63,645 nt of DNA from Gammaproteobacteria bacterium. Lineage in GTDB: Bacteria > Pseudomonadota > Gammaproteobacteria > Pseudomonadales > Azotimanducaceae. A program made the position numbers and the translations under genes. The DNA lies in NCBI GenBank assembly GCA_009843635.1, contig VYDB01000078.1:1-63645 (forward strand). The letters run 5' to 3'. The notes beneath the pieces are model-generated. The model was not told the origin of the DNA and did no database searches. It was given only the letters and a program-made list of their open reading frames with translations. Position 1 is the stretch's first letter, and every line of letters starts with the position of its first letter. Below, piece after piece: positions 1 to 63,645 of this stretch.

Positions 1-116
1 TCCCCGGCAACGCAAACCCCGCCCAATCAGGGGCAGGGGGGCGAGTAGTTACGAGGTATTTTGCATTCCCCAAAACCCCCTCCAGATCGTCAAGCTGGAA
101 TAGGGCTGTTCCCCCG

Positions 117-1865
117 TTGATGATCGCAGGTTTCGCGGCCATTGTGATCTACATCGCCGCCGCGGCCGTCCTGCTCTATACGAACCCCCTTCTGTTTGCC
201 GACGACTGGCGCCACTACAACCACTATTTCTTCGAGAGAGATCTCATAAACGCCATCTTCGGACGAGAGAATCTGCATCTGATGATTTTGCCAAACATCA
301 TGTTTCTCTCGAATTACCTGTTTTTCGACGGTCGAATGAGCAATCTGGCGTTGATCAATGTCGGGTTGCTATCAACTTCGGCAGCCTTGGCGGCTTTCGC
401 TTGGCTGCGGGCAACTTGGAAGCCGGACAGGCATATGGCTGAAGTGGCCGGCGCGTTTCTGGTTTGGGCGGCCATTCTATTGTTTCTGGGTGCCCCACGA
501 ACGCTGTTTTGGGGTATCGGGGTCCACAACCATCTGGTCGTGCTCGGTGCGTTTGGCGCCGCGCTGTTCGCGTCGGGTCTCACTGGCTCCCTTCGGAAGC
601 CCATCAATTTTATCGGATTCATTGGTTTCGCGACAATCGCTTCGACGAGCTTTACTACCGGAAGTGCCGTTTGGATGCTGGGGTTTCTCGGCGCTGTCTT
701 AAATCGAGAGAGGCTCAGTACAACGCTGACCTTGCTAATTGTCGGGCTAGCAGGACTGATCACAACTGTCTGGCCAATGCTGAGTAAAGGAGTCGTAGCA
801 GACGCTGGGCTCAATGTGACTTCCCTACTCGTGTTCTGCGCATCTCTGTTCGGGAGTGCTTGGACCACTGTAGGGCCAGACCTGGCACAAGGGAACGAAC
901 TTCTGGTCTGTGCGGGCATAGGCGCCTTTGGAGTGCTAGTCATCATTTTGGCAGCAGTTCGCACATTGCTACGACCCGAGATCAGCGAGATGGATCGCCT
1001 CTATTGCTATTTCGTACTCATTGGTTCGTTCGTCGTTGCAGCCAGCCTGATGATTGGCTACGGTCGCATCGAGCTTGAGCACGGTCTGTGGGAAAGCCTC
1101 CGCCCTCGCTTCCACACTTGGTCGCTGTTGGGTTGGGCAAGCGTAGTTGGCGTGATGCTCGGAGCCGCTTACGAAGCAAGCCATAGGTTTAGAACGCACT
1201 GGCCACTCACCGCCTATGTTGTCTCGCTGCTTCTCTTGATCCTCCTTGGAAACCTAAACGTCATCAATTCCTCTCTCCGCCACACTTATTCATATTGGAT
1301 GGATACAGTGACGCAAGTTGCCGTGAATCACATCAACCGACCGACTGACAGACGACTTTGGAGAGACCGGGAGGACGTATGGCTAAGGGTCATTGATCAC
1401 CTTAGATCGCATAAACGCAACATCTATGCGGAGTCCTGGCCCCATCGAATGGGCCATGACATGTCAACAGTGCGGGATCAACTCAACAATCGATGCAACT
1501 CAGAGTTAGAAGTAATGCCAAGCAATAGGCACGATGAGTGGATTGTACGCGGCTGGATACTGCCGCAATCCAAGCACTCGGCACCCATAACCAACGTGTA
1601 CTTTCTAGACAAAAAAGGACAGACCATCGGTTTCTCGAAACCGATATTCGGCTCACAGCGCGGCGAAAACCAGCGGTATCGAGATCACATGATCTGGCCT
1701 GCTCGTTTGATGGATTCACTTGGCCTTCGAAGTGCCCGGGACATTCCCGGGGTTTCAGGCCACTTTTTGGGGCGCATCATTGCCGACGAGTCTAATGCCG
1801 ATCAAGTTCGCAGGCAGTTGCAGTTTGTGGCCGAGACCAAGTTTGGCTGGTCATGCACGGGATAG
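117..1865 (+). CDS. Polytopic integral membrane protein (582 aa). The N-terminal about 400 aa are rich in hydrophobic helices and the C-terminal about 180 aa are soluble. Function unknown, possibly polysaccharide assembly or modification given the neighbourhood
   Basis: Long ORF. The translation shows about 12 hydrophobic segments (e.g. AAIVIYIAAAAVLLY, LLFLGAPRTLFWGIGV, LLVFCASLFGSAW, GAFGVLVIILAAV). It lies first in a lower-GC cluster with sulfotransferase and glycosyltransferase genes. Confidence 0.5.
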   Translation: MMIAGFAAIVIYIAAAAVLLYTNPLLFADDWRHYNHYFFERDLINAIFGRENLHLMILPNIMFLSNYLFFDGRMSNLALINVGLLSTSAALAAFAWLRATWKPDRHMAEVAGAFLVWAAILLFLGAPRTLFWGIGVHNHLVVLGAFGAALFASGLTGSLRKPINFIGFIGFATIASTSFTTGSAVWMLGFLGAVLNRERLSTTLTLLIVGLAGLITTVWPMLSKGVVADAGLNVTSLLVFCASLFGSAWTTVGPDLAQGNELLVCAGIGAFGVLVIILAAVRTLLRPEISEMDRLYCYFVLIGSFVVAASLMIGYGRIELEHGLWESLRPRFHTWSLLGWASVVGVMLGAAYEASHRFRTHWPLTAYVVSLLLLILLGNLNVINSSLRHTYSYWMDTVTQVAVNHINRPTDRRLWRDREDVWLRVIDHLRSHKRNIYAESWPHRMGHDMSTVRDQLNNRCNSELEVMPSNRHDEWIVRGWILPQSKHSAPITNVYFLDKKGQTIGFSKPIFGSQRGENQRYRDHMIWPARLMDSLGLRSARDIPGVSGHFLGRIIADESNADQVRRQLQFVAETKFGWSCTG

Positions 1866-2374
1866 GCCGCACATTTTGGTCCAAGCCGCTATCCACCCTC
1901 AGCGCCAACCACACCTAGCCAGTCGCGGAGAACCGGCTTTACCGGCCCAACCATGGCCATGATGGCCCGCTACAGCCTGCAGTACTGAGGCCCCGATCCA
2001 GATCGCCGTTGCCGTTGAGATTCTCCCGCCGAGCGCCAGCGCATCCACCGACTGCCGGACAATGTCCCTAGCCGCGTGGATCCCAGGTGATGGCGGCGCC
2101 GATTCTCGCCCTCCGCCTCAGTGCGCTTCCTCTCGACAGCTATGAAGTGGGTGAAACTCGCGGCACCGCCTGGGCACGCCATAAACCCTGTTAGGACGTG
2201 GCTAACATGCGGAACTGGTCCAAGTGAGCGAGGGCTTGCGCCAGACACGGTCCCACCGGGCGAGACATGGGCCGCGATTGTTATGCTTGCTTCTCAACCT
2301 CGCGGGGAGGTATTCTAACCTCCCACAGAGGTGCTAACCTCTGTTCTCTCCCAATATTGCAACCGGCCCTCTCA

Positions 2375-3157
2375 ATGCACCTTCGCGATGACAAGTTCAT
2401 GGTTAGCTGCGCGGCGCGAAGCGGTAGCACCATGCTGTGTTCACTGATACGCTCCCACCCGCAAGCGATCTGCCACGGTGAAGTCCTTGCCCAGGAGCAG
2501 CCCCCTGTTTCCGGCATCTACGGACGCAAGCTCAAGGGCGATCCGGAGTTCGGCCGGCTCGTTCGCCAGTACCGAAACGAGCAACCGCAAAGGTTTCTCT
2601 ACGACATCGTCTTTGATCCGCAGGGGCACCGCTGCGTCGGATTCAAGTTCAAGACGGATGAGGCGTTTCAACCCCGTTTCAAAGCCATTCGAGAGGTCAT
2701 CTCCGCCGACAAGGACATCAAAATCATTCACTTGATCCGGCGCAACTTGATCGATCAGTACGTATCCCATCGAGTCGTCGAGCAGACAGGCTTGACGTTT
2801 CTGCGGCCATCCGACGACCGGCCACAGTTGGTGCCGTTCAGGGTGGATATCGATCACTTCATCGCCTATGTCACGGATTTGAAGGAAAGGCAGCAGGCAG
2901 CGCATGATCTCTATCGCGACCATCGAAGCTTGGTTCTCGCCTACGAAGACATTGTTGCTCCGCAGTCGTCCGCCCTAGACGACCTCCAGGCATTTCTGGG
3001 CATAGACAGACGCCCGCTTTCCACGCCACTGTTGAAGATCATCGGGAACAACAGCGAAATGGTTCTGAACCTAAAGGAGGTTCGGGCTGCGCTCGCGGGG
3101 AAGCAGTCAAGCACGCACAACGGCCAACAAGCCGAAGCGCGGTCGTTGGAAGTCTGA
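2375..3157 (+). CDS. Sulfotransferase family protein (Stf0/NodH-like PAPS-dependent). The ORF in the track is probably N-terminally over-extended; the start is likely at the MHLRDDKF Met or the nearby MVSCAARSGST Met
   Basis: 5'-PSB P-loop-like motif AARSGSTMLCSL near the N-terminus and a downstream LIRRNLIDQYVS (3'-PB-like R-x-N) motif. The ORF is 2267..3157. Confidence 0.65.
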   Translation: MHLRDDKFMVSCAARSGSTMLCSLIRSHPQAICHGEVLAQEQPPVSGIYGRKLKGDPEFGRLVRQYRNEQPQRFLYDIVFDPQGHRCVGFKFKTDEAFQPRFKAIREVISADKDIKIIHLIRRNLIDQYVSHRVVEQTGLTFLRPSDDRPQLVPFRVDIDHFIAYVTDLKERQQAAHDLYRDHRSLVLAYEDIVAPQSSALDDLQAFLGIDRRPLSTPLLKIIGNNSEMVLNLKEVRAALAGKQSSTHNGQQAEARSLEV

Positions 3158-3196
3158 CAAGCTCTGCGCAGTCAGGGCTCTAGAGCACCTCGCACG

Positions 3197-6100
3197 GTGG
3201 AAAAGGGGAATCCAGCCAAGGCGATCATTATCGCGGGCATGCACCGCAGCGGCACTTCAGCCCTCAGCCGAACGCTGAACCTAGTGGGTTGCGACGCGCC
3301 CAACACGTTGATGGGCGGCGACAACCGAGGCAACGAGCGCGGCCATTGGGAATCGCAACCCATATTCGAATTGAACAACGAGTTATTGGCCTCCGCAGGC
3401 TCGAGTTGGGAGGATTGGGAGGCCATCAACCCAAGCTGGTACGCGTCTCCGCTCTATCCCAAGTACTTCGAAAAGAGCCTTGAGGTCCTAACTGCCGAGT
3501 TCGGATCGAGCCCCCTGTTCGTGGTCAAGGATCCGCGCTTTTGCCGATTGATGGACTTTTGGACCAAAGTCATCGAGTCCTTCGGCGCCTCGCCGTTGGT
3601 CATCATGCCAATCCGAAATCCGCAAGACGTCGCTGCCTCTCTCAAGCACCGGGATGCGATTGATCCTTCCGTCGGCCGGTTGCTGTGGCTGAGGCACGTT
3701 CTGGAAGCTGAGGCAGGCAGTCGCGGCTACCCGCGAGTCACCGTTCGCTTCGACCAACTGCTGAACGATTGGCGCGGCCTCGTGACCCGCATCGGAGAGG
3801 CGCTTGAGGTGTCCTGGCCGAATATGTCGAGTGCTGCGGATATGGAAGTCGATGACTTTCTGACGCCCGATCTGCGCCACCATGCCGATCCGAGAGACGA
3901 CGTCGAGCCCAACACCCCAAGGATCCGCTGGATAGCCGAAACCTACGAAATATTGCAAAAGTGGTCGGCCGGCGAAGAGCGCAGTTCGGACCTCGCCAAG
4001 CTTGACGAGATCAGGTCGAACCTCAACGCCTTGGGGCCGCTCTTCGGCCGCCCTATCCTGCTCGGACGAAGGGCGATGCGTGACGCACGCGAGTTGAACG
4101 CAAAGCGGGAAGAACTGACCGATCTTCTCGATGCCGAAAGAACCAAGGTCAACGGTCTACAGGAAACACTTGCCCAGCGGCAGGCTGAAGTTGAGACCCT
4201 GCGCCAATCGATCGCCCAAAAGCAGGCCGAGGTCGAGTCCCTGCAACAGTCGAATGTCCAAGAGCTTGAGTCTTTACGGCGGTCGAACACTAAGGAGCTT
4301 GAGACCCTACAGCGGTCGAATGCCCGGGAACTCGAGACCCTGCACCAATCGATTGCCCACAAGGCCGAGGAAATCGCTCGCCAGGAGGCCCGCATTATCG
4401 ATCAGGACCAAGCGATCGGTGGCCACGTCCGCGAGCAAGCGTCGCTTAGCGACACCCTCGCCAACACGCGAGACCAAATTGACGCACTGATGTCGGCCGT
4501 CAACGAGCGGGAACGGAGAATCGCCACCTTGCTGCAGTCCTCAAGCTGGCGGTACACGGCCCCGCTGCGGAACACTAAGCTTGGCTTGGCTTGGCTTTTG
4601 CGCAAGGTCGTGCGCATAGCGCAAATCGGCGGCTGGTTGTGCACTGGCCAGTTTCGCAAGGCGGCGCACGCCGCCCTGCCGTTCTACCGCAGGCATGCCC
4701 CCCGATGGGTGGGAGCCCTGATTCCCCGTCGGCTTCGTCAATGGCTACGGGTCTCCACCTCTTCCCCGTCAAACGCCGTCCTGCAATCCTTGCAGCATCT
4801 GGACCAAGCGGACAGGTACGAACACACCCAGTTCGTACCCGAGTTCAGGGGCTCCCCCCCTGACTCGAACGGCGTGCGGCTCATCGCCTTCTACCTGCCT
4901 CAGTTCCACCCCATTCCAGAAAATGACGCTTGGTGGGGCGAAGGGTTTACGGAGTGGACCAACGTGCGCGCCGCAAAGCCGCTGTTTGCCGGACACTACC
5001 AGCCCCGGGTGCCCATAGACTCAGGCCATTACGACCTGCGCGACCCGGACGTTCAGCACCGCCAAGTGGATTTGGCCAAGCGCTACGGTGTGAGCGGCTT
5101 CTGCTTCTACTTCTACTGGTTCGCTGGCCACCGGCTGCTGGAGACTCCGCTACTCAACTACCTCAACGACCCCGCCATGGACCTGCCGTTCTGCCTCTGC
5201 TGGGCCAACGAGAACTGGACGCGGCGTTGGGACGGCAGGGAACAGGATCTGCTGATCGGCCAACGGCACTCGGAGAGCGACGACTTGCAATTCATCGAAT
5301 ACGTGTCGCTCTACCTCAACGATTCCAGATACATCCGTATCGACAACCGCCCCTTGCTTCTAGTCTATAAGCCGGACCTGTTTCCCGATGCGGCGGCCAC
5401 CGTCCGCCGGTGGCGCGAGTGGTGCAGAGAGCATGGGGTTGGCGAGCTCTACGTGGCCATGGTGCAGTCCTTGCAGGACTTGGATCCTAGGCCCTATGGC
5501 ATGGACGCAGCCATCGAGTTCCCGTGGCATACCGGACTGCCCAACGACATAACCACGCATGTGCTGCCTCCGGAAACCGGGTTCAGCGGCTACGTGTTTG
5601 ATTGGGATGACTACGCTGCCAAATGCCATGAGCAGCCCGATCGACCCTGGACCCAGGTCCGGGGCGTGATGCCGGGCTGGGACAACACCCCACGCCTGAA
5701 GTCAGCGGCGCACCTCTTCCAAGGCCACTCACCGGCAACCTACAGCAGGTGGCTGGTTTCCGCGATGCGCTGGACACTCGACCGAATGAGAAAGCCCGAG
5801 GAGCGGTTGGTGTTCATCAACGCCTGGAACGAATGGGGGGAAGGCGCCTATCTCGAGCCCGACCAGCGCTTCGGCTACGCGTTCCTGCAAGCGACTCGCG
5901 ACGCGGTCGAAGCGGTGGCGCGGCAACCAACTAACCCAGTACGTCCGCACCCGCTGTCCACCGGCGCCCAATCGTTAATCGTCAAGCAGGTCGTCCCGAT
6001 GGGCTCCAAGCAAACCGCCTCGGTCGCTGGCATTCGACTGAAATGCCCTGCGGAACCCGACATATCGGTCGTGATACCCGTCTATGGAGAGTGCCAATTG

Positions 6101-7990
6101 ACCCTGCGCTGCCTCAAGTCCCTGAGCGACTTGAGCGACCGGCGGTCATTCGAAGTCGTCCTAGTGGATGACGCCTCCGAGGACGAAAGCGCTGAGCGCC
6201 TGAGCGCAGTGCCCGGCATCCGCTATCTGCGCAATGACGAAAACCAAGGCTTTCTCAAGTCCTGCAACCGGGGCGCAGCTGTCGCTCAGGGCCGCTATCT
6301 CTTCCTGCTGAACAACGATACCGTCGTGGAGAACGGCGCTTTGGATGCGCTTGCGGATACTTTTGACGATCATGACAACGTTGGGCTGGTCGGCGCCAAA
6401 CTCTATTTCGAGGACGGGCGCCTGCAGGAGGCCGGAGGCATCGTTTGGTCGGACGGTTCCGCTATGAACTACGGCCGGGGAGACGACCCCCGCAAACCAG
6501 AGTACAACTACGTGCGCGACGCCGACTACTGCAGCGGCGCCGCAATCATGCTGCCAACCGTCTTGTGGCGTCGCCTGAACGGCTTCGACAGCTACTACGT
6601 GCGCGCCTACTATGAAGACACCGATCTCGCCCTCCGGGTTCGACAAGCAGGCCGCCGAGTACTCTACCAACCCTTCGCCAAGGTTGTGCACCGCGAGGGC
6701 GCCACGTCTGGCACCGACCTCTCCAAAGGCGAAAAACGCTATCAGGTGGAAAACCGCAAGCGATTTCTCGAGCGTTGGCGCGACAAGTTGGCCAGCGACC
6801 ACCCCGCCCCTACCACCCCGCCGCAACTCGCCAAGGACCGGGGCGCGGCTGCCCGAGCGCTGGTCATCGACTGGGACATTCCAACGCCTGACCACGACTC
6901 GGGCTCCCTAGACACCTTCAACCTCATCCGCATGCTGAACCACCTGGGGGTGAAGACAACCTTCGCCGCCCACCGCGACCTCGCCTACTTTGGCGAATAC
7001 ACGGACGCCGTGCAAAAACTCGGGGCGGAGGTGCTGTATGCACCTTACTGCAACTCACTACGCACCTTTCTTCAGGAACACGGAAAGGAACAAGACTACG
7101 TCATCGTCCATCGTGTTGGCGTTTTCAAGGAGGTTCAACCGGAGTTGAAGAGATTCTGCCCCCAAGCCCGCATCATCTTCAGCACCGTGGACCTACACCA
7201 CATCCGGGAGGCCCGCCAAGCTGAAGTGGAGAACTCCCAGCGCCTCAGAAAAAAAGCTGAGGCCACCAAACGGGACGAGATCAAGTTGGCCCGCAAGGCT
7301 GACGCCACGATCGTGGTGAGCAAAACCGAACAAGCCCTGCTTGAAGAGGCATTGCCCACCGTCCCAGTCTTTCACATGCCGCTCATTCGGGATGTGCCCG
7401 GATTGAGTGAGGCGGCTTTCGACAGCCGTCGCGGCATCGGTTTTTTGGGCAACTACCTCCACCCGCCGAATATGGACGCCGTTTTGCACTTCGTCCACGA
7501 CATCTGGCCCGAATTCCGCTCAGCAGTGCCACACGCGGAGTTGTACATTGGCGGCGGGCAGATGCCTTCCGAAGTAGCTCAGCTTAGCGATCTTGAGGGC
7601 GTACAAACGCTCGGCTACGTGCCGGACCTAGCGGCCTTCTACAATCGAATTCGGTTGACCGTCGCGCCGTTGCGCTACGGCGCCGGCGCCAAGGGCAAGG
7701 TGGTGTCTAGCCTCTGCCACGGGGTGCCGGTCGTCGCTTCGCCCATCGCGGCCGAAGGGATGGATGTGGCGCACGGGCGAGACATCCTCATTGCCGGCAA
7801 TCAGGCCGAGTGGATTGAGCACCTCGAAAGCGCCTACTGCGATCCAATCCTGTGGAGGGCGCTGTCGGAAGGCGGCACTGCGACCATGCAACGTAATCAC
7901 TCCCTCACCACAGGGGTGGTCGAGCTATCCCGCATCCTGGCGCTTGATGAAGTCGATTTTGGGCGCAAAGCAGCCCCGACGGCGCTGTAG
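3197..7990 (+). CDS. Giant multidomain glycan-modifying enzyme (1597 aa). It has an N-terminal sulfotransferase domain, a coiled-coil with tandem repeats, a WbsX-like glycosyltransferase domain, a GT2 (GT-A, D-x-D) domain and a C-terminal GT4/GT1-like (GT-B) domain
   Basis: Sulfotransferase motifs IIIAGMHRSGTSALS (5'-PSB) and PIRNPQDVAAS (3'-PB). Heptad-rich region LETLRQSIAQKQAEVESLQQSNVQELESLRRSNTKELETLQRSNARELETLHQS. WbsX-family signature FYLPQFHPIPENDAWWGEGFTEWTNV. GT2 signature ISVVIPVYGE...VVLVDDASEDE...NNDT. GT-B C-terminus GYVPDLAAFYNRIRLTVAPLRYGAGAKGKVVSSLCHGVPVVASPIAAEG. Confidence 0.85.
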   Translation: MEKGNPAKAIIIAGMHRSGTSALSRTLNLVGCDAPNTLMGGDNRGNERGHWESQPIFELNNELLASAGSSWEDWEAINPSWYASPLYPKYFEKSLEVLTAEFGSSPLFVVKDPRFCRLMDFWTKVIESFGASPLVIMPIRNPQDVAASLKHRDAIDPSVGRLLWLRHVLEAEAGSRGYPRVTVRFDQLLNDWRGLVTRIGEALEVSWPNMSSAADMEVDDFLTPDLRHHADPRDDVEPNTPRIRWIAETYEILQKWSAGEERSSDLAKLDEIRSNLNALGPLFGRPILLGRRAMRDARELNAKREELTDLLDAERTKVNGLQETLAQRQAEVETLRQSIAQKQAEVESLQQSNVQELESLRRSNTKELETLQRSNARELETLHQSIAHKAEEIARQEARIIDQDQAIGGHVREQASLSDTLANTRDQIDALMSAVNERERRIATLLQSSSWRYTAPLRNTKLGLAWLLRKVVRIAQIGGWLCTGQFRKAAHAALPFYRRHAPRWVGALIPRRLRQWLRVSTSSPSNAVLQSLQHLDQADRYEHTQFVPEFRGSPPDSNGVRLIAFYLPQFHPIPENDAWWGEGFTEWTNVRAAKPLFAGHYQPRVPIDSGHYDLRDPDVQHRQVDLAKRYGVSGFCFYFYWFAGHRLLETPLLNYLNDPAMDLPFCLCWANENWTRRWDGREQDLLIGQRHSESDDLQFIEYVSLYLNDSRYIRIDNRPLLLVYKPDLFPDAAATVRRWREWCREHGVGELYVAMVQSLQDLDPRPYGMDAAIEFPWHTGLPNDITTHVLPPETGFSGYVFDWDDYAAKCHEQPDRPWTQVRGVMPGWDNTPRLKSAAHLFQGHSPATYSRWLVSAMRWTLDRMRKPEERLVFINAWNEWGEGAYLEPDQRFGYAFLQATRDAVEAVARQPTNPVRPHPLSTGAQSLIVKQVVPMGSKQTASVAGIRLKCPAEPDISVVIPVYGECQLTLRCLKSLSDLSDRRSFEVVLVDDASEDESAERLSAVPGIRYLRNDENQGFLKSCNRGAAVAQGRYLFLLNNDTVVENGALDALADTFDDHDNVGLVGAKLYFEDGRLQEAGGIVWSDGSAMNYGRGDDPRKPEYNYVRDADYCSGAAIMLPTVLWRRLNGFDSYYVRAYYEDTDLALRVRQAGRRVLYQPFAKVVHREGATSGTDLSKGEKRYQVENRKRFLERWRDKLASDHPAPTTPPQLAKDRGAAARALVIDWDIPTPDHDSGSLDTFNLIRMLNHLGVKTTFAAHRDLAYFGEYTDAVQKLGAEVLYAPYCNSLRTFLQEHGKEQDYVIVHRVGVFKEVQPELKRFCPQARIIFSTVDLHHIREARQAEVENSQRLRKKAEATKRDEIKLARKADATIVVSKTEQALLEEALPTVPVFHMPLIRDVPGLSEAAFDSRRGIGFLGNYLHPPNMDAVLHFVHDIWPEFRSAVPHAELYIGGGQMPSEVAQLSDLEGVQTLGYVPDLAAFYNRIRLTVAPLRYGAGAKGKVVSSLCHGVPVVASPIAAEGMDVAHGRDILIAGNQAEWIEHLESAYCDPILWRALSEGGTATMQRNHSLTTGVVELSRILALDEVDFGRKAAPTAL
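4150..4400 (+). repeat. Intragenic tandem repeats of about 33 nt (11 aa) that encode the coiled-coil segment of the multidomain enzyme
   Basis: Repeated DNA units ...gag(t/a)c(c/t)ct(g/a)c(a/g)(a/g)cggtcgaa... translate to LESLRRSNTKE / LETLQRSNARE / LESLQQSNVQE. Confidence 0.6.
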
Positions 7991-8005
7991 TCCTGCCCCT
8001 GCCTG

Positions 8006-8908
8006 ATGAACAACAAAGTTGCGCCCCGGCTTGGCACCGCAATTTCCAAGCTCCGCCAAAGCCCAGGTTCTCGAGGCTCGCGGGACCAGCGGAAGATCGT
8101 TCTTCACTACCATCTCTTCAAGAACGCCGGAACCAGCATCGACCAAATTCTGAAGAATAACTTTGGCGAGCAGCGGTGGCGCAACCAAGAATTTCCATCG
8201 GGCGGCGGCACCTTGGCGATCCTCAAAGGCAATTCGTGCTCGAACGCAGTTGAGGATTGGCTGCGCACAAACCCCGACGTGCAGGTTCTTTCTTCCCACA
8301 CCGCCGTAATGCCACTCCCCAACATCCCCGCCACCACTGTTTTCCCGATTCTGTTTGTGCGCCATCCGTTGACCCGACTGCAATCAGCCTATTTCTTCCA
8401 ACGCCATCGATTCCACGCTGGCATTGACAAGATGGCAACTCGATTGGCAGCCCAAAGCGACTTCGCTGGGTACGTGAGCGGCCTGATGGCCCGGCAGAAC
8501 AACAGCATGGCGCGCAACTTCACCGCCGTTCGACTGGCAGCAGCTGTACCCGGCCCCACGAACCAACTCGAACAGCGCGCCCTTAGTGCCCTGAACACCC
8601 TGCCATTCGTCGGATCGGTCGAACGGTTCAACCAATCACTAAGCGTGATGGAGCACTGGCTGCGACCGCACTTTCCCGGCTTCCGCGCCGACCCTGTCTG
8701 GCGCAATGCCACCCAAGGCCAGCCGCGCTCAATGTCAGACCGACTTGACCAGATTCTCGACGATCTTGGCCCTCGGCTCTACGAACAAGCATTGCAAGTG
8801 AATGAGGCTGATCTGTTGGTCCACAAAGCAGCTATGGCAAGAATTGAGGCGCTATACGACGCGCTTTCAGCGACGACTAGCCAAGGGGATCAAGGAGCCA
8901 GAAACTGA
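8006..8908 (+). CDS. Sulfotransferase family protein (carbohydrate-sulfotransferase-like, Sulfotransfer_2/3 type)
   Basis: N-terminal H-x-x-K-x-G-T-S motif (HYHLFKNAGTSIDQIL). This resembles the PAPS 5'-phosphosulfate-binding loop of HNK-1 and heparan carbohydrate sulfotransferases. It lies 16 nt downstream of the multidomain enzyme on the same strand. Confidence 0.55.
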   Translation: MNNKVAPRLGTAISKLRQSPGSRGSRDQRKIVLHYHLFKNAGTSIDQILKNNFGEQRWRNQEFPSGGGTLAILKGNSCSNAVEDWLRTNPDVQVLSSHTAVMPLPNIPATTVFPILFVRHPLTRLQSAYFFQRHRFHAGIDKMATRLAAQSDFAGYVSGLMARQNNSMARNFTAVRLAAAVPGPTNQLEQRALSALNTLPFVGSVERFNQSLSVMEHWLRPHFPGFRADPVWRNATQGQPRSMSDRLDQILDDLGPRLYEQALQVNEADLLVHKAAMARIEALYDALSATTSQGDQGARN

Positions 8909-9023
8909 TGCAGTAGCGCACCGGGCAATCGACGCCCCTCCCATACAGATCCTCAAAGCGCACAACAAAGCGGTTTCCGAAGAATGAACCGGGTCGCCTC
9001 CCGTGACACCCGGCAGGAATGAA

Positions 9024-9053
9024 CCGGGGCGAACGGCAATCCGTTCGCCCCGG
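9024..9053. terminator. Bidirectional intrinsic terminator hairpin between convergent genes
   Basis: Perfect 13-bp inverted repeat ccggggcgaacgg-caat-ccgttcgccccgg. It lies between the + strand sulfotransferase (end 8908) and the - strand SPFH gene (end 9072). Confidence 0.55.
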
Positions 9054-9071
9054 TCTCAAGGCCGCCCGAGC

Positions 9072-10208
9072 TCAGGCTTTCAGGCGAACCAGTTCGTTGA
9101 GTACGCCGTCAAGGCCGCCGTACACGGAGAGACTGCCGACTTTCTCGGTGATCTTCTCCAGCGTCTCCAGTTCCTTCAGGCGCAGCGCCACCGCATTGCT
9201 CTCCATGACCTTGGCCGTGTTGAGCAGCGAGCGGGTCGCATTCGTTTCCTCGCGACGCCGGATTACGTTGGCCTGGGCGGCTTTTTCGGCCTCGACCACC
9301 TTGCCGAGCAGCAACTTCATGTCGCCCGGCAGGATGATGTCCTTCACGCCGACGCCCTCGACCGCGATGCCGATGCCGGCGAACCGGTCCACGACCCGCT
9401 CGGCAACCGCCCGGTCGATGGCTGCCTTGTCCTCCAGCAGCGCATCCAAGGTGCGCGTTCCCACCGCGGCGCGCAGGCCGAACTGGATCTCCTTGTACAG
9501 GTGATCGAGCGGATCCTTCGCCGCACGCACCGCCTTTTCCGCGTCAACATAGCGGTAGGTGGCGGTGAGGTTCACGCGCAGGCTGACCTTGTCGCGAGTC
9601 AGGATTTCCTGGCCCTGAACCTCCAGCGTCTTCACGCGCAGATCCATGACGTCAACCCTGACGCTCGGGCCGCAGTTCCAGAACGCATGCAGGCCGGACT
9701 CGAGCGTACCGGTCAACCTGCCCTCGACATACAGCAGCCCGACATGTCCGTCCGGAACCTCCTGCGAATACAGGGGCCGCCGGCCCAAGCCGAACAGGGT
9801 GTCGAGCGGCCGAAGGCGCTTGGCGAGCTGACCATCGAGTTCGAGACCCTCATCAAGGTCGAACCGCTCAACCCGCGTGGACACCGGACCCTTCCAGTAC
9901 AGGCGACGTTCCGTCGGCGCCACGATCTCGGCTGCCCGCTCGTTGTGATAGACGACCGCCACCTCATTGGCGCCGGTTTCCACCAAGGTGAACAGTTGCT
10001 CGACGATTTCGCGTTGGGCCTCCACCAGGTAATCGACCAGCCGATGCTCGAACAGCGGACTGGCGAGGTCGAAGGTCTCCACCGCGTAGCGCGAGCGCAG
10101 CCCATGGAATCGATAGGTCCCCGGTTCGAGGAACTGGAGGAAGTCTCCGTCCCTGAACAGGAGCCCGCGTTCGTGCTTCAGCACGATGAACTTCTGAGAA
10201 AACAACAT
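9072..10208 (-). CDS. SPFH/band-7 domain protein (stomatin/prohibitin/flotillin superfamily)
   Basis: Translation FIVLKHERGLLFRDGDFLQFLEPGTYRF ... VKTLEVQGQEILTRDKVSLRVNLTATYRYVD ... C-terminal coiled-coil EAEKAAQANVIRRREETNATRSLLNTAKVME. The start is likely at MLFSQKF (ORF extends to 10286). The + strand ORF 9003..10523 is its shadow. Confidence 0.8.
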   Translation of the reverse strand: MLFSQKFIVLKHERGLLFRDGDFLQFLEPGTYRFHGLRSRYAVETFDLASPLFEHRLVDYLVEAQREIVEQLFTLVETGANEVAVVYHNERAAEIVAPTERRLYWKGPVSTRVERFDLDEGLELDGQLAKRLRPLDTLFGLGRRPLYSQEVPDGHVGLLYVEGRLTGTLESGLHAFWNCGPSVRVDVMDLRVKTLEVQGQEILTRDKVSLRVNLTATYRYVDAEKAVRAAKDPLDHLYKEIQFGLRAAVGTRTLDALLEDKAAIDRAVAERVVDRFAGIGIAVEGVGVKDIILPGDMKLLLGKVVEAEKAAQANVIRRREETNATRSLLNTAKVMESNAVALRLKELETLEKITEKVGSLSVYGGLDGVLNELVRLKA

Positions 10209-10589
10209 GTCGCGTTCTCCTTGCCCTTGTTGCCTGCGAATTCGGTCTTCCGCAAGTTGGTAATGCGCCCGTTCCCACAACCGCACGGCGGACCGGCGGT
10301 GCCGGCCGTTCGAACGATCCGCGCACCGGCGCCGGATGATCCCCCGCTCCCGAAAGAGCCGGAGACCCGTGCGACGCCGGCGGGCGATACGCCGGACCGA
10401 CCAGCGCGTCGACCGGGCTTAAGCCCGACCAGCCTCCACCTGCCGGCAATGCGATTGCCGCTCTGCCGAACCCGCCGCTTGCGCGGCCAGCCGCGGCAGC
10501 GCCGGGAACGGGCGCCCATGTGACGCATAGCGCTCGTCACCAGCGTTTTGCACGGTTATCAGCCGTGTAGACCTCTTTGAAGGAAGTCT

Positions 10590-10666
10590 GTGTTGGAATG
10601 CCGGACTCGAACCAGCAACCACCAGTTCCCAGACTGGAGCTCTACCCTATTGAGCTAATTCCCTGC
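10590..10666 (-). tRNA. tRNA-like element, apparently degenerate (Trp/Pro-like cloverleaf with defects). Possible pseudo-tRNA or integration remnant
   Basis: The reverse complement reads AGGGAAT-TA-GCTCAATAGGGTAGAGC-T-CCAGT-CTGGGA-ACTGG-TGGTT-GCTGG-TTCGAGT-CCGGC-ATTCCAA-CA. The D-arm and the T-arm (GGTTCGAGTCC) are canonical. The anticodon loop is only 6 nt, and acceptor positions 1-2/71-72 are A·A mismatches. Confidence 0.45.
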
Positions 10667-10855
10667 ACAGGCCGGGTGCATACAAACCGCTCGATACACA
10701 CCGTGCGATGGGTAGCGTTGGTGCGCCGGGCGGGACTCAATGAACCCGCACCTCAAGAACGCCATACGCCGCCCAGCCTTTCTTTGGACGAAGCAACGTT
10801 CCTCGCCCTTTGCCCCACCCCGGCCACCGGGTGGCGCCTCACCTTTCTTCAGCGC

Positions 10856-10888
10856 AAAAAAAACCCTGGGCGGCAGGCCGACCAGGGC
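10856..10888 (-). terminator. Rho-independent terminator on the minus strand
   Basis: Minus-strand reading gives ccctggtcggcctgccgcccaggg (about 10-bp stem) followed by a 9-T run. On the + strand this is aaaaaaaaa-ccctgggcggcaggccgaccaggg. Confidence 0.5.
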
Positions 10889-11227
10889 TTTCTTGTGCCT
10901 GGAAGGCCAATTCGCGTTGCCTTCCAGGTCCATTGTGGAAGGTCAACGCATTGCCGGCTCGCCGCTACGGACGGATTGGCGGGCAAATCCGCAACACCAA
11001 ATCGAATCGAGCGCCAACGCCCCGCGGCCGCTTTCGCAGGGGCACGGGAGGCGTTCGATCAACGCAGATTTCGCTCTTGTCCGGATCACCGGGTTTTTCC
11101 TCGCAACGCAATCTTCAAAACAGTGGGCGCGGCATTCTATGGATGCTTGGCCGCTTGTCAAACACTTTTTTTTCACCGCTTCGCCTAGCGCCCAGTCATA
11201 CTGCCCTGAAGGCCCACCTCTCCCGAG

Positions 11228-12643
11228 CTAGCGCGGTCCCCGCCCGTACTGGTCATCAAAGCGGACGATGTCATCCTCGCCAAGATAGTCACCCACCTGA
11301 ACCTCAATGAGCTCAAGGGTCCGATCCGCCGGATTGCGCAGGCGGTGCTTCGTGCCCTGGGGGATGTACGTACTCTGGTTTTCGGATAGCGAGAACGTGT
11401 CTTCACCGCATGTGACTTCGGCCACGCCCCGCACCACCACCCAGTGCTCGGCGCGGTGGTGATGCAACTGCAGCGACAAGCTGGCGCCCGGCTTCACCTT
11501 GATGCGCTTGACTTGATAGCGTTCGCCATGCCCAACACCTTCGTAGCTGCCCCAAGGACGAAACACCTCAGTGTGCAGGCTGTGCTCTGAGCGGCCGGAA
11601 TCACGCAACTGCGTCACCAGGGCACCCACGTCCTGAACCCGGCTTCGATCAGCGACCAACACCGCGTCGGCGGTCTCCACGACAACCAAGTGATTGACGC
11701 CGATGGCGCCCACCAAGCGATGGCTCGAATAGACGAAGGTGCGGTCCACATCCAAGGGCAGCACGTCGCCAACGAAGTGGTTGCCGCGCCCATCCGCCCC
11801 GGCAGTCTCCAGCACCGCCTCCCAAGAGCCGATGTCGCTCCACCCGAAGTCCACCGGCAGCACCGCGGCGCGGGCTGTTCGTTCCATCACCGCGACATCG
11901 AATGAGACGTTGGGGCTGCGCAGAAACGCATCGTTCAGGCGAAAGAAGTCGAGGTCCGATTGGCCCTTCTCAACCGATTCGGCAACGGCTGCCGCCATTT
12001 CGGGGCTGTGCGCCTCGATCTCCGCCAAGGCAACTTCCGCATCGACCAGGAACATGCCGCTGTTCCAGAGATGGCGGCCAGAGGCCACGAAAGCGCGGGC
12101 GCGCTCAGCATCAGGTTTTTCGACGAAGGCCTGAACCGGCTGAACGCCCGGCTGGCCGGCAACCGCCAGCTCAATGTAGCCATAGCCCGTTTCCACACGG
12201 GACGGCACGATGCCGAACGTCACCACCGCGCCGCCCTCGCTCGCCTCCTGGGCGGCCTGGACCGCCGCGGCAAAGCCCTCGGCGTCCTCGACCTGGTGGT
12301 CGGCGGGCAGCACCAGCAACTGCGCACCGGCAGCATCGGCCATGGCCAGATGGGCGGCCAGCGCAATGGCTGGCGCGGTGTTGCGGCCCTCTGGCTCCAA
12401 GGCGATGCACTGCCAAGGCAACTCCAGCGCTCGGAGCTGTTCAGCGACCAGAAAGCGGTTGGCCTCATTGCAGACGACAATCGGCGGTCGGCTGGTGACC
12501 CGCGCCGCCCGCAACGCGGTGCTCTGCAGCAGGGAGCGCTCGCCGAACAAGGCATGAAAGGGCTTGGGGAACAGCGCCCTCGACAGCGGCCATAGACGGC
12601 TGCCAACGCCGCCGGCCAACACCACCGGAATGAGGGGTTTCAA
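11228..12643 (-). CDS. manC: Mannose-1-phosphate guanylyltransferase / mannose-6-phosphate isomerase (bifunctional type II PMI-GMP, AlgA/XanB/ManC family)
   Basis: N-terminal nucleotidyltransferase motif MKPLIPVVLAGGVGSRLWPLSR. C-terminal cupin with QLHHHRAEHWVVVRGVAEVT. 471 aa. Confidence 0.9.
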   Translation of the reverse strand: MKPLIPVVLAGGVGSRLWPLSRALFPKPFHALFGERSLLQSTALRAARVTSRPPIVVCNEANRFLVAEQLRALELPWQCIALEPEGRNTAPAIALAAHLAMADAAGAQLLVLPADHQVEDAEGFAAAVQAAQEASEGGAVVTFGIVPSRVETGYGYIELAVAGQPGVQPVQAFVEKPDAERARAFVASGRHLWNSGMFLVDAEVALAEIEAHSPEMAAAVAESVEKGQSDLDFFRLNDAFLRSPNVSFDVAVMERTARAAVLPVDFGWSDIGSWEAVLETAGADGRGNHFVGDVLPLDVDRTFVYSSHRLVGAIGVNHLVVVETADAVLVADRSRVQDVGALVTQLRDSGRSEHSLHTEVFRPWGSYEGVGHGERYQVKRIKVKPGASLSLQLHHHRAEHWVVVRGVAEVTCGEDTFSLSENQSTYIPQGTKHRLRNPADRTLELIEVQVGDYLGEDDIVRFDDQYGRGPR

Positions 12644-12791
12644 GTGGGTTCGCGCCTTGGGACAGAGGCTAGGAGAAAACCGAACGGGGCTGGCGGCATC
12701 TCGGTGGGACCTGTTCGGCAGGGCAGTGCCGCAATTCTAGCATTAGCGCTCACTGGCTGAGTGTTCGGGATGTAGCGACTCCAGCCCCACT

Positions 12792-13133
12792 TCAGGGCGG
12801 CGGCGTTGGCGCCAGCGCCGTGCCGCTCATGTGGCCGATGGCGTCAGCGAGTTCCTGCTCCGAGCAGTCAAAGCACAGCCCCATGGCAGGCATGCCCACC
12901 ATCCCATCGATGGTGGAGCGCAGCAACGCGTCCCGGCCCTTGGCCATGCGGGGCGACCAAGCCTCGGCATCACCCGTCCGGGGCGCTCCGGCCACGCCTG
13001 CCGCATGGCAGGAGAAGCAATAGCGTTGGTAAACGGCAGCACCGGAACGATGAGCCTCTATGGCCGCTTCGCCGCCAGCTTCAGGCGGAGCCGCGTCTTC
13101 CCCGCAGGCGGCAAGGCCAAGGCAGGCAGCGCA
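12792..13133 (-). CDS. c-type cytochrome (class I, c5-like), probably a lipoprotein. The track ORF (12792..13463) is over-extended upstream
   Basis: Heme-binding CFSCHAAG (CxxCH). Signal/lipobox-like LLCAACLGLAAC. C-terminal ...MPAMGLCFDCSEQELADAIGHM. The start codon is unresolved and may be non-ATG. Confidence 0.55.
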   Translation of the reverse strand, partial: CAACLGLAACGEDAAPPEAGGEAAIEAHRSGAAVYQRYCFSCHAAGVAGAPRTGDAEAWSPRMAKGRDALLRSTIDGMVGMPAMGLCFDCSEQELADAIGHMSGTALAPTPPP

Positions 13134-13309
13134 AAGCAGCCAGCCGCGAACCCCCGCCCGAAGCCATGGGAGTCGGCGTTTTCCCGTCCTTCTTCGACGA
13201 AACAAATCCCCAACCTCCCGATGGAAAGTGCTTTCCAAAAGCCCAATCGAGGGCGGGACGTCCTCGCTCCGGAGGGTGACGCCGGGACCGGGGGCCGCAC
13301 GTCCATCGG

Positions 13310-14098
13310 TCATGGCGTCGTCCCGTCGATTGTGAAATCGTCGGCGTCCCGCCAAGCGGGAAACGCGGCCCGGTAAGCGTCCAAGACGGTCTTCTCCAAG
13401 GTGGCCGTGAAGATGCCGCGGCGCTCGCCGGCCTCCAAGAGCGCATCGCCCTCGGGGCCGCACATCACACTACCGCCCGCGTAGCGCACGCCGTTGCCGT
13501 CCTCGCCGAGCACGTTGACGCCCGCCACGAAACTCAAGTTCTCGATGGCTCGGGCTCGGAGCAACGCATCCCAAGCCAACTGCCGGGCTTGCGGCCAGTT
13601 GGCGGCAAACAGCAACAGATCGTAATCGCCCCGATTGCGCAGCCACACCGGAAAACGCAGGTCGTAGCAGACCGCCAAGCTGATTCGCCAGCCCCGGCAT
13701 TCCACGACCACGCGCGCCGTCCCTTCGTCGTAGTGCCGGTGCTCGCCGGCCATGCGGAATCGATGGCGCTTATCGTAAGTGGTGATGCCACCGTCGGCAG
13801 ACGCCCAGATCATGCGGTTGAAAAACTTGCCGCCCTCCTCAATGACCAGGCTCCCGCACAGTGCGCAGCCTAAGCGCTGCGCCCGGTCGCGCATCCACTC
13901 CACCGTAGGGCCGTCCATGGACTCCGCCACTTCGGCTGCACGCATGGTGAACCCGGTCGTGAACATCTCCGGCAGCAGGGCCACGTTGGCGTTCCGCGGC
14001 AGATCCTCAAGCAGGGTGTCAAAGCGCTGCCGATTGCGCGGCGGGTCGTGCCAATGGGTCGGCGTCTGCACCAGGCAGAGGGTGAGGTCATCGGCCAT
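13310..14098 (-). CDS. Carbon-nitrogen hydrolase family protein (nitrilase superfamily, omega-amidase/YafV-like)
   Basis: N-terminal LCLVQTPTHW...ALLPEMFTTGF (E of the catalytic triad). 262 aa. CN-hydrolase pattern with a conserved C in ...LAVCYDLRFP. Confidence 0.85.
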   Translation of the reverse strand: MADDLTLCLVQTPTHWHDPPRNRQRFDTLLEDLPRNANVALLPEMFTTGFTMRAAEVAESMDGPTVEWMRDRAQRLGCALCGSLVIEEGGKFFNRMIWASADGGITTYDKRHRFRMAGEHRHYDEGTARVVVECRGWRISLAVCYDLRFPVWLRNRGDYDLLLFAANWPQARQLAWDALLRARAIENLSFVAGVNVLGEDGNGVRYAGGSVMCGPEGDALLEAGERRGIFTATLEKTVLDAYRAAFPAWRDADDFTIDGTTP

Positions 14099-14101
14099 GG
14101 G

Positions 14102-15290
14102 TCACAGTCCAAGCAGGATTTCGGCGCCTTGGCGCAAGGTGCGGTCGTCCTTGCAGAAGCAGAAGCGCAGCATTTTATGGTCGGCGCCGTCGGCGTAGAA
14201 AATCGATACCGGTATGGACGCGATCTTGGCTTCACGGGTCAGGCGCACCGCCAGCTCGCTGTCGCGCTCGTCGCTGATGCCCTTGTAGCCGAGCAGTTGA
14301 AAGTAGGTGCCCGCACTGGGCGTCAGGCTGAAGCGGCTCCCTTCCAGCAGGGCGCAGAACAGGTCGCGCTTGCGCTGGTAGAAGGCGCCGAGTTCCAAGT
14401 GGTGCTCAGGGTGCGCGTTGAGGAAATCCGCCAAGCCATGCTGCACCGGCGTGTTGGAGGTGAAGGTCACGAATTGATGAATCTTGCGAAACTCCGCGGT
14501 TAGATCCTCCGGGGCAACGCAGTAGCCGATCTTCCAGCCCGTGGTGTGGTAGGTCTTGCCGAACGAAGACACCACGAAGCTCCGCCGCCACAGGTCGGGA
14601 AAGCGGCAAACGCTCTGGTGCGCCTGGCCATCGAAGATGATGTGCTCGTAAACCTCGTCGGAGAGCACGTGGAAGCCGTGTTCAAGGGCCAAGGCTTCAA
14701 GGCAGCGCAAATCGCCGCGGGACCACACCGTGCCGGTCGGGTTGTGCGGCGTATTGAAAATCACCAGCCGGGTTCGCGGCGTGATGGCCCTGCGCACCTG
14801 ATCCCAATCGACGCCGTAAGCGGGCGGCTCAAGCGCAACGTGCCGCGCCACGCCGCCCGACAGCCGCACCCCCGGCTCATAGCTATCGTAGGCCGGATCG
14901 AACAGGATGACCTCGTCACCGGGCCGCACCACCGCGGTGATCGCGCAGAACAACGCTTCCGTAGCGCCAGAGGTCACCGTGATCTGCGTCTCGGGATCCG
15001 CGGGAAGGCCGTAGAGATCAAGCACCTTGCCGGCGACCGCCTCGCGCAAGCCTTGCACACCCGCCATGGGCGGGTACTGGTTGTAGCCGTGGGTCAGGTA
15101 GTGCTGCACCCGCTCCAGCAACTCTGGCGGTCCGTCGAAATCGGGGAAGCCCTGGGACAGGTTCAGGGCGCCCTCTTCCGCAGCCATCGCCGACATCACG
15201 GTGAAGATGGTGGTGCCGACTTCAGGCAGCTTGCTGTCGAAGCTATATGGCGCCGGTTGCTGTGCCAATGCCAAAGGTATCCACCCGTTG
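14102..15290 (-). CDS. PLP-dependent aminotransferase class I/II (methionine aminotransferase YbdL-like)
   Basis: KLPEVGTTIFTVMSAMAAEEGALNLSQGFPDFDGP at the N-terminus closely resembles YbdL/MalY-type aminotransferases. The ORF 14102..15478 is probably over-extended at its 5' end and the exact start is unresolved. Confidence 0.85.
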
Positions 15291-15501
15291 GGAGGGGTGG
15301 CGGATTCTGGCCCACCCGCCCGTTGAATTTCAACGCCAACGCGGATGAACAGAGCCTTCATTGACGCCCTGACCCACAACGGGTTTTGCCCAGACCCCGC
15401 CGGGTTGTTAGCATTCGCGCCCCATCCTGCCCGCACCGCATCCAGTGTCGGTGCGGCCAGGGCGTTCCAAACCGCCAAGATGCAGAAGGACCCATCCAGC
15501 C

Positions 15502-16878
<1,377 letters not shown>

Positions 16879-16899
16879 ACGCAGCAGCCCGCCACAACC

Positions 16900-17757
16900 G
16901 TGGAGCAGAGCCTACAGGACGTCATCCGGCTGCTGGACCTGGAGACCATCGAGAGGAACCACTACCGGGCCACGAGCCCCAACGAGGGCTGGCAGCGAGT
17001 TTACGGCGGGCAGGTCATCGGCCAAGCGCTGGTCGCCGCCTCGCGCACGGTGGAGCCGGGGCGCAATGCCCACTCCCTGCACGGCTACTTTCTGCGTCCT
17101 GGCGAGATGAACACCCCCATCCTCTACACCGTGGACCGGATCAGGGACGGCAAGAGCTTCACCACCCGGCAAGTGGTGGCCATCCAGAACGGCGAAGCCA
17201 TCTTCGCCATGTCCATTTCCTTCCAGATCGAGGAAGCGGGCCTCGCCCATCAGTTCGAGATGCCGGACGCACCGGACCCGGAGACCTTGGATGACGAGGA
17301 GACGGTGCGGGCGCGGCACGCCAAGGATCGGCCACCCGGACAGCCGGAACCCTATGCGCAGCAGCGGCCCATCGAGATCCGCCCGATCAACCCAGTCAAC
17401 ATCTACAAGCCAAGCGCCGGGGCGCCGCGGCAAATGTGCTGGATGCGCGCCCGGGACCAGCTGCCGGACGATGCCCGCTTGCACCAGTGCGTGTTGGCCT
17501 ACCTGTCCGACTGGTCGCTGCTCGACACGGCCACCCTGCCCCATGCGGTGAGTTACTTCGATGACAGCATGCAAGTGGCGAGCCTGGACCACGCCATGTG
17601 GTTCCATCGCCCCTTCCGCGCCGACCATTGGCTGCTCTACGTTCAGGACAGCCCAGTGTCCAGCGGCGCCAGGGGCCTCACGCGGGGGCTGATCTACAGC
17701 CAAGCCGGCGAGTTGGTGGCCTCGGCAACCCAGGAAGGGCTGATTCGCTTGCGATGA
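16900..17757 (+). CDS. tesB: Acyl-CoA thioesterase II
   Basis: MEQSLQDVIRLLDLETIERNHYRATSPNEGWQRVYGGQVIGQALVAA is a classic TesB N-terminus. Double hotdog, 285 aa. Confidence 0.9.
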   Translation: MEQSLQDVIRLLDLETIERNHYRATSPNEGWQRVYGGQVIGQALVAASRTVEPGRNAHSLHGYFLRPGEMNTPILYTVDRIRDGKSFTTRQVVAIQNGEAIFAMSISFQIEEAGLAHQFEMPDAPDPETLDDEETVRARHAKDRPPGQPEPYAQQRPIEIRPINPVNIYKPSAGAPRQMCWMRARDQLPDDARLHQCVLAYLSDWSLLDTATLPHAVSYFDDSMQVASLDHAMWFHRPFRADHWLLYVQDSPVSSGARGLTRGLIYSQAGELVASATQEGLIRLR

Positions 17758-18539
17758 ACGCACTGAGTCGGAGCGCTTTGCCCATCCTGCTAGCCACGCT
17801 GGCGGAACTCGCCCTAGCCACCCAGGATGCGCCCGCTGCCGCTTCGACCCGCTACGCCTATCGGGTCATCGCCAGCCACCCCCACGATCCGGAGGCGTTC
17901 ACCCAAGGGCTGCTGTTCGCGGACGGCAAGCTCTATGAAAGCACCGGCGGCTACGGCCAATCGTCCCTGCGCACCGTCGATCTGGCCAGTGGCCGGGTGC
18001 TGCGGGAGCGCCGCCTGCCGGACAATCGCTTCGGCGAGGGCTTGGCGCTGTTCGGCGGACGGCTCCACCAACTGACCTGGAAGGCCGGCGACGGCTTTAC
18101 GTACGACGCGTCGAGCCTCGCCCCCATCGGTGGGTTCCGCTACGAGGGCGAAGGCTGGGGACTGGCCGCCAACGCGGACAGCCTCGTGATGAGCGACGGC
18201 AGCGCTGAGCTGCGCTTTCTCGACCCCGCCACCTTGACCGAGGTTCGACGCTTGCAGGTGCGCGACGGCATCGAGCCCGTAACGGGCCTAAACGAACTCG
18301 AGTACGTCGAGGGCGACCTGTACGCTAACGTCTGGCCGAGCGACCGGATTGCCATCATCAACCCGGCCAACGGCCAAGTGCGCGGCTGGCTCGACCTCAC
18401 CGGCCTGCTGCCCCTCGTGTTCCGCACCCCGCGCACCGACGTGCTCAACGGCATCGCCTACGACGCCGCCGGCAAGCGGCTATTCGTAACCGGCAAGCTT
18501 TGGCCAAGGCTGTTTCAAATCGAAGTGACCACTCACTGA
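17754..18539 (+). CDS. Glutaminyl-peptide cyclotransferase (bacterial/plant-type glutamine cyclotransferase)
   Basis: Signal-peptide-like MNALSRSALPILLATLAELALA, then HDPEAFTQGLLFADGKLYESTGGYGQSSLR...GEGLALFGGRLHQLTWK...GWGLAANADSLVMSDGSAELRFLDPATL, typical of the beta-propeller QC family. Confidence 0.75.
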   Translation: MNALSRSALPILLATLAELALATQDAPAAASTRYAYRVIASHPHDPEAFTQGLLFADGKLYESTGGYGQSSLRTVDLASGRVLRERRLPDNRFGEGLALFGGRLHQLTWKAGDGFTYDASSLAPIGGFRYEGEGWGLAANADSLVMSDGSAELRFLDPATLTEVRRLQVRDGIEPVTGLNELEYVEGDLYANVWPSDRIAIINPANGQVRGWLDLTGLLPLVFRTPRTDVLNGIAYDAAGKRLFVTGKLWPRLFQIEVTTH

Positions 18540-18585
18540 CGCTGACCTACAATCCCGACCCGCCATCAATGCGAGGGAAACCGAA

Positions 18586-19269
18586 ATGGCGAACAGGCTG
18601 AAAGGCAAGCGCGTCGTCGTGACGCAGGCAGCGGATTTCATGGGGCCCGTGACGGTGGAGGTATTCCAAGAGGAGGGCGCGGAGGTGATCGCCGACACCC
18701 GCTCGCTGGTGACCGCCGAGGCCTGCCGAGCGCTCATCGAGGAAAGCGGCCCGGTAGATGTCCTCGTGGCGAACCTCGCCTCCCCCAACTTCAGTGGCAC
18801 GGCGGTGACCGACATCGCCGACGACGATTGGTGCACGCCGTTCGATCAGCTCGTGCATCCGCTGCACTGGCTTACCCAAGCCGTCCTGCCGTCCATGATC
18901 GAACGGCGCCAAGGCAAGATCGTCGCCTACGGCAGCGCCACCGCGCTGCGCGGCCTGAAAACCCTGTGCGCCTACTCCGCCGCCCGCGCCGCCCAAGTGG
19001 GCTACATCCAGTCGGTGGGCGTGGAAGCGGCGCCGCACAACGTGCAAATCAACCTAATCGCCCAAAACTACGTCGAGAGCGCGGACTACTATCCCCCGGA
19101 ACTCATGGAGAAGCCCTCGTTCGTCGCCTCCCTCAAGCGGCAGGTGCCCGTCGGCAGGCTGGGCACGCCCCGCGAGGATGCGATGTTCGCCCTGTTCCTC
19201 GCCAGCGACGAATGCGGGTTCATGACCGGCCAAGCGTTTCCGTTCGCCGGGGGCTGGGCGCAACGGTAA
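18586..19269 (+). CDS. Short-chain dehydrogenase/reductase (SDR) family oxidoreductase
   Basis: Rossmann start KGKRVVVTQAADFMGP, and YSAARAAQVGYIQSV (catalytic Y-x-x-x-K-like region). 227 aa. Confidence 0.65.
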   Translation: MANRLKGKRVVVTQAADFMGPVTVEVFQEEGAEVIADTRSLVTAEACRALIEESGPVDVLVANLASPNFSGTAVTDIADDDWCTPFDQLVHPLHWLTQAVLPSMIERRQGKIVAYGSATALRGLKTLCAYSAARAAQVGYIQSVGVEAAPHNVQINLIAQNYVESADYYPPELMEKPSFVASLKRQVPVGRLGTPREDAMFALFLASDECGFMTGQAFPFAGGWAQR

Positions 19270-19413
19270 CCGCAGCGGCAGGGACAACATCTCATTTGAT
19301 CCCGGAACAGCCTCACAACAAATGGACCCTTCACAATTCACAAAGAAAGAACTAACTTCAGGAACAGCACCACCACAACCCCAAGCCTTGGCCAAAAGGC
19401 CTTACTGTGAGCC

Positions 19414-19770
19414 ATGAAGGACAAGCCTGCGCCCTCAATCACCATAGCGCCGCACCACGGTCGAGTGCGGGTGTTGTTTGCCGAGGAGACGGTTGCCGAC
19501 AGCAGCAACGCACTGGTGCTGCATGAAGGTCGCTACCCGGCGGTGCTCTACATTCCCCGCTCGGATGCCAACATGGCGCACTATCGGCGTACCGCGCATT
19601 CAACGCACTGCCCGCACAAGGGCGACGCCGCCTATTTTTCGCTCTCGGTGGGCGGACGGACGACCGAGAACGCGGTGTGGACCTATGAAGCGCCGTTCGC
19701 CGGGGTGGGGGAGATCAAGGACCATCTCGCCTTCTACCCCGACCGGGTGGACCGAATCGAAGTGTTGTGA
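19414..19770 (+). CDS. DUF427-domain protein
   Basis: Small 118-aa ORF with ...LHEGRYPAVLYIPRSDANMAHYRRTAHSTHCPHKGDAAYFSL..., characteristic of DUF427. Confidence 0.55.
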   Translation: MKDKPAPSITIAPHHGRVRVLFAEETVADSSNALVLHEGRYPAVLYIPRSDANMAHYRRTAHSTHCPHKGDAAYFSLSVGGRTTENAVWTYEAPFAGVGEIKDHLAFYPDRVDRIEVL

Positions 19771-20510
19771 ATTTCGGCCGTGGCCCGCCGCGGCCAAGTG
19801 CCCAAACCCGGCAGCTTGATCGCCAAGGGCTTGAAGCGCACGCCCACCGCCAGCCCGAACAGGTTCACTTCCACACCCTCATGCAACGCCGCCAAGACGC
19901 CCGCCAACCCCCAGATCGAAACCTGATAGCCGGTGCCACTTGGGGCGCTCCCTATCAGCGCGCCATCGGCCAGGAAATCCTTGCCGATGGCGGTGGGAGG
20001 CAGGTCGAGGCGCAGTTCCGGCACGCGCCGACCGACAAACCCGGTAAAGGTGTTGCTGTTCGGGCCAGGCAGCGTGCGGTATTCCCCGGCATACGGATAG
20101 GCCGCCACCGCGGCTTCAATCCGGTCGATGAGCGCCTCGACCTCCGGGCCGCGCCGGTCAACGAGCAGTTGCGGCGGATTGGAGAACCACTCGGCATCCG
20201 GAGTGCCTAGCCGCTTCACCACGGCGGTGCCGCCGCGCCGCAAGGCCCAGCCGATGACCTCGTAGCGGACGTAGCGATCCGCATTGGAACGCTTGACGGC
20301 GATCCAAGTATGAACCGCAATGGCTCCGCGCAACCCCCAAGTGCGCGCCGCGTAAACCTGCACCACCGCCTCAGGGGCTTGTGCAGGCGACGGGGCCAGC
20401 CCCGTGGCCGCATGGCTGGCATCGCGCCAATGGGGCTGGTCGGTCAGGGCTCGGTAGGCAATGGAAGCCAAGGCCGGACCCAGAAAGACGATCAGCAGTG
20501 CCAAAGCCAT
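19734..20510 (-). CDS. Hypothetical protein with N-terminal membrane anchor (about 258 aa)
   Basis: ORF 19734..20573 with a likely start at MALALLIVFLGPALASIAY (hydrophobic). I recognise no catalytic motifs. Confidence 0.45.
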   Translation of the reverse strand: MALALLIVFLGPALASIAYRALTDQPHWRDASHAATGLAPSPAQAPEAVVQVYAARTWGLRGAIAVHTWIAVKRSNADRYVRYEVIGWALRRGGTAVVKRLGTPDAEWFSNPPQLLVDRRGPEVEALIDRIEAAVAAYPYAGEYRTLPGPNSNTFTGFVGRRVPELRLDLPPTAIGKDFLADGALIGSAPSGTGYQVSIWGLAGVLAALHEGVEVNLFGLAVGVRFKPLAIKLPGLGTWPRRATAEIHNTSIRSTRSG

Positions 20511-20554
20511 TTTTCGCTTCCGTTCACGCGTCACTGGCACCCTGCACACCGCCT

Positions 20555-21124
20555 CTAATGCTCTGCCGCCCAAGCCAGCACCACCGCCGACAGTTCAGCA
20601 GCCCCCTCCCCGCGAAGCGCCGAGAACAGTTGCGCCGTGGCTGCTTTGCCCAAGCGCTTGCGATAGGCTGCCAGCGCCCGTCCCTGGGCACCGCGCTTGA
20701 GTTTGTCGGCCTTGTTCAGCAGCACGTGCAGCGGCATCTCGGAGGCCAGCGCCCAGTCGATGAACTGCTCATCAAGCGCCATGCCGGGATGACGGATGTC
20801 GGTGACCAGGACCACGCCAGCAAGCTGTTCCCGGAAGCTCAAGTACTCGTTCACCGCAACCTGCCATTGGGCTTGGGATTTGGCGGAAGCCTTGGCGTAG
20901 CCGTAGCCGGGCAGGTCCACGAGGCGAGCGCCGTTGTCCAAGGCGAAAAAGTTGAGCAGGCGGGTGCGGCCAGGGGTCTTGCTCACCTTGGCCGTTTGCC
21001 GGCTGCGGGTGAGGCGGTTGAGCACGCTGGACTTGCCGGCATTGGAGCGGCCAGCGAAGGCCACTTCTGGCGCATCCCCCGCCGGGCAGCGCGCCAGGTC
21101 CGGCGCGCTGACCAGAAACTCCAT
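20555..21124 (-). CDS. engB: Ribosome biogenesis GTP-binding protein YihA/EngB
   Basis: G1 motif GRSNAGKSSVLNRLT, then DLPGYGYA (G3). It sits divergent from cytochrome c4 and dsbA, as in many gammaproteobacteria. Confidence 0.85.
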   Translation of the reverse strand: MEFLVSAPDLARCPAGDAPEVAFAGRSNAGKSSVLNRLTRSRQTAKVSKTPGRTRLLNFFALDNGARLVDLPGYGYAKASAKSQAQWQVAVNEYLSFREQLAGVVLVTDIRHPGMALDEQFIDWALASEMPLHVLLNKADKLKRGAQGRALAAYRKRLGKAATAQLFSALRGEGAAELSAVVLAWAAEH

Positions 21125-21311
21125 GTTTAGGCGATGGTCCACGGCAGTCACTGCATCCGCTCCGGTTTGGGTATAATCCGCGCCCGGTTTCGGCACGGGC
21201 GGTTCGGCACGCCAACGGCATGCCGAACCTGGGTCATTCTAAGCGTTCGCGCAGCAAGCGTTGACGCGCCGTGCCAGACAAGGCTCGACGAAGGTGGGAG
21301 AACGAGGTTTC

Positions 21312-21998
21312 ATGCAGTTTCATAGGGTTCAGACAATTCAATCGGCCTTGGTCGCTCTTTGCCTCGGCTTGGCAGCCACTGCCCACGGGGCGGGAGACCC
21401 GGCGGCAGGCAAGGCGCTGTCCTTGGCCTGCTCGGCTTGCCACGGCATGGACGGCGCCACCGGCCTGGACCCCACCTACCCGGATTTGGCCGGGCAGAAC
21501 GAAAGATACCTGCTGCGCCAGATGCAACACATTCAATCCAACGAGCGACCGATCCTGCTGATGACCGGCCAGCTCACCGGCAAGTCCGAGCAGGACTTGG
21601 AGAACCTGGCCGCCTACTACGCCTCACTGCCCGGCAAGATCAATCAGGCCGGGGGAGACGATGAGGCCATCGCCCAGGCCCAACCCATCTATCGCGGCGG
21701 CATCCTGGAGCGCCGGGTGCCAGCCTGCATGGCCTGCCACTCGCCGGCCGGCGGCGGCAACGCGCCGGCCGGCTTTCCGCGCCTGAGGGGCCAGCCTGCG
21801 GCGTACACCGAGATTCAACTCAAAGCCTTCCGCGAAGGCGAGCGCCGCACGGACGAAGACTACGGCGGCATGATGCGCGACGCAGTGCGTGGACTGACCG
21901 ACAAGGAAATCAGCCTGTTGGCCGACTACCTGCAAGGCCTGATGCCCGCCGACCATGCCTCGGCATCGGCCTCGGACCACAGCACTGCAGCGGACTGA
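21312..21998 (+). CDS. Diheme cytochrome c4
   Basis: Signal peptide MQFHRVQTIQSALVALCLGLAATAHG. Two CxxCH motifs (CSACHG, CMACHS). Confidence 0.85.
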   Translation: MQFHRVQTIQSALVALCLGLAATAHGAGDPAAGKALSLACSACHGMDGATGLDPTYPDLAGQNERYLLRQMQHIQSNERPILLMTGQLTGKSEQDLENLAAYYASLPGKINQAGGDDEAIAQAQPIYRGGILERRVPACMACHSPAGGGNAPAGFPRLRGQPAAYTEIQLKAFREGERRTDEDYGGMMRDAVRGLTDKEISLLADYLQGLMPADHASASASDHSTAAD

Positions 21999-22026
21999 GT
22001 TCGTCCGCCGACCAAGGGAGAACGCC

Positions 22027-22680
22027 ATGCGCCGATTCAAGTTGCTGCTGGGCATCGCTGCCGCGCTGACGGCCTGCGTCTGCCAAGCCGAGGCGGCTTT
22101 CCAGGAGGGCGTCCACTACCAACGGCTGCCCGTTCCGGTTGACACCGCCGACGCGAGCCGGGTTGAAGTGGTCGAGGTGTTCAGCTACGCCTGCATCCAC
22201 TGCTACACCTTCGAGCCCTACATCGAGGCTTGGCGGGCCAAGCTCGACGACGACGTGGCGTTTCGGCAAGTGCCCGCGGTGTTCAGCCCCCAGTGGCGGG
22301 AATTCGCCCGCATATTCTACGCAGCCGTTCAACTCGGAGTCCTGGAACAGGTGCATGGCAGCATCTTCGAAGCCTTGCACGAACGCGGGCAAAATCTCCT
22401 TGACCGCTCCATTGCCACCCGCTTCTTCGCCACAACGGCCGAAGTCGATGGCAGGGATTTTGAAGCGGCGCTCACCTCGTTCAGCGTGGAAGGTCAAGTG
22501 CAGCGCGCCGTTGCGGCCGGCAAGGCCTACGGCATCACCGGAACCCCCAGTCTAGTGGTCAACGGCAAGTTCCGCATCGACACCAGGATGGCGGGCGGCA
22601 GCTATTCCGCGATGCTTGAGGTGGCCGACTTTCTGATCGCTGCCGAACGCGCCTTGGCCAGCGAGGAAGCTGACCAATAG
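22027..22680 (+). CDS. dsbA: Thiol:disulfide interchange protein DsbA
   Basis: Signal peptide MRRFKLLLGIAAALTACVCQAEA. Thioredoxin-fold active site FSYACIHCYTFEP (CxxC). Confidence 0.85.
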   Translation: MRRFKLLLGIAAALTACVCQAEAAFQEGVHYQRLPVPVDTADASRVEVVEVFSYACIHCYTFEPYIEAWRAKLDDDVAFRQVPAVFSPQWREFARIFYAAVQLGVLEQVHGSIFEALHERGQNLLDRSIATRFFATTAEVDGRDFEAALTSFSVEGQVQRAVAAGKAYGITGTPSLVVNGKFRIDTRMAGGSYSAMLEVADFLIAAERALASEEADQ

Positions 22681-22684
22681 AAAG

Positions 22685-23491
22685 ATGCCGCAGCGGACCA
22701 CGCAGGCACTATCCCGGCACCGAGTTGCGCAGCAATTCGAAACCTTGGCCGAAGGCCAAGGCCTGCGGCTGCTGAGCTTCAACATCCAAGTCGGGATCAA
22801 GACCAGCCGCTACCGTCAGTACGTCACCAAGGGCTGGAAGCACGTGCTGCCCCACTTCAGCCGCCAGCAAAACCTGCAGCGCATCGCCGACGTGGTGGCG
22901 GGCTATGACTTCGTGGCACTGCAGGAGGTGGACGGCGGCAGCCTGCGCAGCGGCTTCGTCAATCAGGTCGAGTACCTCGCGGCATGGGCAGGCTTTCCCC
23001 ATTGGTACGCCCAATTGAATCGCGACCTCGGTCCGCTGGCCCAGCACGGCAACGGCCTGCTGACCCGGGTGAGGCCGATCAGCCTCGAGGACCACAAGCT
23101 GCCCGGCTTGATTCCCGGCCGAGGCGCCATCGTCGCGCGCCTGCCCTGCCAAGGGGCGCAGATTCTGGTGGTGCTGCTGCACCTGTCCTTGGGCGGCGTC
23201 TCCCGGCAAGCCCAGTTGGCCTATGTCCGGGAGCTGATTCGCGGCGAAGACCACGCCGTGGTCATGGGCGACATGAATGGCCTCCTGGCGCGCCTGCTGT
23301 CGCGCTCGCCGCTCAAGCACTCCCCGCTGCGTTCCGCTGCGGCACCGGAACCCACTTGGCCGGCCTGGAGTCCGGCCCTGGCTTTGGACCACGTGCTGGT
23401 CACCCCCGGCATCCGCGTGGACGACCACGCCGTGCTCGATTGCCATCTGTCGGATCACCGGCCGGTCGCGGTGACCCTGACGCCGCGCTGA
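22685..23491 (+). CDS. Endonuclease/exonuclease/phosphatase (EEP) family protein
   Basis: LRLLSFNIQVG..., DFVALQEVDGGS..., and C-terminal LDHVLVTPGIRVDDHAVLDCHLSDHRPV, typical of the EEP fold. Confidence 0.7.
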   Translation: MPQRTTQALSRHRVAQQFETLAEGQGLRLLSFNIQVGIKTSRYRQYVTKGWKHVLPHFSRQQNLQRIADVVAGYDFVALQEVDGGSLRSGFVNQVEYLAAWAGFPHWYAQLNRDLGPLAQHGNGLLTRVRPISLEDHKLPGLIPGRGAIVARLPCQGAQILVVLLHLSLGGVSRQAQLAYVRELIRGEDHAVVMGDMNGLLARLLSRSPLKHSPLRSAAAPEPTWPAWSPALALDHVLVTPGIRVDDHAVLDCHLSDHRPVAVTLTPR

Positions 23492-23500
23492 GGCCCAACG

Positions 23501-26170
23501 ATGCCAGTCACCCGACCCTCCGAGCAGCCAATCGACGACGAATGGCGGCTTGAGCAGCAGGAGTGGTTCGAAGCCTTGGACGACGTGCTTGAAAACCGTG
23601 GCGAGGAGGAGACCCGCGCCCTGCTGCTCGGTCTTCAGCAACGCTTGAGCCGCCAGGGCGTCGTGTTGACTGAAGCGGCTCTGAACACGCCCTACAAGAA
23701 CACCATCGACCTAAAGGACCAGCCCGAATATCCCGGCGACATCGAGCTCGAGACGCGCATCGGCAACGTGATCCGTTGGAACGCGGTGGCCATGGTGCTG
23801 CAGGCCTTCGACAGCGGCTCCGGGGTGGGCGGACACATCGCCACCTACCTGTCCGCAGCGACCATGATGGAGGTGGGCTTGAACCACGTGTTCCACGTCG
23901 GCACCGAGCCAGGCGACGGCGACCAGGTGCACTTCCAAGCCCACACCTCGCCCGGCATCTACGCCAGAGCCTTCCTGGAAGGACGCCTGAGCGAAACCCA
24001 GCTCGCCAACTTCCGCCGCGAACTTGGCCAGGGCGGCGGCCTGCCGTCCTATCCCCATCCCCGGCGCCTGCCTTGGTTCTGGACCATGCCCACCGCCAGC
24101 ATGGGCCTGTCCACCCCCTGCGCCATCTACCAGGCGCGGTTCGCCAAGTACTTGGAGAGCCGGGGCCTCAAGAAGTCCGGGGACGGTAAGATCTGGGCCT
24201 TCATCGGCGACGGCGAGGCCGATGAGCCGGAAGTGCTCGGCACCATCAACATCGCCAGCCGAGAGGAGCTCGACAACCTGGTGCTGGTGGTCAACTGCAA
24301 CTTGCAGCGCCTCGACGGACCGGTGCGCGGCAACGGCAAGATCATCCAGGAGCTGGAGCGCTCCTTCCGGGGCGCGGATTGGCATGTCATCAAGGTCATC
24401 TGGGGCGGCGGTTGGGACCCGATCCTGGCCCGCGACCACCACGGCGTGCTGCAGGCGCGCATGGAGCAGGCGGTCGATGGCGACTACCAGATGTACACCG
24501 TCTCTCCCGGCGACGCCGTGCGCGAGCACTGGGTGGAGCACACGCCGGAACTGCGCGAATTGATGAAGACCCTCACCGATGAGGAAGTTCGCTCCATTCA
24601 GCGCGGCGGCCAGGACCACCGCAAGATCTACGCCGCCTTCCGCCAAGCCGCCGAGGTGCGCGGCAAGCCTTGCGTGGTGCTGCTGAAGACGGTTAAAGGC
24701 GATGGCTTAGGTCCCGGCGCCGAGGGCGCCAACACCGTGCATCAGAAGAAGTACCTATCCCCCGACGAACGCCGGGAACTGGCCAAGCGCTTCGACATTC
24801 CCCTGTCCGATGAGGACGTTCTGCGCGCCGCCTTCTACCACCCGGCGGAAGACTCCCGGGAGATGCGCTACCTGCGGGCGCGGCGCGAGGCGCTCGGCGG
24901 CTTCATGCCCAGCCGGGAGGTGCGTTGCGAGCGCCTAGAGGCACCCGATCTCGACCTGTTCGCTGACCTCCTTAAAGGGTCGCAGCGAGAGGCTTCCACC
25001 ACCATGGTGGTGGTGCGGATGCTCTCCCGCCTGCTGCGCGACAAACGCCTCGGCCGCTACATCGTGCCCATCGTGCCCGATGAGGCGCGCACCTTCGGCA
25101 TGGACGGCCTGTTTCCCCAAGCCGGCATCTACTCGCCGGAGGGGCAGCGCTACCAGCCGGTCGATTTCGGCACCATCGCTCCCTACAAGGAGTCGGAGGA
25201 CGGCCAGATTCTCCAAGAGGGCATCTGTGAGACCGGCGCCATGGCCTCCTTCCTAGCCGCCGGCACCGCCTACGCCAACTACGGCCTGCCGATGATTCCG
25301 TTCTACATCTTCTATTCCATCTTCGGCTTTCAACGAGTCGGCGACATGATCTGGGCCTGCGGCGACATGATGTGCAAGGGCTTTCTGCTCGGCGGCACCT
25401 CCGGGCGCACCACCTTGAACGGCGAAGGGGTGCAGCACCAGGACGGCCACTCGCAACTGATCGCCAGCACGGTGCCCAACCTCAAGAGCTTCGACCCGGC
25501 CTTCGCCTACGAGATTGCGCTGATCGTGCGCGACGGCATCCGCGCCATGTACCAGGAGCGGCAAGACATCTTCTACTACATCACCCTGACCAACCAAGCC
25601 TACCCGATGCCACCGATGCCGGAAGGCATAGAGGAGGGCGTGCTGCAGGGCATGTACTGCTTCGACCGCGCCGAAGGGGCGACGGTAAACCTGTTCGGCA
25701 GCGGTGCGGTGATGACCGAGGTGCTGCGGGCCCGGGACCTGCTCAGCGCCGACGGCGTGCGCAGCAACGTCTGGAGCGTCACCAGCTACAACGAGCTGGC
25801 GCGCCAAGCCCGGCACGTGGAGCGCCAGCAGATGCTGCGCCTCGGCGGCACCGAGGAGAAGCCCTACGTGCAAGTGCTGCTCGAAGGCGAGAGCGGCGTC
25901 TTCATCGCCGCTTCGGACTACATGAAGGCGCTGCCGGGCATGATCGCGCCTTGGATTCCCGGCGCCTACACCGTGCTCGGCACTGACGGCTTCGGCCTGT
26001 CCGAGGCCCGCGACCGGCTCCGGGACTACTTCGAGGTCTCTGGGGAGTGGATTGCCTTCGCGGCGCTCTCCACGCTGGCCCAGAGCAACTTGGCGCCCGG
26101 GCAAGCCGCCTTGGACTTCGCCAAACGGCACGCGCTGAACCTCGATCAGGCCGACCCCGTTTGGGCCTGA
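23501..26170 (+). CDS. aceE: Pyruvate dehydrogenase E1 component (homodimeric type)
   Basis: 889 aa. The N-terminus DDEWRLEQQEWFEALDDVLENRGEEETRALLLGLQQRL and the thiamine-diphosphate-binding region GDGEADEPE match AceE. Confidence 0.95.
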   Translation: MPVTRPSEQPIDDEWRLEQQEWFEALDDVLENRGEEETRALLLGLQQRLSRQGVVLTEAALNTPYKNTIDLKDQPEYPGDIELETRIGNVIRWNAVAMVLQAFDSGSGVGGHIATYLSAATMMEVGLNHVFHVGTEPGDGDQVHFQAHTSPGIYARAFLEGRLSETQLANFRRELGQGGGLPSYPHPRRLPWFWTMPTASMGLSTPCAIYQARFAKYLESRGLKKSGDGKIWAFIGDGEADEPEVLGTINIASREELDNLVLVVNCNLQRLDGPVRGNGKIIQELERSFRGADWHVIKVIWGGGWDPILARDHHGVLQARMEQAVDGDYQMYTVSPGDAVREHWVEHTPELRELMKTLTDEEVRSIQRGGQDHRKIYAAFRQAAEVRGKPCVVLLKTVKGDGLGPGAEGANTVHQKKYLSPDERRELAKRFDIPLSDEDVLRAAFYHPAEDSREMRYLRARREALGGFMPSREVRCERLEAPDLDLFADLLKGSQREASTTMVVVRMLSRLLRDKRLGRYIVPIVPDEARTFGMDGLFPQAGIYSPEGQRYQPVDFGTIAPYKESEDGQILQEGICETGAMASFLAAGTAYANYGLPMIPFYIFYSIFGFQRVGDMIWACGDMMCKGFLLGGTSGRTTLNGEGVQHQDGHSQLIASTVPNLKSFDPAFAYEIALIVRDGIRAMYQERQDIFYYITLTNQAYPMPPMPEGIEEGVLQGMYCFDRAEGATVNLFGSGAVMTEVLRARDLLSADGVRSNVWSVTSYNELARQARHVERQQMLRLGGTEEKPYVQVLLEGESGVFIAASDYMKALPGMIAPWIPGAYTVLGTDGFGLSEARDRLRDYFEVSGEWIAFAALSTLAQSNLAPGQAALDFAKRHALNLDQADPVWA

Positions 26171-26973
26171 AGCGGCCACCACCAGCAGGGCCCCGGCGGC
26201 GGGCGCGGCGGGTCCACATCGTCGGCTGCCGCCGCAGCGGCACCACCCTGATGATGGAACTGCTCTGGTACAGCTACGCCTTCAGTGGCCGCGGCGAGCA
26301 CGAAACCTCCCTGCTGGAGCCGGTGCCGCCCGGCGAGACCCTCTACCTCACCAAGAAACCGCCGGACACCACGCGCATCACCCCGGCCTTTCTGCGCGAC
26401 AGCGATACCTACCTGATCGCCATGCTGCGGGACCCCAGGGCGGTGGTCGCGAGCCGCCACCGCAACCGTCCGGACGTGTACTTCGCAAGCTTCCAGCGCT
26501 GGCGCGCCTACGCCACCGCCATCAAGCGCTTAGGCGGCCATCCGCGCTTCGCCGTCATCCGCTTTGAATCCCTGGTCACCGCACCGGATGCCGTGCAAGC
26601 GGACATCGAAACTTGGCTGCCCTTCCTGAGCCGCAGCCGCGCCTTCACCGAGTATCCCGAAGGGGCTGCCGTGCCGCCCCTAGCCGAAGCGTCGCTCAAC
26701 GGCGCGCGTCCTTTCGACGCCTCTCGCCTGGACGGCTGGCGCACCCACCTGCCCCGCATCAAGGGCCAACTCGAAGCCCACCCGGACTTGACCGAAAGCC
26801 TGATCGAGTTCGGCTACGAAGCCGACGACGCCTGGACCGCCCTGCTCGAAGGCGTCGCCCCCTACCGCCAAACCTACAAGGAAACGCCTCCGTCCCCGTT
26901 ACGGCGCTGGGAGACCAACCTCCGCTACCGCCTCAAGACCCGCCGTTACCTGCGCAGCAGAAGCCTGCGCTAG
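26161..26973 (+). CDS. Sulfotransferase family protein (fourth in the window). The start is uncertain: either non-ATG near 26161-26167, or the in-frame ATG at 26047 inside aceE
   Basis: 5'-PSB VHIVGCRRSGTTLMMEL and 3'-PB AMLRDPRAVVASRH motifs. The in-frame ORF 26047..26973 overlaps the aceE 3' end. Confidence 0.6.
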   Translation: MGLKRPPPAGPRRRARRVHIVGCRRSGTTLMMELLWYSYAFSGRGEHETSLLEPVPPGETLYLTKKPPDTTRITPAFLRDSDTYLIAMLRDPRAVVASRHRNRPDVYFASFQRWRAYATAIKRLGGHPRFAVIRFESLVTAPDAVQADIETWLPFLSRSRAFTEYPEGAAVPPLAEASLNGARPFDASRLDGWRTHLPRIKGQLEAHPDLTESLIEFGYEADDAWTALLEGVAPYRQTYKETPPSPLRRWETNLRYRLKTRRYLRSRSLR

Positions 26974-27027
26974 CTCATCGAATCGCGGTTCAGGTTCCGC
27001 ATTCGGGCCCATCAGGTCCAGCCTTTC

Positions 27028-27231
27028 CTATAGCCGCCCAGCGCTGTCCGCCTCGTCCAAGATGGCGGTCAGCAGATCGCGGGCGGTGGCGCCTTCGTCC
27101 TTGCCCACTTCGCCGCTCTTGGAGCTGATTCCGGGAATGCGGGCGATCATTAGGGTGCCGGAAACGGAATAGACGCCGGAATAGCGCTTGCCCTTGTAGT
27201 CGATGGGCAACTGGGTGGTGGGTGTGGCCAT
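27028..27231 (-). CDS. Small hypothetical protein (about 67 aa)
   Basis: ORF 27028..27309 on the minus strand, in the gap between the sulfotransferase and the NPP gene. A possible start is at MATPTTQLPIDYKGKRYSG. There is no homology-based support. Confidence 0.25.
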   Translation of the reverse strand: MATPTTQLPIDYKGKRYSGVYSVSGTLMIARIPGISSKSGEVGKDEGATARDLLTAILDEADSAGRL

Positions 27232-27295
27232 GTTGGGGGTTCGCCGGAAAAAAATTGCCGGATAAGATAGCACGGAAACCGCACCGGCTTCGCAA

Positions 27296-28525
27296 ATGAA
27301 ACCCCTCATCGGTCGCCGTGCCGAGCGGCTCGCTCAGACCATGCTCGTCCTGTTGAGTGCCCTTGCCATTGGGACAGCAAGCGCCGCCGGCAGCGGGACG
27401 GTAGTTCTGATTTCCATGGATGGCGTGCGCCACGACTTCCTCGATGCCACTCCGCTTCCGGCCTTGGAACGCATGCAGCGCGAAGGGGCGCGGGCCGAGC
27501 GGTTGATACCAGTCTATCCGTCCAACACTTTCCCCGGCCACGTCTCCATCGCCACCGGCACCTGGCCCGATGTCCACGGCATCATCGACAACCACTTTGA
27601 GGACGCCGAGCACGGCGTGTACCGCTACAACGGGGATGCCGACTGGATCAAGGCGGAACCCCTGTGGGCGGCGGCGGAACGCCAAGGGGTGCCCGCCGCC
27701 ACTTACTTCTGGGTCGGTTCGGAGACCGACTGGAACGGCATCGGCGCCCGCCACCGCATGACACCCTTCGACCCGAACCGGCCCGAGACGGAAAAGGCCG
27801 GGCAAGTGCTCCGCTGGCTGCGCCTGCCCAAGACGCAACGCCCGCGGCTCATCATGAGCTATTGGGCAGGCGTGGACTCCGTCGCTCACCGCCAGGGCCC
27901 CGCCGACCCTGCCGTGGCCGCGCAGCTCCGCCTTCAGGACGCCGCCCTCCGGCACCTGCTGGCCGGCATCGACGCCATGGACCGGTGGCACACCCTGACC
28001 CTGTTGGTGGTGAGCGACCACGGCATGACGGTGGCGGGCGAATTGATTGACGCCGCCGCCGCGTTGGCCGATGCAGGCGTCAAGGCCCGAGTGCTCGGCT
28101 CGGCGGTGGCCAACGTCTATCTGGAAAACGCCCAAGACCTCGAAGCGGCCACTGCGGCCTTGGCTGGCTTGAACAACGTGCGGGTGCGCCATCGAGCCGA
28201 CATCCCCGCCGCTTGGCGCCTGCGCCATGATGGGCGCACCGGCGACCTGGTGGCCGCCACCGTGCCGCCCTTCGTGCTTTCTCCACCATCCAACCCCCTG
28301 TGCGCCTTGATGCCGAGCCGCTGCCTCTCCCCCGGCAACCACGGCTACAGCCCGGACCATCCCGACATGGGCGGCATCCTGCTCGCCCTTGGCCGTGGCG
28401 TCCAAGCAGGCGCACGGCTGCCTCCCGCCCACCAGACCGACATCGCCGCCACCGTCGCCCGCCTGCTCGGCATCACCCCACCCGCCCAATCGGAAGGGAC
28501 GCCCATTGCGGGCATCGGCGGTTGA
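27296..28525 (+). CDS. Nucleotide pyrophosphatase/phosphodiesterase (type I phosphodiesterase, alkaline-phosphatase superfamily)
   Basis: Signal-peptide-like N-terminus. GTVVLISMDGVRHDFL and PVYPSNTFPGHVSIATGTWPDVHGII give the metal-binding and catalytic-Thr region of NPPs. The minus-strand ORF 26990..28594 is a shadow. Confidence 0.85.
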   Translation: MKPLIGRRAERLAQTMLVLLSALAIGTASAAGSGTVVLISMDGVRHDFLDATPLPALERMQREGARAERLIPVYPSNTFPGHVSIATGTWPDVHGIIDNHFEDAEHGVYRYNGDADWIKAEPLWAAAERQGVPAATYFWVGSETDWNGIGARHRMTPFDPNRPETEKAGQVLRWLRLPKTQRPRLIMSYWAGVDSVAHRQGPADPAVAAQLRLQDAALRHLLAGIDAMDRWHTLTLLVVSDHGMTVAGELIDAAAALADAGVKARVLGSAVANVYLENAQDLEAATAALAGLNNVRVRHRADIPAAWRLRHDGRTGDLVAATVPPFVLSPPSNPLCALMPSRCLSPGNHGYSPDHPDMGGILLALGRGVQAGARLPPAHQTDIAATVARLLGITPPAQSEGTPIAGIGG

Positions 28526-28608
28526 CCCAACGGACATTGCCCAACAATTCATCGATCTTCTGTGGCACACTTTTGCGCTTGGCTTGGCGCGCAAATCGAG
28601 AGACCGAA

Positions 28609-29454
28609 ATGAAGATAAGCCCCACGGACAACGGCTGCGGTGCCGAGATTGAAGGCGTCAACCTGCATGCCATGTCGAACGATGAAGTGGAAGCCATCGC
28701 CGATGCCCAGGCGGCCTATGGCGTGGTTTTCTTCCGCGGTCAAACGCTGACCGCCGATGATCAGCTCGCTGCCGCAGGGCGCTTCGGTCGGATCAACGTC
28801 AATCGTTTCTTCACGCCAGTGCCAGAGCAGCCGAAGGTGGCCATAGTGCTGAAGGAACCCCACCACAAAGTCAACGTCGGCGGCGGCTGGCACACCGACC
28901 ACTCCTACGACGACGCGCCAGCGTTGGGCTCCATGCTGTATGCCCTGGAAGTGCCGAGTTCCGGCGGAGACACGCTGTTCGCGAGCATGTACAAGGCCTA
29001 TGAGGCGCTCTCCCCGGAACTGCGGCGAACCGTTGAAGGACTGCGCGCCGTGCATTCGAGCCGCCATGTCTTCGGCGCCAAAGGCGCCTATGCCAAGAAG
29101 GGTGACGAGCGTTATCACAACGCCGAGCGAGCCACCCAGGACGCCCTGCATCCCGTGGTGATCCGTCACCCCCGTTCGGGGCGGCCAGCGCTGTACGTGA
29201 ATCCGGGTTTCACGGTGCGCATCGATGGCTGGTCGGAAGAGGAATCGCGATCGTTGCTGGAACGCCTTTACGAGGTCGCCGCCCGGGAAGAGCACACCTG
29301 CCGGTTCCGCTGGGAGGTCGGCAGCGTTGCGTTCTGGGACAATCGAGCGACTTGGCACTACGCCCTCAACGACTACCCAGGACAACGGCGGCTGATGCAT
29401 CGGGTGACGGTGGAAGGCGGAACACTCAGTCCCTTCGACGCGGCCCATGGCTGA
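28609..29454 (+). CDS. Fe(II)/2-oxoglutarate-dependent dioxygenase, TauD/TfdA family (taurine dioxygenase / alkylsulfatase-like)
   Basis: MKISPTDNGCGAEIEGVNL..., and the HTDHSYDDAPALGSMLYALEVPSSGGDTLFASM (HxD...H facial triad) typical of TauD/AtsK. Confidence 0.8.
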   Translation: MKISPTDNGCGAEIEGVNLHAMSNDEVEAIADAQAAYGVVFFRGQTLTADDQLAAAGRFGRINVNRFFTPVPEQPKVAIVLKEPHHKVNVGGGWHTDHSYDDAPALGSMLYALEVPSSGGDTLFASMYKAYEALSPELRRTVEGLRAVHSSRHVFGAKGAYAKKGDERYHNAERATQDALHPVVIRHPRSGRPALYVNPGFTVRIDGWSEEESRSLLERLYEVAAREEHTCRFRWEVGSVAFWDNRATWHYALNDYPGQRRLMHRVTVEGGTLSPFDAAHG

Positions 29455-31054
29455 GAACCCACGAAAGCGCAGTTTCTGGACTTGGGGCTTCACCGCCGAT
29501 GAGCCGAGCCTGGCCGACCGGCAGCAGGCGGCGAAGCGCATCGCTCGGCGGACGGGCGTCCAAGTGACGCCGCCGCCAGTGCCGGATCTAGCCGACATCG
29601 ACATTCGAGCGCCGCGCCTCAACGTGCCCTCGGCCCTGCAGGGCTGGGTGAGCACGGATGCGGAAGAACGGCTGCTGCACACCTACGGCGGCCATTCGCT
29701 GGAGCTGCTGGCGGCGCTGCGGGGCCGCTTCGAGAATCCCCCTGACGCAGTGGCCCATCCAGCTACCGATGAGGAACTCGAGCGAACCCTGGCTTGGGCG
29801 CATGACCAAGGCCATGCGGTGGTGCCCTACGGAGGCGGCACCTCCGTGGTGTGGGGCGTCAACGCGCCAGCAGAGGCGGACAGCGTCGTCACCATTGATC
29901 TCGACCGCCTTAACCGGGTGCTGGAGCTCGATCCGGTGTCCCGCGCCGCCCGGGTGCAGGCCGGCATGCTCGGCCCGGACCTTGAGGATGCCTTGCGCCC
30001 GGAAGGCCTGACCCTGCGCCACTTTCCCCAGAGCTTCCCCTGGTCCACGGTTGGCGGCTGGGTGGCGACCCGCTCCGGGGGCCATTACGCCACCAACCAC
30101 ACCCACATCGATGACTTCGTGGAAAGCGTCCGCCTGCTCACGCCCCGGGGCTGGTGGGAATCCCGCCGCCTGCCGGGCAGCGGTGCCGGTCCGAGCCCGG
30201 ATCGGATGGTGATCGGCTCCGAAGGCGTCCTCGGCATCATCAGCGAATGCTGGCTGCGCTTGCAAAAGCGTCCGACGTTCCGGGCCACGGCGGGCATTGC
30301 CTTCGCCAGTTGGGCCCAGGGCGCCGAAGCGGTGCGGCAAGTCGTCCAAGCCAAGCTCTGGCCTGCCAACCTGCGCCTGCTCGATCCGGTGGAGGCGCGC
30401 CAAAGCGCTGGGGTCGAAGATGGCTCAGCACTGCTGATCGTCGGCTTCGAATCCGCCGACGCCCCCCAGGACGCCAACATCCGCGCCGCCGTGGCCATCG
30501 CCCGAGGCGCGGGTGGCCGCATCGATGATGAAGCCATTCGCATCGACGACGGTAAAGGCCGCGCCACGGGCCGGGGCGGCGCGGTGGGCGCTTGGCGCAA
30601 CGCCTTCATCGGCGTCAACGCCGGCTTGACCAATGGCTTGGGCCTGCTCTCGGACACCTTTGAGACCGCCATCACCTGGGACAAATTCGCGGAATTTGAC
30701 GGCGCGGTGCGCGAGGCAATGGGCGATGCCTTGAGCCGTACGCTCGGCGCAGGCGCGAGCCTCTCCTGCCGCTTCACCCACGTTTATCCGGACGGCCCGG
30801 CGCCCTACTACAGCTTCTCCGGCCCCGCCGCGCTCGGCGGCGAGTTCGAGCAGTGGTCCGAGCTCAAGGCCGCCGCCAGCGAAGCGGTGATTGCCGCGGG
30901 GGGCACCATCACCCATCACCATGCGGTGGGCCGGATGCACCGCCCCGGCTACGACCGTCAGCGGCCGGACTTGTTCAAGGAGGCCTACCTCGCCGCCAAG
31001 CGCGCCGTCGATCCCAAGGGTTTGATGAACCCCGGCGTCCTGTTCGACCCCTAG
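29447..31054 (+). CDS. FAD-linked oxidase (PCMH-type FAD-binding domain, D-lactate dehydrogenase / alkyl-DHAP synthase-like)
   Basis: FAD-binding region HAVVPYGGGTSVVWG. 535 aa. The start overlaps the TauD-family stop, so co-transcription is likely. Confidence 0.8.
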   Translation: MAENPRKRSFWTWGFTADEPSLADRQQAAKRIARRTGVQVTPPPVPDLADIDIRAPRLNVPSALQGWVSTDAEERLLHTYGGHSLELLAALRGRFENPPDAVAHPATDEELERTLAWAHDQGHAVVPYGGGTSVVWGVNAPAEADSVVTIDLDRLNRVLELDPVSRAARVQAGMLGPDLEDALRPEGLTLRHFPQSFPWSTVGGWVATRSGGHYATNHTHIDDFVESVRLLTPRGWWESRRLPGSGAGPSPDRMVIGSEGVLGIISECWLRLQKRPTFRATAGIAFASWAQGAEAVRQVVQAKLWPANLRLLDPVEARQSAGVEDGSALLIVGFESADAPQDANIRAAVAIARGAGGRIDDEAIRIDDGKGRATGRGGAVGAWRNAFIGVNAGLTNGLGLLSDTFETAITWDKFAEFDGAVREAMGDALSRTLGAGASLSCRFTHVYPDGPAPYYSFSGPAALGGEFEQWSELKAAASEAVIAAGGTITHHHAVGRMHRPGYDRQRPDLFKEAYLAAKRAVDPKGLMNPGVLFDP

Positions 31055-31069
31055 ACTCCAAGCGCACTC

Positions 31070-33406
31070 ATGAGCCATAGCGGGTTCATCTTGCAAGCGG
31101 CCAGCCAGACGCGGGCGGGAGCCTGCGAAGTGCAGCTTTGCGGACGCTTGGAGAACGGCGACGGCTTCCGGGTGCGGGAACGGCGCGAATCCGCCCGTTT
31201 CTACATCCGCAACCAGGATGCCGCCGCGCTTGAAGCCTCGGATTGGCGGGACGCCACCCTATCGCCATCGCCGAAAACCACGTTCGGCGGCGAACCCGTC
31301 ACCGAGGTGCGGGCCACGGTGCCCGCCGTCCGGCAATTCACCGAACGGCTGGGCAACCGTCATGTCCCGACCTTCGAGGCGGATCTCGACCCGGCGCAGC
31401 GCTACCTGATCGACCGGGACATCAAGGGCGGCTGCCGGATCCATGGCGAGGCCCAGCCGGACAGCGCGGCGACGGAGCGCGGTTGGCTGTTCACTGACCC
31501 GGAAATCGAGCCGGCCGATGCGGACTTCGCGCCCCGGACGCTCGCCTTCGATATCGAAACGGACCCCAAGGCGAATCGCCTGCTGGCCATTTCCCTGTAC
31601 GGCTGCGGTGCCGACGAAGTCTATGTGGTTGCCCCGCAGAGCCGCCCCATGCCGCCAAAAGCCATCGGCTGCCCCACCGAGGCGGCGGCTTTGGAGGCCT
31701 TCTGCCAGCGGGTGCGGGCACTCGATGCCGATGTGCTCACCGGCTGGAACATCATCGATTTCGACCTCAGCGTGCTCTCAAGGGTGGCGGCCCGGACCAA
31801 GGCCGCCTTCCAACTCGGACGCTGGCCCGGCGCGCCGCGCATTCGTCCGGCCAAGGGCTACTTCGGCAGCAGCCGGGCGGATGTTCCGGGCCGCCTGGTG
31901 CTCGACGGCATCGCCCTGCTGCGCGGCGCCTTCGTGCGCATGGACGACTACTCCCTCGACGCCGTGGCGCGAACCGTGCTCGGCGAAGGCAAGGCACTCG
32001 ACGGCGACGCCAAGGACCGGGTCGGGGAGATCCTGAGCAACTACGCCAACGACCTTGAGGCCTTCGCCCTCTATGCCCGCACCGACGCCCGCTTGGCGCT
32101 GGAAATCGTCGAAGCCCTCGACCTCGTGAACCTGGCCGTGGCCCGCAGCCGCCTGACCGGCATGACGCCGGATCGGGTGTCGGCCAGCATCGCCTCGTTC
32201 GACTTTCTCTACTTGGCGGAACTGAACCGGCGCGGCCGGGTGGCGCCCACGCTGATCCGGGACGAACGCCAAGCCCACCGTCCTCAATCGGGCGGCCAGG
32301 TCTTGAGCCCGATCACCGGATTGCACGAAAACGTTTGGGTGTTCGACTTCAAGAGCCTCTATCCGAGCCTCATCCGCACCTACAACATCGACCCACTCGG
32401 CTTCATCGAGGGGGACGACGACGGGCCGCCAAACGCACTGGTGCTTGCCAACGGCGCCCGCTTCCGCCGCGAGAGCGCCATCCTGCCCGGACTGCTCGAC
32501 CGGTTGGCGCCGCAGCGGGACAAAGCCAAGCGCGACGGCGATGCGGTGGCCTCCCAAGCGATCAAAATCCTGATGAACTCGTTCTACGGGGTGCTCGGCG
32601 CGTCCGGCTGCCGCTTCTACAACCCGGACATCGCCAACGCCATCACTGGGCAGGGACGGCACCTGCTGCTGTGGTCCAAGGACTGGTTCGAGGCGCGGGG
32701 ATTCAAGGTGCTCTACGGCGACACGGACAGCCTGTTCGTCGGCTCCGGGCACCAGATCAGCGAGCGGGCATTGGATGAAGGACCGGCGCTAGCCGCCAGC
32801 CTGACCCAGGAATTGGCGGATTTCATCAACGCCGAGTCCGGCGTGCGCAGCCGCCTGGAGCTGGAGTTCGAAAAGCTCTACGCAAAGCTCTTTCTGCCGC
32901 CCGTGCGCTCCGGGGCCGGCGGCGCCCGCAAACGCTACGCCGGGCTCGTTTGTGGCCAAGACGCACCGGAGTTCATCGGCATGGAAGTGGTGCGCCGGGA
33001 CTGGACCGAATTCGCCAAGCGGGCCCAACGGGAACTCTACGCGCGCTTCTTTCGCGGCAAGCCCGTGGACGGCTACCTGCGCGAGCTGGCCGCAGCGCTG
33101 CGCAGCGGTGCCCTAGACGATCAACTGGTGTACCGCAAGGGCTTGCGCAAGGCGGTGGGCGACTATCGAGCCGGCAAGCCGCCGCACGTGGCCGCGGCGG
33201 AGAAGTCCAAAGCACCGCCGGGCCGGGTGATCGCCTACCTCATCACCCTGGCCGGCCCGGAGCCCTTGGACAACCAGACCGCCCCGCCGGACCGGGAGCA
33301 CTACGTGCACAAGCAACTGCGCCCCGTGGCCGCGCCCATCCTCGCCACCTTGGGGCTTAAGTTCGAGCAAGTAATCGGCGATGATCGGCAACTGCACTTG
33401 TTGTAG
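31070..33406 (+). CDS. polB: DNA polymerase II (family B)
   Basis: Exonuclease motifs and polymerase motifs LYPSLIRTYNIDPL (motif A region), KILMNSFYGVLG, YGDTDSLFV (motif C). 778 aa. Confidence 0.9.
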   Translation: MSHSGFILQAASQTRAGACEVQLCGRLENGDGFRVRERRESARFYIRNQDAAALEASDWRDATLSPSPKTTFGGEPVTEVRATVPAVRQFTERLGNRHVPTFEADLDPAQRYLIDRDIKGGCRIHGEAQPDSAATERGWLFTDPEIEPADADFAPRTLAFDIETDPKANRLLAISLYGCGADEVYVVAPQSRPMPPKAIGCPTEAAALEAFCQRVRALDADVLTGWNIIDFDLSVLSRVAARTKAAFQLGRWPGAPRIRPAKGYFGSSRADVPGRLVLDGIALLRGAFVRMDDYSLDAVARTVLGEGKALDGDAKDRVGEILSNYANDLEAFALYARTDARLALEIVEALDLVNLAVARSRLTGMTPDRVSASIASFDFLYLAELNRRGRVAPTLIRDERQAHRPQSGGQVLSPITGLHENVWVFDFKSLYPSLIRTYNIDPLGFIEGDDDGPPNALVLANGARFRRESAILPGLLDRLAPQRDKAKRDGDAVASQAIKILMNSFYGVLGASGCRFYNPDIANAITGQGRHLLLWSKDWFEARGFKVLYGDTDSLFVGSGHQISERALDEGPALAASLTQELADFINAESGVRSRLELEFEKLYAKLFLPPVRSGAGGARKRYAGLVCGQDAPEFIGMEVVRRDWTEFAKRAQRELYARFFRGKPVDGYLRELAAALRSGALDDQLVYRKGLRKAVGDYRAGKPPHVAAAEKSKAPPGRVIAYLITLAGPEPLDNQTAPPDREHYVHKQLRPVAAPILATLGLKFEQVIGDDRQLHLL

Positions 33407-33430
33407 TGCGAATCTATCGGGAGGGAAAAG

Positions 33431-34663
33431 ATGGACAAGGAATTCGATGTGCTGCTGTGGGGGGCCACCGGCTTCACCGGGCGGCTGACGGCCCAACACC
33501 TAGCCGACCGCTACGGCGTTGACGGCGAGAGTCTGCGTTGGACGATCGGCGGCCGCAGCCTTGAGAAGCTGGAAGCGCTGCGCGCAACGCTGAGCGCCAG
33601 CGACGGGCAACTGACGCCCGTGGTCGCGGACGCCAATGATCTTGCCGCCATGCGCGACGCCGCCAGCCGAGCACGGGTGGTCTGCAGCGCCGTCGGCCCC
33701 TACGCCCGCTACGGCAGCAACCTGGTGCAGGCGTGCGCCGAAAACGGCACCGACTACTGCGACCTGACCGGCGAAGTGCAGTGGATGCGCGCCATGATGG
33801 ATGCCCACGGCGAAGCCGCCGAAGCCAGCGGCGCGCGCATCGTCCACACCTGCGGATTCGACTGCATCCCCTCGGACCTCGGCGTGCTCTACGTGCAGCG
33901 GGCGATGCATGAGCGGCACGGCACCTACGCCAAGCAGGTCAAGCTGCGGGTGCTGGACTTCAAGGGCGGCTTCAGCGGCGGCACCATCGCCAGCATGATC
34001 GAGCTGGTCGAGCAGGCCAGCCAGGATTCCGCCATTCGAGCACTGCTCGCCGACCCGTACTCGCTGAACCCGCCCGACGCAGACCGGGGCCTAGATGGAC
34101 CGGACCGCCTCACCGCGTTCTACGACGAGGACTTCGCCGCCTGGGCCGCGCCCTTCATCATGGGGCCGGTCAACACCCGCGTGGTGCGCCGCAGCCACGC
34201 CCTGATGGGCCATCCCTACGGCCCCGAATTCCGCTACGACGAAGCCATCGCCTTCCCCAAGCTGCCCGCGCCCGCCGCCTGGGCCGCCGCCAACGCGGCC
34301 GCCGCGGCATCCGCCGGCGCCATGGGCGCCATGACCCTGCGCCCGGTGCGCGAACTCGCTGCCCGCTACCTGCCCCAACCCGGCAGCGGCCCCAGCGCGC
34401 AGCAGATGGCCGACGGCCATTTCAAGGTGGCGCTGCTCGCCCGCCATCCCGAAGACAAGGCCAAGAACGTGCTCGCCTACGTGCAAGGCGACCGCGACCC
34501 CGGCTACGGCGCCACCGCCAAGATGCTGGCCGAGAGCGCCGCCTGCCTCGCCCAAGACGGCAGCAACGCCCCCGGCGGCTTCAGCACCCCAGCCACCGCC
34601 ATGGGCGCCAGCCTGATCGAGCGCCTCGCCAACCACGCGGGGGTGCGGTTTTCGTTTGGGTAG
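33431..34663 (+). CDS. Saccharopine dehydrogenase NADP-binding domain protein (trans-acting enoyl reductase-like)
   Basis: FDVLLWGATGFTGRLTAQHLADRY Rossmann start typical of the Sacchrp_dh_NADP family. Confidence 0.75.
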   Translation: MDKEFDVLLWGATGFTGRLTAQHLADRYGVDGESLRWTIGGRSLEKLEALRATLSASDGQLTPVVADANDLAAMRDAASRARVVCSAVGPYARYGSNLVQACAENGTDYCDLTGEVQWMRAMMDAHGEAAEASGARIVHTCGFDCIPSDLGVLYVQRAMHERHGTYAKQVKLRVLDFKGGFSGGTIASMIELVEQASQDSAIRALLADPYSLNPPDADRGLDGPDRLTAFYDEDFAAWAAPFIMGPVNTRVVRRSHALMGHPYGPEFRYDEAIAFPKLPAPAAWAAANAAAAASAGAMGAMTLRPVRELAARYLPQPGSGPSAQQMADGHFKVALLARHPEDKAKNVLAYVQGDRDPGYGATAKMLAESAACLAQDGSNAPGGFSTPATAMGASLIERLANHAGVRFSFG

Positions 34664-34728
34664 TGTCCGTGTTGGTCAATGTCCCTGAGGCGAGAGTGCG
34701 CCCTGAATAACGAGCGCTTTCCGACGAC

Positions 34729-35844
34729 TTATAGATTCGCCTCAAGTGCTTCCAAAAAGCCTGCCGGATAGCGAAGGCGACCTTCGCGAGCGCGGCGCAC
34801 AAATCCACTCAAGGCGCGGGAAGAAAGATCGGGCCATCGCTTCGTCGCGAATGCTGAAAGCCGTCCTCGGCGTCGATGGACGGGGTGCTCGGACACGTTT
34901 GCCGACATCCTCGCGCCATCCATGCACCAAGCCGCAGTTGGCCATCGATCGTCGTTGGTCAGGGGTTCGTCTTCATTTGAGTCGTATTGCCCCGGTTCCT
35001 CCAGCCTGCGCCCGATCCACTCCGCGACCGGCACGGACACGGCGTTGCCAACCAAACGCCAGCGGTGTCGTTTGGACTTGCGGTCTCGCAGGGCGGACGT
35101 CCACCGTGCTGGAAAGCCCTGTAGCTGCTCAACGGTCTCGATTGTAGGCGTGGCGACCCGTCCGTCGGGGAGCAAGACTGCCGGCGGCGACGGAATCCCC
35201 AAGCCAGAACCTGCTTTGAGGGGAGGAACTGCGTCGGCGGTGATGCCGTGCCCGGATCGGCCCTCAGTCCAATAAAAGGCAATTGGATGGATTAGGTCCG
35301 CTCCCGGCCAACTCCGATTTGGTGCATCATCGGAAAGCAGAACATCGCGCGGGTCGTCGCTTTGGCTGGCGACGATAAAGACCCGTCGGCGTCTTTGCGC
35401 CAATCCGAATGCCCGGCTGTCAACCACCCGATAGGCCCAACGGTAGTCGAGCGCCTCAAGCTGCTCTAATATTCGCCGCATCGCGGCACCGCCGCCCAAA
35501 TGGAGCATGAAGTACACATTCTCGATGACGACCCACGGAACACGCCGCGCTTTGAGCAAGCGGAACAGGCTGTAAATGACTTGGCTTTTGTCACCTCGCA
35601 GCCCAGATTTGTCGCCCGCCATGGAGAGATTCTGGCAAGGGAAACCAGCGGTGACGACTTCGGTTCCTTCCGGCAGCGCCTTGAGTTGGGTGACGTCTGT
35701 ATCCACAAGCACATTGGGGAATCGATGACGAATCACCGCCAATGCTCGGCTGTCCTTCTCGCTCATCAGCAGTGTTTGGTGGCCTGACCGCTCCAGCCCC
35801 AACTCAAAGCCGCCGATGCCCGCGTACAGCCCGGAAACCAACAT
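34729..35844 (-). CDS. DNA (cytosine-5)-methyltransferase
   Basis: Motif I LYAGIGGFELG, motif IV GFPCQNLSMAG, motif VI ENV (VVIENVYFM). The ORF is 34729..35859. Confidence 0.85.
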   Translation of the reverse strand: MLVSGLYAGIGGFELGLERSGHQTLLMSEKDSRALAVIRHRFPNVLVDTDVTQLKALPEGTEVVTAGFPCQNLSMAGDKSGLRGDKSQVIYSLFRLLKARRVPWVVIENVYFMLHLGGGAAMRRILEQLEALDYRWAYRVVDSRAFGLAQRRRRVFIVASQSDDPRDVLLSDDAPNRSWPGADLIHPIAFYWTEGRSGHGITADAVPPLKAGSGLGIPSPPAVLLPDGRVATPTIETVEQLQGFPARWTSALRDRKSKRHRWRLVGNAVSVPVAEWIGRRLEEPGQYDSNEDEPLTNDDRWPTAAWCMDGARMSANVSEHPVHRRRGRLSAFATKRWPDLSSRALSGFVRRAREGRLRYPAGFLEALEANL

Positions 35845-37192
35845 GAACAGCGCCTCCAAAGCCGCCGAAGAACTTCATCATCTCTGCGGAGTGTACACAA
35901 AGCCCGCTACGGTGGACCGAATCCTCAACCTCGTTGGCTGGACCGCAGCCCAAGATCTCTCCGATGCCCGTCTGCTCGAACCAGCGGCGGGCGACGGCGC
36001 ATTCCTTGACGCGGCAGCGGAAAGACTGGTGAATTCACTGGCCAATCACGGCCATGAACCCAGAATCAAGAACCTCCGCGACCGCATACTGGCATTCGAG
36101 CTGGTACCCGAGGAAGCAGCGAAGGCAAGGCGGCGCGTGGCCACCCGCCTCATCGCTCTTGGCATTCATCAAGCGACGGCGCGAGCCTGCGCCAACGCTT
36201 GGGTGAAGACTGGGGACTTCCTCCTAGCCGACCGAATGCACAAGGGATTCAGCCACGTGGTTGGCAATCCACCCTACATCAGGTGGTCCAAGATTCCGTC
36301 CCCATTGAGGTCCGCCTACACCCGTCGCTTGCCGAAAACGGTGTCACGCGGCGACCTGTGTCTGCCTTTTCTGGACCGCTCATTCGAACTCTTGGCTCCC
36401 CAAGGAAAATGCGGGTTCATTTGCTCCGATCGCTGGCGATACGCAGGATACGGCGAGGCTTTCCGCCGGAAGTGGCTCCCGCTGATGGACATTGAGACGG
36501 AAGGCGCCGGGCGGCCAAAAGACGTTTTTCACAGGGACGTCTATGTGTACCCCGACATTTTACTGGCATCACGCCGCCGCCAACCCACATCAAACGGGAG
36601 AAGGCGGAGGAAGCGGGGCCAGAGGCTTACCGAGCTTGGCTGCACCATTCGCGTTGGACCAGCCCTTGGCGTGGCCGAGGCATTCCTGCTGAACCCCGAA
36701 GACAGTGAAGTCGAAGCGGAATTGCTGCACCCTTGGATCGACACCTGCGACATAAGCGCCGCGCGCATTCAGCCCAGCAGCCGCAGAGTCATCGCGCCAT
36801 ACCATGCTGATGGGACACTGATTAATCTTGAAGAATTTCCAGCACTTGCTGCTCGACTCGGCCTCTTTAAACAGCGCCTTGAGAATCGCTACATTGTCCG
36901 CCAAGGTGCTCCTTGGTACCGCACCATCGACCGGATACGAGCCTCCGATTGGTCCCCGCCCAAGCTACTTATTCCGGAACTTGCCAAAGTCCCCTTGGTC
37001 TCCCTCGATCGCAGCGGAGCCATACCTTCCCACGGCATTTACTGCATTTTCTCGCCTGAGCGGGACATTAACGAAATCTATGACCGCCTGAGCAACGGAA
37101 AACTCGCCCGAGCCCTCAGCCCAATTTCGCCGAAAGTAAAAGGAAGCTATACGCGCTGCTATGGGCGCTTTCTTAGTGCTATGGCAATCTAG
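35816..37192 (+). CDS. N6-adenine DNA methyltransferase, gamma class (Eco57I/TaqI-like orphan or Type II M)
   Basis: Motif X GVYTKP, motif I LEPAAGDGAFL, motif IV VVGNPPYIRW. It is divergent from the m5C MTase with overlapping 5' ends. Its 3' end overlaps the stop of a convergent gene. Confidence 0.8.
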   Translation: MPAYSPETNMNSASKAAEELHHLCGVYTKPATVDRILNLVGWTAAQDLSDARLLEPAAGDGAFLDAAAERLVNSLANHGHEPRIKNLRDRILAFELVPEEAAKARRRVATRLIALGIHQATARACANAWVKTGDFLLADRMHKGFSHVVGNPPYIRWSKIPSPLRSAYTRRLPKTVSRGDLCLPFLDRSFELLAPQGKCGFICSDRWRYAGYGEAFRRKWLPLMDIETEGAGRPKDVFHRDVYVYPDILLASRRRQPTSNGRRRRKRGQRLTELGCTIRVGPALGVAEAFLLNPEDSEVEAELLHPWIDTCDISAARIQPSSRRVIAPYHADGTLINLEEFPALAARLGLFKQRLENRYIVRQGAPWYRTIDRIRASDWSPPKLLIPELAKVPLVSLDRSGAIPSHGIYCIFSPERDINEIYDRLSNGKLARALSPISPKVKGSYTRCYGRFLSAMAI

Positions 37193-37821
37193 CTATCAAG
37201 GCTAGGGTTAAACAACCTTTGAATGATATTGCCGTATTCCCGCCTAAGCTTCACTCTGCCTGGAAAGACACGCTGCAGCAATTCATCCACTTTTCCATCA
37301 CTCAGACCATGCATTGCTATCACCATAGCAAGAAACCTACTAACCAAGGAGTTGCCCGGGATCGGAAATGCCGGATAACTTTCCGGTAACCAATCAGGCA
37401 CGTTAGGCAATGTAACTCCACGACGCCCAATTGTCTTGCAAAGCTGTATGTGATCGTATCCGTGAGCCCAGCCGGTTGCAGTATCCGCAGGTTCGATGCG
37501 AAACGCCAACTGACCTTCTCCTGCCAAGATTACCAATCGAAATGAAGTGCGCCCATTGGAACTAGGCACCGGCGAAAAGAAGGCACAGCCTACACCTCTC
37601 GCTTGGCACGGCATCGGGATCAACACCAAGTCCGAACTTTGGACTCCTGAAGAATCGTTGAGGACCCTACTTGCGATAGCATCACTTTCTGCAATTCTCA
37701 CACTTTGCCCAAGTCCCTTTTTTGCAAGACGCCGCAGGCCTAAGGGAAGTTCCTTCCACCTTCTAACCCCCCATAGTGCATACTGCCGTACAAACTCCTG
37801 ATCATCAGCCCAAGTGGTCAT
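37189..37821 (-). CDS. Hypothetical protein (210 aa), last gene of the GHKL-kinase operon
   Basis: ORF overlapping the upstream gene by 4 nt (37818..37821). Low-GC codon usage shared with the two upstream genes. No recognisable motifs. Confidence 0.5.
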   Translation of the reverse strand: MTTWADDQEFVRQYALWGVRRWKELPLGLRRLAKKGLGQSVRIAESDAIASRVLNDSSGVQSSDLVLIPMPCQARGVGCAFFSPVPSSNGRTSFRLVILAGEGQLAFRIEPADTATGWAHGYDHIQLCKTIGRRGVTLPNVPDWLPESYPAFPIPGNSLVSRFLAMVIAMHGLSDGKVDELLQRVFPGRVKLRREYGNIIQRLFNPSLDS

Positions 37822-39101
37822 CCGACGATGCGACTCTGCGGCGAAAAGCTGACATCCGTCGCTCTCATGGAGATATATCTACGTGGCCAGGAACCTTCAA
37901 TATCGGCCTCAAACTCCTTTGGTCTTGAATCACAGGTATCGGATTTGACTGTCAGGAACATTGAAACATCCTCGCAGAAAACTGCATCTGGCCAATCATC
38001 CTCTGACTCAAAGAAAAGCCTACGGAGTTGGTCATTTGCATCCAGCTTGGGCCACCAGAAGCATGGTGATGGCGTCCAACAGCTAGAATGGAATTCGGCT
38101 TCCTTGACATATCTCTCATACAACACTTTATCTAGTCCGTAGGGCGGCTGCCTTTCCTTAATGGCGTCATTCCACGCTGACAGTTCGCTAGCTGTCCCGC
38201 CAAGAAGGTGCGGCATTCTAGACAAGAGGTGAGGAAGATCAATCAGGACGTCTTGTGGTGCCAGGACCTCCCTACGTAGCCATCGGTCGAGTTCTGCTGA
38301 AGCAACGCGCGAAATTGCTCTCACCGCCAACGGTACGTCGTCGTTAGCAAGACTCAAGAGATCGTCCCTCATCTTAGGCGGAAGTGAACGGTTGATTTTG
38401 AAGAAGTCTCGAAACGTAACGGATCGCACCCCCTCATCATTAGCCGTTGGGCCTAAGGCTCCCTTTGCACGCCTTGACAGGTACTCTGTCGCGCTGTCTG
38501 GAAAATCCAAAGCCTCCCAGATCGAAGCATCGAGATTGTCGCGAACAAACGCGATCTGATCCCGCCTCTTTCCCGCAGCTTCGGGTAAACATGGCCAGTA
38601 CCAAGGGGCGAAGTCGGCATCGTAGGACTCTCGCCAAAGCCGGTGGTTAGAAAGGTGCTTCGTATTCAGTGCCAAGTCCGCTACGGATTCGTGGTCGCCG
38701 AACAAGTGACGTAGGTCGAAATCAACGTTTGGATTCTTGTTGAGAGAAACGATGTAGTCGATGTCCGTGAAGGCTCGAATGCGCCCAATGACCGATTCGG
38801 CTGTCAGCCGAACACCACCAAAGTCCAGTTCAGCGAGGTTGTTGTCAACAATAGCGAGTTCACAACCCGTCAGCTTCTTGCACATCACCTGTTGTTCAGA
38901 GTCGACTTTATCGAGCTGGAAAATTTTGTCCGTCGATCTAAACAGTTCCTCCAACGCTTGCTTGAGCCACTTACCGTGGAGCATATTCACTTCGCAATCT
39001 GACTCCTTGAGGTGGCGTTCAGCTCCTTCGCACCCCTCTTTACGATCGTCGCAAATCAATATCCTAGTTATCATGTCGTCATTCCTTCCAGGAAATCTCA
39101 A
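37818..39101 (-). CDS. Protein with a putative receiver (REC)-like N-terminal domain and a 300-aa C-terminal domain of unknown function (candidate effector)
   Basis: N-terminus MITRILICDDRKEG... (REC beta1 DD pair), later ...CELAIVDNNL (candidate phospho-acceptor Asp), ...YIVSLNKNP (Ser/Lys of beta4/beta5). Its start overlaps the upstream GHKL-kinase gene by 23 nt. Confidence 0.5.
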   Translation of the reverse strand: MRFPGRNDDMITRILICDDRKEGCEGAERHLKESDCEVNMLHGKWLKQALEELFRSTDKIFQLDKVDSEQQVMCKKLTGCELAIVDNNLAELDFGGVRLTAESVIGRIRAFTDIDYIVSLNKNPNVDFDLRHLFGDHESVADLALNTKHLSNHRLWRESYDADFAPWYWPCLPEAAGKRRDQIAFVRDNLDASIWEALDFPDSATEYLSRRAKGALGPTANDEGVRSVTFRDFFKINRSLPPKMRDDLLSLANDDVPLAVRAISRVASAELDRWLRREVLAPQDVLIDLPHLLSRMPHLLGGTASELSAWNDAIKERQPPYGLDKVLYERYVKEAEFHSSCWTPSPCFWWPKLDANDQLRRLFFESEDDWPDAVFCEDVSMFLTVKSDTCDSRPKEFEADIEGSWPRRYISMRATDVSFSPQSRIVG

Positions 39102-41361
39102 TAGTTGTCGAATATCCGGTCCTAGGTGCCACGAACCGAACGTCTGCCCCTCTTTCCGCAGCGATCATTCTGACAATGGCGAGCCCGAGACCCTGTCCGC
39201 CCAAGGCAATAGAGCGGTTGACATCGCTTATCTCCGTCTTCCTTTCGAATGGCTCGAATAGAACGCTAGCATCCTCTATCGGCACCGCCAGCCCACCGCC
39301 AGTATCGCTGACTTGGAAACTCTGGCTACGACGCTCGATCGCACCATCAAATCGCACAGCTTTTCGTTCACTGTCGAGCATGGCGTCCCACGCGTTGAAC
39401 AGAATGTTCTGAACAACGGCACTCCATTCAACGAAGGCACCCATGGGGAAACGAAGGGTCTTCGGAATACCACTGAAATCGAAGGCCACGCGGGGCATTC
39501 GGGGTCGAACTGCCCTTACCACCTGACTGGCAACCAAGGAAACAGGCAACCGGCGCGTTGCTTTCCGGTCTTCCGCATCGGTCAACGGCGAAAACAGCTG
39601 CCGGTAGGAGTTAAAGCGCTCGTTGAAAGTGGCCAAGTCAGCTACGGCCTTTTCAAGAACAGGTGATGGGGATTCTTTCGATAGCTTCTTCAATACTTCA
39701 GCCACGTCCGCAACTAGATTCGCTTCACGGGCAATTTCGTGATCCATGGCCAACGCAGCCATTCCAGCTGTGGCGAGTGGTCCGAGGATGGCAGCTCTGC
39801 TATCCAAAGCCTCGCTTTCGGTCTTGACGGCTTGGTCGACGGCAACCAGCTCCCGTCGAACTTCCCTATACACCTCATCCGGTATATTCGCCTTTGCCTT
39901 TTCGATGGTCTTGAGCGCTCCCGACAAGACTACAGTCGGTGGCTCTTTAACCCGCCTGTCCTGCACTAGCCGGTCAGCCAACGCTCGGTATCGGTTGGCA
40001 TAGAAGTCCACCGAGTAGCGCACCAAGTCTCGAAGCTGGTCAAACGCACGGTTGGGAGCAAGACGGTCCCTCCCAGGCTGAATTTGCAGGCACTGGCCTG
40101 AACTGCCGAGTTGCTCAAAGATGTGTCGCTCGTGATTGGTATTCACTTCGACAGCGCCGAATATACGACCGGGATTGGGAAGATCCAGAAGATAGCGGCC
40201 CGAAGTCCTCAAGCGATCCGGCAGGAGTTCGGAAGTTACCAATCGTCGACCTTGATCAGCAGCAATGTTCAACCAATCTTGTCCCCCTCGGTCTTGGGAC
40301 GAGCCGTAGTAGGGCAAACGGAAGCCAGAATCGTACACGGACACATTTCCATGAGTGCGCAAGTACTCGCGCATGGCGTTCACTGCGAGTCCTCCAGGCT
40401 GCATTCCTTCTGGCTTAAAAATCAGTACTTCAAAACGCGCTTGATCGAGAGCAGGGAGAATTCGATGTTCTGAGAATTCGCCAGCAGACTGAACCTCAGG
40501 CTTCAAATTGCGAACTACGGGAAACCTCACCGTTTCGCGGAACGTCTGAAGTTCTTCCAGTCCTTTTGGATAATCTTCTGCGAACTCCACGCTTACATTG
40601 GCCTTGCCGCTACCCCCACCGCCTCGTCCATCCTCAAGTATGCCTGTAATGCGAGCCTTCCAGTTCGAAAACAGCGTTTGATGCATCTTGTCAAAGCTCT
40701 CTTCGGCGCTTGCGACGCCCGGAGCGTTCAAGTCAACGTAGAAGTCGAACGCCGTCTTGCCTTTGGTCCGTCGATTCGCCCCACGAAAAGGAGAACGCAA
40801 CGTCCACACGTCCCTGCCAAGCTCTTCGATAGCTTTGGTGCCCCAATCCGTTTTCAAACCGGTGAGGATGATCTTTGTCCCATGGATCGAGTTATCCGCG
40901 TATGGCCCTCTTCCGGATCGCGAATCCCAGTCGACATTAACCCTATTAATGTCGTCGCCACTACGTATGGTTGTCCAGTCCACAACCGCGTATAACATCT
41001 GGTTTGGACTGGTCTTTGAATTGCTCTGCAGTTCCATCTCGTCCGCAAGGAACTGGGCAGACAATCGGCCGATTCCCTTGGAGCCTGTCATCGGCCGTTT
41101 GAGTTCGCGCGAGACCCGTTCGGCAGCCCTGTGAGTAGTCCCAACGCGTAACCAAAAGTTGTGAAACTCCTGCTCCGAGATCCCATGGCCGTCGTCTGTC
41201 ACGACAATCCGGTCGTTTTCGATGTCTATTCGGCAGGTATGGGCATCCGCATCGTAGGCATTCTTGACGAGTTCAGCCAAAGCAATATGCGCCCGACCGA
41301 TCAGGCGCTCGCCCAACTCGCGGAGCAGGGCAGCATCTACGCTGAAGTGTGCGGACTTCAT
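39079..41361 (-). CDS. Atypical sensor kinase: N-terminal GHKL (MORC/Hsp90-like) ATPase domain fused to a C-terminal histidine-kinase core (H-box plus HATPase_c)
   Basis: N-terminal Bergerat fold motifs ELVKNAYDADA (N-box), VTDDGHGIS (G1), GSKGIGRLSAQF (G2). Mid-protein LAMDHEIAREAN (H-box-like). C-terminal NILFNAWDAM (N-box), VSDTGGGL (G1), GGQGLGLAIVRMIAAERGADV (G2). 760 aa. Lowest-GC stretch in the window. Confidence 0.7.
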   Translation of the reverse strand: MKSAHFSVDAALLRELGERLIGRAHIALAELVKNAYDADAHTCRIDIENDRIVVTDDGHGISEQEFHNFWLRVGTTHRAAERVSRELKRPMTGSKGIGRLSAQFLADEMELQSNSKTSPNQMLYAVVDWTTIRSGDDINRVNVDWDSRSGRGPYADNSIHGTKIILTGLKTDWGTKAIEELGRDVWTLRSPFRGANRRTKGKTAFDFYVDLNAPGVASAEESFDKMHQTLFSNWKARITGILEDGRGGGGSGKANVSVEFAEDYPKGLEELQTFRETVRFPVVRNLKPEVQSAGEFSEHRILPALDQARFEVLIFKPEGMQPGGLAVNAMREYLRTHGNVSVYDSGFRLPYYGSSQDRGGQDWLNIAADQGRRLVTSELLPDRLRTSGRYLLDLPNPGRIFGAVEVNTNHERHIFEQLGSSGQCLQIQPGRDRLAPNRAFDQLRDLVRYSVDFYANRYRALADRLVQDRRVKEPPTVVLSGALKTIEKAKANIPDEVYREVRRELVAVDQAVKTESEALDSRAAILGPLATAGMAALAMDHEIAREANLVADVAEVLKKLSKESPSPVLEKAVADLATFNERFNSYRQLFSPLTDAEDRKATRRLPVSLVASQVVRAVRPRMPRVAFDFSGIPKTLRFPMGAFVEWSAVVQNILFNAWDAMLDSERKAVRFDGAIERRSQSFQVSDTGGGLAVPIEDASVLFEPFERKTEISDVNRSIALGGQGLGLAIVRMIAAERGADVRFVAPRTGYSTTIEISWKE

Positions 41362-41656
41362 AGTTTCACGCGGCCCAAGCAGACCCTGCCGCGTTGCGTC
41401 TCAGCGGCAGTCGATGTCAGGTTGGTCCTGCATAGGCGTACACAAGGTACAGGCCAGCTCGCTCAAATGGTTGTAAAGTTGAGTGTGGATTGCCAGTCGA
41501 TGGGTGTCAACTCGCCCAAAACGCTCGCCCGAAGCCCCGCCGCTTCAGGGACAATCGCAGCAACCACGGATGAATTCGCCCTAGTGGCGGCTTACCGTAG
41601 GGAAAACTCTGGTCATCACCTAAGCATCAAAATCAATCGGCTCCGCTAGCCCACCA

Positions 41657-44596
41657 TCACTCTAAAACCCCAAACACCTTCATCACCTCATCCCCCAGGT
41701 GGTTGATCACCTTCACGGCAATCCGCCCGGTCGAGGGCTTTGGGAATGCCCGCGAGGTGTCGCTGTTCAGGGTGGCCCAGGCTTCGAGGTCGATTTCGGC
41801 CTTTAGGGTGGTCTTGAGGGATTTGTAGGGGTCGCCGGCGCCGAGGAAGTAGGCTTGGCGGACGAAGAAGCTCTCTTCGTTGTAATCGGTGTCCACGAAC
41901 CAGCAGGCGATGCCCTCGGCCTCGTCGCTGCGGACTTCGCCGGTGGAAGGGTCGAAGACGTCGACGCCGTTGATCTTCACCTTGAGCCAGTCCGGTTCGT
42001 CGTCGGGGCCGGCGGCGGGTTCGATGTCGATGTCGGGTTCGCCGAAGATGACGAAGAGGTTGGCCTTGTCGGTCTTTTTGAGGTCGTCGGCCATGTGCAG
42101 GTCGGCGTTCATGCGGGCCTTGAGGACTGGGACGCGGCCGAGCTTGTTGAACTCGGTGGCGTGGGCTTCGTAGTTGAAGGCGCAGGCGATCAGGGCGTCG
42201 AAGCCCGCTTCGGCGGCTTCACGCACAGCGCTCACCAAGTCGGTGCGGGAGACGGTGCCGAACTCTGGGCCGATGAAGATGCCGGCCCGCTGCTCTTTGG
42301 CGGTTTTCGCGTCGCCACCTTCCGCGTAGCGGCCTTCCGCGCAGACAAGGCTGCCGGGCCAAGGGTTGAGCGACGTGAATTTGATGTGGCCCCGCTTGTC
42401 GGCCTGCTGGACACCGGCTGTGCGCAGGTTTTCGAGCACCATGTGGGCGAAGTCCTGAACTGGTGTGCTGGCGCCCGCATCATAGGTGGCACGGGGCTCG
42501 GCGATCATCAGCTTGTCGTCCTCGTCTAGTGCCGCCAATCGGTGCGGCGACAAGCTCTCTACCGTGAAGGGGCCAGCCACGCGGGTCTTGGCCCTGTCTT
42601 CGTATGGTTTGTCGTAGAGGGTTTCGTACTCGGCGCGGGCAGCGATGCAGGCGTCGATCTCACGCTGGCGGGCGATGCGGGCCTCCCAGAGGCGTGTGTG
42701 GGCCTCGCGGGCCGCGTCGTTCGAGCCTTGATCCAGTTCGGCGGGAACTTCCCATTCGAGGAAACCGTTGGCTGGAGCGGACTCGCCAGACGGCAAGGCG
42801 ACGGTAGCGTCCTCGGCGGCAGTGAAATCGATGGACTCGCCCTTGCGGCCACCGATTTCGACCTCGAAAGGCATGGCATGGCCCTGCAAGGCGTGGTTGA
42901 GGTCGGTGAGCGCGGCTTCGACTTCCGGCTGCAGCCGCTCGTAAATCACGTCGATTTCGGCGTTGTTGGCGATGGACTTCAAGGTGATGTGCGGCACCCG
43001 TTGGTACACGAAGCCTTGGCGGATATCACTGTAGGTGGGTGATTCGGAGGGCGCGTTGCGCGACAGCTCCGCCTCCTTGCGCTGGCCTTCCGGGCTGTCA
43101 GCCAAGAGGTAGTAGGGGTAGCGTGCGCCCATGATGCGAGAGCGAGCGAGGGCTAGGGCGACGCGTGAGGTGTCGATGGTGATCCAGCGGCGACCCCATT
43201 GTTCGGCGACATAGGCCGTGGTGCCGGAGCCGCAGGTAGGATCGAGGACTAGATCACCTGGGTCAGTAGCCATGAGCAAACAGCGTTCGATCACTTTGGC
43301 GTTGGTTTGAACGACGTACATCTTGTCCATGCCACTTCCAGAGGCTGTGTCTGCCCAGAGGTTCGAAAGTGGATTTACAGGGTTGTCACCCACAAATCGT
43401 ACATAGTTGAGTGTGCGTCCCACATTTGCAACGCGATCTGATCGCAGAAGCCGCGCCATTCCCTGTTCGTTAGTAGACCAGCTTCTTCCAGCGGTGGGTG
43501 CGAATGTCCCTCCGAACGCGATTGCAGGATACACGCAACTAGGCGTCCTACCAGCGGCAAGTAGAATTTGATACCTAGCGAATTGGTCTATCGAGGGCGA
43601 CTCATTTGGTTGAATCCGCCTAAACCTGCCGACCGTGTCCTTAACTAGAGAATATGCGGCATCGTTTTCTGGATCCTTGTGTGCAAAGAGAAGCCGACGT
43701 TTCGCTTGGCCGTTATACCTTTCGTACCAAAGTATGAAATCCGCAACTTGAGCCATCTGACCCTTGCCCAGGCCAGCGGTCTTTTTGATGGTGAGGATTG
43801 TGACAAAGCAGTCTTCTCCAAACACCTCATCCATCACCGCTCGCACCCGATGTACATTCTCATCCCCAATCTGCACGAAGATGCTCCCGCTCTCCGTCAG
43901 CAAATCCCGCGCTGCCGTCAGCCGGTCCCGCAGATAGGTCAGATACGAGTGAATCCCGTCCCGCCAAGTGTCCCGAAACGCCTTCACCTGTTCCGGCTCC
44001 CGGGTGATGTGCTCCGGCTTGCCGTCCTTCACGTCGCGGTTGGTGGTTGACCACTGGAAGTTGGAGTTGAACTTGATCCCATAGGGCGGATCGATGTAGA
44101 TGCACTGCACCTTGCCGCGCAGGCCCTCGCGCTCGGCGAGGCTGGCCATCACCTGCAAGGCGTCGCCCAAGATCATCCGGTTCGACCAGTTGGCGTCGTG
44201 CTGGTAGAACTCGGTCTTGGCATCGCCATCCGGCAGGCCGTTGAAGTCGCCGAAGATGTCGGTCTGGAAGCCGGGCTCGGCGGCATCCTTCTCGGCCCGC
44301 GCCTTGCGGCTCATGCGGGCCAGATCGTCGATCAGCACCTTCGGATGCACCTTCTCCTGTATGAACAGTGGCGGTGCCTGCACCACCAGATTGGACCAGT
44401 CCGCCATATCCTTGCCGCGCCAGACCAGTTGCGGATCGAGGTCCGGGTTGCGGCGCTCGTAGGCAACCTGAATGGGGTTCTGATCATCTGAACGCATCAC
44501 CGGCTGATACTCGGCGGTGGGGATATTGCGGCGCTTGGCCCCGTCGTGGGTGAACGCCTCGACGGCCTTGCGCCTTTTGGTCCGGCTGCGCGCCAT
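41657..44596 (-). CDS. mod: Type III restriction-modification Mod-like DNA methyltransferase (N6A/N4C), unusually long at 979 aa with an extra C-terminal region
   Basis: Catalytic motif IV CIYIDPPYGIKFNSNF, AdoMet motif VLDPTCGSGTTAYVA. It lies downstream of the res gene on the same strand. Confidence 0.8.
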   Translation of the reverse strand: MARSRTKRRKAVEAFTHDGAKRRNIPTAEYQPVMRSDDQNPIQVAYERRNPDLDPQLVWRGKDMADWSNLVVQAPPLFIQEKVHPKVLIDDLARMSRKARAEKDAAEPGFQTDIFGDFNGLPDGDAKTEFYQHDANWSNRMILGDALQVMASLAEREGLRGKVQCIYIDPPYGIKFNSNFQWSTTNRDVKDGKPEHITREPEQVKAFRDTWRDGIHSYLTYLRDRLTAARDLLTESGSIFVQIGDENVHRVRAVMDEVFGEDCFVTILTIKKTAGLGKGQMAQVADFILWYERYNGQAKRRLLFAHKDPENDAAYSLVKDTVGRFRRIQPNESPSIDQFARYQILLAAGRTPSCVYPAIAFGGTFAPTAGRSWSTNEQGMARLLRSDRVANVGRTLNYVRFVGDNPVNPLSNLWADTASGSGMDKMYVVQTNAKVIERCLLMATDPGDLVLDPTCGSGTTAYVAEQWGRRWITIDTSRVALALARSRIMGARYPYYLLADSPEGQRKEAELSRNAPSESPTYSDIRQGFVYQRVPHITLKSIANNAEIDVIYERLQPEVEAALTDLNHALQGHAMPFEVEIGGRKGESIDFTAAEDATVALPSGESAPANGFLEWEVPAELDQGSNDAAREAHTRLWEARIARQREIDACIAARAEYETLYDKPYEDRAKTRVAGPFTVESLSPHRLAALDEDDKLMIAEPRATYDAGASTPVQDFAHMVLENLRTAGVQQADKRGHIKFTSLNPWPGSLVCAEGRYAEGGDAKTAKEQRAGIFIGPEFGTVSRTDLVSAVREAAEAGFDALIACAFNYEAHATEFNKLGRVPVLKARMNADLHMADDLKKTDKANLFVIFGEPDIDIEPAAGPDDEPDWLKVKINGVDVFDPSTGEVRSDEAEGIACWFVDTDYNEESFFVRQAYFLGAGDPYKSLKTTLKAEIDLEAWATLNSDTSRAFPKPSTGRIAVKVINHLGDEVMKVFGVLE

Positions 44597-44613
44597 GGAT
44601 CAATACTTCCAGG

Positions 44614-45402
44614 CTACGCCGCTACGCGATGCAGGAGCTTGCGCTTGAAGTCTTCGTGCGCCTCCAGCGACGAGATCATTTCACCGCCGACATCGGACAG
44701 CCTAGCGAGATCGGCTCTTGGGATCGCAGCCTGGTCTTCGAAGATAAGTATGGACTCGAAGCTGAGGTCGTGCCTGTGGAAGTGCGACAGCATGATCGTG
44801 GTGAGGCGTGCCTTGTCGCGGTTCGGGACGCCATAGAGAAACACCGGGTCACCTCTCTCTGCCTCAATGCGGTAGTCCACCAAGTAAGCTGACGCGTTGG
44901 GAACGGTAGGCACATGGTCACGTTCGGTTCGAGCCTCATCCACAAAACTGAAAAGGAGTTCAGCCAAGTCATCATAAAACGTGGAACCAACATTCGAGCG
45001 CGACAGCAGCGTCAGGTCGTAAACTCGAGTCAGGGCTTGCCCGAAGGTGAAGACCGCTTCGGGCAAGCGTTCCGGTGCCGTATCAAGGCAGAGCACGCCC
45101 CGGTCTCCGTCCCAGCTCAAGCCGGTTTCCCCCATAATTCGCTCAAGCAGCATTCCCCGCGTTCCATCCAAAAACGAATCCACTTCGTGGTCGTAGCTGA
45201 TATGCATCAGCGTGTGGCCACAGTCGGACAAGCGAAGCCCGCCCGCTGCCGACTCGGAAAGATGAATCGGATAGCGATCACCGTCAGGAAACGAAAAGTG
45301 CGTGCGCAACATCAAAGCGCCGTCCGGACGCTGGTCGATTCGCACGTCTTCGCAAAGACGGGCACAAAGCAGAGTTCGAAGCGCGTCGGTGTCTAGAGCC
45401 AT
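44614..45402 (-). CDS. Hypothetical protein (262 aa) interposed between res and mod
   Basis: ORF whose start codon shares 1 nt with the stop of the upstream 156-aa ORF (45402). No recognised motifs. Confidence 0.5.
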   Translation of the reverse strand: MALDTDALRTLLCARLCEDVRIDQRPDGALMLRTHFSFPDGDRYPIHLSESAAGGLRLSDCGHTLMHISYDHEVDSFLDGTRGMLLERIMGETGLSWDGDRGVLCLDTAPERLPEAVFTFGQALTRVYDLTLLSRSNVGSTFYDDLAELLFSFVDEARTERDHVPTVPNASAYLVDYRIEAERGDPVFLYGVPNRDKARLTTIMLSHFHRHDLSFESILIFEDQAAIPRADLARLSDVGGEMISSLEAHEDFKRKLLHRVAA

Positions 45403-45872
45403 CAGAGCAACTTCTGTTGGTGCTGGACTTTCAGCCCACTCACCTTGTAATCCTCTAGGAGGCAGGCAAGCGCCCCATCCAAGGAATCGAATCGACTCGT
45501 TTCGGTTGCGCCCGAGTCCGCTCTTCTGCCTGCCGCTATGGCACTCTCCGAGGCCTTATGAATGTGCGGGCGATAGCTAATGTTGCCATGCTCGTGGCTC
45601 GGACCGTTGTAACGCGCAAGCATTAGCTTCGGGCCGCCGCGGGGCAGATAGGCAATCCCGCAGGAAAAGTCTTGCGAATCCCCAAGGTTCTGCCTTTGGT
45701 AGATCAGGAATCGGTCCTCACCGTCGGATGTTCCGACCAACTGAAAGTTGCGCTGCATATGAGCCGGTCTCTCCTTGGGTTTTTCCTGCCAATGCGCTCC
45801 AGGATTGGTGACCCGCTTTGACATCGACCGAAGCGCATCCAATTCCCCTTCGGTGTATAGCTTGGTGGTCAA
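45402..45872 (-). CDS. Hypothetical protein (156 aa) interposed between res and mod
   Basis: ORF translationally coupled to the 262-aa ORF. Contains SHEHGNISYRPHIHKA (His-rich, possibly metal-binding). No recognised family. Confidence 0.45.
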   Translation of the reverse strand: MTTKLYTEGELDALRSMSKRVTNPGAHWQEKPKERPAHMQRNFQLVGTSDGEDRFLIYQRQNLGDSQDFSCGIAYLPRGGPKLMLARYNGPSHEHGNISYRPHIHKASESAIAAGRRADSGATETSRFDSLDGALACLLEDYKVSGLKVQHQQKLL

Positions 45873-46026
45873 GCGGATAGCCTCATTAGGGAAGACTCAC
45901 AACCCCGCGCAGCGACAGGCTCGACCGTCAACGGTGCGGCAGCGACCCTTCTGAAATCCCAGGGCGCTGCATCCCAATAGCCGCTCTCTTCGGCCTCCCG
46001 AACCGGAACTTTGAGCCTCACTTCAC

Positions 46027-49000
46027 CTAACTCACGTACTGTTGCTTGGATGGTAACCCAGTTTCGCGGCCTTCCAGCACAAAGCCATCCGCCAATGCGC
46101 ACTCGATAACGCGACCCAGTTCTTCCTCCAACTTGGCCGCCAAGTCATCCTGCATCGTGTGCACATCCCGCAACTCCACGAACGCCCACCGGCCATAGCA
46201 CCCATGCGCATTGACGCCCGGCACCCAATAGGTGTCCATGGTGTCCTTCTTGGCCTTGGCATCCTCGCCGCGATAGCCCTTGACCTCCAACACCAGATGC
46301 AAGGGACCATCGGCATCCTGTCCGTCGTCGATCAGGGCAATGAAGTCCGGGATGTACCTGCGGGTCTCCCCGGCGAACGAATAGGGCACTTCAAAGCCAA
46401 GATTGTGGTTCTTCACCCAAGCCAACACACCGGTGTGCCCATCTAGGATGCGACACAGCTCCCCCTCCCAATCGCTGTCGAGGATTGCCCAGTTCAGATG
46501 GCACCGTCCACCGGCTTCCGCCTTGTAGCGCGAGGTTCGGGAAGTGGTGAAGTTGACGTGCCGGGTGGTGCCGGTCGGATTGAAGGGATCGAGCACGGCC
46601 TTCACGGGCTGGCGGTCTAGCTCAGCACGCGTGATTGCCGCCGAAATGCGCTCGCAGGCCATGTCCGCCAGATCAGCAATCATCAACTGCGCCGGACGGG
46701 TGTTGCCTTGGCAGATGAGGCATTCTTTAAGCCATTGCCCTGCGATGCGCTTCAACTGGCCAAACAAGTGCAGTTCCGGCTCGCCATTAGGATCGCGCCA
46801 GTGGTTGTACAGCAGCCTCAGAGTGAGGTGGTAGAGCAAGGCGCGCGGTCGTACACGATCCAGATGGTCCACAGTCAGATCGTGCCCTTGGCCGATGATG
46901 CCTTGGTTGTGGGTGATGGTCGGCCCCACTAGTTTCGGGGTGAGTTCCAATCGGGAATCCTCGGTGAAATCGGCGGTGAGCTGGTCGTCCGGCAGTTCCA
47001 CACGGTAGCCGGCCACTTGGGGGAAGCGGATTTCGGCATGGTCCCGCTCAGGCGAGAGCGCCTTCACCTGCACGGTCTCGGCGGGCTTTTGGGGTGGGGC
47101 GACCACTGGCTTGGCGGTGAAGTCGAAGGGGATGCCGAACACATCAGCATACTCGGCATCGAACAGGCCCTGTTCGTTGAGCGCGTATGACTGCCGGCGC
47201 AGGGAGCGGCCAATCACCTGTTCGCAAAGCAGTTGGGTGCCAAAGGCGCGCAGGCCGAGCACATGGGTGACGGTATTGGCATCCCAACCTTCGGTTAGCA
47301 TTGCCACTGAGACCACGCAGCGGATTCCACCTCCGAGGCGGCCAGCCTTGCCCACCGTGTTCATCACTTCGCGCAGCAGATCCTCGTCTTTGAGCTGTTC
47401 CGCCTGCTGGCGGTCACCCGTACGAGCGATGATTTCGCGGCGGAAGCGTTCGATTTCGTCGGCAGCGGCTGTGCGGAAGTTTCTGTCTAGGGCCTCGCCG
47501 GACTCGAGCTGGCGGCTGTCGATAAGTAAGGTTCGCGGCCTCGCCAGCGGTTCGCCCTGTTCATCAAAGTTGCGGAAGAGCGCAAGCCGCCCGTTGTGGA
47601 CAACTCGCTCGCCACTATCCGCTTCGCGTTCGAAGCCAGAGACGTAGTCGTACACCAGCTTCGAGGTTGCCGTGTTGTTGCATACTATGATGAAGCATGG
47701 TGGCACCTCGATTTTCGCCTCGTTCCAAAGGCGAAAAGTCTCCTCGTAGTGTCCGTAAAGCGCCTCCAAGGCCGTTTGCAGTTCCGGAGGCAGTTTCAAC
47801 GGGTCGAGTTGCGAACCAGCTCCCTTGCCCTTCTTCGGCATCTTCTTGCCGATATGCTCCCAAAGGTTGCGATACATCGGCATCTCATCGTCGGGCACGT
47901 TGTCCACCACTGGCACCCTCGGCAGTTTGACGATGCCGCACTCGATGGCATCCATCAGCGAGAAGTCGCTGACCGTCCAAGGAAACAGAGTGCCTTCCGC
48001 GTAGCCCGAACCGCGTAGGAAGAAGGGCGTTGCGGAGAGGTCGATCACCTTTGCTAGACCGAGCTGGCTTTGTGCCGCTTCGAGTCCTGATATCCACACC
48101 CGCGCCGCTTCTAGATTGCGTTCCGCCTCGCGGCGGTCGTCGCCGACCAGCTTGCCCTCATCGTCGTCACCGGGCTTTTCCCGATAGCAGTGGTGAGCTT
48201 CGTCGTTGAGGACGAGGATGCCTTTCATGGTCATGAGTTCGGGCATCACGCGGGCCAGCATCTGGCCTTCGGTTTCGCGGCTGGCAATCGCTGGCCCGCG
48301 ACCTTGGAGCAGCGCCCGGCTGCCCTTGGCGAGGTCCAACGTCTCGCGCAGTTGGAACGCATGGTAGTTGGTGATGACGATCTTGGCCTTGTCCAGTTCC
48401 CGCAGCATGTCGGCAGGCACCAGTTCGCGACTGGCGTAGTAGCTATCGGGGTCGTTGGGCTGGAGCACCCGCAGACGGTCGCGGATGGTGATGCCGGGCG
48501 CGACCACGAGGAAACCGCGGGTGAAGCGCGGGCTGTTCGGACGACGCACGGCGTTCACCGTCTGCCAAGCGATGAGCATGGCCATCACCGCAGTCTTGCC
48601 CGCGCCGGTAGCGAGCTTGAGAGCCATGCGCGACAGACCGGGGTTGGCCTGTTGGCTCGCGGCTTCGATCTGTTCCAGAAAGCGGCTGCCGCCCTTGCCA
48701 AGGCTGGGGGCAACCTCGGTAAGCCAGATTGCGGTCTCCACCGCCTCCACTTGGCAGAAAAATGGGCGGATGCCAGCGAACGGATGATGCCGCCAGTGCT
48801 TTAGCAACCGGGCAGTCTCAGGGGTCACCCGCCATTGCGCTTCGGGCAGCCCCCGCCACGCGGTGAGTTCCTGCCGCAGGCTATCGATTAACGCCGTCAG
48901 CTCGTACTGCTGGTCATCTGCATCAAGCGCTTGGCTCTGCGCGTCAAAGGCAAATTGATCCTGTACCTTTCCTCCCGCCTTGCGCGGCTTCGGAATTGGC

Positions 49001-49197
49001 GAGATGAATGAAACCTCGCGCCTGCCTTTGCCGATTGCGTCCGTCGGCTGCCGCCCCTCATCAAGCACCCAGTGCCGGGTCGGAACCTCGTAGGGAGAAT
49101 TGAGGATGGGGGATTGGTGAAAGGCATCCGGCATAGGGGGCATTTTAGCCGAAGGCTTGGAATCACGCTCTTGGCCAGCGCCACCGCGTGGTCCCAA
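46027..49197 (-). CDS. res: Type III restriction endonuclease Res subunit (SF2 helicase plus C-terminal PD-(D/E)xK nuclease)
   Basis: Helicase motif I LATGAGKTAVMAMLI, motif II VLNDEAHHC (DEAH), motif VI QVIGRSLRR. C-terminal nuclease IPDFIALIDD...LVLEVKGY. 1056 aa. Confidence 0.85.
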   Translation of the reverse strand: MGPRGGAGQERDSKPSAKMPPMPDAFHQSPILNSPYEVPTRHWVLDEGRQPTDAIGKGRREVSFISPIPKPRKAGGKVQDQFAFDAQSQALDADDQQYELTALIDSLRQELTAWRGLPEAQWRVTPETARLLKHWRHHPFAGIRPFFCQVEAVETAIWLTEVAPSLGKGGSRFLEQIEAASQQANPGLSRMALKLATGAGKTAVMAMLIAWQTVNAVRRPNSPRFTRGFLVVAPGITIRDRLRVLQPNDPDSYYASRELVPADMLRELDKAKIVITNYHAFQLRETLDLAKGSRALLQGRGPAIASRETEGQMLARVMPELMTMKGILVLNDEAHHCYREKPGDDDEGKLVGDDRREAERNLEAARVWISGLEAAQSQLGLAKVIDLSATPFFLRGSGYAEGTLFPWTVSDFSLMDAIECGIVKLPRVPVVDNVPDDEMPMYRNLWEHIGKKMPKKGKGAGSQLDPLKLPPELQTALEALYGHYEETFRLWNEAKIEVPPCFIIVCNNTATSKLVYDYVSGFEREADSGERVVHNGRLALFRNFDEQGEPLARPRTLLIDSRQLESGEALDRNFRTAAADEIERFRREIIARTGDRQQAEQLKDEDLLREVMNTVGKAGRLGGGIRCVVSVAMLTEGWDANTVTHVLGLRAFGTQLLCEQVIGRSLRRQSYALNEQGLFDAEYADVFGIPFDFTAKPVVAPPQKPAETVQVKALSPERDHAEIRFPQVAGYRVELPDDQLTADFTEDSRLELTPKLVGPTITHNQGIIGQGHDLTVDHLDRVRPRALLYHLTLRLLYNHWRDPNGEPELHLFGQLKRIAGQWLKECLICQGNTRPAQLMIADLADMACERISAAITRAELDRQPVKAVLDPFNPTGTTRHVNFTTSRTSRYKAEAGGRCHLNWAILDSDWEGELCRILDGHTGVLAWVKNHNLGFEVPYSFAGETRRYIPDFIALIDDGQDADGPLHLVLEVKGYRGEDAKAKKDTMDTYWVPGVNAHGCYGRWAFVELRDVHTMQDDLAAKLEEELGRVIECALADGFVLEGRETGLPSKQQYVS

Positions 49198-49454
49198 CGC
49201 CAGCCACCATCGGCTGAGCCGACATTCCGCTCCCAGAGAAGCGAGGGCGGGACGCCCTCGTCTCGAATCAAGGGAGTTCCATAGAGACCGGAATATCTAC
49301 GACAGAATTGTTGTACAACAACATCTTCGTAGAGTTTTTTTTTGACAACGCAGCTTGCTGAACGATCCGCACTAGGTGTGCGCACCAGCCGAAGGCATAC
49401 TGCCCCACTTGCCAACACCGTCCTACCGGACGTCCACTGAGGAGACCCGAGGTC

Positions 49455-50447
49455 GTGGCGATCAAACTTGCCGTTCTGGACCTAGCGCCCATCGTCGAGG
49501 GCGGCGATGCGGCCCAAGCGCTGGCCAACTCCCTCGACCTCGCCCGGCACGCCGAAGGTTGGGGCTACGTGCGCTATTGGGTGGCGGAGCACCACAACAT
49601 GCGCGGCATCGCCAGCGCCGCCACGGCGGTGGTCATCGGCCACATCGCGGGCGGAACCTCGACCATCCGCGTGGGGGCTGGCGGCGTGATGCTGCCCAAC
49701 CATGCGCCGCTGGTCATTGCCGAGCAGTTCGGCACCCTGGAGTCCCTGCACCCTGGGCGGATCGACCTTGGCATCGGCCGAGCGCCGGGCACCGACCAGG
49801 TCACCGCCCATGCGCTGCGGCGGACCTTGGCTGGGGACATCAACGAGTTTCCCCGGGACGTGATGGAATTGCGGGACTACTTTGCCGAAGCCGGCCCCAA
49901 ACGGCAGGTGCATGCGGTGCCCGGAGAGGGGCTGCGGGTGCCGTTGTGGATTCTGGGATCCAGCCTCTACGGCGCCCAGTTGGCGGCCCTGCTGGGGCTG
50001 CCCTACGCTTTCGCTTCGCACTTTGCGCCCGCCGCGCTCGACGAGGCCCTGGCCACCTACCGGGAGCACTTCGTGGCTTCCCCGCAACTCGACGCACCCT
50101 ATGTCATGGTGGGATTCAACATGTTTGCAGCCGACACCGAAGAAGAGGCCAAGCTGCTGCGCACCTCCTCCCAACAATCGTTCCTCAAGCTGCGCACCGG
50201 CACCCCCGGCCCGCTGCCACCGCCCAAGGCGGATTTCGAAGCGACGCTCGGCGCCGCCGAACGCCACCTGCTCGGCCAGATCACCGCCTGCTCGGCGGTC
50301 GGCAACCCGGACCAGGCGCGCGAGCAACTCAAAGCGTTCGTGCAGCGCACCGAAGCGGACGAAGTCATCCTCTCCGCCCACATCTACGACCACGCCGCCC
50401 GCCTGCGCTCCTACGAAATCGCTGCGGAGATCGGGGCTGACCTCTAA
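49455..50447 (+). CDS. LLM-class (luciferase-like) flavin-dependent oxidoreductase
   Basis: [12 protein letters not shown]...[32 protein letters not shown] is a typical LLM N-terminus. 330 aa. The minus-strand ORF 49482..50393 is a shadow. Confidence 0.85.
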
Positions 50448-50539
50448 TTGGCTTCCAGTATCCCGGATTCCACCAAGCCACTTGTCGAGCTACCCAAGAC
50501 CCCGTATTTTGGCGGCTTTCTCCCCCATGGAGCCCGACC

Positions 50540-51985
50540 ATGACTGATCCCTTCGCCACCGCCATCGAAGTCGCCGCCGCCATTCGCAACAAGGAGGCGA
50601 GTTCCTTGGAACTCACCGACATGTACATCGAGCGTGTCGAGCGCTACGACGGTCAAACCAACGCCGTGGTCGTGCATGACTTTGAACGGGGCCGGGAGGC
50701 AGCCAAGGCCGCTGACGCGGCATCGGCGCGCGGGGATGCGGCCGGCCCGCTGCACGGCGTGCCGATGACGGTCAAGGAAGCCTTCAACGTCCAAGGGCTG
50801 CCGACCACCTGGGGCATTCCGGAACTGCGCGACAACATCGCCGCAGAGGATGCCGACTACGTCCGCCGCTTGAAGGGCGCAGGCGCCGTCATCTTCGGCA
50901 AGACCAACGTGCCGCTGAATCTGGGCGACTTCCAGAGCTTCAACGACATCTACGGCACCACCAACAACCCCTGGGACCTGACGCGCACCCCTGGCGGTTC
51001 GTCGGGCGGCTCCTCGGCAGCCCTGGCGGCAGGACTGACCGCCCTGGAGGCGGGCTCGGACATCGGCGGCTCCATTCGCAATCCCGCCCACTACTGCGGC
51101 ATCTATGGCCACAAGCCCACTTGGGGCATCGTTTCCGACGAAGGCCATGCCCTACCCGAGATGCTGGCACCGGCGGACATCGCGGTGGTCGGCCCCATGG
51201 CGCGCAGCGCGGAGGATTTGGCGCTGTCCATGGACATCGTGGCTGGCGCTGGGCGCACGGACCGGGCCGGCTGGCAACTGAATCTGCCGCGCCCCGCCAA
51301 GGGCAGCTTAAGCGACTTCAAGGTGGCGATTTTGCCCAACCACGATCGCGCCCCAGTGGCGACGGAGATGGCCGATCGGGTGCAGCAGGTGGGCGACCGC
51401 TTGGCACGGCTCGGCGCCACGGTGAGCGACAGCGCGTTCCCCAAAATCGACGTGAACGCAGCTTTCGAAGCCTATCTGAGCCTGCTCTGGGGCGTGATGG
51501 CAGCAGGCCTCTCCGAAGAGGAGAAAGAAGAACTCAGGCTGGCACGTTCGGCGGAAGTGGAAGGCGAGGAGGTGCCCGCCTCATTGGCCCGCTTCGGCGT
51601 CCAGGAGCACGGCGAGTGGCTCAAGTTCGACAACCTGCGCTTCGGCCTGCGCAAGGCTTGGCAGGCGTTCTTCCAAGACTGGGACATCCTCATCTGCCCC
51701 CAAGTGGCCACCACCGCCTTCCCCCACGACCATGGCGAATACCTGGAACGGCGGATCATGGTGAACAACGAATCCCAGAACTACTTTCAGCAGGTGTTCT
51801 GGGCCGGAATGATCACCGTCGCGCACCTGCCGAGCACGGTCTTCCCCACCGGGCCGTCGAAGGACGGCCTGCCCATCGGCCTGCAGGCGGTGGGCGCGGA
51901 GTTCAACGACTACACCACCATCGAGTTCGCGCGACTGATGGCCCAAGAGCTGGGCGGCTTCGTCGCGCCTCCCGACTATCCCTAG
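50540..51985 (+). CDS. Amidase (amidase-signature family, GatA-like)
   Basis: AS signature GGSSGGSSAALAAGLTALEAGSDIGGSIRNPA with the Ser-cisSer-Lys catalytic region. 481 aa. Confidence 0.85.
   Translation: MTDPFATAIEVAAAIRNKEASSLELTDMYIERVERYDGQTNAVVVHDFERGREAAKAADAASARGDAAGPLHGVPMTVKEAFNVQGLPTTWGIPELRDNIAAEDADYVRRLKGAGAVIFGKTNVPLNLGDFQSFNDIYGTTNNPWDLTRTPGGSSGGSSAALAAGLTALEAGSDIGGSIRNPAHYCGIYGHKPTWGIVSDEGHALPEMLAPADIAVVGPMARSAEDLALSMDIVAGAGRTDRAGWQLNLPRPAKGSLSDFKVAILPNHDRAPVATEMADRVQQVGDRLARLGATVSDSAFPKIDVNAAFEAYLSLLWGVMAAGLSEEEKEELRLARSAEVEGEEVPASLARFGVQEHGEWLKFDNLRFGLRKAWQAFFQDWDILICPQVATTAFPHDHGEYLERRIMVNNESQNYFQQVFWAGMITVAHLPSTVFPTGPSKDGLPIGLQAVGAEFNDYTTIEFARLMAQELGGFVAPPDYP
51876..51985 (+). 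repeat. Direct repeat copy 1 (attL-like): the native 3' end of the amidase gene, duplicated at 56304..56413
   Basis: About 110 bp, tcggcctgcaggcggtgggcgcggagttcaacgactacaccaccatcgagttcgcgcgactgatggcccaagagctgggcggcttcgtc...ctatccctag. It is roughly 95% identical to the second copy. Confidence 0.8.
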
Positions 51986-52176
51986 TCTGCAAGTCAAAGC
52001 GGTTGCTTCCCGAGTTGGCCGCTTCCGTTTGCGGAGACGCCAACGACCTTTTCCTCTAGCTGAGATGAGTTAGACGACAGGATTTGAATTCAAACTGGGT
52101 TGGTGCTGCCGATGAAGGCCGCTGCTGCGACCTCGCCGGGAGACATGGAACTGGCCAGCCCCGTTATACGCCCCTG

Positions 52177-52204
52177 TTGACGTAAGTTGAAATAGACGTA
52201 TTAT
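52177..52204 (+). promoter_or_regulatory. Near-consensus sigma70 promoter (TTGACG-16 nt-TATTAT) with a GGAGG RBS 8 nt before the ATG at 52226
   Basis: ttgacg taagttgaaatagacg tattat, then ggaggctaagact ATG. Confidence 0.55.
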
Positions 52205-52225
52205 AGGCGCCCGGAGGCTAAGACT

Positions 52226-53395
52226 ATGCAAATAAACCCCGGGGGACGCTTAAACACCCAAGAAGTAATGGGGCGTGATCGAGAAATCGCTCGATACTGG
52301 GACATTCTTGGGCGCCAAGGGCTGGTCCTCTCCGCCGAGCGGCGGATAGGCAAAACCCACATCGCGCTGAAGATGAGGGACGAGTGCGGTCCCCGCTATC
52401 TACCCTTCTATCAGGATCTTGAGGGCGTTCATTCCATCAACGAGCTGATCAGATCCATATATGACACCGTTCGCCAGTCCCTAGCCACGGCACCGAGGTT
52501 CAAGGCGCGCTTAGCCACGTGGTCCACGCTGCTTCCGGACCGCATTGGCGGCATCGATATCCCAACTGGCAGCAGGAATTGGCAAATTTTGCTCGCCACC
52601 GCATTTGATGATCTCATCAACATCTCGGAGGACAAGATCATTCTAATGCTCTGGGATGAGTTTCCCCTAATGCTGCACAACCTGCAACGCCGGGAAGGGC
52701 CTGACTCCGCAATTGAGTTGCTTGACCATCTGAGAGCGCTTCGCCTTGCCCACTCCAACCGGCTCCGCTTCCTCTACACCGGCTCCATCGGCCTCCACCT
52801 TGTTCTTCGTTCGCTGCGAAAGGCGGGAAATGCCAACGATCCGGTCAATGACATGCATTCTGCTACGGTTCCGCCAATGACCCATCGAGATACCTGCGAC
52901 CTCGCCGCAGCGCTGCTCAAAGAGACCCTTGCTCCGTCTGACCTCGTTTCGACTCTAGCCTCGCTGGTTGCGGAAGAGGTCGGAGGCTTCCCCTACTACG
53001 TCCACCATGTGGTGGACCAACTGCATCAGCTTCGTCGCCCCATTACGCCTGATGACATAGTGTCCGCCGTCGGTGGTCTCATCCACGACCCACACGATCC
53101 CGCTAATTTCCAATACTACGTCAACCGGCTGTCAGCGTATTACGATGCCGCTGACAGGGGAGTGACTCTGATGGTGCTCGACACCATGGCGGGGCTTGAG
53201 CAGGCAGCGCCTGTTTCACAGTTGGTCAATCTATGCAGGCACCGCGATCCATCCCTAACGGAAGAGTACGTCCGGGAAGCACTAAAACTCATGGCGGAAG
53301 ACCACTACGTCACACTGAAACGAACTAAAGGCGGGTTGGTCTACGATTTTCGATGGCAACTTGTCAAACGATGGTGGAAGGAAACGCGGCTGTGA
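52226..53395 (+). CDS. AAA/arch-type ATPase (PF01637-like ATP-binding protein), first gene of the inserted module
   Basis: Walker A-like RRIGKTHIAL, Walker B-like ILMLWDEFP. 389 aa. Its stop overlaps the start of the downstream gene (GTGA). Confidence 0.65.
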   Translation: MQINPGGRLNTQEVMGRDREIARYWDILGRQGLVLSAERRIGKTHIALKMRDECGPRYLPFYQDLEGVHSINELIRSIYDTVRQSLATAPRFKARLATWSTLLPDRIGGIDIPTGSRNWQILLATAFDDLINISEDKIILMLWDEFPLMLHNLQRREGPDSAIELLDHLRALRLAHSNRLRFLYTGSIGLHLVLRSLRKAGNANDPVNDMHSATVPPMTHRDTCDLAAALLKETLAPSDLVSTLASLVAEEVGGFPYYVHHVVDQLHQLRRPITPDDIVSAVGGLIHDPHDPANFQYYVNRLSAYYDAADRGVTLMVLDTMAGLEQAAPVSQLVNLCRHRDPSLTEEYVREALKLMAEDHYVTLKRTKGGLVYDFRWQLVKRWWKETRL

Positions 53396-56289
53396 GAGAA
53401 GGCATCCTGCGCAGCTCTCGCTACAGCCCCGGCAACATGGACCGGGAATCCCTTGAAGCTCTCTTCGTGGGTCGAGAAGAGGTAATGCAAGACGTGCTTT
53501 CCCGCGTTGTGGCCTCCTTGGAGCAGCCGGACAAGCACTACATTCTGTTAGTCGGACCGCGAGGATCCGGCAAGACGCACTTTTTGGCCCTCGCGTACCA
53601 CCGCATCATGGACAGCATCAAGGCAGCCCGCTTGGAGAACAAGACAACGGTTGCCCTTCTCAAAGAAGAGGAATGGGGAGTTGCATCATATCTCGACCTG
53701 CTGGTCCGCATCTTGAAAGCACTGGCAGAACAGTCACCGGAGATTAGGGCGGAAGTGCCACGGATATACGAAGAGTTCACCCGTGACCCCGCCAAGGCCG
53801 AGAATCTCGCGGCATCATTGCTCCGTCAACATACACAAGGCAAGACGCTTCTGTTGCTCTGCGAGAACCTCGTCGATCTGTTTCAAGGACTGGATTTGGA
53901 AGGACAGATGCGCTGGCGAGCGCTCATCCAAGAAAGCGGTAACTGGTCCATCCTAGCCACCACGCCGACGCTGTTTACCGCACTCCAGCTACAGGACAAT
54001 CCCTTTTATGGTTTCTTCACAATACGCGAACTGAAGCGGATCGACTTCGATTCAGGGCTGGCACTACTTACCAAAAAGGCTCTTCATGAAGAAAAGCCGG
54101 AATTGGCTCGATTCTTGGGCACGCCGCTCGGCCGTGCGCGAGTTCGAGCTATTCATCACCTCGCCGCTGGAAACCACCGGGCCTACGTCGTTCTGTTCGA
54201 CTTCCTAGACAAAGAGTCGCTCGATGACCTCGTTGGCCCATTCATGCGCTTGATCGATGACCTCACGCCTTACTACCAAGATCGAATTCGCCAAGTCCCA
54301 CCCGCCCAGAGGAAAATCGTGGAATTCCTTTGTTTGGAGTCCAACCCCAGGCAGGTCAAGGAGGTCGCCGCAGCGTGCCTGATGTCCCAGCAAACCACCG
54401 CAAAACAAGTCGGCGAGCTTGACGCCGCCAGATTCGTCAGCCGAATACGCCGCGGTCGCAATACATATTGCGAAATTTCCGAGCCATTGATGAGGATCTG
54501 CATCGAAGTGAAAGACAACAAGGCAAGCCACTTCCGCTTGTTTGTTGAGCTCCTTCGCCACTGGTTCAGCAATCGAGAACTTGAACGACGTGTTGCTGCA
54601 CTTCGGCACGACGAACACCGCAGCCGTCTTGACCAAGTCCACCTTGAGCAAGCGGTTGAGCTTCATTTGGCAGATGGCCGCCAGCCATTCATCGAGATAT
54701 TGCATGCTGAAGCCGAGCGATGCTTGGATGCTGGCGATTATCCGGGTCTCGCGGCAGTGCAAGCCACTCTAGTTCGCGAAGGCGGGTCCGACCACGACTA
54801 TCGACTGTGGGTCTTTGCCCTTGTTCAGGCGGAAGACAGCCAATCGGCGATATCTGCCATCGAGCAAGCGGGAGAAAGATGTCTAGATGATCCTTTGCAC
54901 TTGCACAACGTTGCAATGGCCTATGCGATAGAAGGCCGACCGGGCGAGGCGCTCTTCTACGTCGACCGAGCCCTCGGGCTGGACCTTGATTCGGAAGATC
55001 AGGCAGCGCACTTGTGCCTCCAAGCAGACCTCTTCCGCGATCTTGGGCATCTCGACGAGGCGATTGAAGCCGCCGAGGCCGTGCTGAAGATTGATCCAGC
55101 CCATTGGCACAGCTTTGAGCAAATCATCCCAGCTCTCACCACTTTGGAGCGCCATGAGGATGCAACAGCTCGTATGGCAGATTTTGTCCAGCTCGCACAA
55201 GGTGACTTCGATGGTCTACTCGCTGCATCAAGGCTCGCCGAAGATCAGGGATGGCTGGAGGACGCTCTCAGCTCGGTCGAAGCGGCGTTAGCCATTGAAC
55301 CCGAAAGCACCAATGCACATCAATTGCGGGGCAATCTGCTTCTCGAACTGGAGAACTACCAGATCGCATGCGAGGTGTTCCGAGAGATCATCTCCCGCGA
55401 TCCCGACTCCGTCTCTGCCCATTGCAGGTTGGCCGACGCGCTGGCGTTGGCAAAGGACTTTGAAGGGTCCGCACTGGCTGCAAAACATCTCATTGAATTG
55501 GACTCCGATCACACCCACGCTTACTTTGCGAGAGGGCGGGCGTTGATTGAGCTAGGTCGAACTGATGAGGGCATCTCCGTTCTGGATCATCTTTTGGCCA
55601 CCGACGACTACCACTCGCTCGTGCTCGCAGCGGAGGAGTCAAGGCTGGTTGGCGAATATTCTTCGGCGAAGAGGCATCTTGATCGGGCTGCGGAATTGGA
55701 GCCGGACAATCCCGAACTCTGGATCGAACGCACTCGCCTTGGGATTGACTTAGGAGACTTCGACTCCGCCATCGCCAGCGCCACAAAGTTGGAAGCGATC
55801 ACCTCTAGCGCAATTCCTGCACGCCTACTCAGAGCACAGGCTCAAGCGGGCTCCACACCGCTGTCCGAGGTTATCAGCGACCTTGAGACCGACCTCGTTC
55901 TTAAGGATGTCCACGATCAAGACGCTTTGGGCAGAGTAGTCTCTATCATGCTTGCAGTCTCGGTGCGCCAATTCGGCGCCAAGTATCTTCATCAAGGTAT
56001 TGTGAAGCTGCGAGAATTGTTCGGCGACGCGATGGGGCAGGGGGTTGTTGGCAATATTCTGGTTGACTTCCTCCACCAAAACACTGCCGACTTTGAAGGG
56101 CCTCTTGAAGACTGGGAGGAGTGCTTGGACAAGCTGGCTAGATCGCTAGCTGACCTGCCAGAATGTTCGATTCCCATCAAAATGCTGAACGCCGCAGTGA
56201 GATCTGTAAAGACCGGCGACAAGAACCACTTGTTGACGCTACCACTTGAGCAACGGCAGCTTCTGGAAGAGAACTTGTTCAGCACTTAA
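53392..56289 (+). CDS. STAND-type P-loop NTPase with C-terminal TPR repeat array (about 965 aa)
   Basis: Walker A LLVGPRGSGKTHFLALAY, Walker B LLLCENLVD. Multiple TPR-like helices in the C-terminal 450 aa (e.g. AHQLRGNLLLELENYQIACEVFREIISRDPDSVSAHCRLADALALAKDFEGSALAAKHLIELD). Likely GTG start at 53392, or ATG at 53353. Confidence 0.7.
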   Translation: MREGILRSSRYSPGNMDRESLEALFVGREEVMQDVLSRVVASLEQPDKHYILLVGPRGSGKTHFLALAYHRIMDSIKAARLENKTTVALLKEEEWGVASYLDLLVRILKALAEQSPEIRAEVPRIYEEFTRDPAKAENLAASLLRQHTQGKTLLLLCENLVDLFQGLDLEGQMRWRALIQESGNWSILATTPTLFTALQLQDNPFYGFFTIRELKRIDFDSGLALLTKKALHEEKPELARFLGTPLGRARVRAIHHLAAGNHRAYVVLFDFLDKESLDDLVGPFMRLIDDLTPYYQDRIRQVPPAQRKIVEFLCLESNPRQVKEVAAACLMSQQTTAKQVGELDAARFVSRIRRGRNTYCEISEPLMRICIEVKDNKASHFRLFVELLRHWFSNRELERRVAALRHDEHRSRLDQVHLEQAVELHLADGRQPFIEILHAEAERCLDAGDYPGLAAVQATLVREGGSDHDYRLWVFALVQAEDSQSAISAIEQAGERCLDDPLHLHNVAMAYAIEGRPGEALFYVDRALGLDLDSEDQAAHLCLQADLFRDLGHLDEAIEAAEAVLKIDPAHWHSFEQIIPALTTLERHEDATARMADFVQLAQGDFDGLLAASRLAEDQGWLEDALSSVEAALAIEPESTNAHQLRGNLLLELENYQIACEVFREIISRDPDSVSAHCRLADALALAKDFEGSALAAKHLIELDSDHTHAYFARGRALIELGRTDEGISVLDHLLATDDYHSLVLAAEESRLVGEYSSAKRHLDRAAELEPDNPELWIERTRLGIDLGDFDSAIASATKLEAITSSAIPARLLRAQAQAGSTPLSEVISDLETDLVLKDVHDQDALGRVVSIMLAVSVRQFGAKYLHQGIVKLRELFGDAMGQGVVGNILVDFLHQNTADFEGPLEDWEECLDKLARSLADLPECSIPIKMLNAAVRSVKTGDKNHLLTLPLEQRQLLEENLFST

Positions 56290-56303
56290 ATGCGACCTTC
56301 CAG

Positions 56304-56413
56304 TCGGCCTGCAGGCGGTGGGCGCGGAGTTCAACGACTACACCACCATCGAGTTCGCGCGACTGATGGCCCAAGAGCTGGGCGGCTTCGTCCCGCCGCC
56401 TGACTATCCCTAG
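56304..56413 (+). repeat. Direct repeat copy 2 (attR-like): duplicate of the amidase 3' end, including the in-frame ...DYP* terminus
   Basis: Sequence match to 51876..51985 with a few substitutions (cgtcccgccgcctgactatccctag versus cgtcgcgcctcccgactatccctag). Confidence 0.8.
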
Positions 56414-56441
56414 CCCGTAGTCGGCATTCCAAGAAGGGGGT

Positions 56442-59405
56442 TCACAACGCCACCTCCAACGAAATCTGCACGCGCCGGGGCATGAAGTGGCTGCGCGCCT
56501 CCCCGAATTCCGCATCATCCACGAAGGGGTTGATGTTGTAGCCGGTCTGCCGGTCGAAGACGTTGAAAACATCGACGCGCACCTGCGCCCTGGTGCCACG
56601 CGGCAGGCTGAAGCGCTGCGCGTAGCTGAGGTCAAGCTGCCAGTGGTTGGGGCTGCGCCTTCGGCCAGCCCGCTCCGCATAGCGATTGGCATCGGAAAAG
56701 TAGGACGGCAGGCCGTAGGCAGCCGCATCCCATGCCTCCCAAGGCTGGCCGGACTGGTAAACGAGATAGGCACCGAACACGGCCTGCCAAGGCAGCGCGT
56801 AGTGGCCAAACGCCTTGAAGACGTGGGGGCGGTCGCCGCGAAGGACGCCGTCCTTGCGGTCCCAAAGCTGCCGGCCGTAGCCGTCGGCCAGGTTCGACGA
56901 GCCGATGAAGCGGTTGGCATCGTTGACGCTGCTGGTGTTGTCCTGGTCGAAGTTGCCGGTGTAGCGGCTGCGGGCATAGGAAGCGTTGAGGGTGCCGCGC
57001 TCGCCGAGCCACTCCAATTCCACGACGGCCTCCCAGTACTTGGTGTAGGCGCCGTCGAGCTGGGCGATGACGTAGCTGGAGCCGCCAATTTCGGCGCGGA
57101 TGGCGTCTAGATCCGGAACGTAGGGGCCCTTGGCGGCAATGTCCGGCGGCGCATTGTCGTAGGCCTCCCGGGAATGGTTCCAAGTGTCCTCCCAAAAGCG
57201 GCTGCCCTTGCGGTGGCGCAGATGGGTCCGGAGCCTGATGCCATCGCCGAGCCTGTGAGTGGCGCCCAGGATCCACTCGTCCACCCGGCGCGGCTTTATG
57301 CCGCCTTGGAAGGCCTTGCCCGAAGACCCGGCCAGGGGTGCATGGGAGATGATGCGCCCTTGCTCGTCAAACAGCACGCGAAGGCTCGCCCGGGTGTTCC
57401 GGTCCCAAGAGGCGGCGCGGGCCAGTGAGCTGGCTTGGGGATGGTAGCGGGCAAAGCTGAGATAGGCTTGGCCTTGGTCGTTGTACGTCCACGCGATGCT
57501 CAGCCGCGGCTGGATCATGTCCGCCCAAGGGATGGTGCGCATCCGGTACTTGGTTCCGGGTGACCGCTCGAAGCCCGAATAGCTGTCATCCACCCGCCGC
57601 AAGCCTTGGCCGTAAAGCACGTCCTGGCTGACCAGCACGCCCAAGTTGGTGGTGAAGCGGCCGAGGCTGATGCGGTCGTTCAGCTCAATGCCGTAACTCT
57701 CAATCGCTGAGCGGATGGGGCCAACCAAGGCGCCGTCGCGCTGGGCGAGGCTCATCTGCTCCACGGCCGCCGTGTAGAAGATGGGAGTGCCGTCCGCCGC
57801 TTGATCCACGCCGCCCGGCACCTCGATGGCACCCCAACCGTTGGATGCGCGGCGCAGGGACTCCCGCCCCTCGGACCAGCGAAAGCCGGCGTGCAGGCTG
57901 TGGCGGGCGTCGCCGATGCGCAGTTCCCGGTCCAAGGTGACTTCTACGCCTTGGTTGAAATAGTTGCCGTCGCCGATGCGGGCGTAGGCGCCAACGGCAC
58001 CGCCGCCAACCGGGTTGCCGGACGCATCCAAGTACCCGTAGCGGTCGATCAGCGGCTGCACCCTGGCGTTGTAGGCATCCGCTCCGGGCACTGCTTGGGG
58101 CACGTTCAGGTAGCCCATCTGATCCAGGTTGCCCACGTCCAAGACGCCATCCAAGCGGGGTTCGACGCCGAGCAGCACATCCGGCCGCTCGCTCCCGCGC
58201 AGCGCGTAGTCGAAGTACTGGAAGCCGAGGGTGGTGATGGCGTCAATCTGCCAGGAGCCGTCCAGGCTGAGGATTTCCTGTTCAGAGCGTTCGCCCACGG
58301 AGACTGAATCCGCCTCAAAGAGACCAACGGACACGCCTTGGTCCTTGCGCGTTGAAGTGCGGTAGCTGCCGTTGAACAGCAGGCGCTCGGTGGGCGCGAA
58401 AGTCAACTTGCCAAAATACTCGTCGCGACGGCTGCGGTAGTCCTTGACCGGGCCATAGGCGGTGGCCTTGTTGTTGCGATCCTGAGTGGGCCCGAAGTAG
58501 GAGCCGTAGAAGAACAGCCGTTGCGGCAGCAGCGGGCCGCCCGCCGTTACGGTGGTCCAGGCTTGGCGGGTGTCATGCTTGGCGCCGTTGCGGCGCTTCG
58601 CCACCAGCCCCTCGGGTTGGTAGCGGTACTCGACGCTGGCCGAGAACCGATCGGTGCCGGAGCGGGCCTTGGAATCCATGGCGAAGCCGCCGCTGCGATT
58701 GAAGCCCACCGCATCGGCACCGCCCCGTTCAAACACCACCTGTTCGATGTCGTGATTGGAGGGTTCCGCCGAAAGGGTGCCGAACAGCGGCAACGACAGG
58801 TCCGCGCCATCAAAGTGATAGGTGTTGTCCTGCCCGCTGCCGCCGGCACTCGGCCCGCGCACCCCATCCTCGGTGTACTGCACGCCCGGGGCGAGCTTCA
58901 CTAGGTCGCGAAAGCCCCTTCCGACGGGCACGCCGAGCACCACGTCCGATCCCAAGGCGTTACTGAGCGACGCCCCGCCTCGGTCGCCGAGGCGCTGAGC
59001 GACCACTTGAAGCTCCTCAATTGAGTCGGCTTGCGTGGCTTGCGCATCCTCTAGCGCCAAGTTGACCACGGCGGTTTGATAGAGCAGAACATTCACAGCG
59101 ACGGATGGGGCATCGGCCTCCTGAGCCACGATTCTCAGCAAATAGGCGCCGGGAACCAGCATTGGCAGCCGGTAACGCCCTTCGGCATCCGTGACCGCGG
59201 TGCGCGGACGCGGCATGAGCGCGCTGCGCGCCTCGACGGCAACCCCTCCTTGGGGCGCGGCGTTCGAGGTGACAACGCCCTCGATGCCCCCGGTCTGCTG
59301 GCCCCATGCGCTGGCCGCAGATAACCAGCCGCCAATAAGGCAGGCAAGCGCGACAACCCAGCTTTTGACTGTATTTTGACGGAGCAAGCGCAGGCGCTGC
59401 CTCAA
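56442..59405 (-). CDS. TonB-dependent outer-membrane receptor with N-terminal carboxypeptidase-regulatory-like domain
   Basis: Signal peptide MRQRLRLLRQNTVKSWVVALACLIGGWLSAASAWG. CarbopepD_reg-like GVVTSNAAPQGGVAVEARS...TDAEGRYRL. A long beta-barrel region rich in Y/G/N. 987 aa. Confidence 0.75.
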   Translation of the reverse strand: MRQRLRLLRQNTVKSWVVALACLIGGWLSAASAWGQQTGGIEGVVTSNAAPQGGVAVEARSALMPRPRTAVTDAEGRYRLPMLVPGAYLLRIVAQEADAPSVAVNVLLYQTAVVNLALEDAQATQADSIEELQVVAQRLGDRGGASLSNALGSDVVLGVPVGRGFRDLVKLAPGVQYTEDGVRGPSAGGSGQDNTYHFDGADLSLPLFGTLSAEPSNHDIEQVVFERGGADAVGFNRSGGFAMDSKARSGTDRFSASVEYRYQPEGLVAKRRNGAKHDTRQAWTTVTAGGPLLPQRLFFYGSYFGPTQDRNNKATAYGPVKDYRSRRDEYFGKLTFAPTERLLFNGSYRTSTRKDQGVSVGLFEADSVSVGERSEQEILSLDGSWQIDAITTLGFQYFDYALRGSERPDVLLGVEPRLDGVLDVGNLDQMGYLNVPQAVPGADAYNARVQPLIDRYGYLDASGNPVGGGAVGAYARIGDGNYFNQGVEVTLDRELRIGDARHSLHAGFRWSEGRESLRRASNGWGAIEVPGGVDQAADGTPIFYTAAVEQMSLAQRDGALVGPIRSAIESYGIELNDRISLGRFTTNLGVLVSQDVLYGQGLRRVDDSYSGFERSPGTKYRMRTIPWADMIQPRLSIAWTYNDQGQAYLSFARYHPQASSLARAASWDRNTRASLRVLFDEQGRIISHAPLAGSSGKAFQGGIKPRRVDEWILGATHRLGDGIRLRTHLRHRKGSRFWEDTWNHSREAYDNAPPDIAAKGPYVPDLDAIRAEIGGSSYVIAQLDGAYTKYWEAVVELEWLGERGTLNASYARSRYTGNFDQDNTSSVNDANRFIGSSNLADGYGRQLWDRKDGVLRGDRPHVFKAFGHYALPWQAVFGAYLVYQSGQPWEAWDAAAYGLPSYFSDANRYAERAGRRRSPNHWQLDLSYAQRFSLPRGTRAQVRVDVFNVFDRQTGYNINPFVDDAEFGEARSHFMPRRVQISLEVAL

Positions 59406-61057
59406 GTGCTGAGGATGCCGGTTATCTCACCGGTGGCGTCGTCGAGGTCGATGTCCAAGGCGTTGGGATATGACGGCAGCCCAGGCAGGGTGTTGATGTC
59501 GCCAGCCAGCGTGACGATCTGTTGGGCGCCGGCTTGCACTCGCAAATCGCGAATGGGCAGCGTATGCCCGGTCGGCACGTTCAGCAGTTCTGGCTTGGCG
59601 GAAATGGAAAGGTGCGTTTTCGCCATGCACACCGGGTAGTTCCATCCGAGCCGGGCATAGCGCTCCGCCGTGGCCCGGGTTCTCGGCCCCCACTCGACCA
59701 CGTCCGCCTGATAGATGTCTTCCGTCAGGCGTTCCACCTTAGCTTCCAGGGATTCATTGTCCGAGTAGAGCAGCTTGAGGTCGGCAGCGCCGCCGTTGGC
59801 TGCCTCCAAGCAGGCGGCGGCCAGGTCGGTCATGCCCGCGCCGCCCTCCACAAAGCCATTCGCCTCCGCCACCGCGGCGGCACCCGCGTCGAGCGCCGCT
59901 CGGCTGGCCGCTTGAACTTCATCGCGCCGGTCCGCCGGAAAGCGGTTGATCGCCACCACGGCCGGCAGGCCGTACATGCGCACGATGCGGATGGCGTTGG
60001 CCAGGTTGCTGGCGCCTTTGCGCACGGCGGCGACGTCGTGGGAGTCGAGTTCATTGCGCCGCACGCCGCCATGCCATTTGAGCCCGCGAATGGTGGCGAC
60101 CACCACCGCGGCCGAGGGCGGTGGGCCACCTTGGCGAATCTTGATGTCCATGAACTTCTCGAAACCGAGGTCGGCGCCAAAGCCCGCTTCGGTAACCGTC
60201 AGGTCGGCGCAGTTCACCGCCAAGCGGTCGGCCAGGATCGAGCTGCATCCATGGGCGATGTTGCCGAAGGGGCCCATGTGGACGATGGCCGGCTGCCCCT
60301 CCGCCGTTTGCGCCAGGTTGGGCTTCAAGGCATCGCGCAGCAGCGCCATCAGCGCGCCGATGCCGCCAACGTCCCGTGCCCGCACCGGTTGTTGATCCTT
60401 GGTCCAGCCGAGGACGATGTCGCCAAGGCGCTGCCGCAAATCGACGTAGTCCGAGGCCAGCGCTAGTATGGCCATGATCTCCGAAGCCGCCGAGATGTCG
60501 AACCGGGCCTCCCGCATCGGGCCGTTCACACGCCCGCCGACGCCGGTGACGACTTGGCGCAAGGCCCGGTCTTCCGCATCCGTGACCCGCCGCCAAGTGA
60601 TGCCCGCCGCCTCCAGCCCCGGCACGGCCTTGCGGTGGACCGCGTTGTCCGCCATCGCCGCGAGAAGGTTGTGAGCCGACTGCACGGCGTGAAAGTCACC
60701 GGTGAAGTGCAGGTTGATTTCCTCTGCCGGCTGCACGGTGGCCCGCCCGCCGCCGGTGCCGCCGCCCTTGTGACCGAAAACCGGGCCGAGTGACGGTTGC
60801 CGAATCGTCAGCGCCACGCGCTCGCCGAGGCGCGCGAGTCCTTGGGTCAGCCCGACGGCCACCGTGGACTTGCCTTCCCCAGCCGGCGTCGGCGTGATGG
60901 CGGTAACCACCACCAGCCGGCCCGGGACCTTGCGGGTGGGGAAGGCGTCCAGCGGCACTTTCGCCTTGACGGACCCGTACGGCTCCAGATCGCCGGGTTT
61001 GAACCCAAGTTCCGATGCCACGTCCGCAATGGGACGAAGCGCTGTTCTAGCCCTCAT
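59402..61057 (-). CDS. fhs: Formate--tetrahydrofolate ligase
   Basis: VVVTAITPTPAGEGKSTVAVGLTQGL (P-loop of FTHFS) and ...GFGADLGFEKFMDIKIRQGG. The ORF 59402..61105 has several candidate starts (MEAGAIMRART...). Confidence 0.9.
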   Translation of the reverse strand: MRARTALRPIADVASELGFKPGDLEPYGSVKAKVPLDAFPTRKVPGRLVVVTAITPTPAGEGKSTVAVGLTQGLARLGERVALTIRQPSLGPVFGHKGGGTGGGRATVQPAEEINLHFTGDFHAVQSAHNLLAAMADNAVHRKAVPGLEAAGITWRRVTDAEDRALRQVVTGVGGRVNGPMREARFDISAASEIMAILALASDYVDLRQRLGDIVLGWTKDQQPVRARDVGGIGALMALLRDALKPNLAQTAEGQPAIVHMGPFGNIAHGCSSILADRLAVNCADLTVTEAGFGADLGFEKFMDIKIRQGGPPPSAAVVVATIRGLKWHGGVRRNELDSHDVAAVRKGASNLANAIRIVRMYGLPAVVAINRFPADRRDEVQAASRAALDAGAAAVAEANGFVEGGAGMTDLAAACLEAANGGAADLKLLYSDNESLEAKVERLTEDIYQADVVEWGPRTRATAERYARLGWNYPVCMAKTHLSISAKPELLNVPTGHTLPIRDLRVQAGAQQIVTLAGDINTLPGLPSYPNALDIDLDDATGEITGILST

Positions 61058-61315
61058 AATCGCTCCTGCTTCCATGCGGCGGGCGCACACTGAACACCGC
61101 CCCAATGGTTGAAGTCAAACGCCCGCACGGCGCGCTTGTGCCGGTAGGTCGCTTATGGATTAGAGGTTGTCGCATTCCGCACTAGCTGCGCATTCGTAGG
61201 GGCCAAATCGAGTGAGATAATTTGTCTGTAGAGTCCGGTGCGAGAGCCCTCAGCCGGGGAGCGCGAGGGGGAACCCCTCGCATAAAGAGAGCACAGCAAG
61301 CGCATTGACGGGAGC

Positions 61316-62866
61316 TTGACGATGGCCCGACGCCCAGGAGGCAGACAAGCGCGCAAGGCGCAACGTAGCGCACCCCTTGCGGACGCCATCAAGCCCGTCC
61401 ATCCCGGTGAGTCAGGGGGGCAGTTCAAGCCGTTGGCGGAAACCGACGTCGCCGCCGTCACCGAGAACGTCTTCAGGATTCTCGAGGAAGTCGGCTTCGC
61501 CGACGCCACCCCCCATTGCATCGAGACCTGCACCGCGGCCGGCGCCGTGCTCGGCGATGATGGCCGCCTGCGCATGCCGCGCAGCTTGGTCGAACAAGCC
61601 ATGGAGCAGGCGCCCCACAGCCTGGTGCTGCACGGTCAGGATCCCCGCCACGACCTGCAGATCGGCGGCAGCAAGGTGCACTTCTCGACTGCCGGCGCCG
61701 CGGTGATGATCGCCGACCCCGAGGGCAATCGCTATCGCGACTCAACCGCCCAGGATCTCTACGACATGGCGCGGATTGTCGATACCTGCGAGCACATCCA
61801 CATATTCCAACGCACCTGCGTGCTGCGCGACGTCGAAGACAACTACGCCATGGACTTGAACACCGCCTACTGCGCGGTGCAGGGCACGTCCAAGCACGTG
61901 GGGTCAAGCTGGGTTCAGGCCAGCCACGTCGAGCGGACCCTGGAGATGCTGCACATTATTGCCGGCGGCGAGGCCGAGTGGCGGGCGCGGCCCTTCGTCA
62001 GCCAGTCCAATTGCTTCGTGGTGCCGCCGATGAAATTCGCGGTGGACGCGCTCGAATGCCTGCGGGTGGCGGTGGAGGGCGGCATGCCGGTGTTGCTGCT
62101 CTCCGCCGGGCAAGCGGGCGCCACCACGCCGGCCTGCCTGGCGGGTGCCGTCTCCCAAGCCTGGGCGGAATGTCTCGGCGGCTTGGTTTACGTAAACGCG
62201 ATCCAGCCTGGCGCACCCGCGATTCTTGGCGCCTGGCCGTTTGTCTCGGACCTGCGCACCGGCGCCATGAGCGGCGGCTCCCCGGAACAGGGCCTGCTAT
62301 CGGCGGCCTGCGCGCAGTTAGGTGTAGCCTTCGACCTGCCGTTCGGCACCGCCTGCGGCATGACGGATTCGAAAATGCCGGATTTCCAAGCCGGGGCGGA
62401 GCGCGCCTCGACCTTGCTGGCGGCGGCCCTGTCCGGCGCCAACATCATTTACGAAGCGGCGGGCATGTATGCCAGCCTGCTCGGCGCCTGCCCCGAGAGC
62501 CTGCTGCTCGACAATGACGTGCTCGGCTCGGCGATGCGCGTCACCCGGGGTATCGAAGTGACCCCTGAGACCCTGAGTTTCGATGAAATCAAACGGGTGT
62601 GCACCGGCGGCGAAGGTCACTACCTCAGCTCCAACCAGACCTTGAAGGTCATGCAGAGCGAATACATCTACCCCGAGTTCAGCGACCGGGCCAGCCCCAC
62701 GGTGTGGGAAGAGAACGGCAAGCCGGAGTTGGTGCGGGAGGCCGCCGAGAGAAAGCGCGCGATTCTCGCCAGCCATTACCCCAAACACATCGCCGACTCG
62801 GCCGACGAACGCGTGCGGTCGCAGTTCCCCATCTTTCTTTCCCGCGAGTCCGTGGGCCGAGGATGA
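61316..62866 (+). CDS. MttB-superfamily methyltransferase (non-pyrrolysine trimethylamine/glycine-betaine:corrinoid methyltransferase family)
   Basis: 516 aa with an MttB-family TIM-barrel signature (…NAIQPGAPAILGAWPFVSDLRTGAMSGGSPEQ…). It is immediately followed by a B12-binding protein gene. Confidence 0.75.
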   Translation: MTMARRPGGRQARKAQRSAPLADAIKPVHPGESGGQFKPLAETDVAAVTENVFRILEEVGFADATPHCIETCTAAGAVLGDDGRLRMPRSLVEQAMEQAPHSLVLHGQDPRHDLQIGGSKVHFSTAGAAVMIADPEGNRYRDSTAQDLYDMARIVDTCEHIHIFQRTCVLRDVEDNYAMDLNTAYCAVQGTSKHVGSSWVQASHVERTLEMLHIIAGGEAEWRARPFVSQSNCFVVPPMKFAVDALECLRVAVEGGMPVLLLSAGQAGATTPACLAGAVSQAWAECLGGLVYVNAIQPGAPAILGAWPFVSDLRTGAMSGGSPEQGLLSAACAQLGVAFDLPFGTACGMTDSKMPDFQAGAERASTLLAAALSGANIIYEAAGMYASLLGACPESLLLDNDVLGSAMRVTRGIEVTPETLSFDEIKRVCTGGEGHYLSSNQTLKVMQSEYIYPEFSDRASPTVWEENGKPELVREAAERKRAILASHYPKHIADSADERVRSQFPIFLSRESVGRG

Positions 62867-62871
62867 CAGCC

Positions 62872-63645
62872 ATGAGTGAAGCCATCCCTGACGACGTTTC
62901 CACCGACCAGGACGACATCGACCTCGCCGCCCTGCCGGACGCGGAACTGGTCGAGCAGATGCACGATGACCTGTACGACGGGCTGCGCGACGAGATCGTC
63001 GAGGGCACCGAGATTCTGCTGGAGCGCGGCTGGCCGGCGGACAAGGTTCTGCAGGAGGCGCTGGTTGACGGCATGACCATCGTCGGCATCGATTTCCGGG
63101 ATGGCATCCTGTTCGTGCCCGAGGTGCTGCTGGCCGCCAACGCCATGAAAGCCGGCATGGCGATCCTGCGCCCGCTCTTGGCCGAAACCGGCGCCAAGCC
63201 GATCGGCAAGATGGTGATCGGCACGGTCAAGGGCGACATTCACGACATCGGCAAAAACCTGGTCAGCATGATGATGGAGGGCGCCGGATTCGAGGTGATC
63301 AACATCGGCATCAACAATCCGGTGGAAAACTACCTTGAAGCCATCGAGGAGCACCAGCCGGACATCCTGGGCATGTCGGCGCTGCTAACCACCACGATGC
63401 CCTACATGAAGGTGGTCATCGACACCTTGGTGGAGAAGGGCATCCGGGACGAACTGATCGTGCTGGTAGGGGGCGCCCCCCTCAACGAGGAGTTCGGCAA
63501 GGCCATCGGCGCGGATGCCTACTGCCGAGACGCGGCGGTTGCAGTGGCAACCGCCCCCGCCGTGATGTACCAAAGGGGGGGGCGGGCCAGCAACGAACCG
63601 GAGGGTTTGGTGTTACGGGCCCAAGATGGGGGAAGGGCGCCGTGG
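62872..63645 (+). CDS. Corrinoid (cobalamin-binding) protein, partial. It runs off the window end
   Basis: B12-binding D-x-H-x-x-G motif TVKGDIHDIGKNLV, S-x-L in MSALLTTT, and GG in VLVGGAPL. It is not listed in the ORF track, which lists the competing GTG-start ORF at 62876. Confidence 0.75.
   Translation, partial: MSEAIPDDVSTDQDDIDLAALPDAELVEQMHDDLYDGLRDEIVEGTEILLERGWPADKVLQEALVDGMTIVGIDFRDGILFVPEVLLAANAMKAGMAILRPLLAETGAKPIGKMVIGTVKGDIHDIGKNLVSMMMEGAGFEVINIGINNPVENYLEAIEEHQPDILGMSALLTTTMPYMKVVIDTLVEKGIRDELIVLVGGAPLNEEFGKAIGADAYCRDAAVAVATAPAVMYQRGGRASNEPEGLVLRAQDGGRAPW

Follow-up and report, generated by a model that had tools for sequence, protein, structure and literature searches.

Two neighbouring genes for P-loop NTPases lie between two copies of the end of an amidase gene in the window (the whole stretch of DNA that was analysed, 63,645 nt), which raises the question of how they came to be there and what they do. 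The original prediction saw in this arrangement a site-specific integration and, in the two genes, a likeness to antiviral STAND sensors. The follow-up analysis favours a paired STAND conflict system, a sensor with its partner, that regulates its own expression and moves horizontally. As to the anatomy, an inserted island whose cassette is autoregulated and holds two obligately paired STAND genes is very likely; that the pair serves as a conflict or defence sensor is given a probability of about 0.5.

An old island at the end of the amidase gene

The insertion site is made up of the following features.

50540..51985, + strand: amidase gene, the insertion target (PF01425, E 1.5e-98; NCBIfam PRK06170, E 6e-182); the left repeat copy makes up its final ~121 bp
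51865..51985, + strand: left direct-repeat copy, the functional amidase 3′ end (repeat alignment and comparison with relatives)
51986..52128, + strand: non-coding DNA at the left end of the island, remnant of a deleted 776-aa gene (alignment to relative L005)
56293..56413, + strand: right direct-repeat copy, a non-functional amidase 3′ end contiguous with the native downstream flank (matches relative L006)
56442..59405, − strand: TonB-dependent-receptor-like outer-membrane gene, the native right flank of the site (CarboxypepD_reg and OMP_b-brl_4)

Direct repeats of about 110 bp had been proposed at the amidase 3′ end, and their alignment bears this out. Positions 51876-51985 and 56304-56413 are identical at 107 of 110 positions (blastn E 1e-52), with all three mismatches within the last ~25 bp, and the repeat can be extended to 121 bp when more mismatches are allowed (51865-51985 and 56293-56413, 94%). 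The right copy begins 4 nt past the TAA of gene 2 (56287-56289). Between the repeats lie 4.4 kb with a GC content of ~0.56, 9 points below the ~0.65 of the flanks. Gene 1 and gene 2 are the sole open reading frames of this insert; as foreseen, no integrase or any further ORF is found there.

The amidase gene is syntenic across relatives L005-L012. In the closest of them, L006, whose flanks are 94-96% identical to the window at the nucleotide level, the amidase stop lies ~35 bp from the end of the TonB-receptor gene, a clean empty site. The receptor gene also follows the amidase directly in L008. The expected empty site thus exists, and insertion is supported.

Comparison with these relatives also points to the origin of each repeat copy. 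The 3′ portion of the left copy encodes GFVAPPDYP before the stop, and its post-stop sequence, TCTGCAAGTCAAAGCGG, agrees with the island-bearing L005 and L007 and not with the empty site of L006. The right copy (GFVPPPDYP before the stop) and its flank agree with the native amidase end and flank of L006. Judged by these matches, the 3′ portion of the left copy, together with the post-stop sequence, arrived with the island, and the right copy is the displaced original amidase end. Since the incoming DNA brought its own copy of the amidase end, the gene stayed intact while the original end moved to the far side of the island; the proposed reconstitution of the amidase 3′ end thereby holds.

The island is occupied in three versions, those of the window, L005 and L007, the latter two from more distant relatives than L006. 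L005 and L007 hold an extra third gene of 776 aa (ORF 7452-9782 in L005). Window positions 51986-52082 align with L005 7362-7460, leading into this ORF, so that the 240-bp left non-coding part of the insert retains a ribosome-binding site and the first codons, with the start ATG changed to ACG at 52074-52076; the remainder of the gene is absent. By this alignment, the window has deleted the third gene after the island was gained, and the island, now 4.4 kb, originally measured about 6.9 kb. The 776-aa gene was considered as the missing recombinase or effector and rejected, as it matches only a 2OG-Fe(II)-oxygenase-like domain and is unlinked to the pair elsewhere.

Between lineages, the island has diverged as much as its flanks (87% versus 85-92%), so its integration is not recent. 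An identical deletion has cut the right repeat copy to 28 nt in both L005 and L007. Compared with L006, the two copies in the window have derived bases in common. Gene conversion or a later exchange is implied, so the copies cannot simply be taken for the original att products. The region 51865-56413 is thus an old island that entered the amidase 3′ end through recombination inside the ~121-bp segment. Entry could have relied on a lost or trans-acting integrase, or on a RecA-type single crossover with a donor fragment, either circular or anchored. Precise excision by recombination between the repeats could in turn account for the clean empty site in L006. The present data fit either an ancestral island with loss in L006 or lateral gain.

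The original prediction of attL and attR sites therefore stands in part, with target-derived repeats and an empty site but no recombinase in the window, L005 or L007. A classical integrative element would have used a tyrosine or serine integrase, since lost or acting in trans, to recombine an attP bearing the amidase 3′ end with attB. Such elements are classically recognized by target-gene 3′-end repeats, an empty site and a foreign GC content, and all three are present. Having already deleted one island gene, the window could plausibly have lost others. A second, independent bracketed case (L096) likewise carries a 33-nt repeat from the 3′ end of a flanking gene. However, none of the three occupied versions holds a recombinase, their one extra gene being the oxygenase-like gene above, and the L096 repeats enclose just ~90 nt plus both genes, leaving no room for an integrase. 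The repeats also differ in length (121 versus 33 bp), and the cassette ends share no conserved core sequence. A classical integrative element is accordingly a possible but doubtful account.

The window and L096, although independent insertions, have a common geometry: repeat, promoter, gene 1, gene 2, 4 nt, repeat. Significant bracketing repeats were found only in these two among ~16 independent contexts, so that a general target-duplicating mobility mechanism is not established. The idea that the cassette repeatedly targets this amidase was rejected, since the one found in L092 lies 8 kb from the pair and is an unrelated paralogue.

A self-contained pair of STAND genes

The cassette itself comprises four features.

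52167..52200, + strand: predicted conserved operator, TACGCC-N6-GACGTAAGTT-N6-GACGTA, agreeing with the family consensus at 19 of 22 specified positions
52177..52204, + strand: sigma-70-type promoter inside the operator, TTGACG (−35), 16 nt, TATTAT (−10), 10/12 to consensus
52226..53395, + strand: gene 1 (protein A), minimal STAND/PF01637-type NTPase of 389 aa, with an NTPase, a helical domain bearing GGFPYY and a C-terminal winged helix
53392..56289, + strand: gene 2 (protein B), STAND NTPase with TPR, 965 aa (profile searches, structure model and homologue alignment)

Protein A is organized as an NTPase, a helical domain with the GxP motif and a winged helix, the module order of the STAND superfamily, and has neither a sensor nor an effector domain. 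It had been described as a PF01637-like ATPase with an RRIGKT motif. The Walker A (AERRIGKT, with K43) and the fold agree with this description, but the protein remains below the PF01637 gathering threshold: distant relatives reach 20-33.5 bits, the cutoff being 33.2, and the window protein has no Pfam match. The modelled fold is PF01637/CED-4-like, in agreement with solved PF01637 members, and the model superimposes on the NB-ARC modules of NRC, CED-4 and Apaf-1. Its predicted structure also resembles ORC/Cdc6 and TnsC, and the winged helix, as modelled, resembles those of the Fur, ArsR and MarR repressors.

Sequence and profile searches of Pfam, NCBIfam, PADLOC, PHROGs and the PDB returned no match for protein A. 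Its family nevertheless spans about 1,500 clusters at 50% identity, from Proteobacteria to Firmicutes, and no Pfam, NCBIfam or PADLOC model represents it; eight of 60 divergent relatives weakly match the PADLOC candidate PDC-S27. In one relative the protein is joined to a domain of the SAV_2336/vWA type, which belongs to the vWA-MoxR conflict-system family.

Protein B was correctly recognized as a STAND P-loop NTPase of ~965 aa with GPRGSGKT and a long TPR C-terminus. It runs from an NTPase and helical domain through a winged helix (~aa 301-395) to TPRs (~446-820) and an all-helical C-terminal domain (~821-965), so that it has both the P-loop Walker A/B and the helical and winged-helix domains followed by a repeat-type sensor that define STAND proteins. 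The Walker A (GPRGSGKT, with K61) and Walker B (LLLLCEN) motifs are invariant across 32 homologues. In Walker B, Cys occupies the usual Asp position and Glu is retained, which makes the hydrolytic activity of B uncertain. The AAA_16 match (E 3e-6) lies below the Pfam cutoff, and a MarR/ArsR-like winged HTH at aa ~317-380 is weak and below curated thresholds (MarR_2, E 0.005; HTH_metalloreg, E 6e-7). The TPR families match at E 1e-15 to 1e-22. The AF2 model shows a high-confidence TPR solenoid and a low-confidence NTPase region, with only helical repeats and the helical C-terminal domain outside the NTPase; fold and PDB profile searches retrieved TPR scaffolds only.

The absence of an obvious effector domain, noted at the outset, was upheld by HMM and fold searches of both proteins: Pfam, NCBIfam, PADLOC and the structure models gave no enzymatic effector (nuclease, protease, SIR2 or TIR), and neither protein has a nuclease, recombinase, transposase or primase fold. 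In PADLOC-DB 2.0, protein A has zero matches and protein B only weak wHTH or TPR matches. As the original prediction had it, the pair matches no described system in PADLOC, Pfam, NCBIfam, PHROGs or the PDB sequences. No two-ATPase or paired bacterial STAND system matching the cassette was found in the literature.

The two genes are tightly associated. The GTG start of gene 2 (53392) overlaps the TGA of gene 1 by 4 nt (GTGA), confirming the proposed translational coupling. A gene 2 homologue lies immediately downstream of gene 1 in 32/32 loci inspected, down to ~22% identity (the window, L007, a set of 26 loci mapped jointly, four others and two plasmids with ~22% identity). Fusion of the pair is occasional, as in the natural A-B fusion P0387 (E 6e-53). 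This fusion and the translational coupling suggest that A and B may hetero-oligomerize.

Upstream, the near-consensus promoter attributed to the pair is present (TTGACG-16-TATTAT, 10/12). Its position is conserved across loci, and a ribosome-binding site (GGAGG) follows at 52213-52217. Over it lie palindromes of the GACGTACGTC type, the operator family consensus being TACGTC-N6-GACGTACGTC-N6-GACGTA. These 10-bp palindromes at 16-bp spacing are iteron-like and adjoin the ATPase gene. Of the 23 loci that bear the pair and include upstream sequence, 20 agree with this consensus at 18-22 of 22 positions, and the agreement persists where the proteins are only 34-45% identical. Background scores from random 130-nt stretches of the window are mostly 10-11 and, away from the cassette site, never exceed 15; the sole strong site in the 63.6-kb window is thus the cassette's own.

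Operator-promoter, gene 1 and gene 2 form a self-contained cassette of 4.1 kb that moves as a unit between unrelated sites. In unrelated contexts, nucleotide homology begins 61-78 nt upstream of gene 1 and stops near the gene 2 stop; two loci (L001 and L107) are 98% identical until 3 nt beyond that stop and unrelated thereafter. The cassette occurs at unrelated sites in many genomes, with different neighbouring genes in every independent locus, its distribution is patchy, and it moves horizontally. A phage or plasmid origin was rejected: there are no relatives in IMG/VR or the phage collection, and only six distant matches among 72,556 plasmid records.

Variation of the putative sensor and the possible function of the pair

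The conflict-system reading draws on the variability of the TPR region and on the genomic neighbourhood, besides the weak PDC-S27 matches, the vWA-type fusion and the absence from phage collections noted above. Mean identity of protein B to its relatives is 73% over aa 1-395 versus 48% in the TPR and C-terminal regions. In two syntenic loci (L096 and L099), protein B is ~96% identical over aa 1-420 and only 37-57% identical, without gaps, over aa 421-720. Synonymous differences are saturated in this divergent part (pS 0.67-0.82 versus 0.2-0.4), which together with the low identity indicates that a deeply divergent TPR allele was swapped in; the recombination breakpoints in this pair of loci fall at aa ~420 and ~745. 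In at least 6 of ~18 independent contexts, the cassette has neighbours such as RM, Mrr, an OLD-like ATPase with DUF4276, PLD, HEPN, PIN toxin-antitoxin pairs, an MmeI-type enzyme, Qat remnants and IS elements, and the window carries an RM island at 34.7-49.2 kb. Among the 95 neighbour ORFs of 10 metagenome loci, housekeeping genes predominate, and PADLOC gave nothing beyond generic kinase and MkoA matches; the association with defence islands is therefore inconsistent, and strong enrichment is not claimed. The missing effector domain, the Cys in Walker B, the low-confidence model of the NTPase region of B and the rarity of bracketing repeats also count against the reading.

In the proposed mechanism, the winged helix of A and/or B would, at rest, occupy the three palindromes of the GACGTACGTC type that cover the −35 and −10 elements and so keep expression low. 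The TPR array of B, the variable and allele-swapped part of the protein, would act as the ligand sensor. Ligand binding would then free NTP-dependent oligomerization of B with A, as in a sensor-plus-helper NLR pair. Because neither protein has an enzymatic effector, the output would be the A-B hetero-oligomer itself, which might engage DNA through its winged helices in an ORC/Cdc6-like manner or recruit a host factor, leading to a block of the invader or to cell arrest. Specific DNA engagement as the output is a tentative and rather unlikely proposal. Bolder still, and a long shot, is a bacterial counterpart of sensor-plus-helper NLRs that needs no enzymatic effector, in which the swappable TPRs of B would capture the ligand and an ORC-like DNA-engaging ring of A and B would itself be the output, blocking replication or transcription of the invader or host. 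In a radical variant of this proposal, both ATPases and the GACGTACGTC repeats would additionally drive recombinase-free insertion of the cassette at gene 3′ ends.

A signal-sensing transcription regulator of the MalT/AfsR type, whose TPRs sense a metabolite or protein and whose winged helix binds DNA and controls host genes, is improbable. The original prediction had named a DNA-binding HTH in gene 2 as the mark of such a regulator. A MarR/ArsR-like winged helix is indeed present in B (below curated thresholds), next to a repressor-like one in A and a palindromic operator, conserved even in distant relatives, at the promoter of the cassette itself; many loci lie among metabolic genes, and an effector domain is lacking. 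However, the winged helix of B sits at the canonical STAND position, Pfam and NCBIfam detect no LuxR/GerE HTH, OmpR-type wHTH or genuine BTAD output domain, and no regulon accompanies the cassette, as neighbours differ wholly between loci. These three observations argue for autoregulation. The only high-scoring operator in the window likewise belongs to the cassette, the next best reaching 15/22, and both the patchy, horizontal distribution and the exchange of deeply divergent TPR alleles between syntenic relatives would be unusual for a housekeeping regulator.

More improbable still is a selfish element, in which ORC/Cdc6-like ATPases and tandem palindromes would serve as initiator and origin, or a TnsC-like DNA-targeting ATPase would act with its sites, so that a circular form is maintained or inserted at gene 3′ ends without a conventional recombinase. 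The modelled similarity of A to ORC/Cdc6 and TnsC, the iteron-like palindromes beside the ATPase gene, the identical geometry of the two independent insertions and the abrupt end of homology between L001 and L107 all fit such an element. Yet nuclease, recombinase, transposase and primase folds are missing from both proteins, the palindromes overlap the sigma-70 promoter as simple autoregulation predicts, and the family is essentially absent from plasmids. Bracketing repeats in just 2 of ~16 contexts, and an unrelated third gene that once placed the left end of the window island away from the cassette end, also speak against it.

An ancient local or tandem duplication with two resident, immobile chromosomal genes, which the original prediction had set as its alternative and with which the equal divergence of island and flanks agrees, can practically be set aside, being contradicted by the clean empty site of L006, the GC of the insert and the unrelated sites occupied in many genomes.

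The paired STAND conflict system thus remains the preferred reading, and the cassette may well be a hitherto undescribed immune sensor made of two proteins and lacking an effector. Should it act in defence, it would be a very widespread STAND/NLR-like immune module missed entirely by current annotation and defence-finding tools. Two of its features are undescribed for bacterial STANDs, the obligate sensor-less STAND partner and the lack of an enzymatic effector; they raise the questions of whether sensor/helper NLR pairing has arisen in bacteria and how a STAND oligomer can signal when no effector is fused to it. Its small size and conserved operator make the cassette easily cloned and assayed. 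The insertion is ordinary biology, yet it provides a well-documented occupied/empty pair at a variable hotspot beside an RM island.

Comparison with known systems

Integrase-borne islands with att sites at the ends of tRNA or protein genes share with this island the target 3′-end repeats, an intact target, foreign GC and empty sites in relatives. The island differs in being old, with apparently homogenized repeats, and in lacking an integrase or excisionase, as do its two relatives in L005 and L007.

The PF01637 (ATPase_2) archaeal ATPases, such as P. abyssi PABY2304 (2qen) and S. solfataricus SSO1545 (2fna), resemble protein A, which lies below the family threshold. The gene 1 family differs in being bacterial, strictly paired with a TPR-bearing STAND and equipped with a conserved operator. 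We know of no established function for PF01637 proteins.

MalT and AfsR (SARP) likewise combine a STAND NTPase, a TPR-like sensor and a DNA-binding element, and the operator of the cassette suggests sequence-specific binding here as well. In contrast to them, the cassette has no LuxR-type C-terminal HTH, no OmpR-type N-terminal domain with BTAD and no linked regulon; its winged helix is the intrinsic STAND/ORC one, and it consists of two proteins rather than one.

Avs and the bacterial NACHT/NLR-like proteins are closer in architecture, with a P-loop STAND NTPase, a winged helix and a long TPR-like sensor. They also share a sensor far more variable than the NTPase core, horizontal movement and a frequent location in defence islands. 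The Avs/NLR-like architecture originally proposed therefore holds for the STAND-winged helix-TPR arrangement, a likeness of sequence and modelled structure, but not for the Avs effector or the Avs HMMs, as the cassette matches no Avs or other PADLOC model. To our knowledge, every characterized Avs/bNACHT system has an effector domain; the cassette has no N- or C-terminal enzymatic effector (nuclease, protease, SIR2, TIR) and differs further by its obligate sensor-less STAND-type ATPase partner and its own conserved operator. Triggers of Avs families have been sought by co-expressing them with libraries of phage genes and scoring toxicity (PMC13581612).

The paired NLRs of plants and animals (sensor NLR plus NRC helper; NAIP-NLRC4) show no specific sequence kinship to the pair, and eukaryotic helpers have an executioner domain (CC, CARD) that protein A lacks. 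The relationship is one of architecture and fold only: in both, two related STAND NTPases are encoded side by side, one with ligand-sensing repeats and one without.

Direct repeats and the proteins they enclose

The end of the amidase gene recurs downstream of a two-gene insert. Positions 51876-51985 and 56304-56413 are identical at 107 of 110 positions (blastn E 1e-52), far above chance level, and the direct repeats of about 110 bp proposed in the original prediction are therefore real. The three mismatches of this core all fall within its last ~25 bp, and the match reaches 121 bp if more mismatches are allowed. The copies enclose just two ORFs of plausible length, in DNA with a GC content of ~0.56 versus ~0.65 in each flank. 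The gene 2 stop codon precedes the start of the right copy by 4 nt.

51865-51985, left repeat copy (3′ end of the amidase gene, + strand)
52177-52204, promoter TTGACG-16-TATTAT
52226-53395, gene 1, 389 aa
53392-56289, gene 2, 965 aa; its GTG start overlaps the TGA of gene 1 (GTGA)
56293-56413, right repeat copy

Both the translational coupling and the insert's own promoter are present as proposed. Gene 1 encodes a bare STAND/PF01637-type module of NTPase, helical and winged-helix parts, with no sensor and no effector. Its motifs are AERRIGKT (Walker A), LMLWDEF (Walker B) and GGFPYY, and its C-terminus resembles Fur-, ArsR- and MarR-type winged helices in Foldseek. The proposed likeness to PF01637 holds for fold and superfamily, although the Pfam threshold is not reached. 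The gene 2 product carries a Walker A motif, GPRGSGKT, a Walker B motif, LLLLCEN, in which Cys replaces Asp, and a MarR/ArsR-like winged helix at the canonical STAND position. Its predicted model has a confident TPR solenoid followed by an all-helical C-terminal domain, and fold and profile searches with the gene 2 product returned TPR proteins alone. As anticipated, no effector domain is present in either product, be it nuclease, protease, TIR, SIR2, transmembrane or of another kind. A nearly invariant peptide precedes each NTPase domain, MQINPGGxL in gene 1 (aa 1-9, 52226-52252) and SRYSPGNM in gene 2 (aa 9-16, 53416-53439), both modelled with low confidence.

Insertion, age and route of entry

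Relatives were found with the amidase protein as query in a scan that took a single genome for each species. Those with synteny are sponge- or marine-associated Pseudomonadales MAGs, 'Ca. Azophilus' among them. The expected empty site exists: in the closest relative (L006, flanks 94-96% identical to the window at the nucleotide level), the amidase stop codon lies ~35 bp from the end of a TonB-receptor-like gene, and a second relative, L008, likewise lacks both genes. Four others (L009-L012) carry different genes directly 3′ of the amidase, so that this side is a variable spot. REP-like GC-rich palindromic repeats (e.g. ...CGAGGGCGGGTCGCCCT...) occupy the intergenic DNA next to the amidase of relatives (L008 11446-11595, including the 155-bp spacer at its empty site; L005 5661-5814).

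The two copies differ in origin. The right copy and its downstream flank agree with the native amidase end and flank of L006, and it encodes ...GFVPPPDYP*, as do all relatives. The left copy terminates in ...GFVAPPDYP*, and the sequence after its stop codon is shared with L005 and L007, two relatives bearing the island at the same site. The right copy is thus the displaced original end, and the left copy owes its 3′ part to the incoming island. In both L005 and L007, the right copy is trimmed to an identical 28 nt, which suggests that one ancestral event lies behind both. Identity of the island between the window and these relatives (87%) falls within the range of the flanks (85-92%), so the island is old rather than newly acquired. 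The window's two copies are 97% alike, versus 95% and 91% to their L006 orthologues, and share derived bases, which implies gene conversion or later exchange between them.

In L005 and L007, a 776-aa gene sits between the amidase and gene 1 (7452-9782 and 6954-9281, respectively), the only loci where it is seen beside the pair. Its sole domain match is an N-terminal 2OG-Fe(II)-oxygenase-like region; the C-terminal region is Cys-rich, and a PHROG search gave no match. The window retains its ribosome-binding site and first codons (~52056-52095), with ATG changed to ACG at 52074-52076 and a deletion thereafter. The ancestral island was thus ~6.9 kb long and held three genes.

Insertion duplicated the target's 3′ end, with the new end supplied by the incoming DNA. 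The geometry is supported by a second independent case, L096, where a 33-nt repeat comprises the 3′ end of a flanking gene including its stop codon; one copy begins 4 nt past the gene 2 stop codon and the other stops 89 nt short of gene 1. None of the other ~14 contexts checked keeps a bracketing repeat. In agreement with the prediction that the island lacks an integrase, no recombinase is found in any version (window, L005, L007). Possible routes are an integrase that was lost or acts in trans, a circular form entering by a Campbell-type single crossover, and homology-facilitated illegitimate recombination. Recombination between the repeats would excise the island precisely, which fits the empty site of L006.

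A widespread cassette with its own operator

The cargo is a discrete and widespread two-gene cassette. At least 533 close homologues share 65-71% identity with gene 1, almost all of them with a length of exactly 389 aa, and an exhaustive search yields 1,507 clusters at 50% identity. Conservation is similar for the homologues of gene 2 (~972 aa, 57-60% identity). A gene 2 homologue lies immediately 3′ of gene 1 in 32 of 32 loci inspected, usually with the 4-nt overlap, and plasmids from Moraxella osloensis and Clostridium tagluense keep the pairing even where identity has dropped to ~22%. The family was not found in IMG/VR or among 50,697 phage records. Gene 2 also occurs in short forms of 596-610 aa that have no TPR array and keep the N-terminal half and C-terminal domain. 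Two rare fusions came from the representative search. P0387 (1150 aa) is a natural gene 1-gene 2 fusion (E 6e-53) with a non-TPR C-terminal region, and P0378 (932 aa) joins a SAV_2336 N-terminal/vWA-type domain (DxSxS motif) to a gene-1-like ATPase. The latter domain presumably belongs to the vWA-MoxR conflict-system family. That family is described in PMC7159879.

Between unrelated contexts, nucleotide homology starts 61-78 nt upstream of gene 1 and stops near the gene 2 stop codon; L001 and L107, for instance, are 98% identical to 3 nt beyond that stop and unrelated further on. Operator-promoter, gene 1 and gene 2 therefore make up the unit that functions and moves. Conservation of the ~60-90 nt upstream of gene 1 extends to genomes whose proteins are just 34-70% identical. 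Among the 23 loci with enough upstream sequence, 20 match the pattern TACGTC-N6-GACGTACGTC-N6-GACGTA at 18-22 of 22 specified positions; low scores occur in L103 (15) and L105 (13). The window's own site, 52167-52200, reaches 19/22; random 130-nt stretches of the window mostly give 10-11, with a maximum of 15 outside this site. The core is a perfect 10-bp palindrome, the repeat spacing is 16 bp, some loci have three or more copies, and the repeats overlie the -35 and -10 elements. No separate regulator gene accompanies the cassette, so the winged helix of one or both proteins presumably binds this predicted operator and autoregulates the cassette. Another long palindrome, TACGACAGAATTGTTGTACAACAACATCTTCGTA (49298-49331, between the ResIII gene and a luciferase-like gene), scores 15/22 and is probably an unrelated regulatory site.

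Distantly related second copies of the architecture lie a few kb at most from the pair or from its insertion site (L005 1-3285; L006 2-1141; L088 1897-6008; L089 101-4046). Each comprises an ATPase_2/AAA_22 protein of ~330-410 aa, then an AAA-MarR-type wHTH-TPR protein of 780-930 aa, which suggests a diversified superfamily with a tendency to cluster. In L005 and L006, such a pair stands where the window has ResIII. L108 and L109 are the same ~21-kb region, pair included, present twice on one 7.76-Mb contig (~0.40 and ~4.28 Mb), which reflects a large segmental duplication or else an artefact of assembly.

Possible conflict role and relation to known systems

Gene 2 evolves unevenly, its N-terminal half averaging 73% identity to relatives versus 48% for the TPR and C-terminal parts. 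The syntenic orthologues of L096 (5364-8213) and L099 (11161-14010) are ~96% identical over aa 1-420, 37-57% over aa 421-720 and ~85-90% past aa 745. The divergent segment is gap-free with saturated synonymous sites (pS 0.67-0.82 versus 0.2-0.4 elsewhere), and the remainder of the protein is 85-100% identical; a deeply divergent TPR allele of equal length, spanning the whole TPR segment, was thus swapped in by recombination. Immune receptors and specificity subunits typically show such exchange.

Depending on the locus, neighbours include Eco57I- and MmeI-type RM, Mrr, an OLD-like ATPase with DUF4276, PLD, HEPN, PIN toxin-antitoxin pairs, Qat remnants, TnpB and IS elements. In the window, two core genes separate the pair from a ~14-kb restriction-modification/defence island (34.7-49.2 kb) with GC below that of core genes:

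34729-35859, C5 DNA methylase
35816-37192, Eco57I-type methylase
37189-39101, two ORFs without a Pfam match
39079-41361, HATPase_c_3 protein
41657-44596, type III mod
44614-45402, DUF1828
46027-49197, ResIII helicase

As counter-evidence, ten metagenome loci have mainly housekeeping neighbours; the association with conflict genes is real, yet non-uniform. Two further links to conflict systems are weaker: the PADLOC candidate PDC-S27 weakly matches 8 of 60 divergent gene-1 relatives, and one relative is the vWA-type fusion P0378. Elsewhere in the window, a tRNA-like structure called by ARAGORN (10592-10664, - strand, undetermined two-base anticodon) is probably a spurious call or a decayed tRNA.

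By domain content and by linkage, the pair does not fit a MalT/AfsR-type regulator. Gene 1 matches no model in Pfam, NCBIfam, PADLOC or PHROG, and no description of such a two-ATPase pair was found in the literature searched, in line with the prediction that it matches no described system. The original observation is thus borne out, and its interpretation is supported in part: the pair is rated a putative STAND-based conflict system, paired, effector-less and presumably autoregulated, carried by an old genomic island of ordinary type. Avs and bacterial NLR-like STAND sensors are nearest in architecture, as proposed, but the effector-domain and HMM tests that define Avs are both negative, and the pair is therefore not classed as Avs. 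In concept, it comes nearest to the sensor/helper NLR pairs of eukaryotes.
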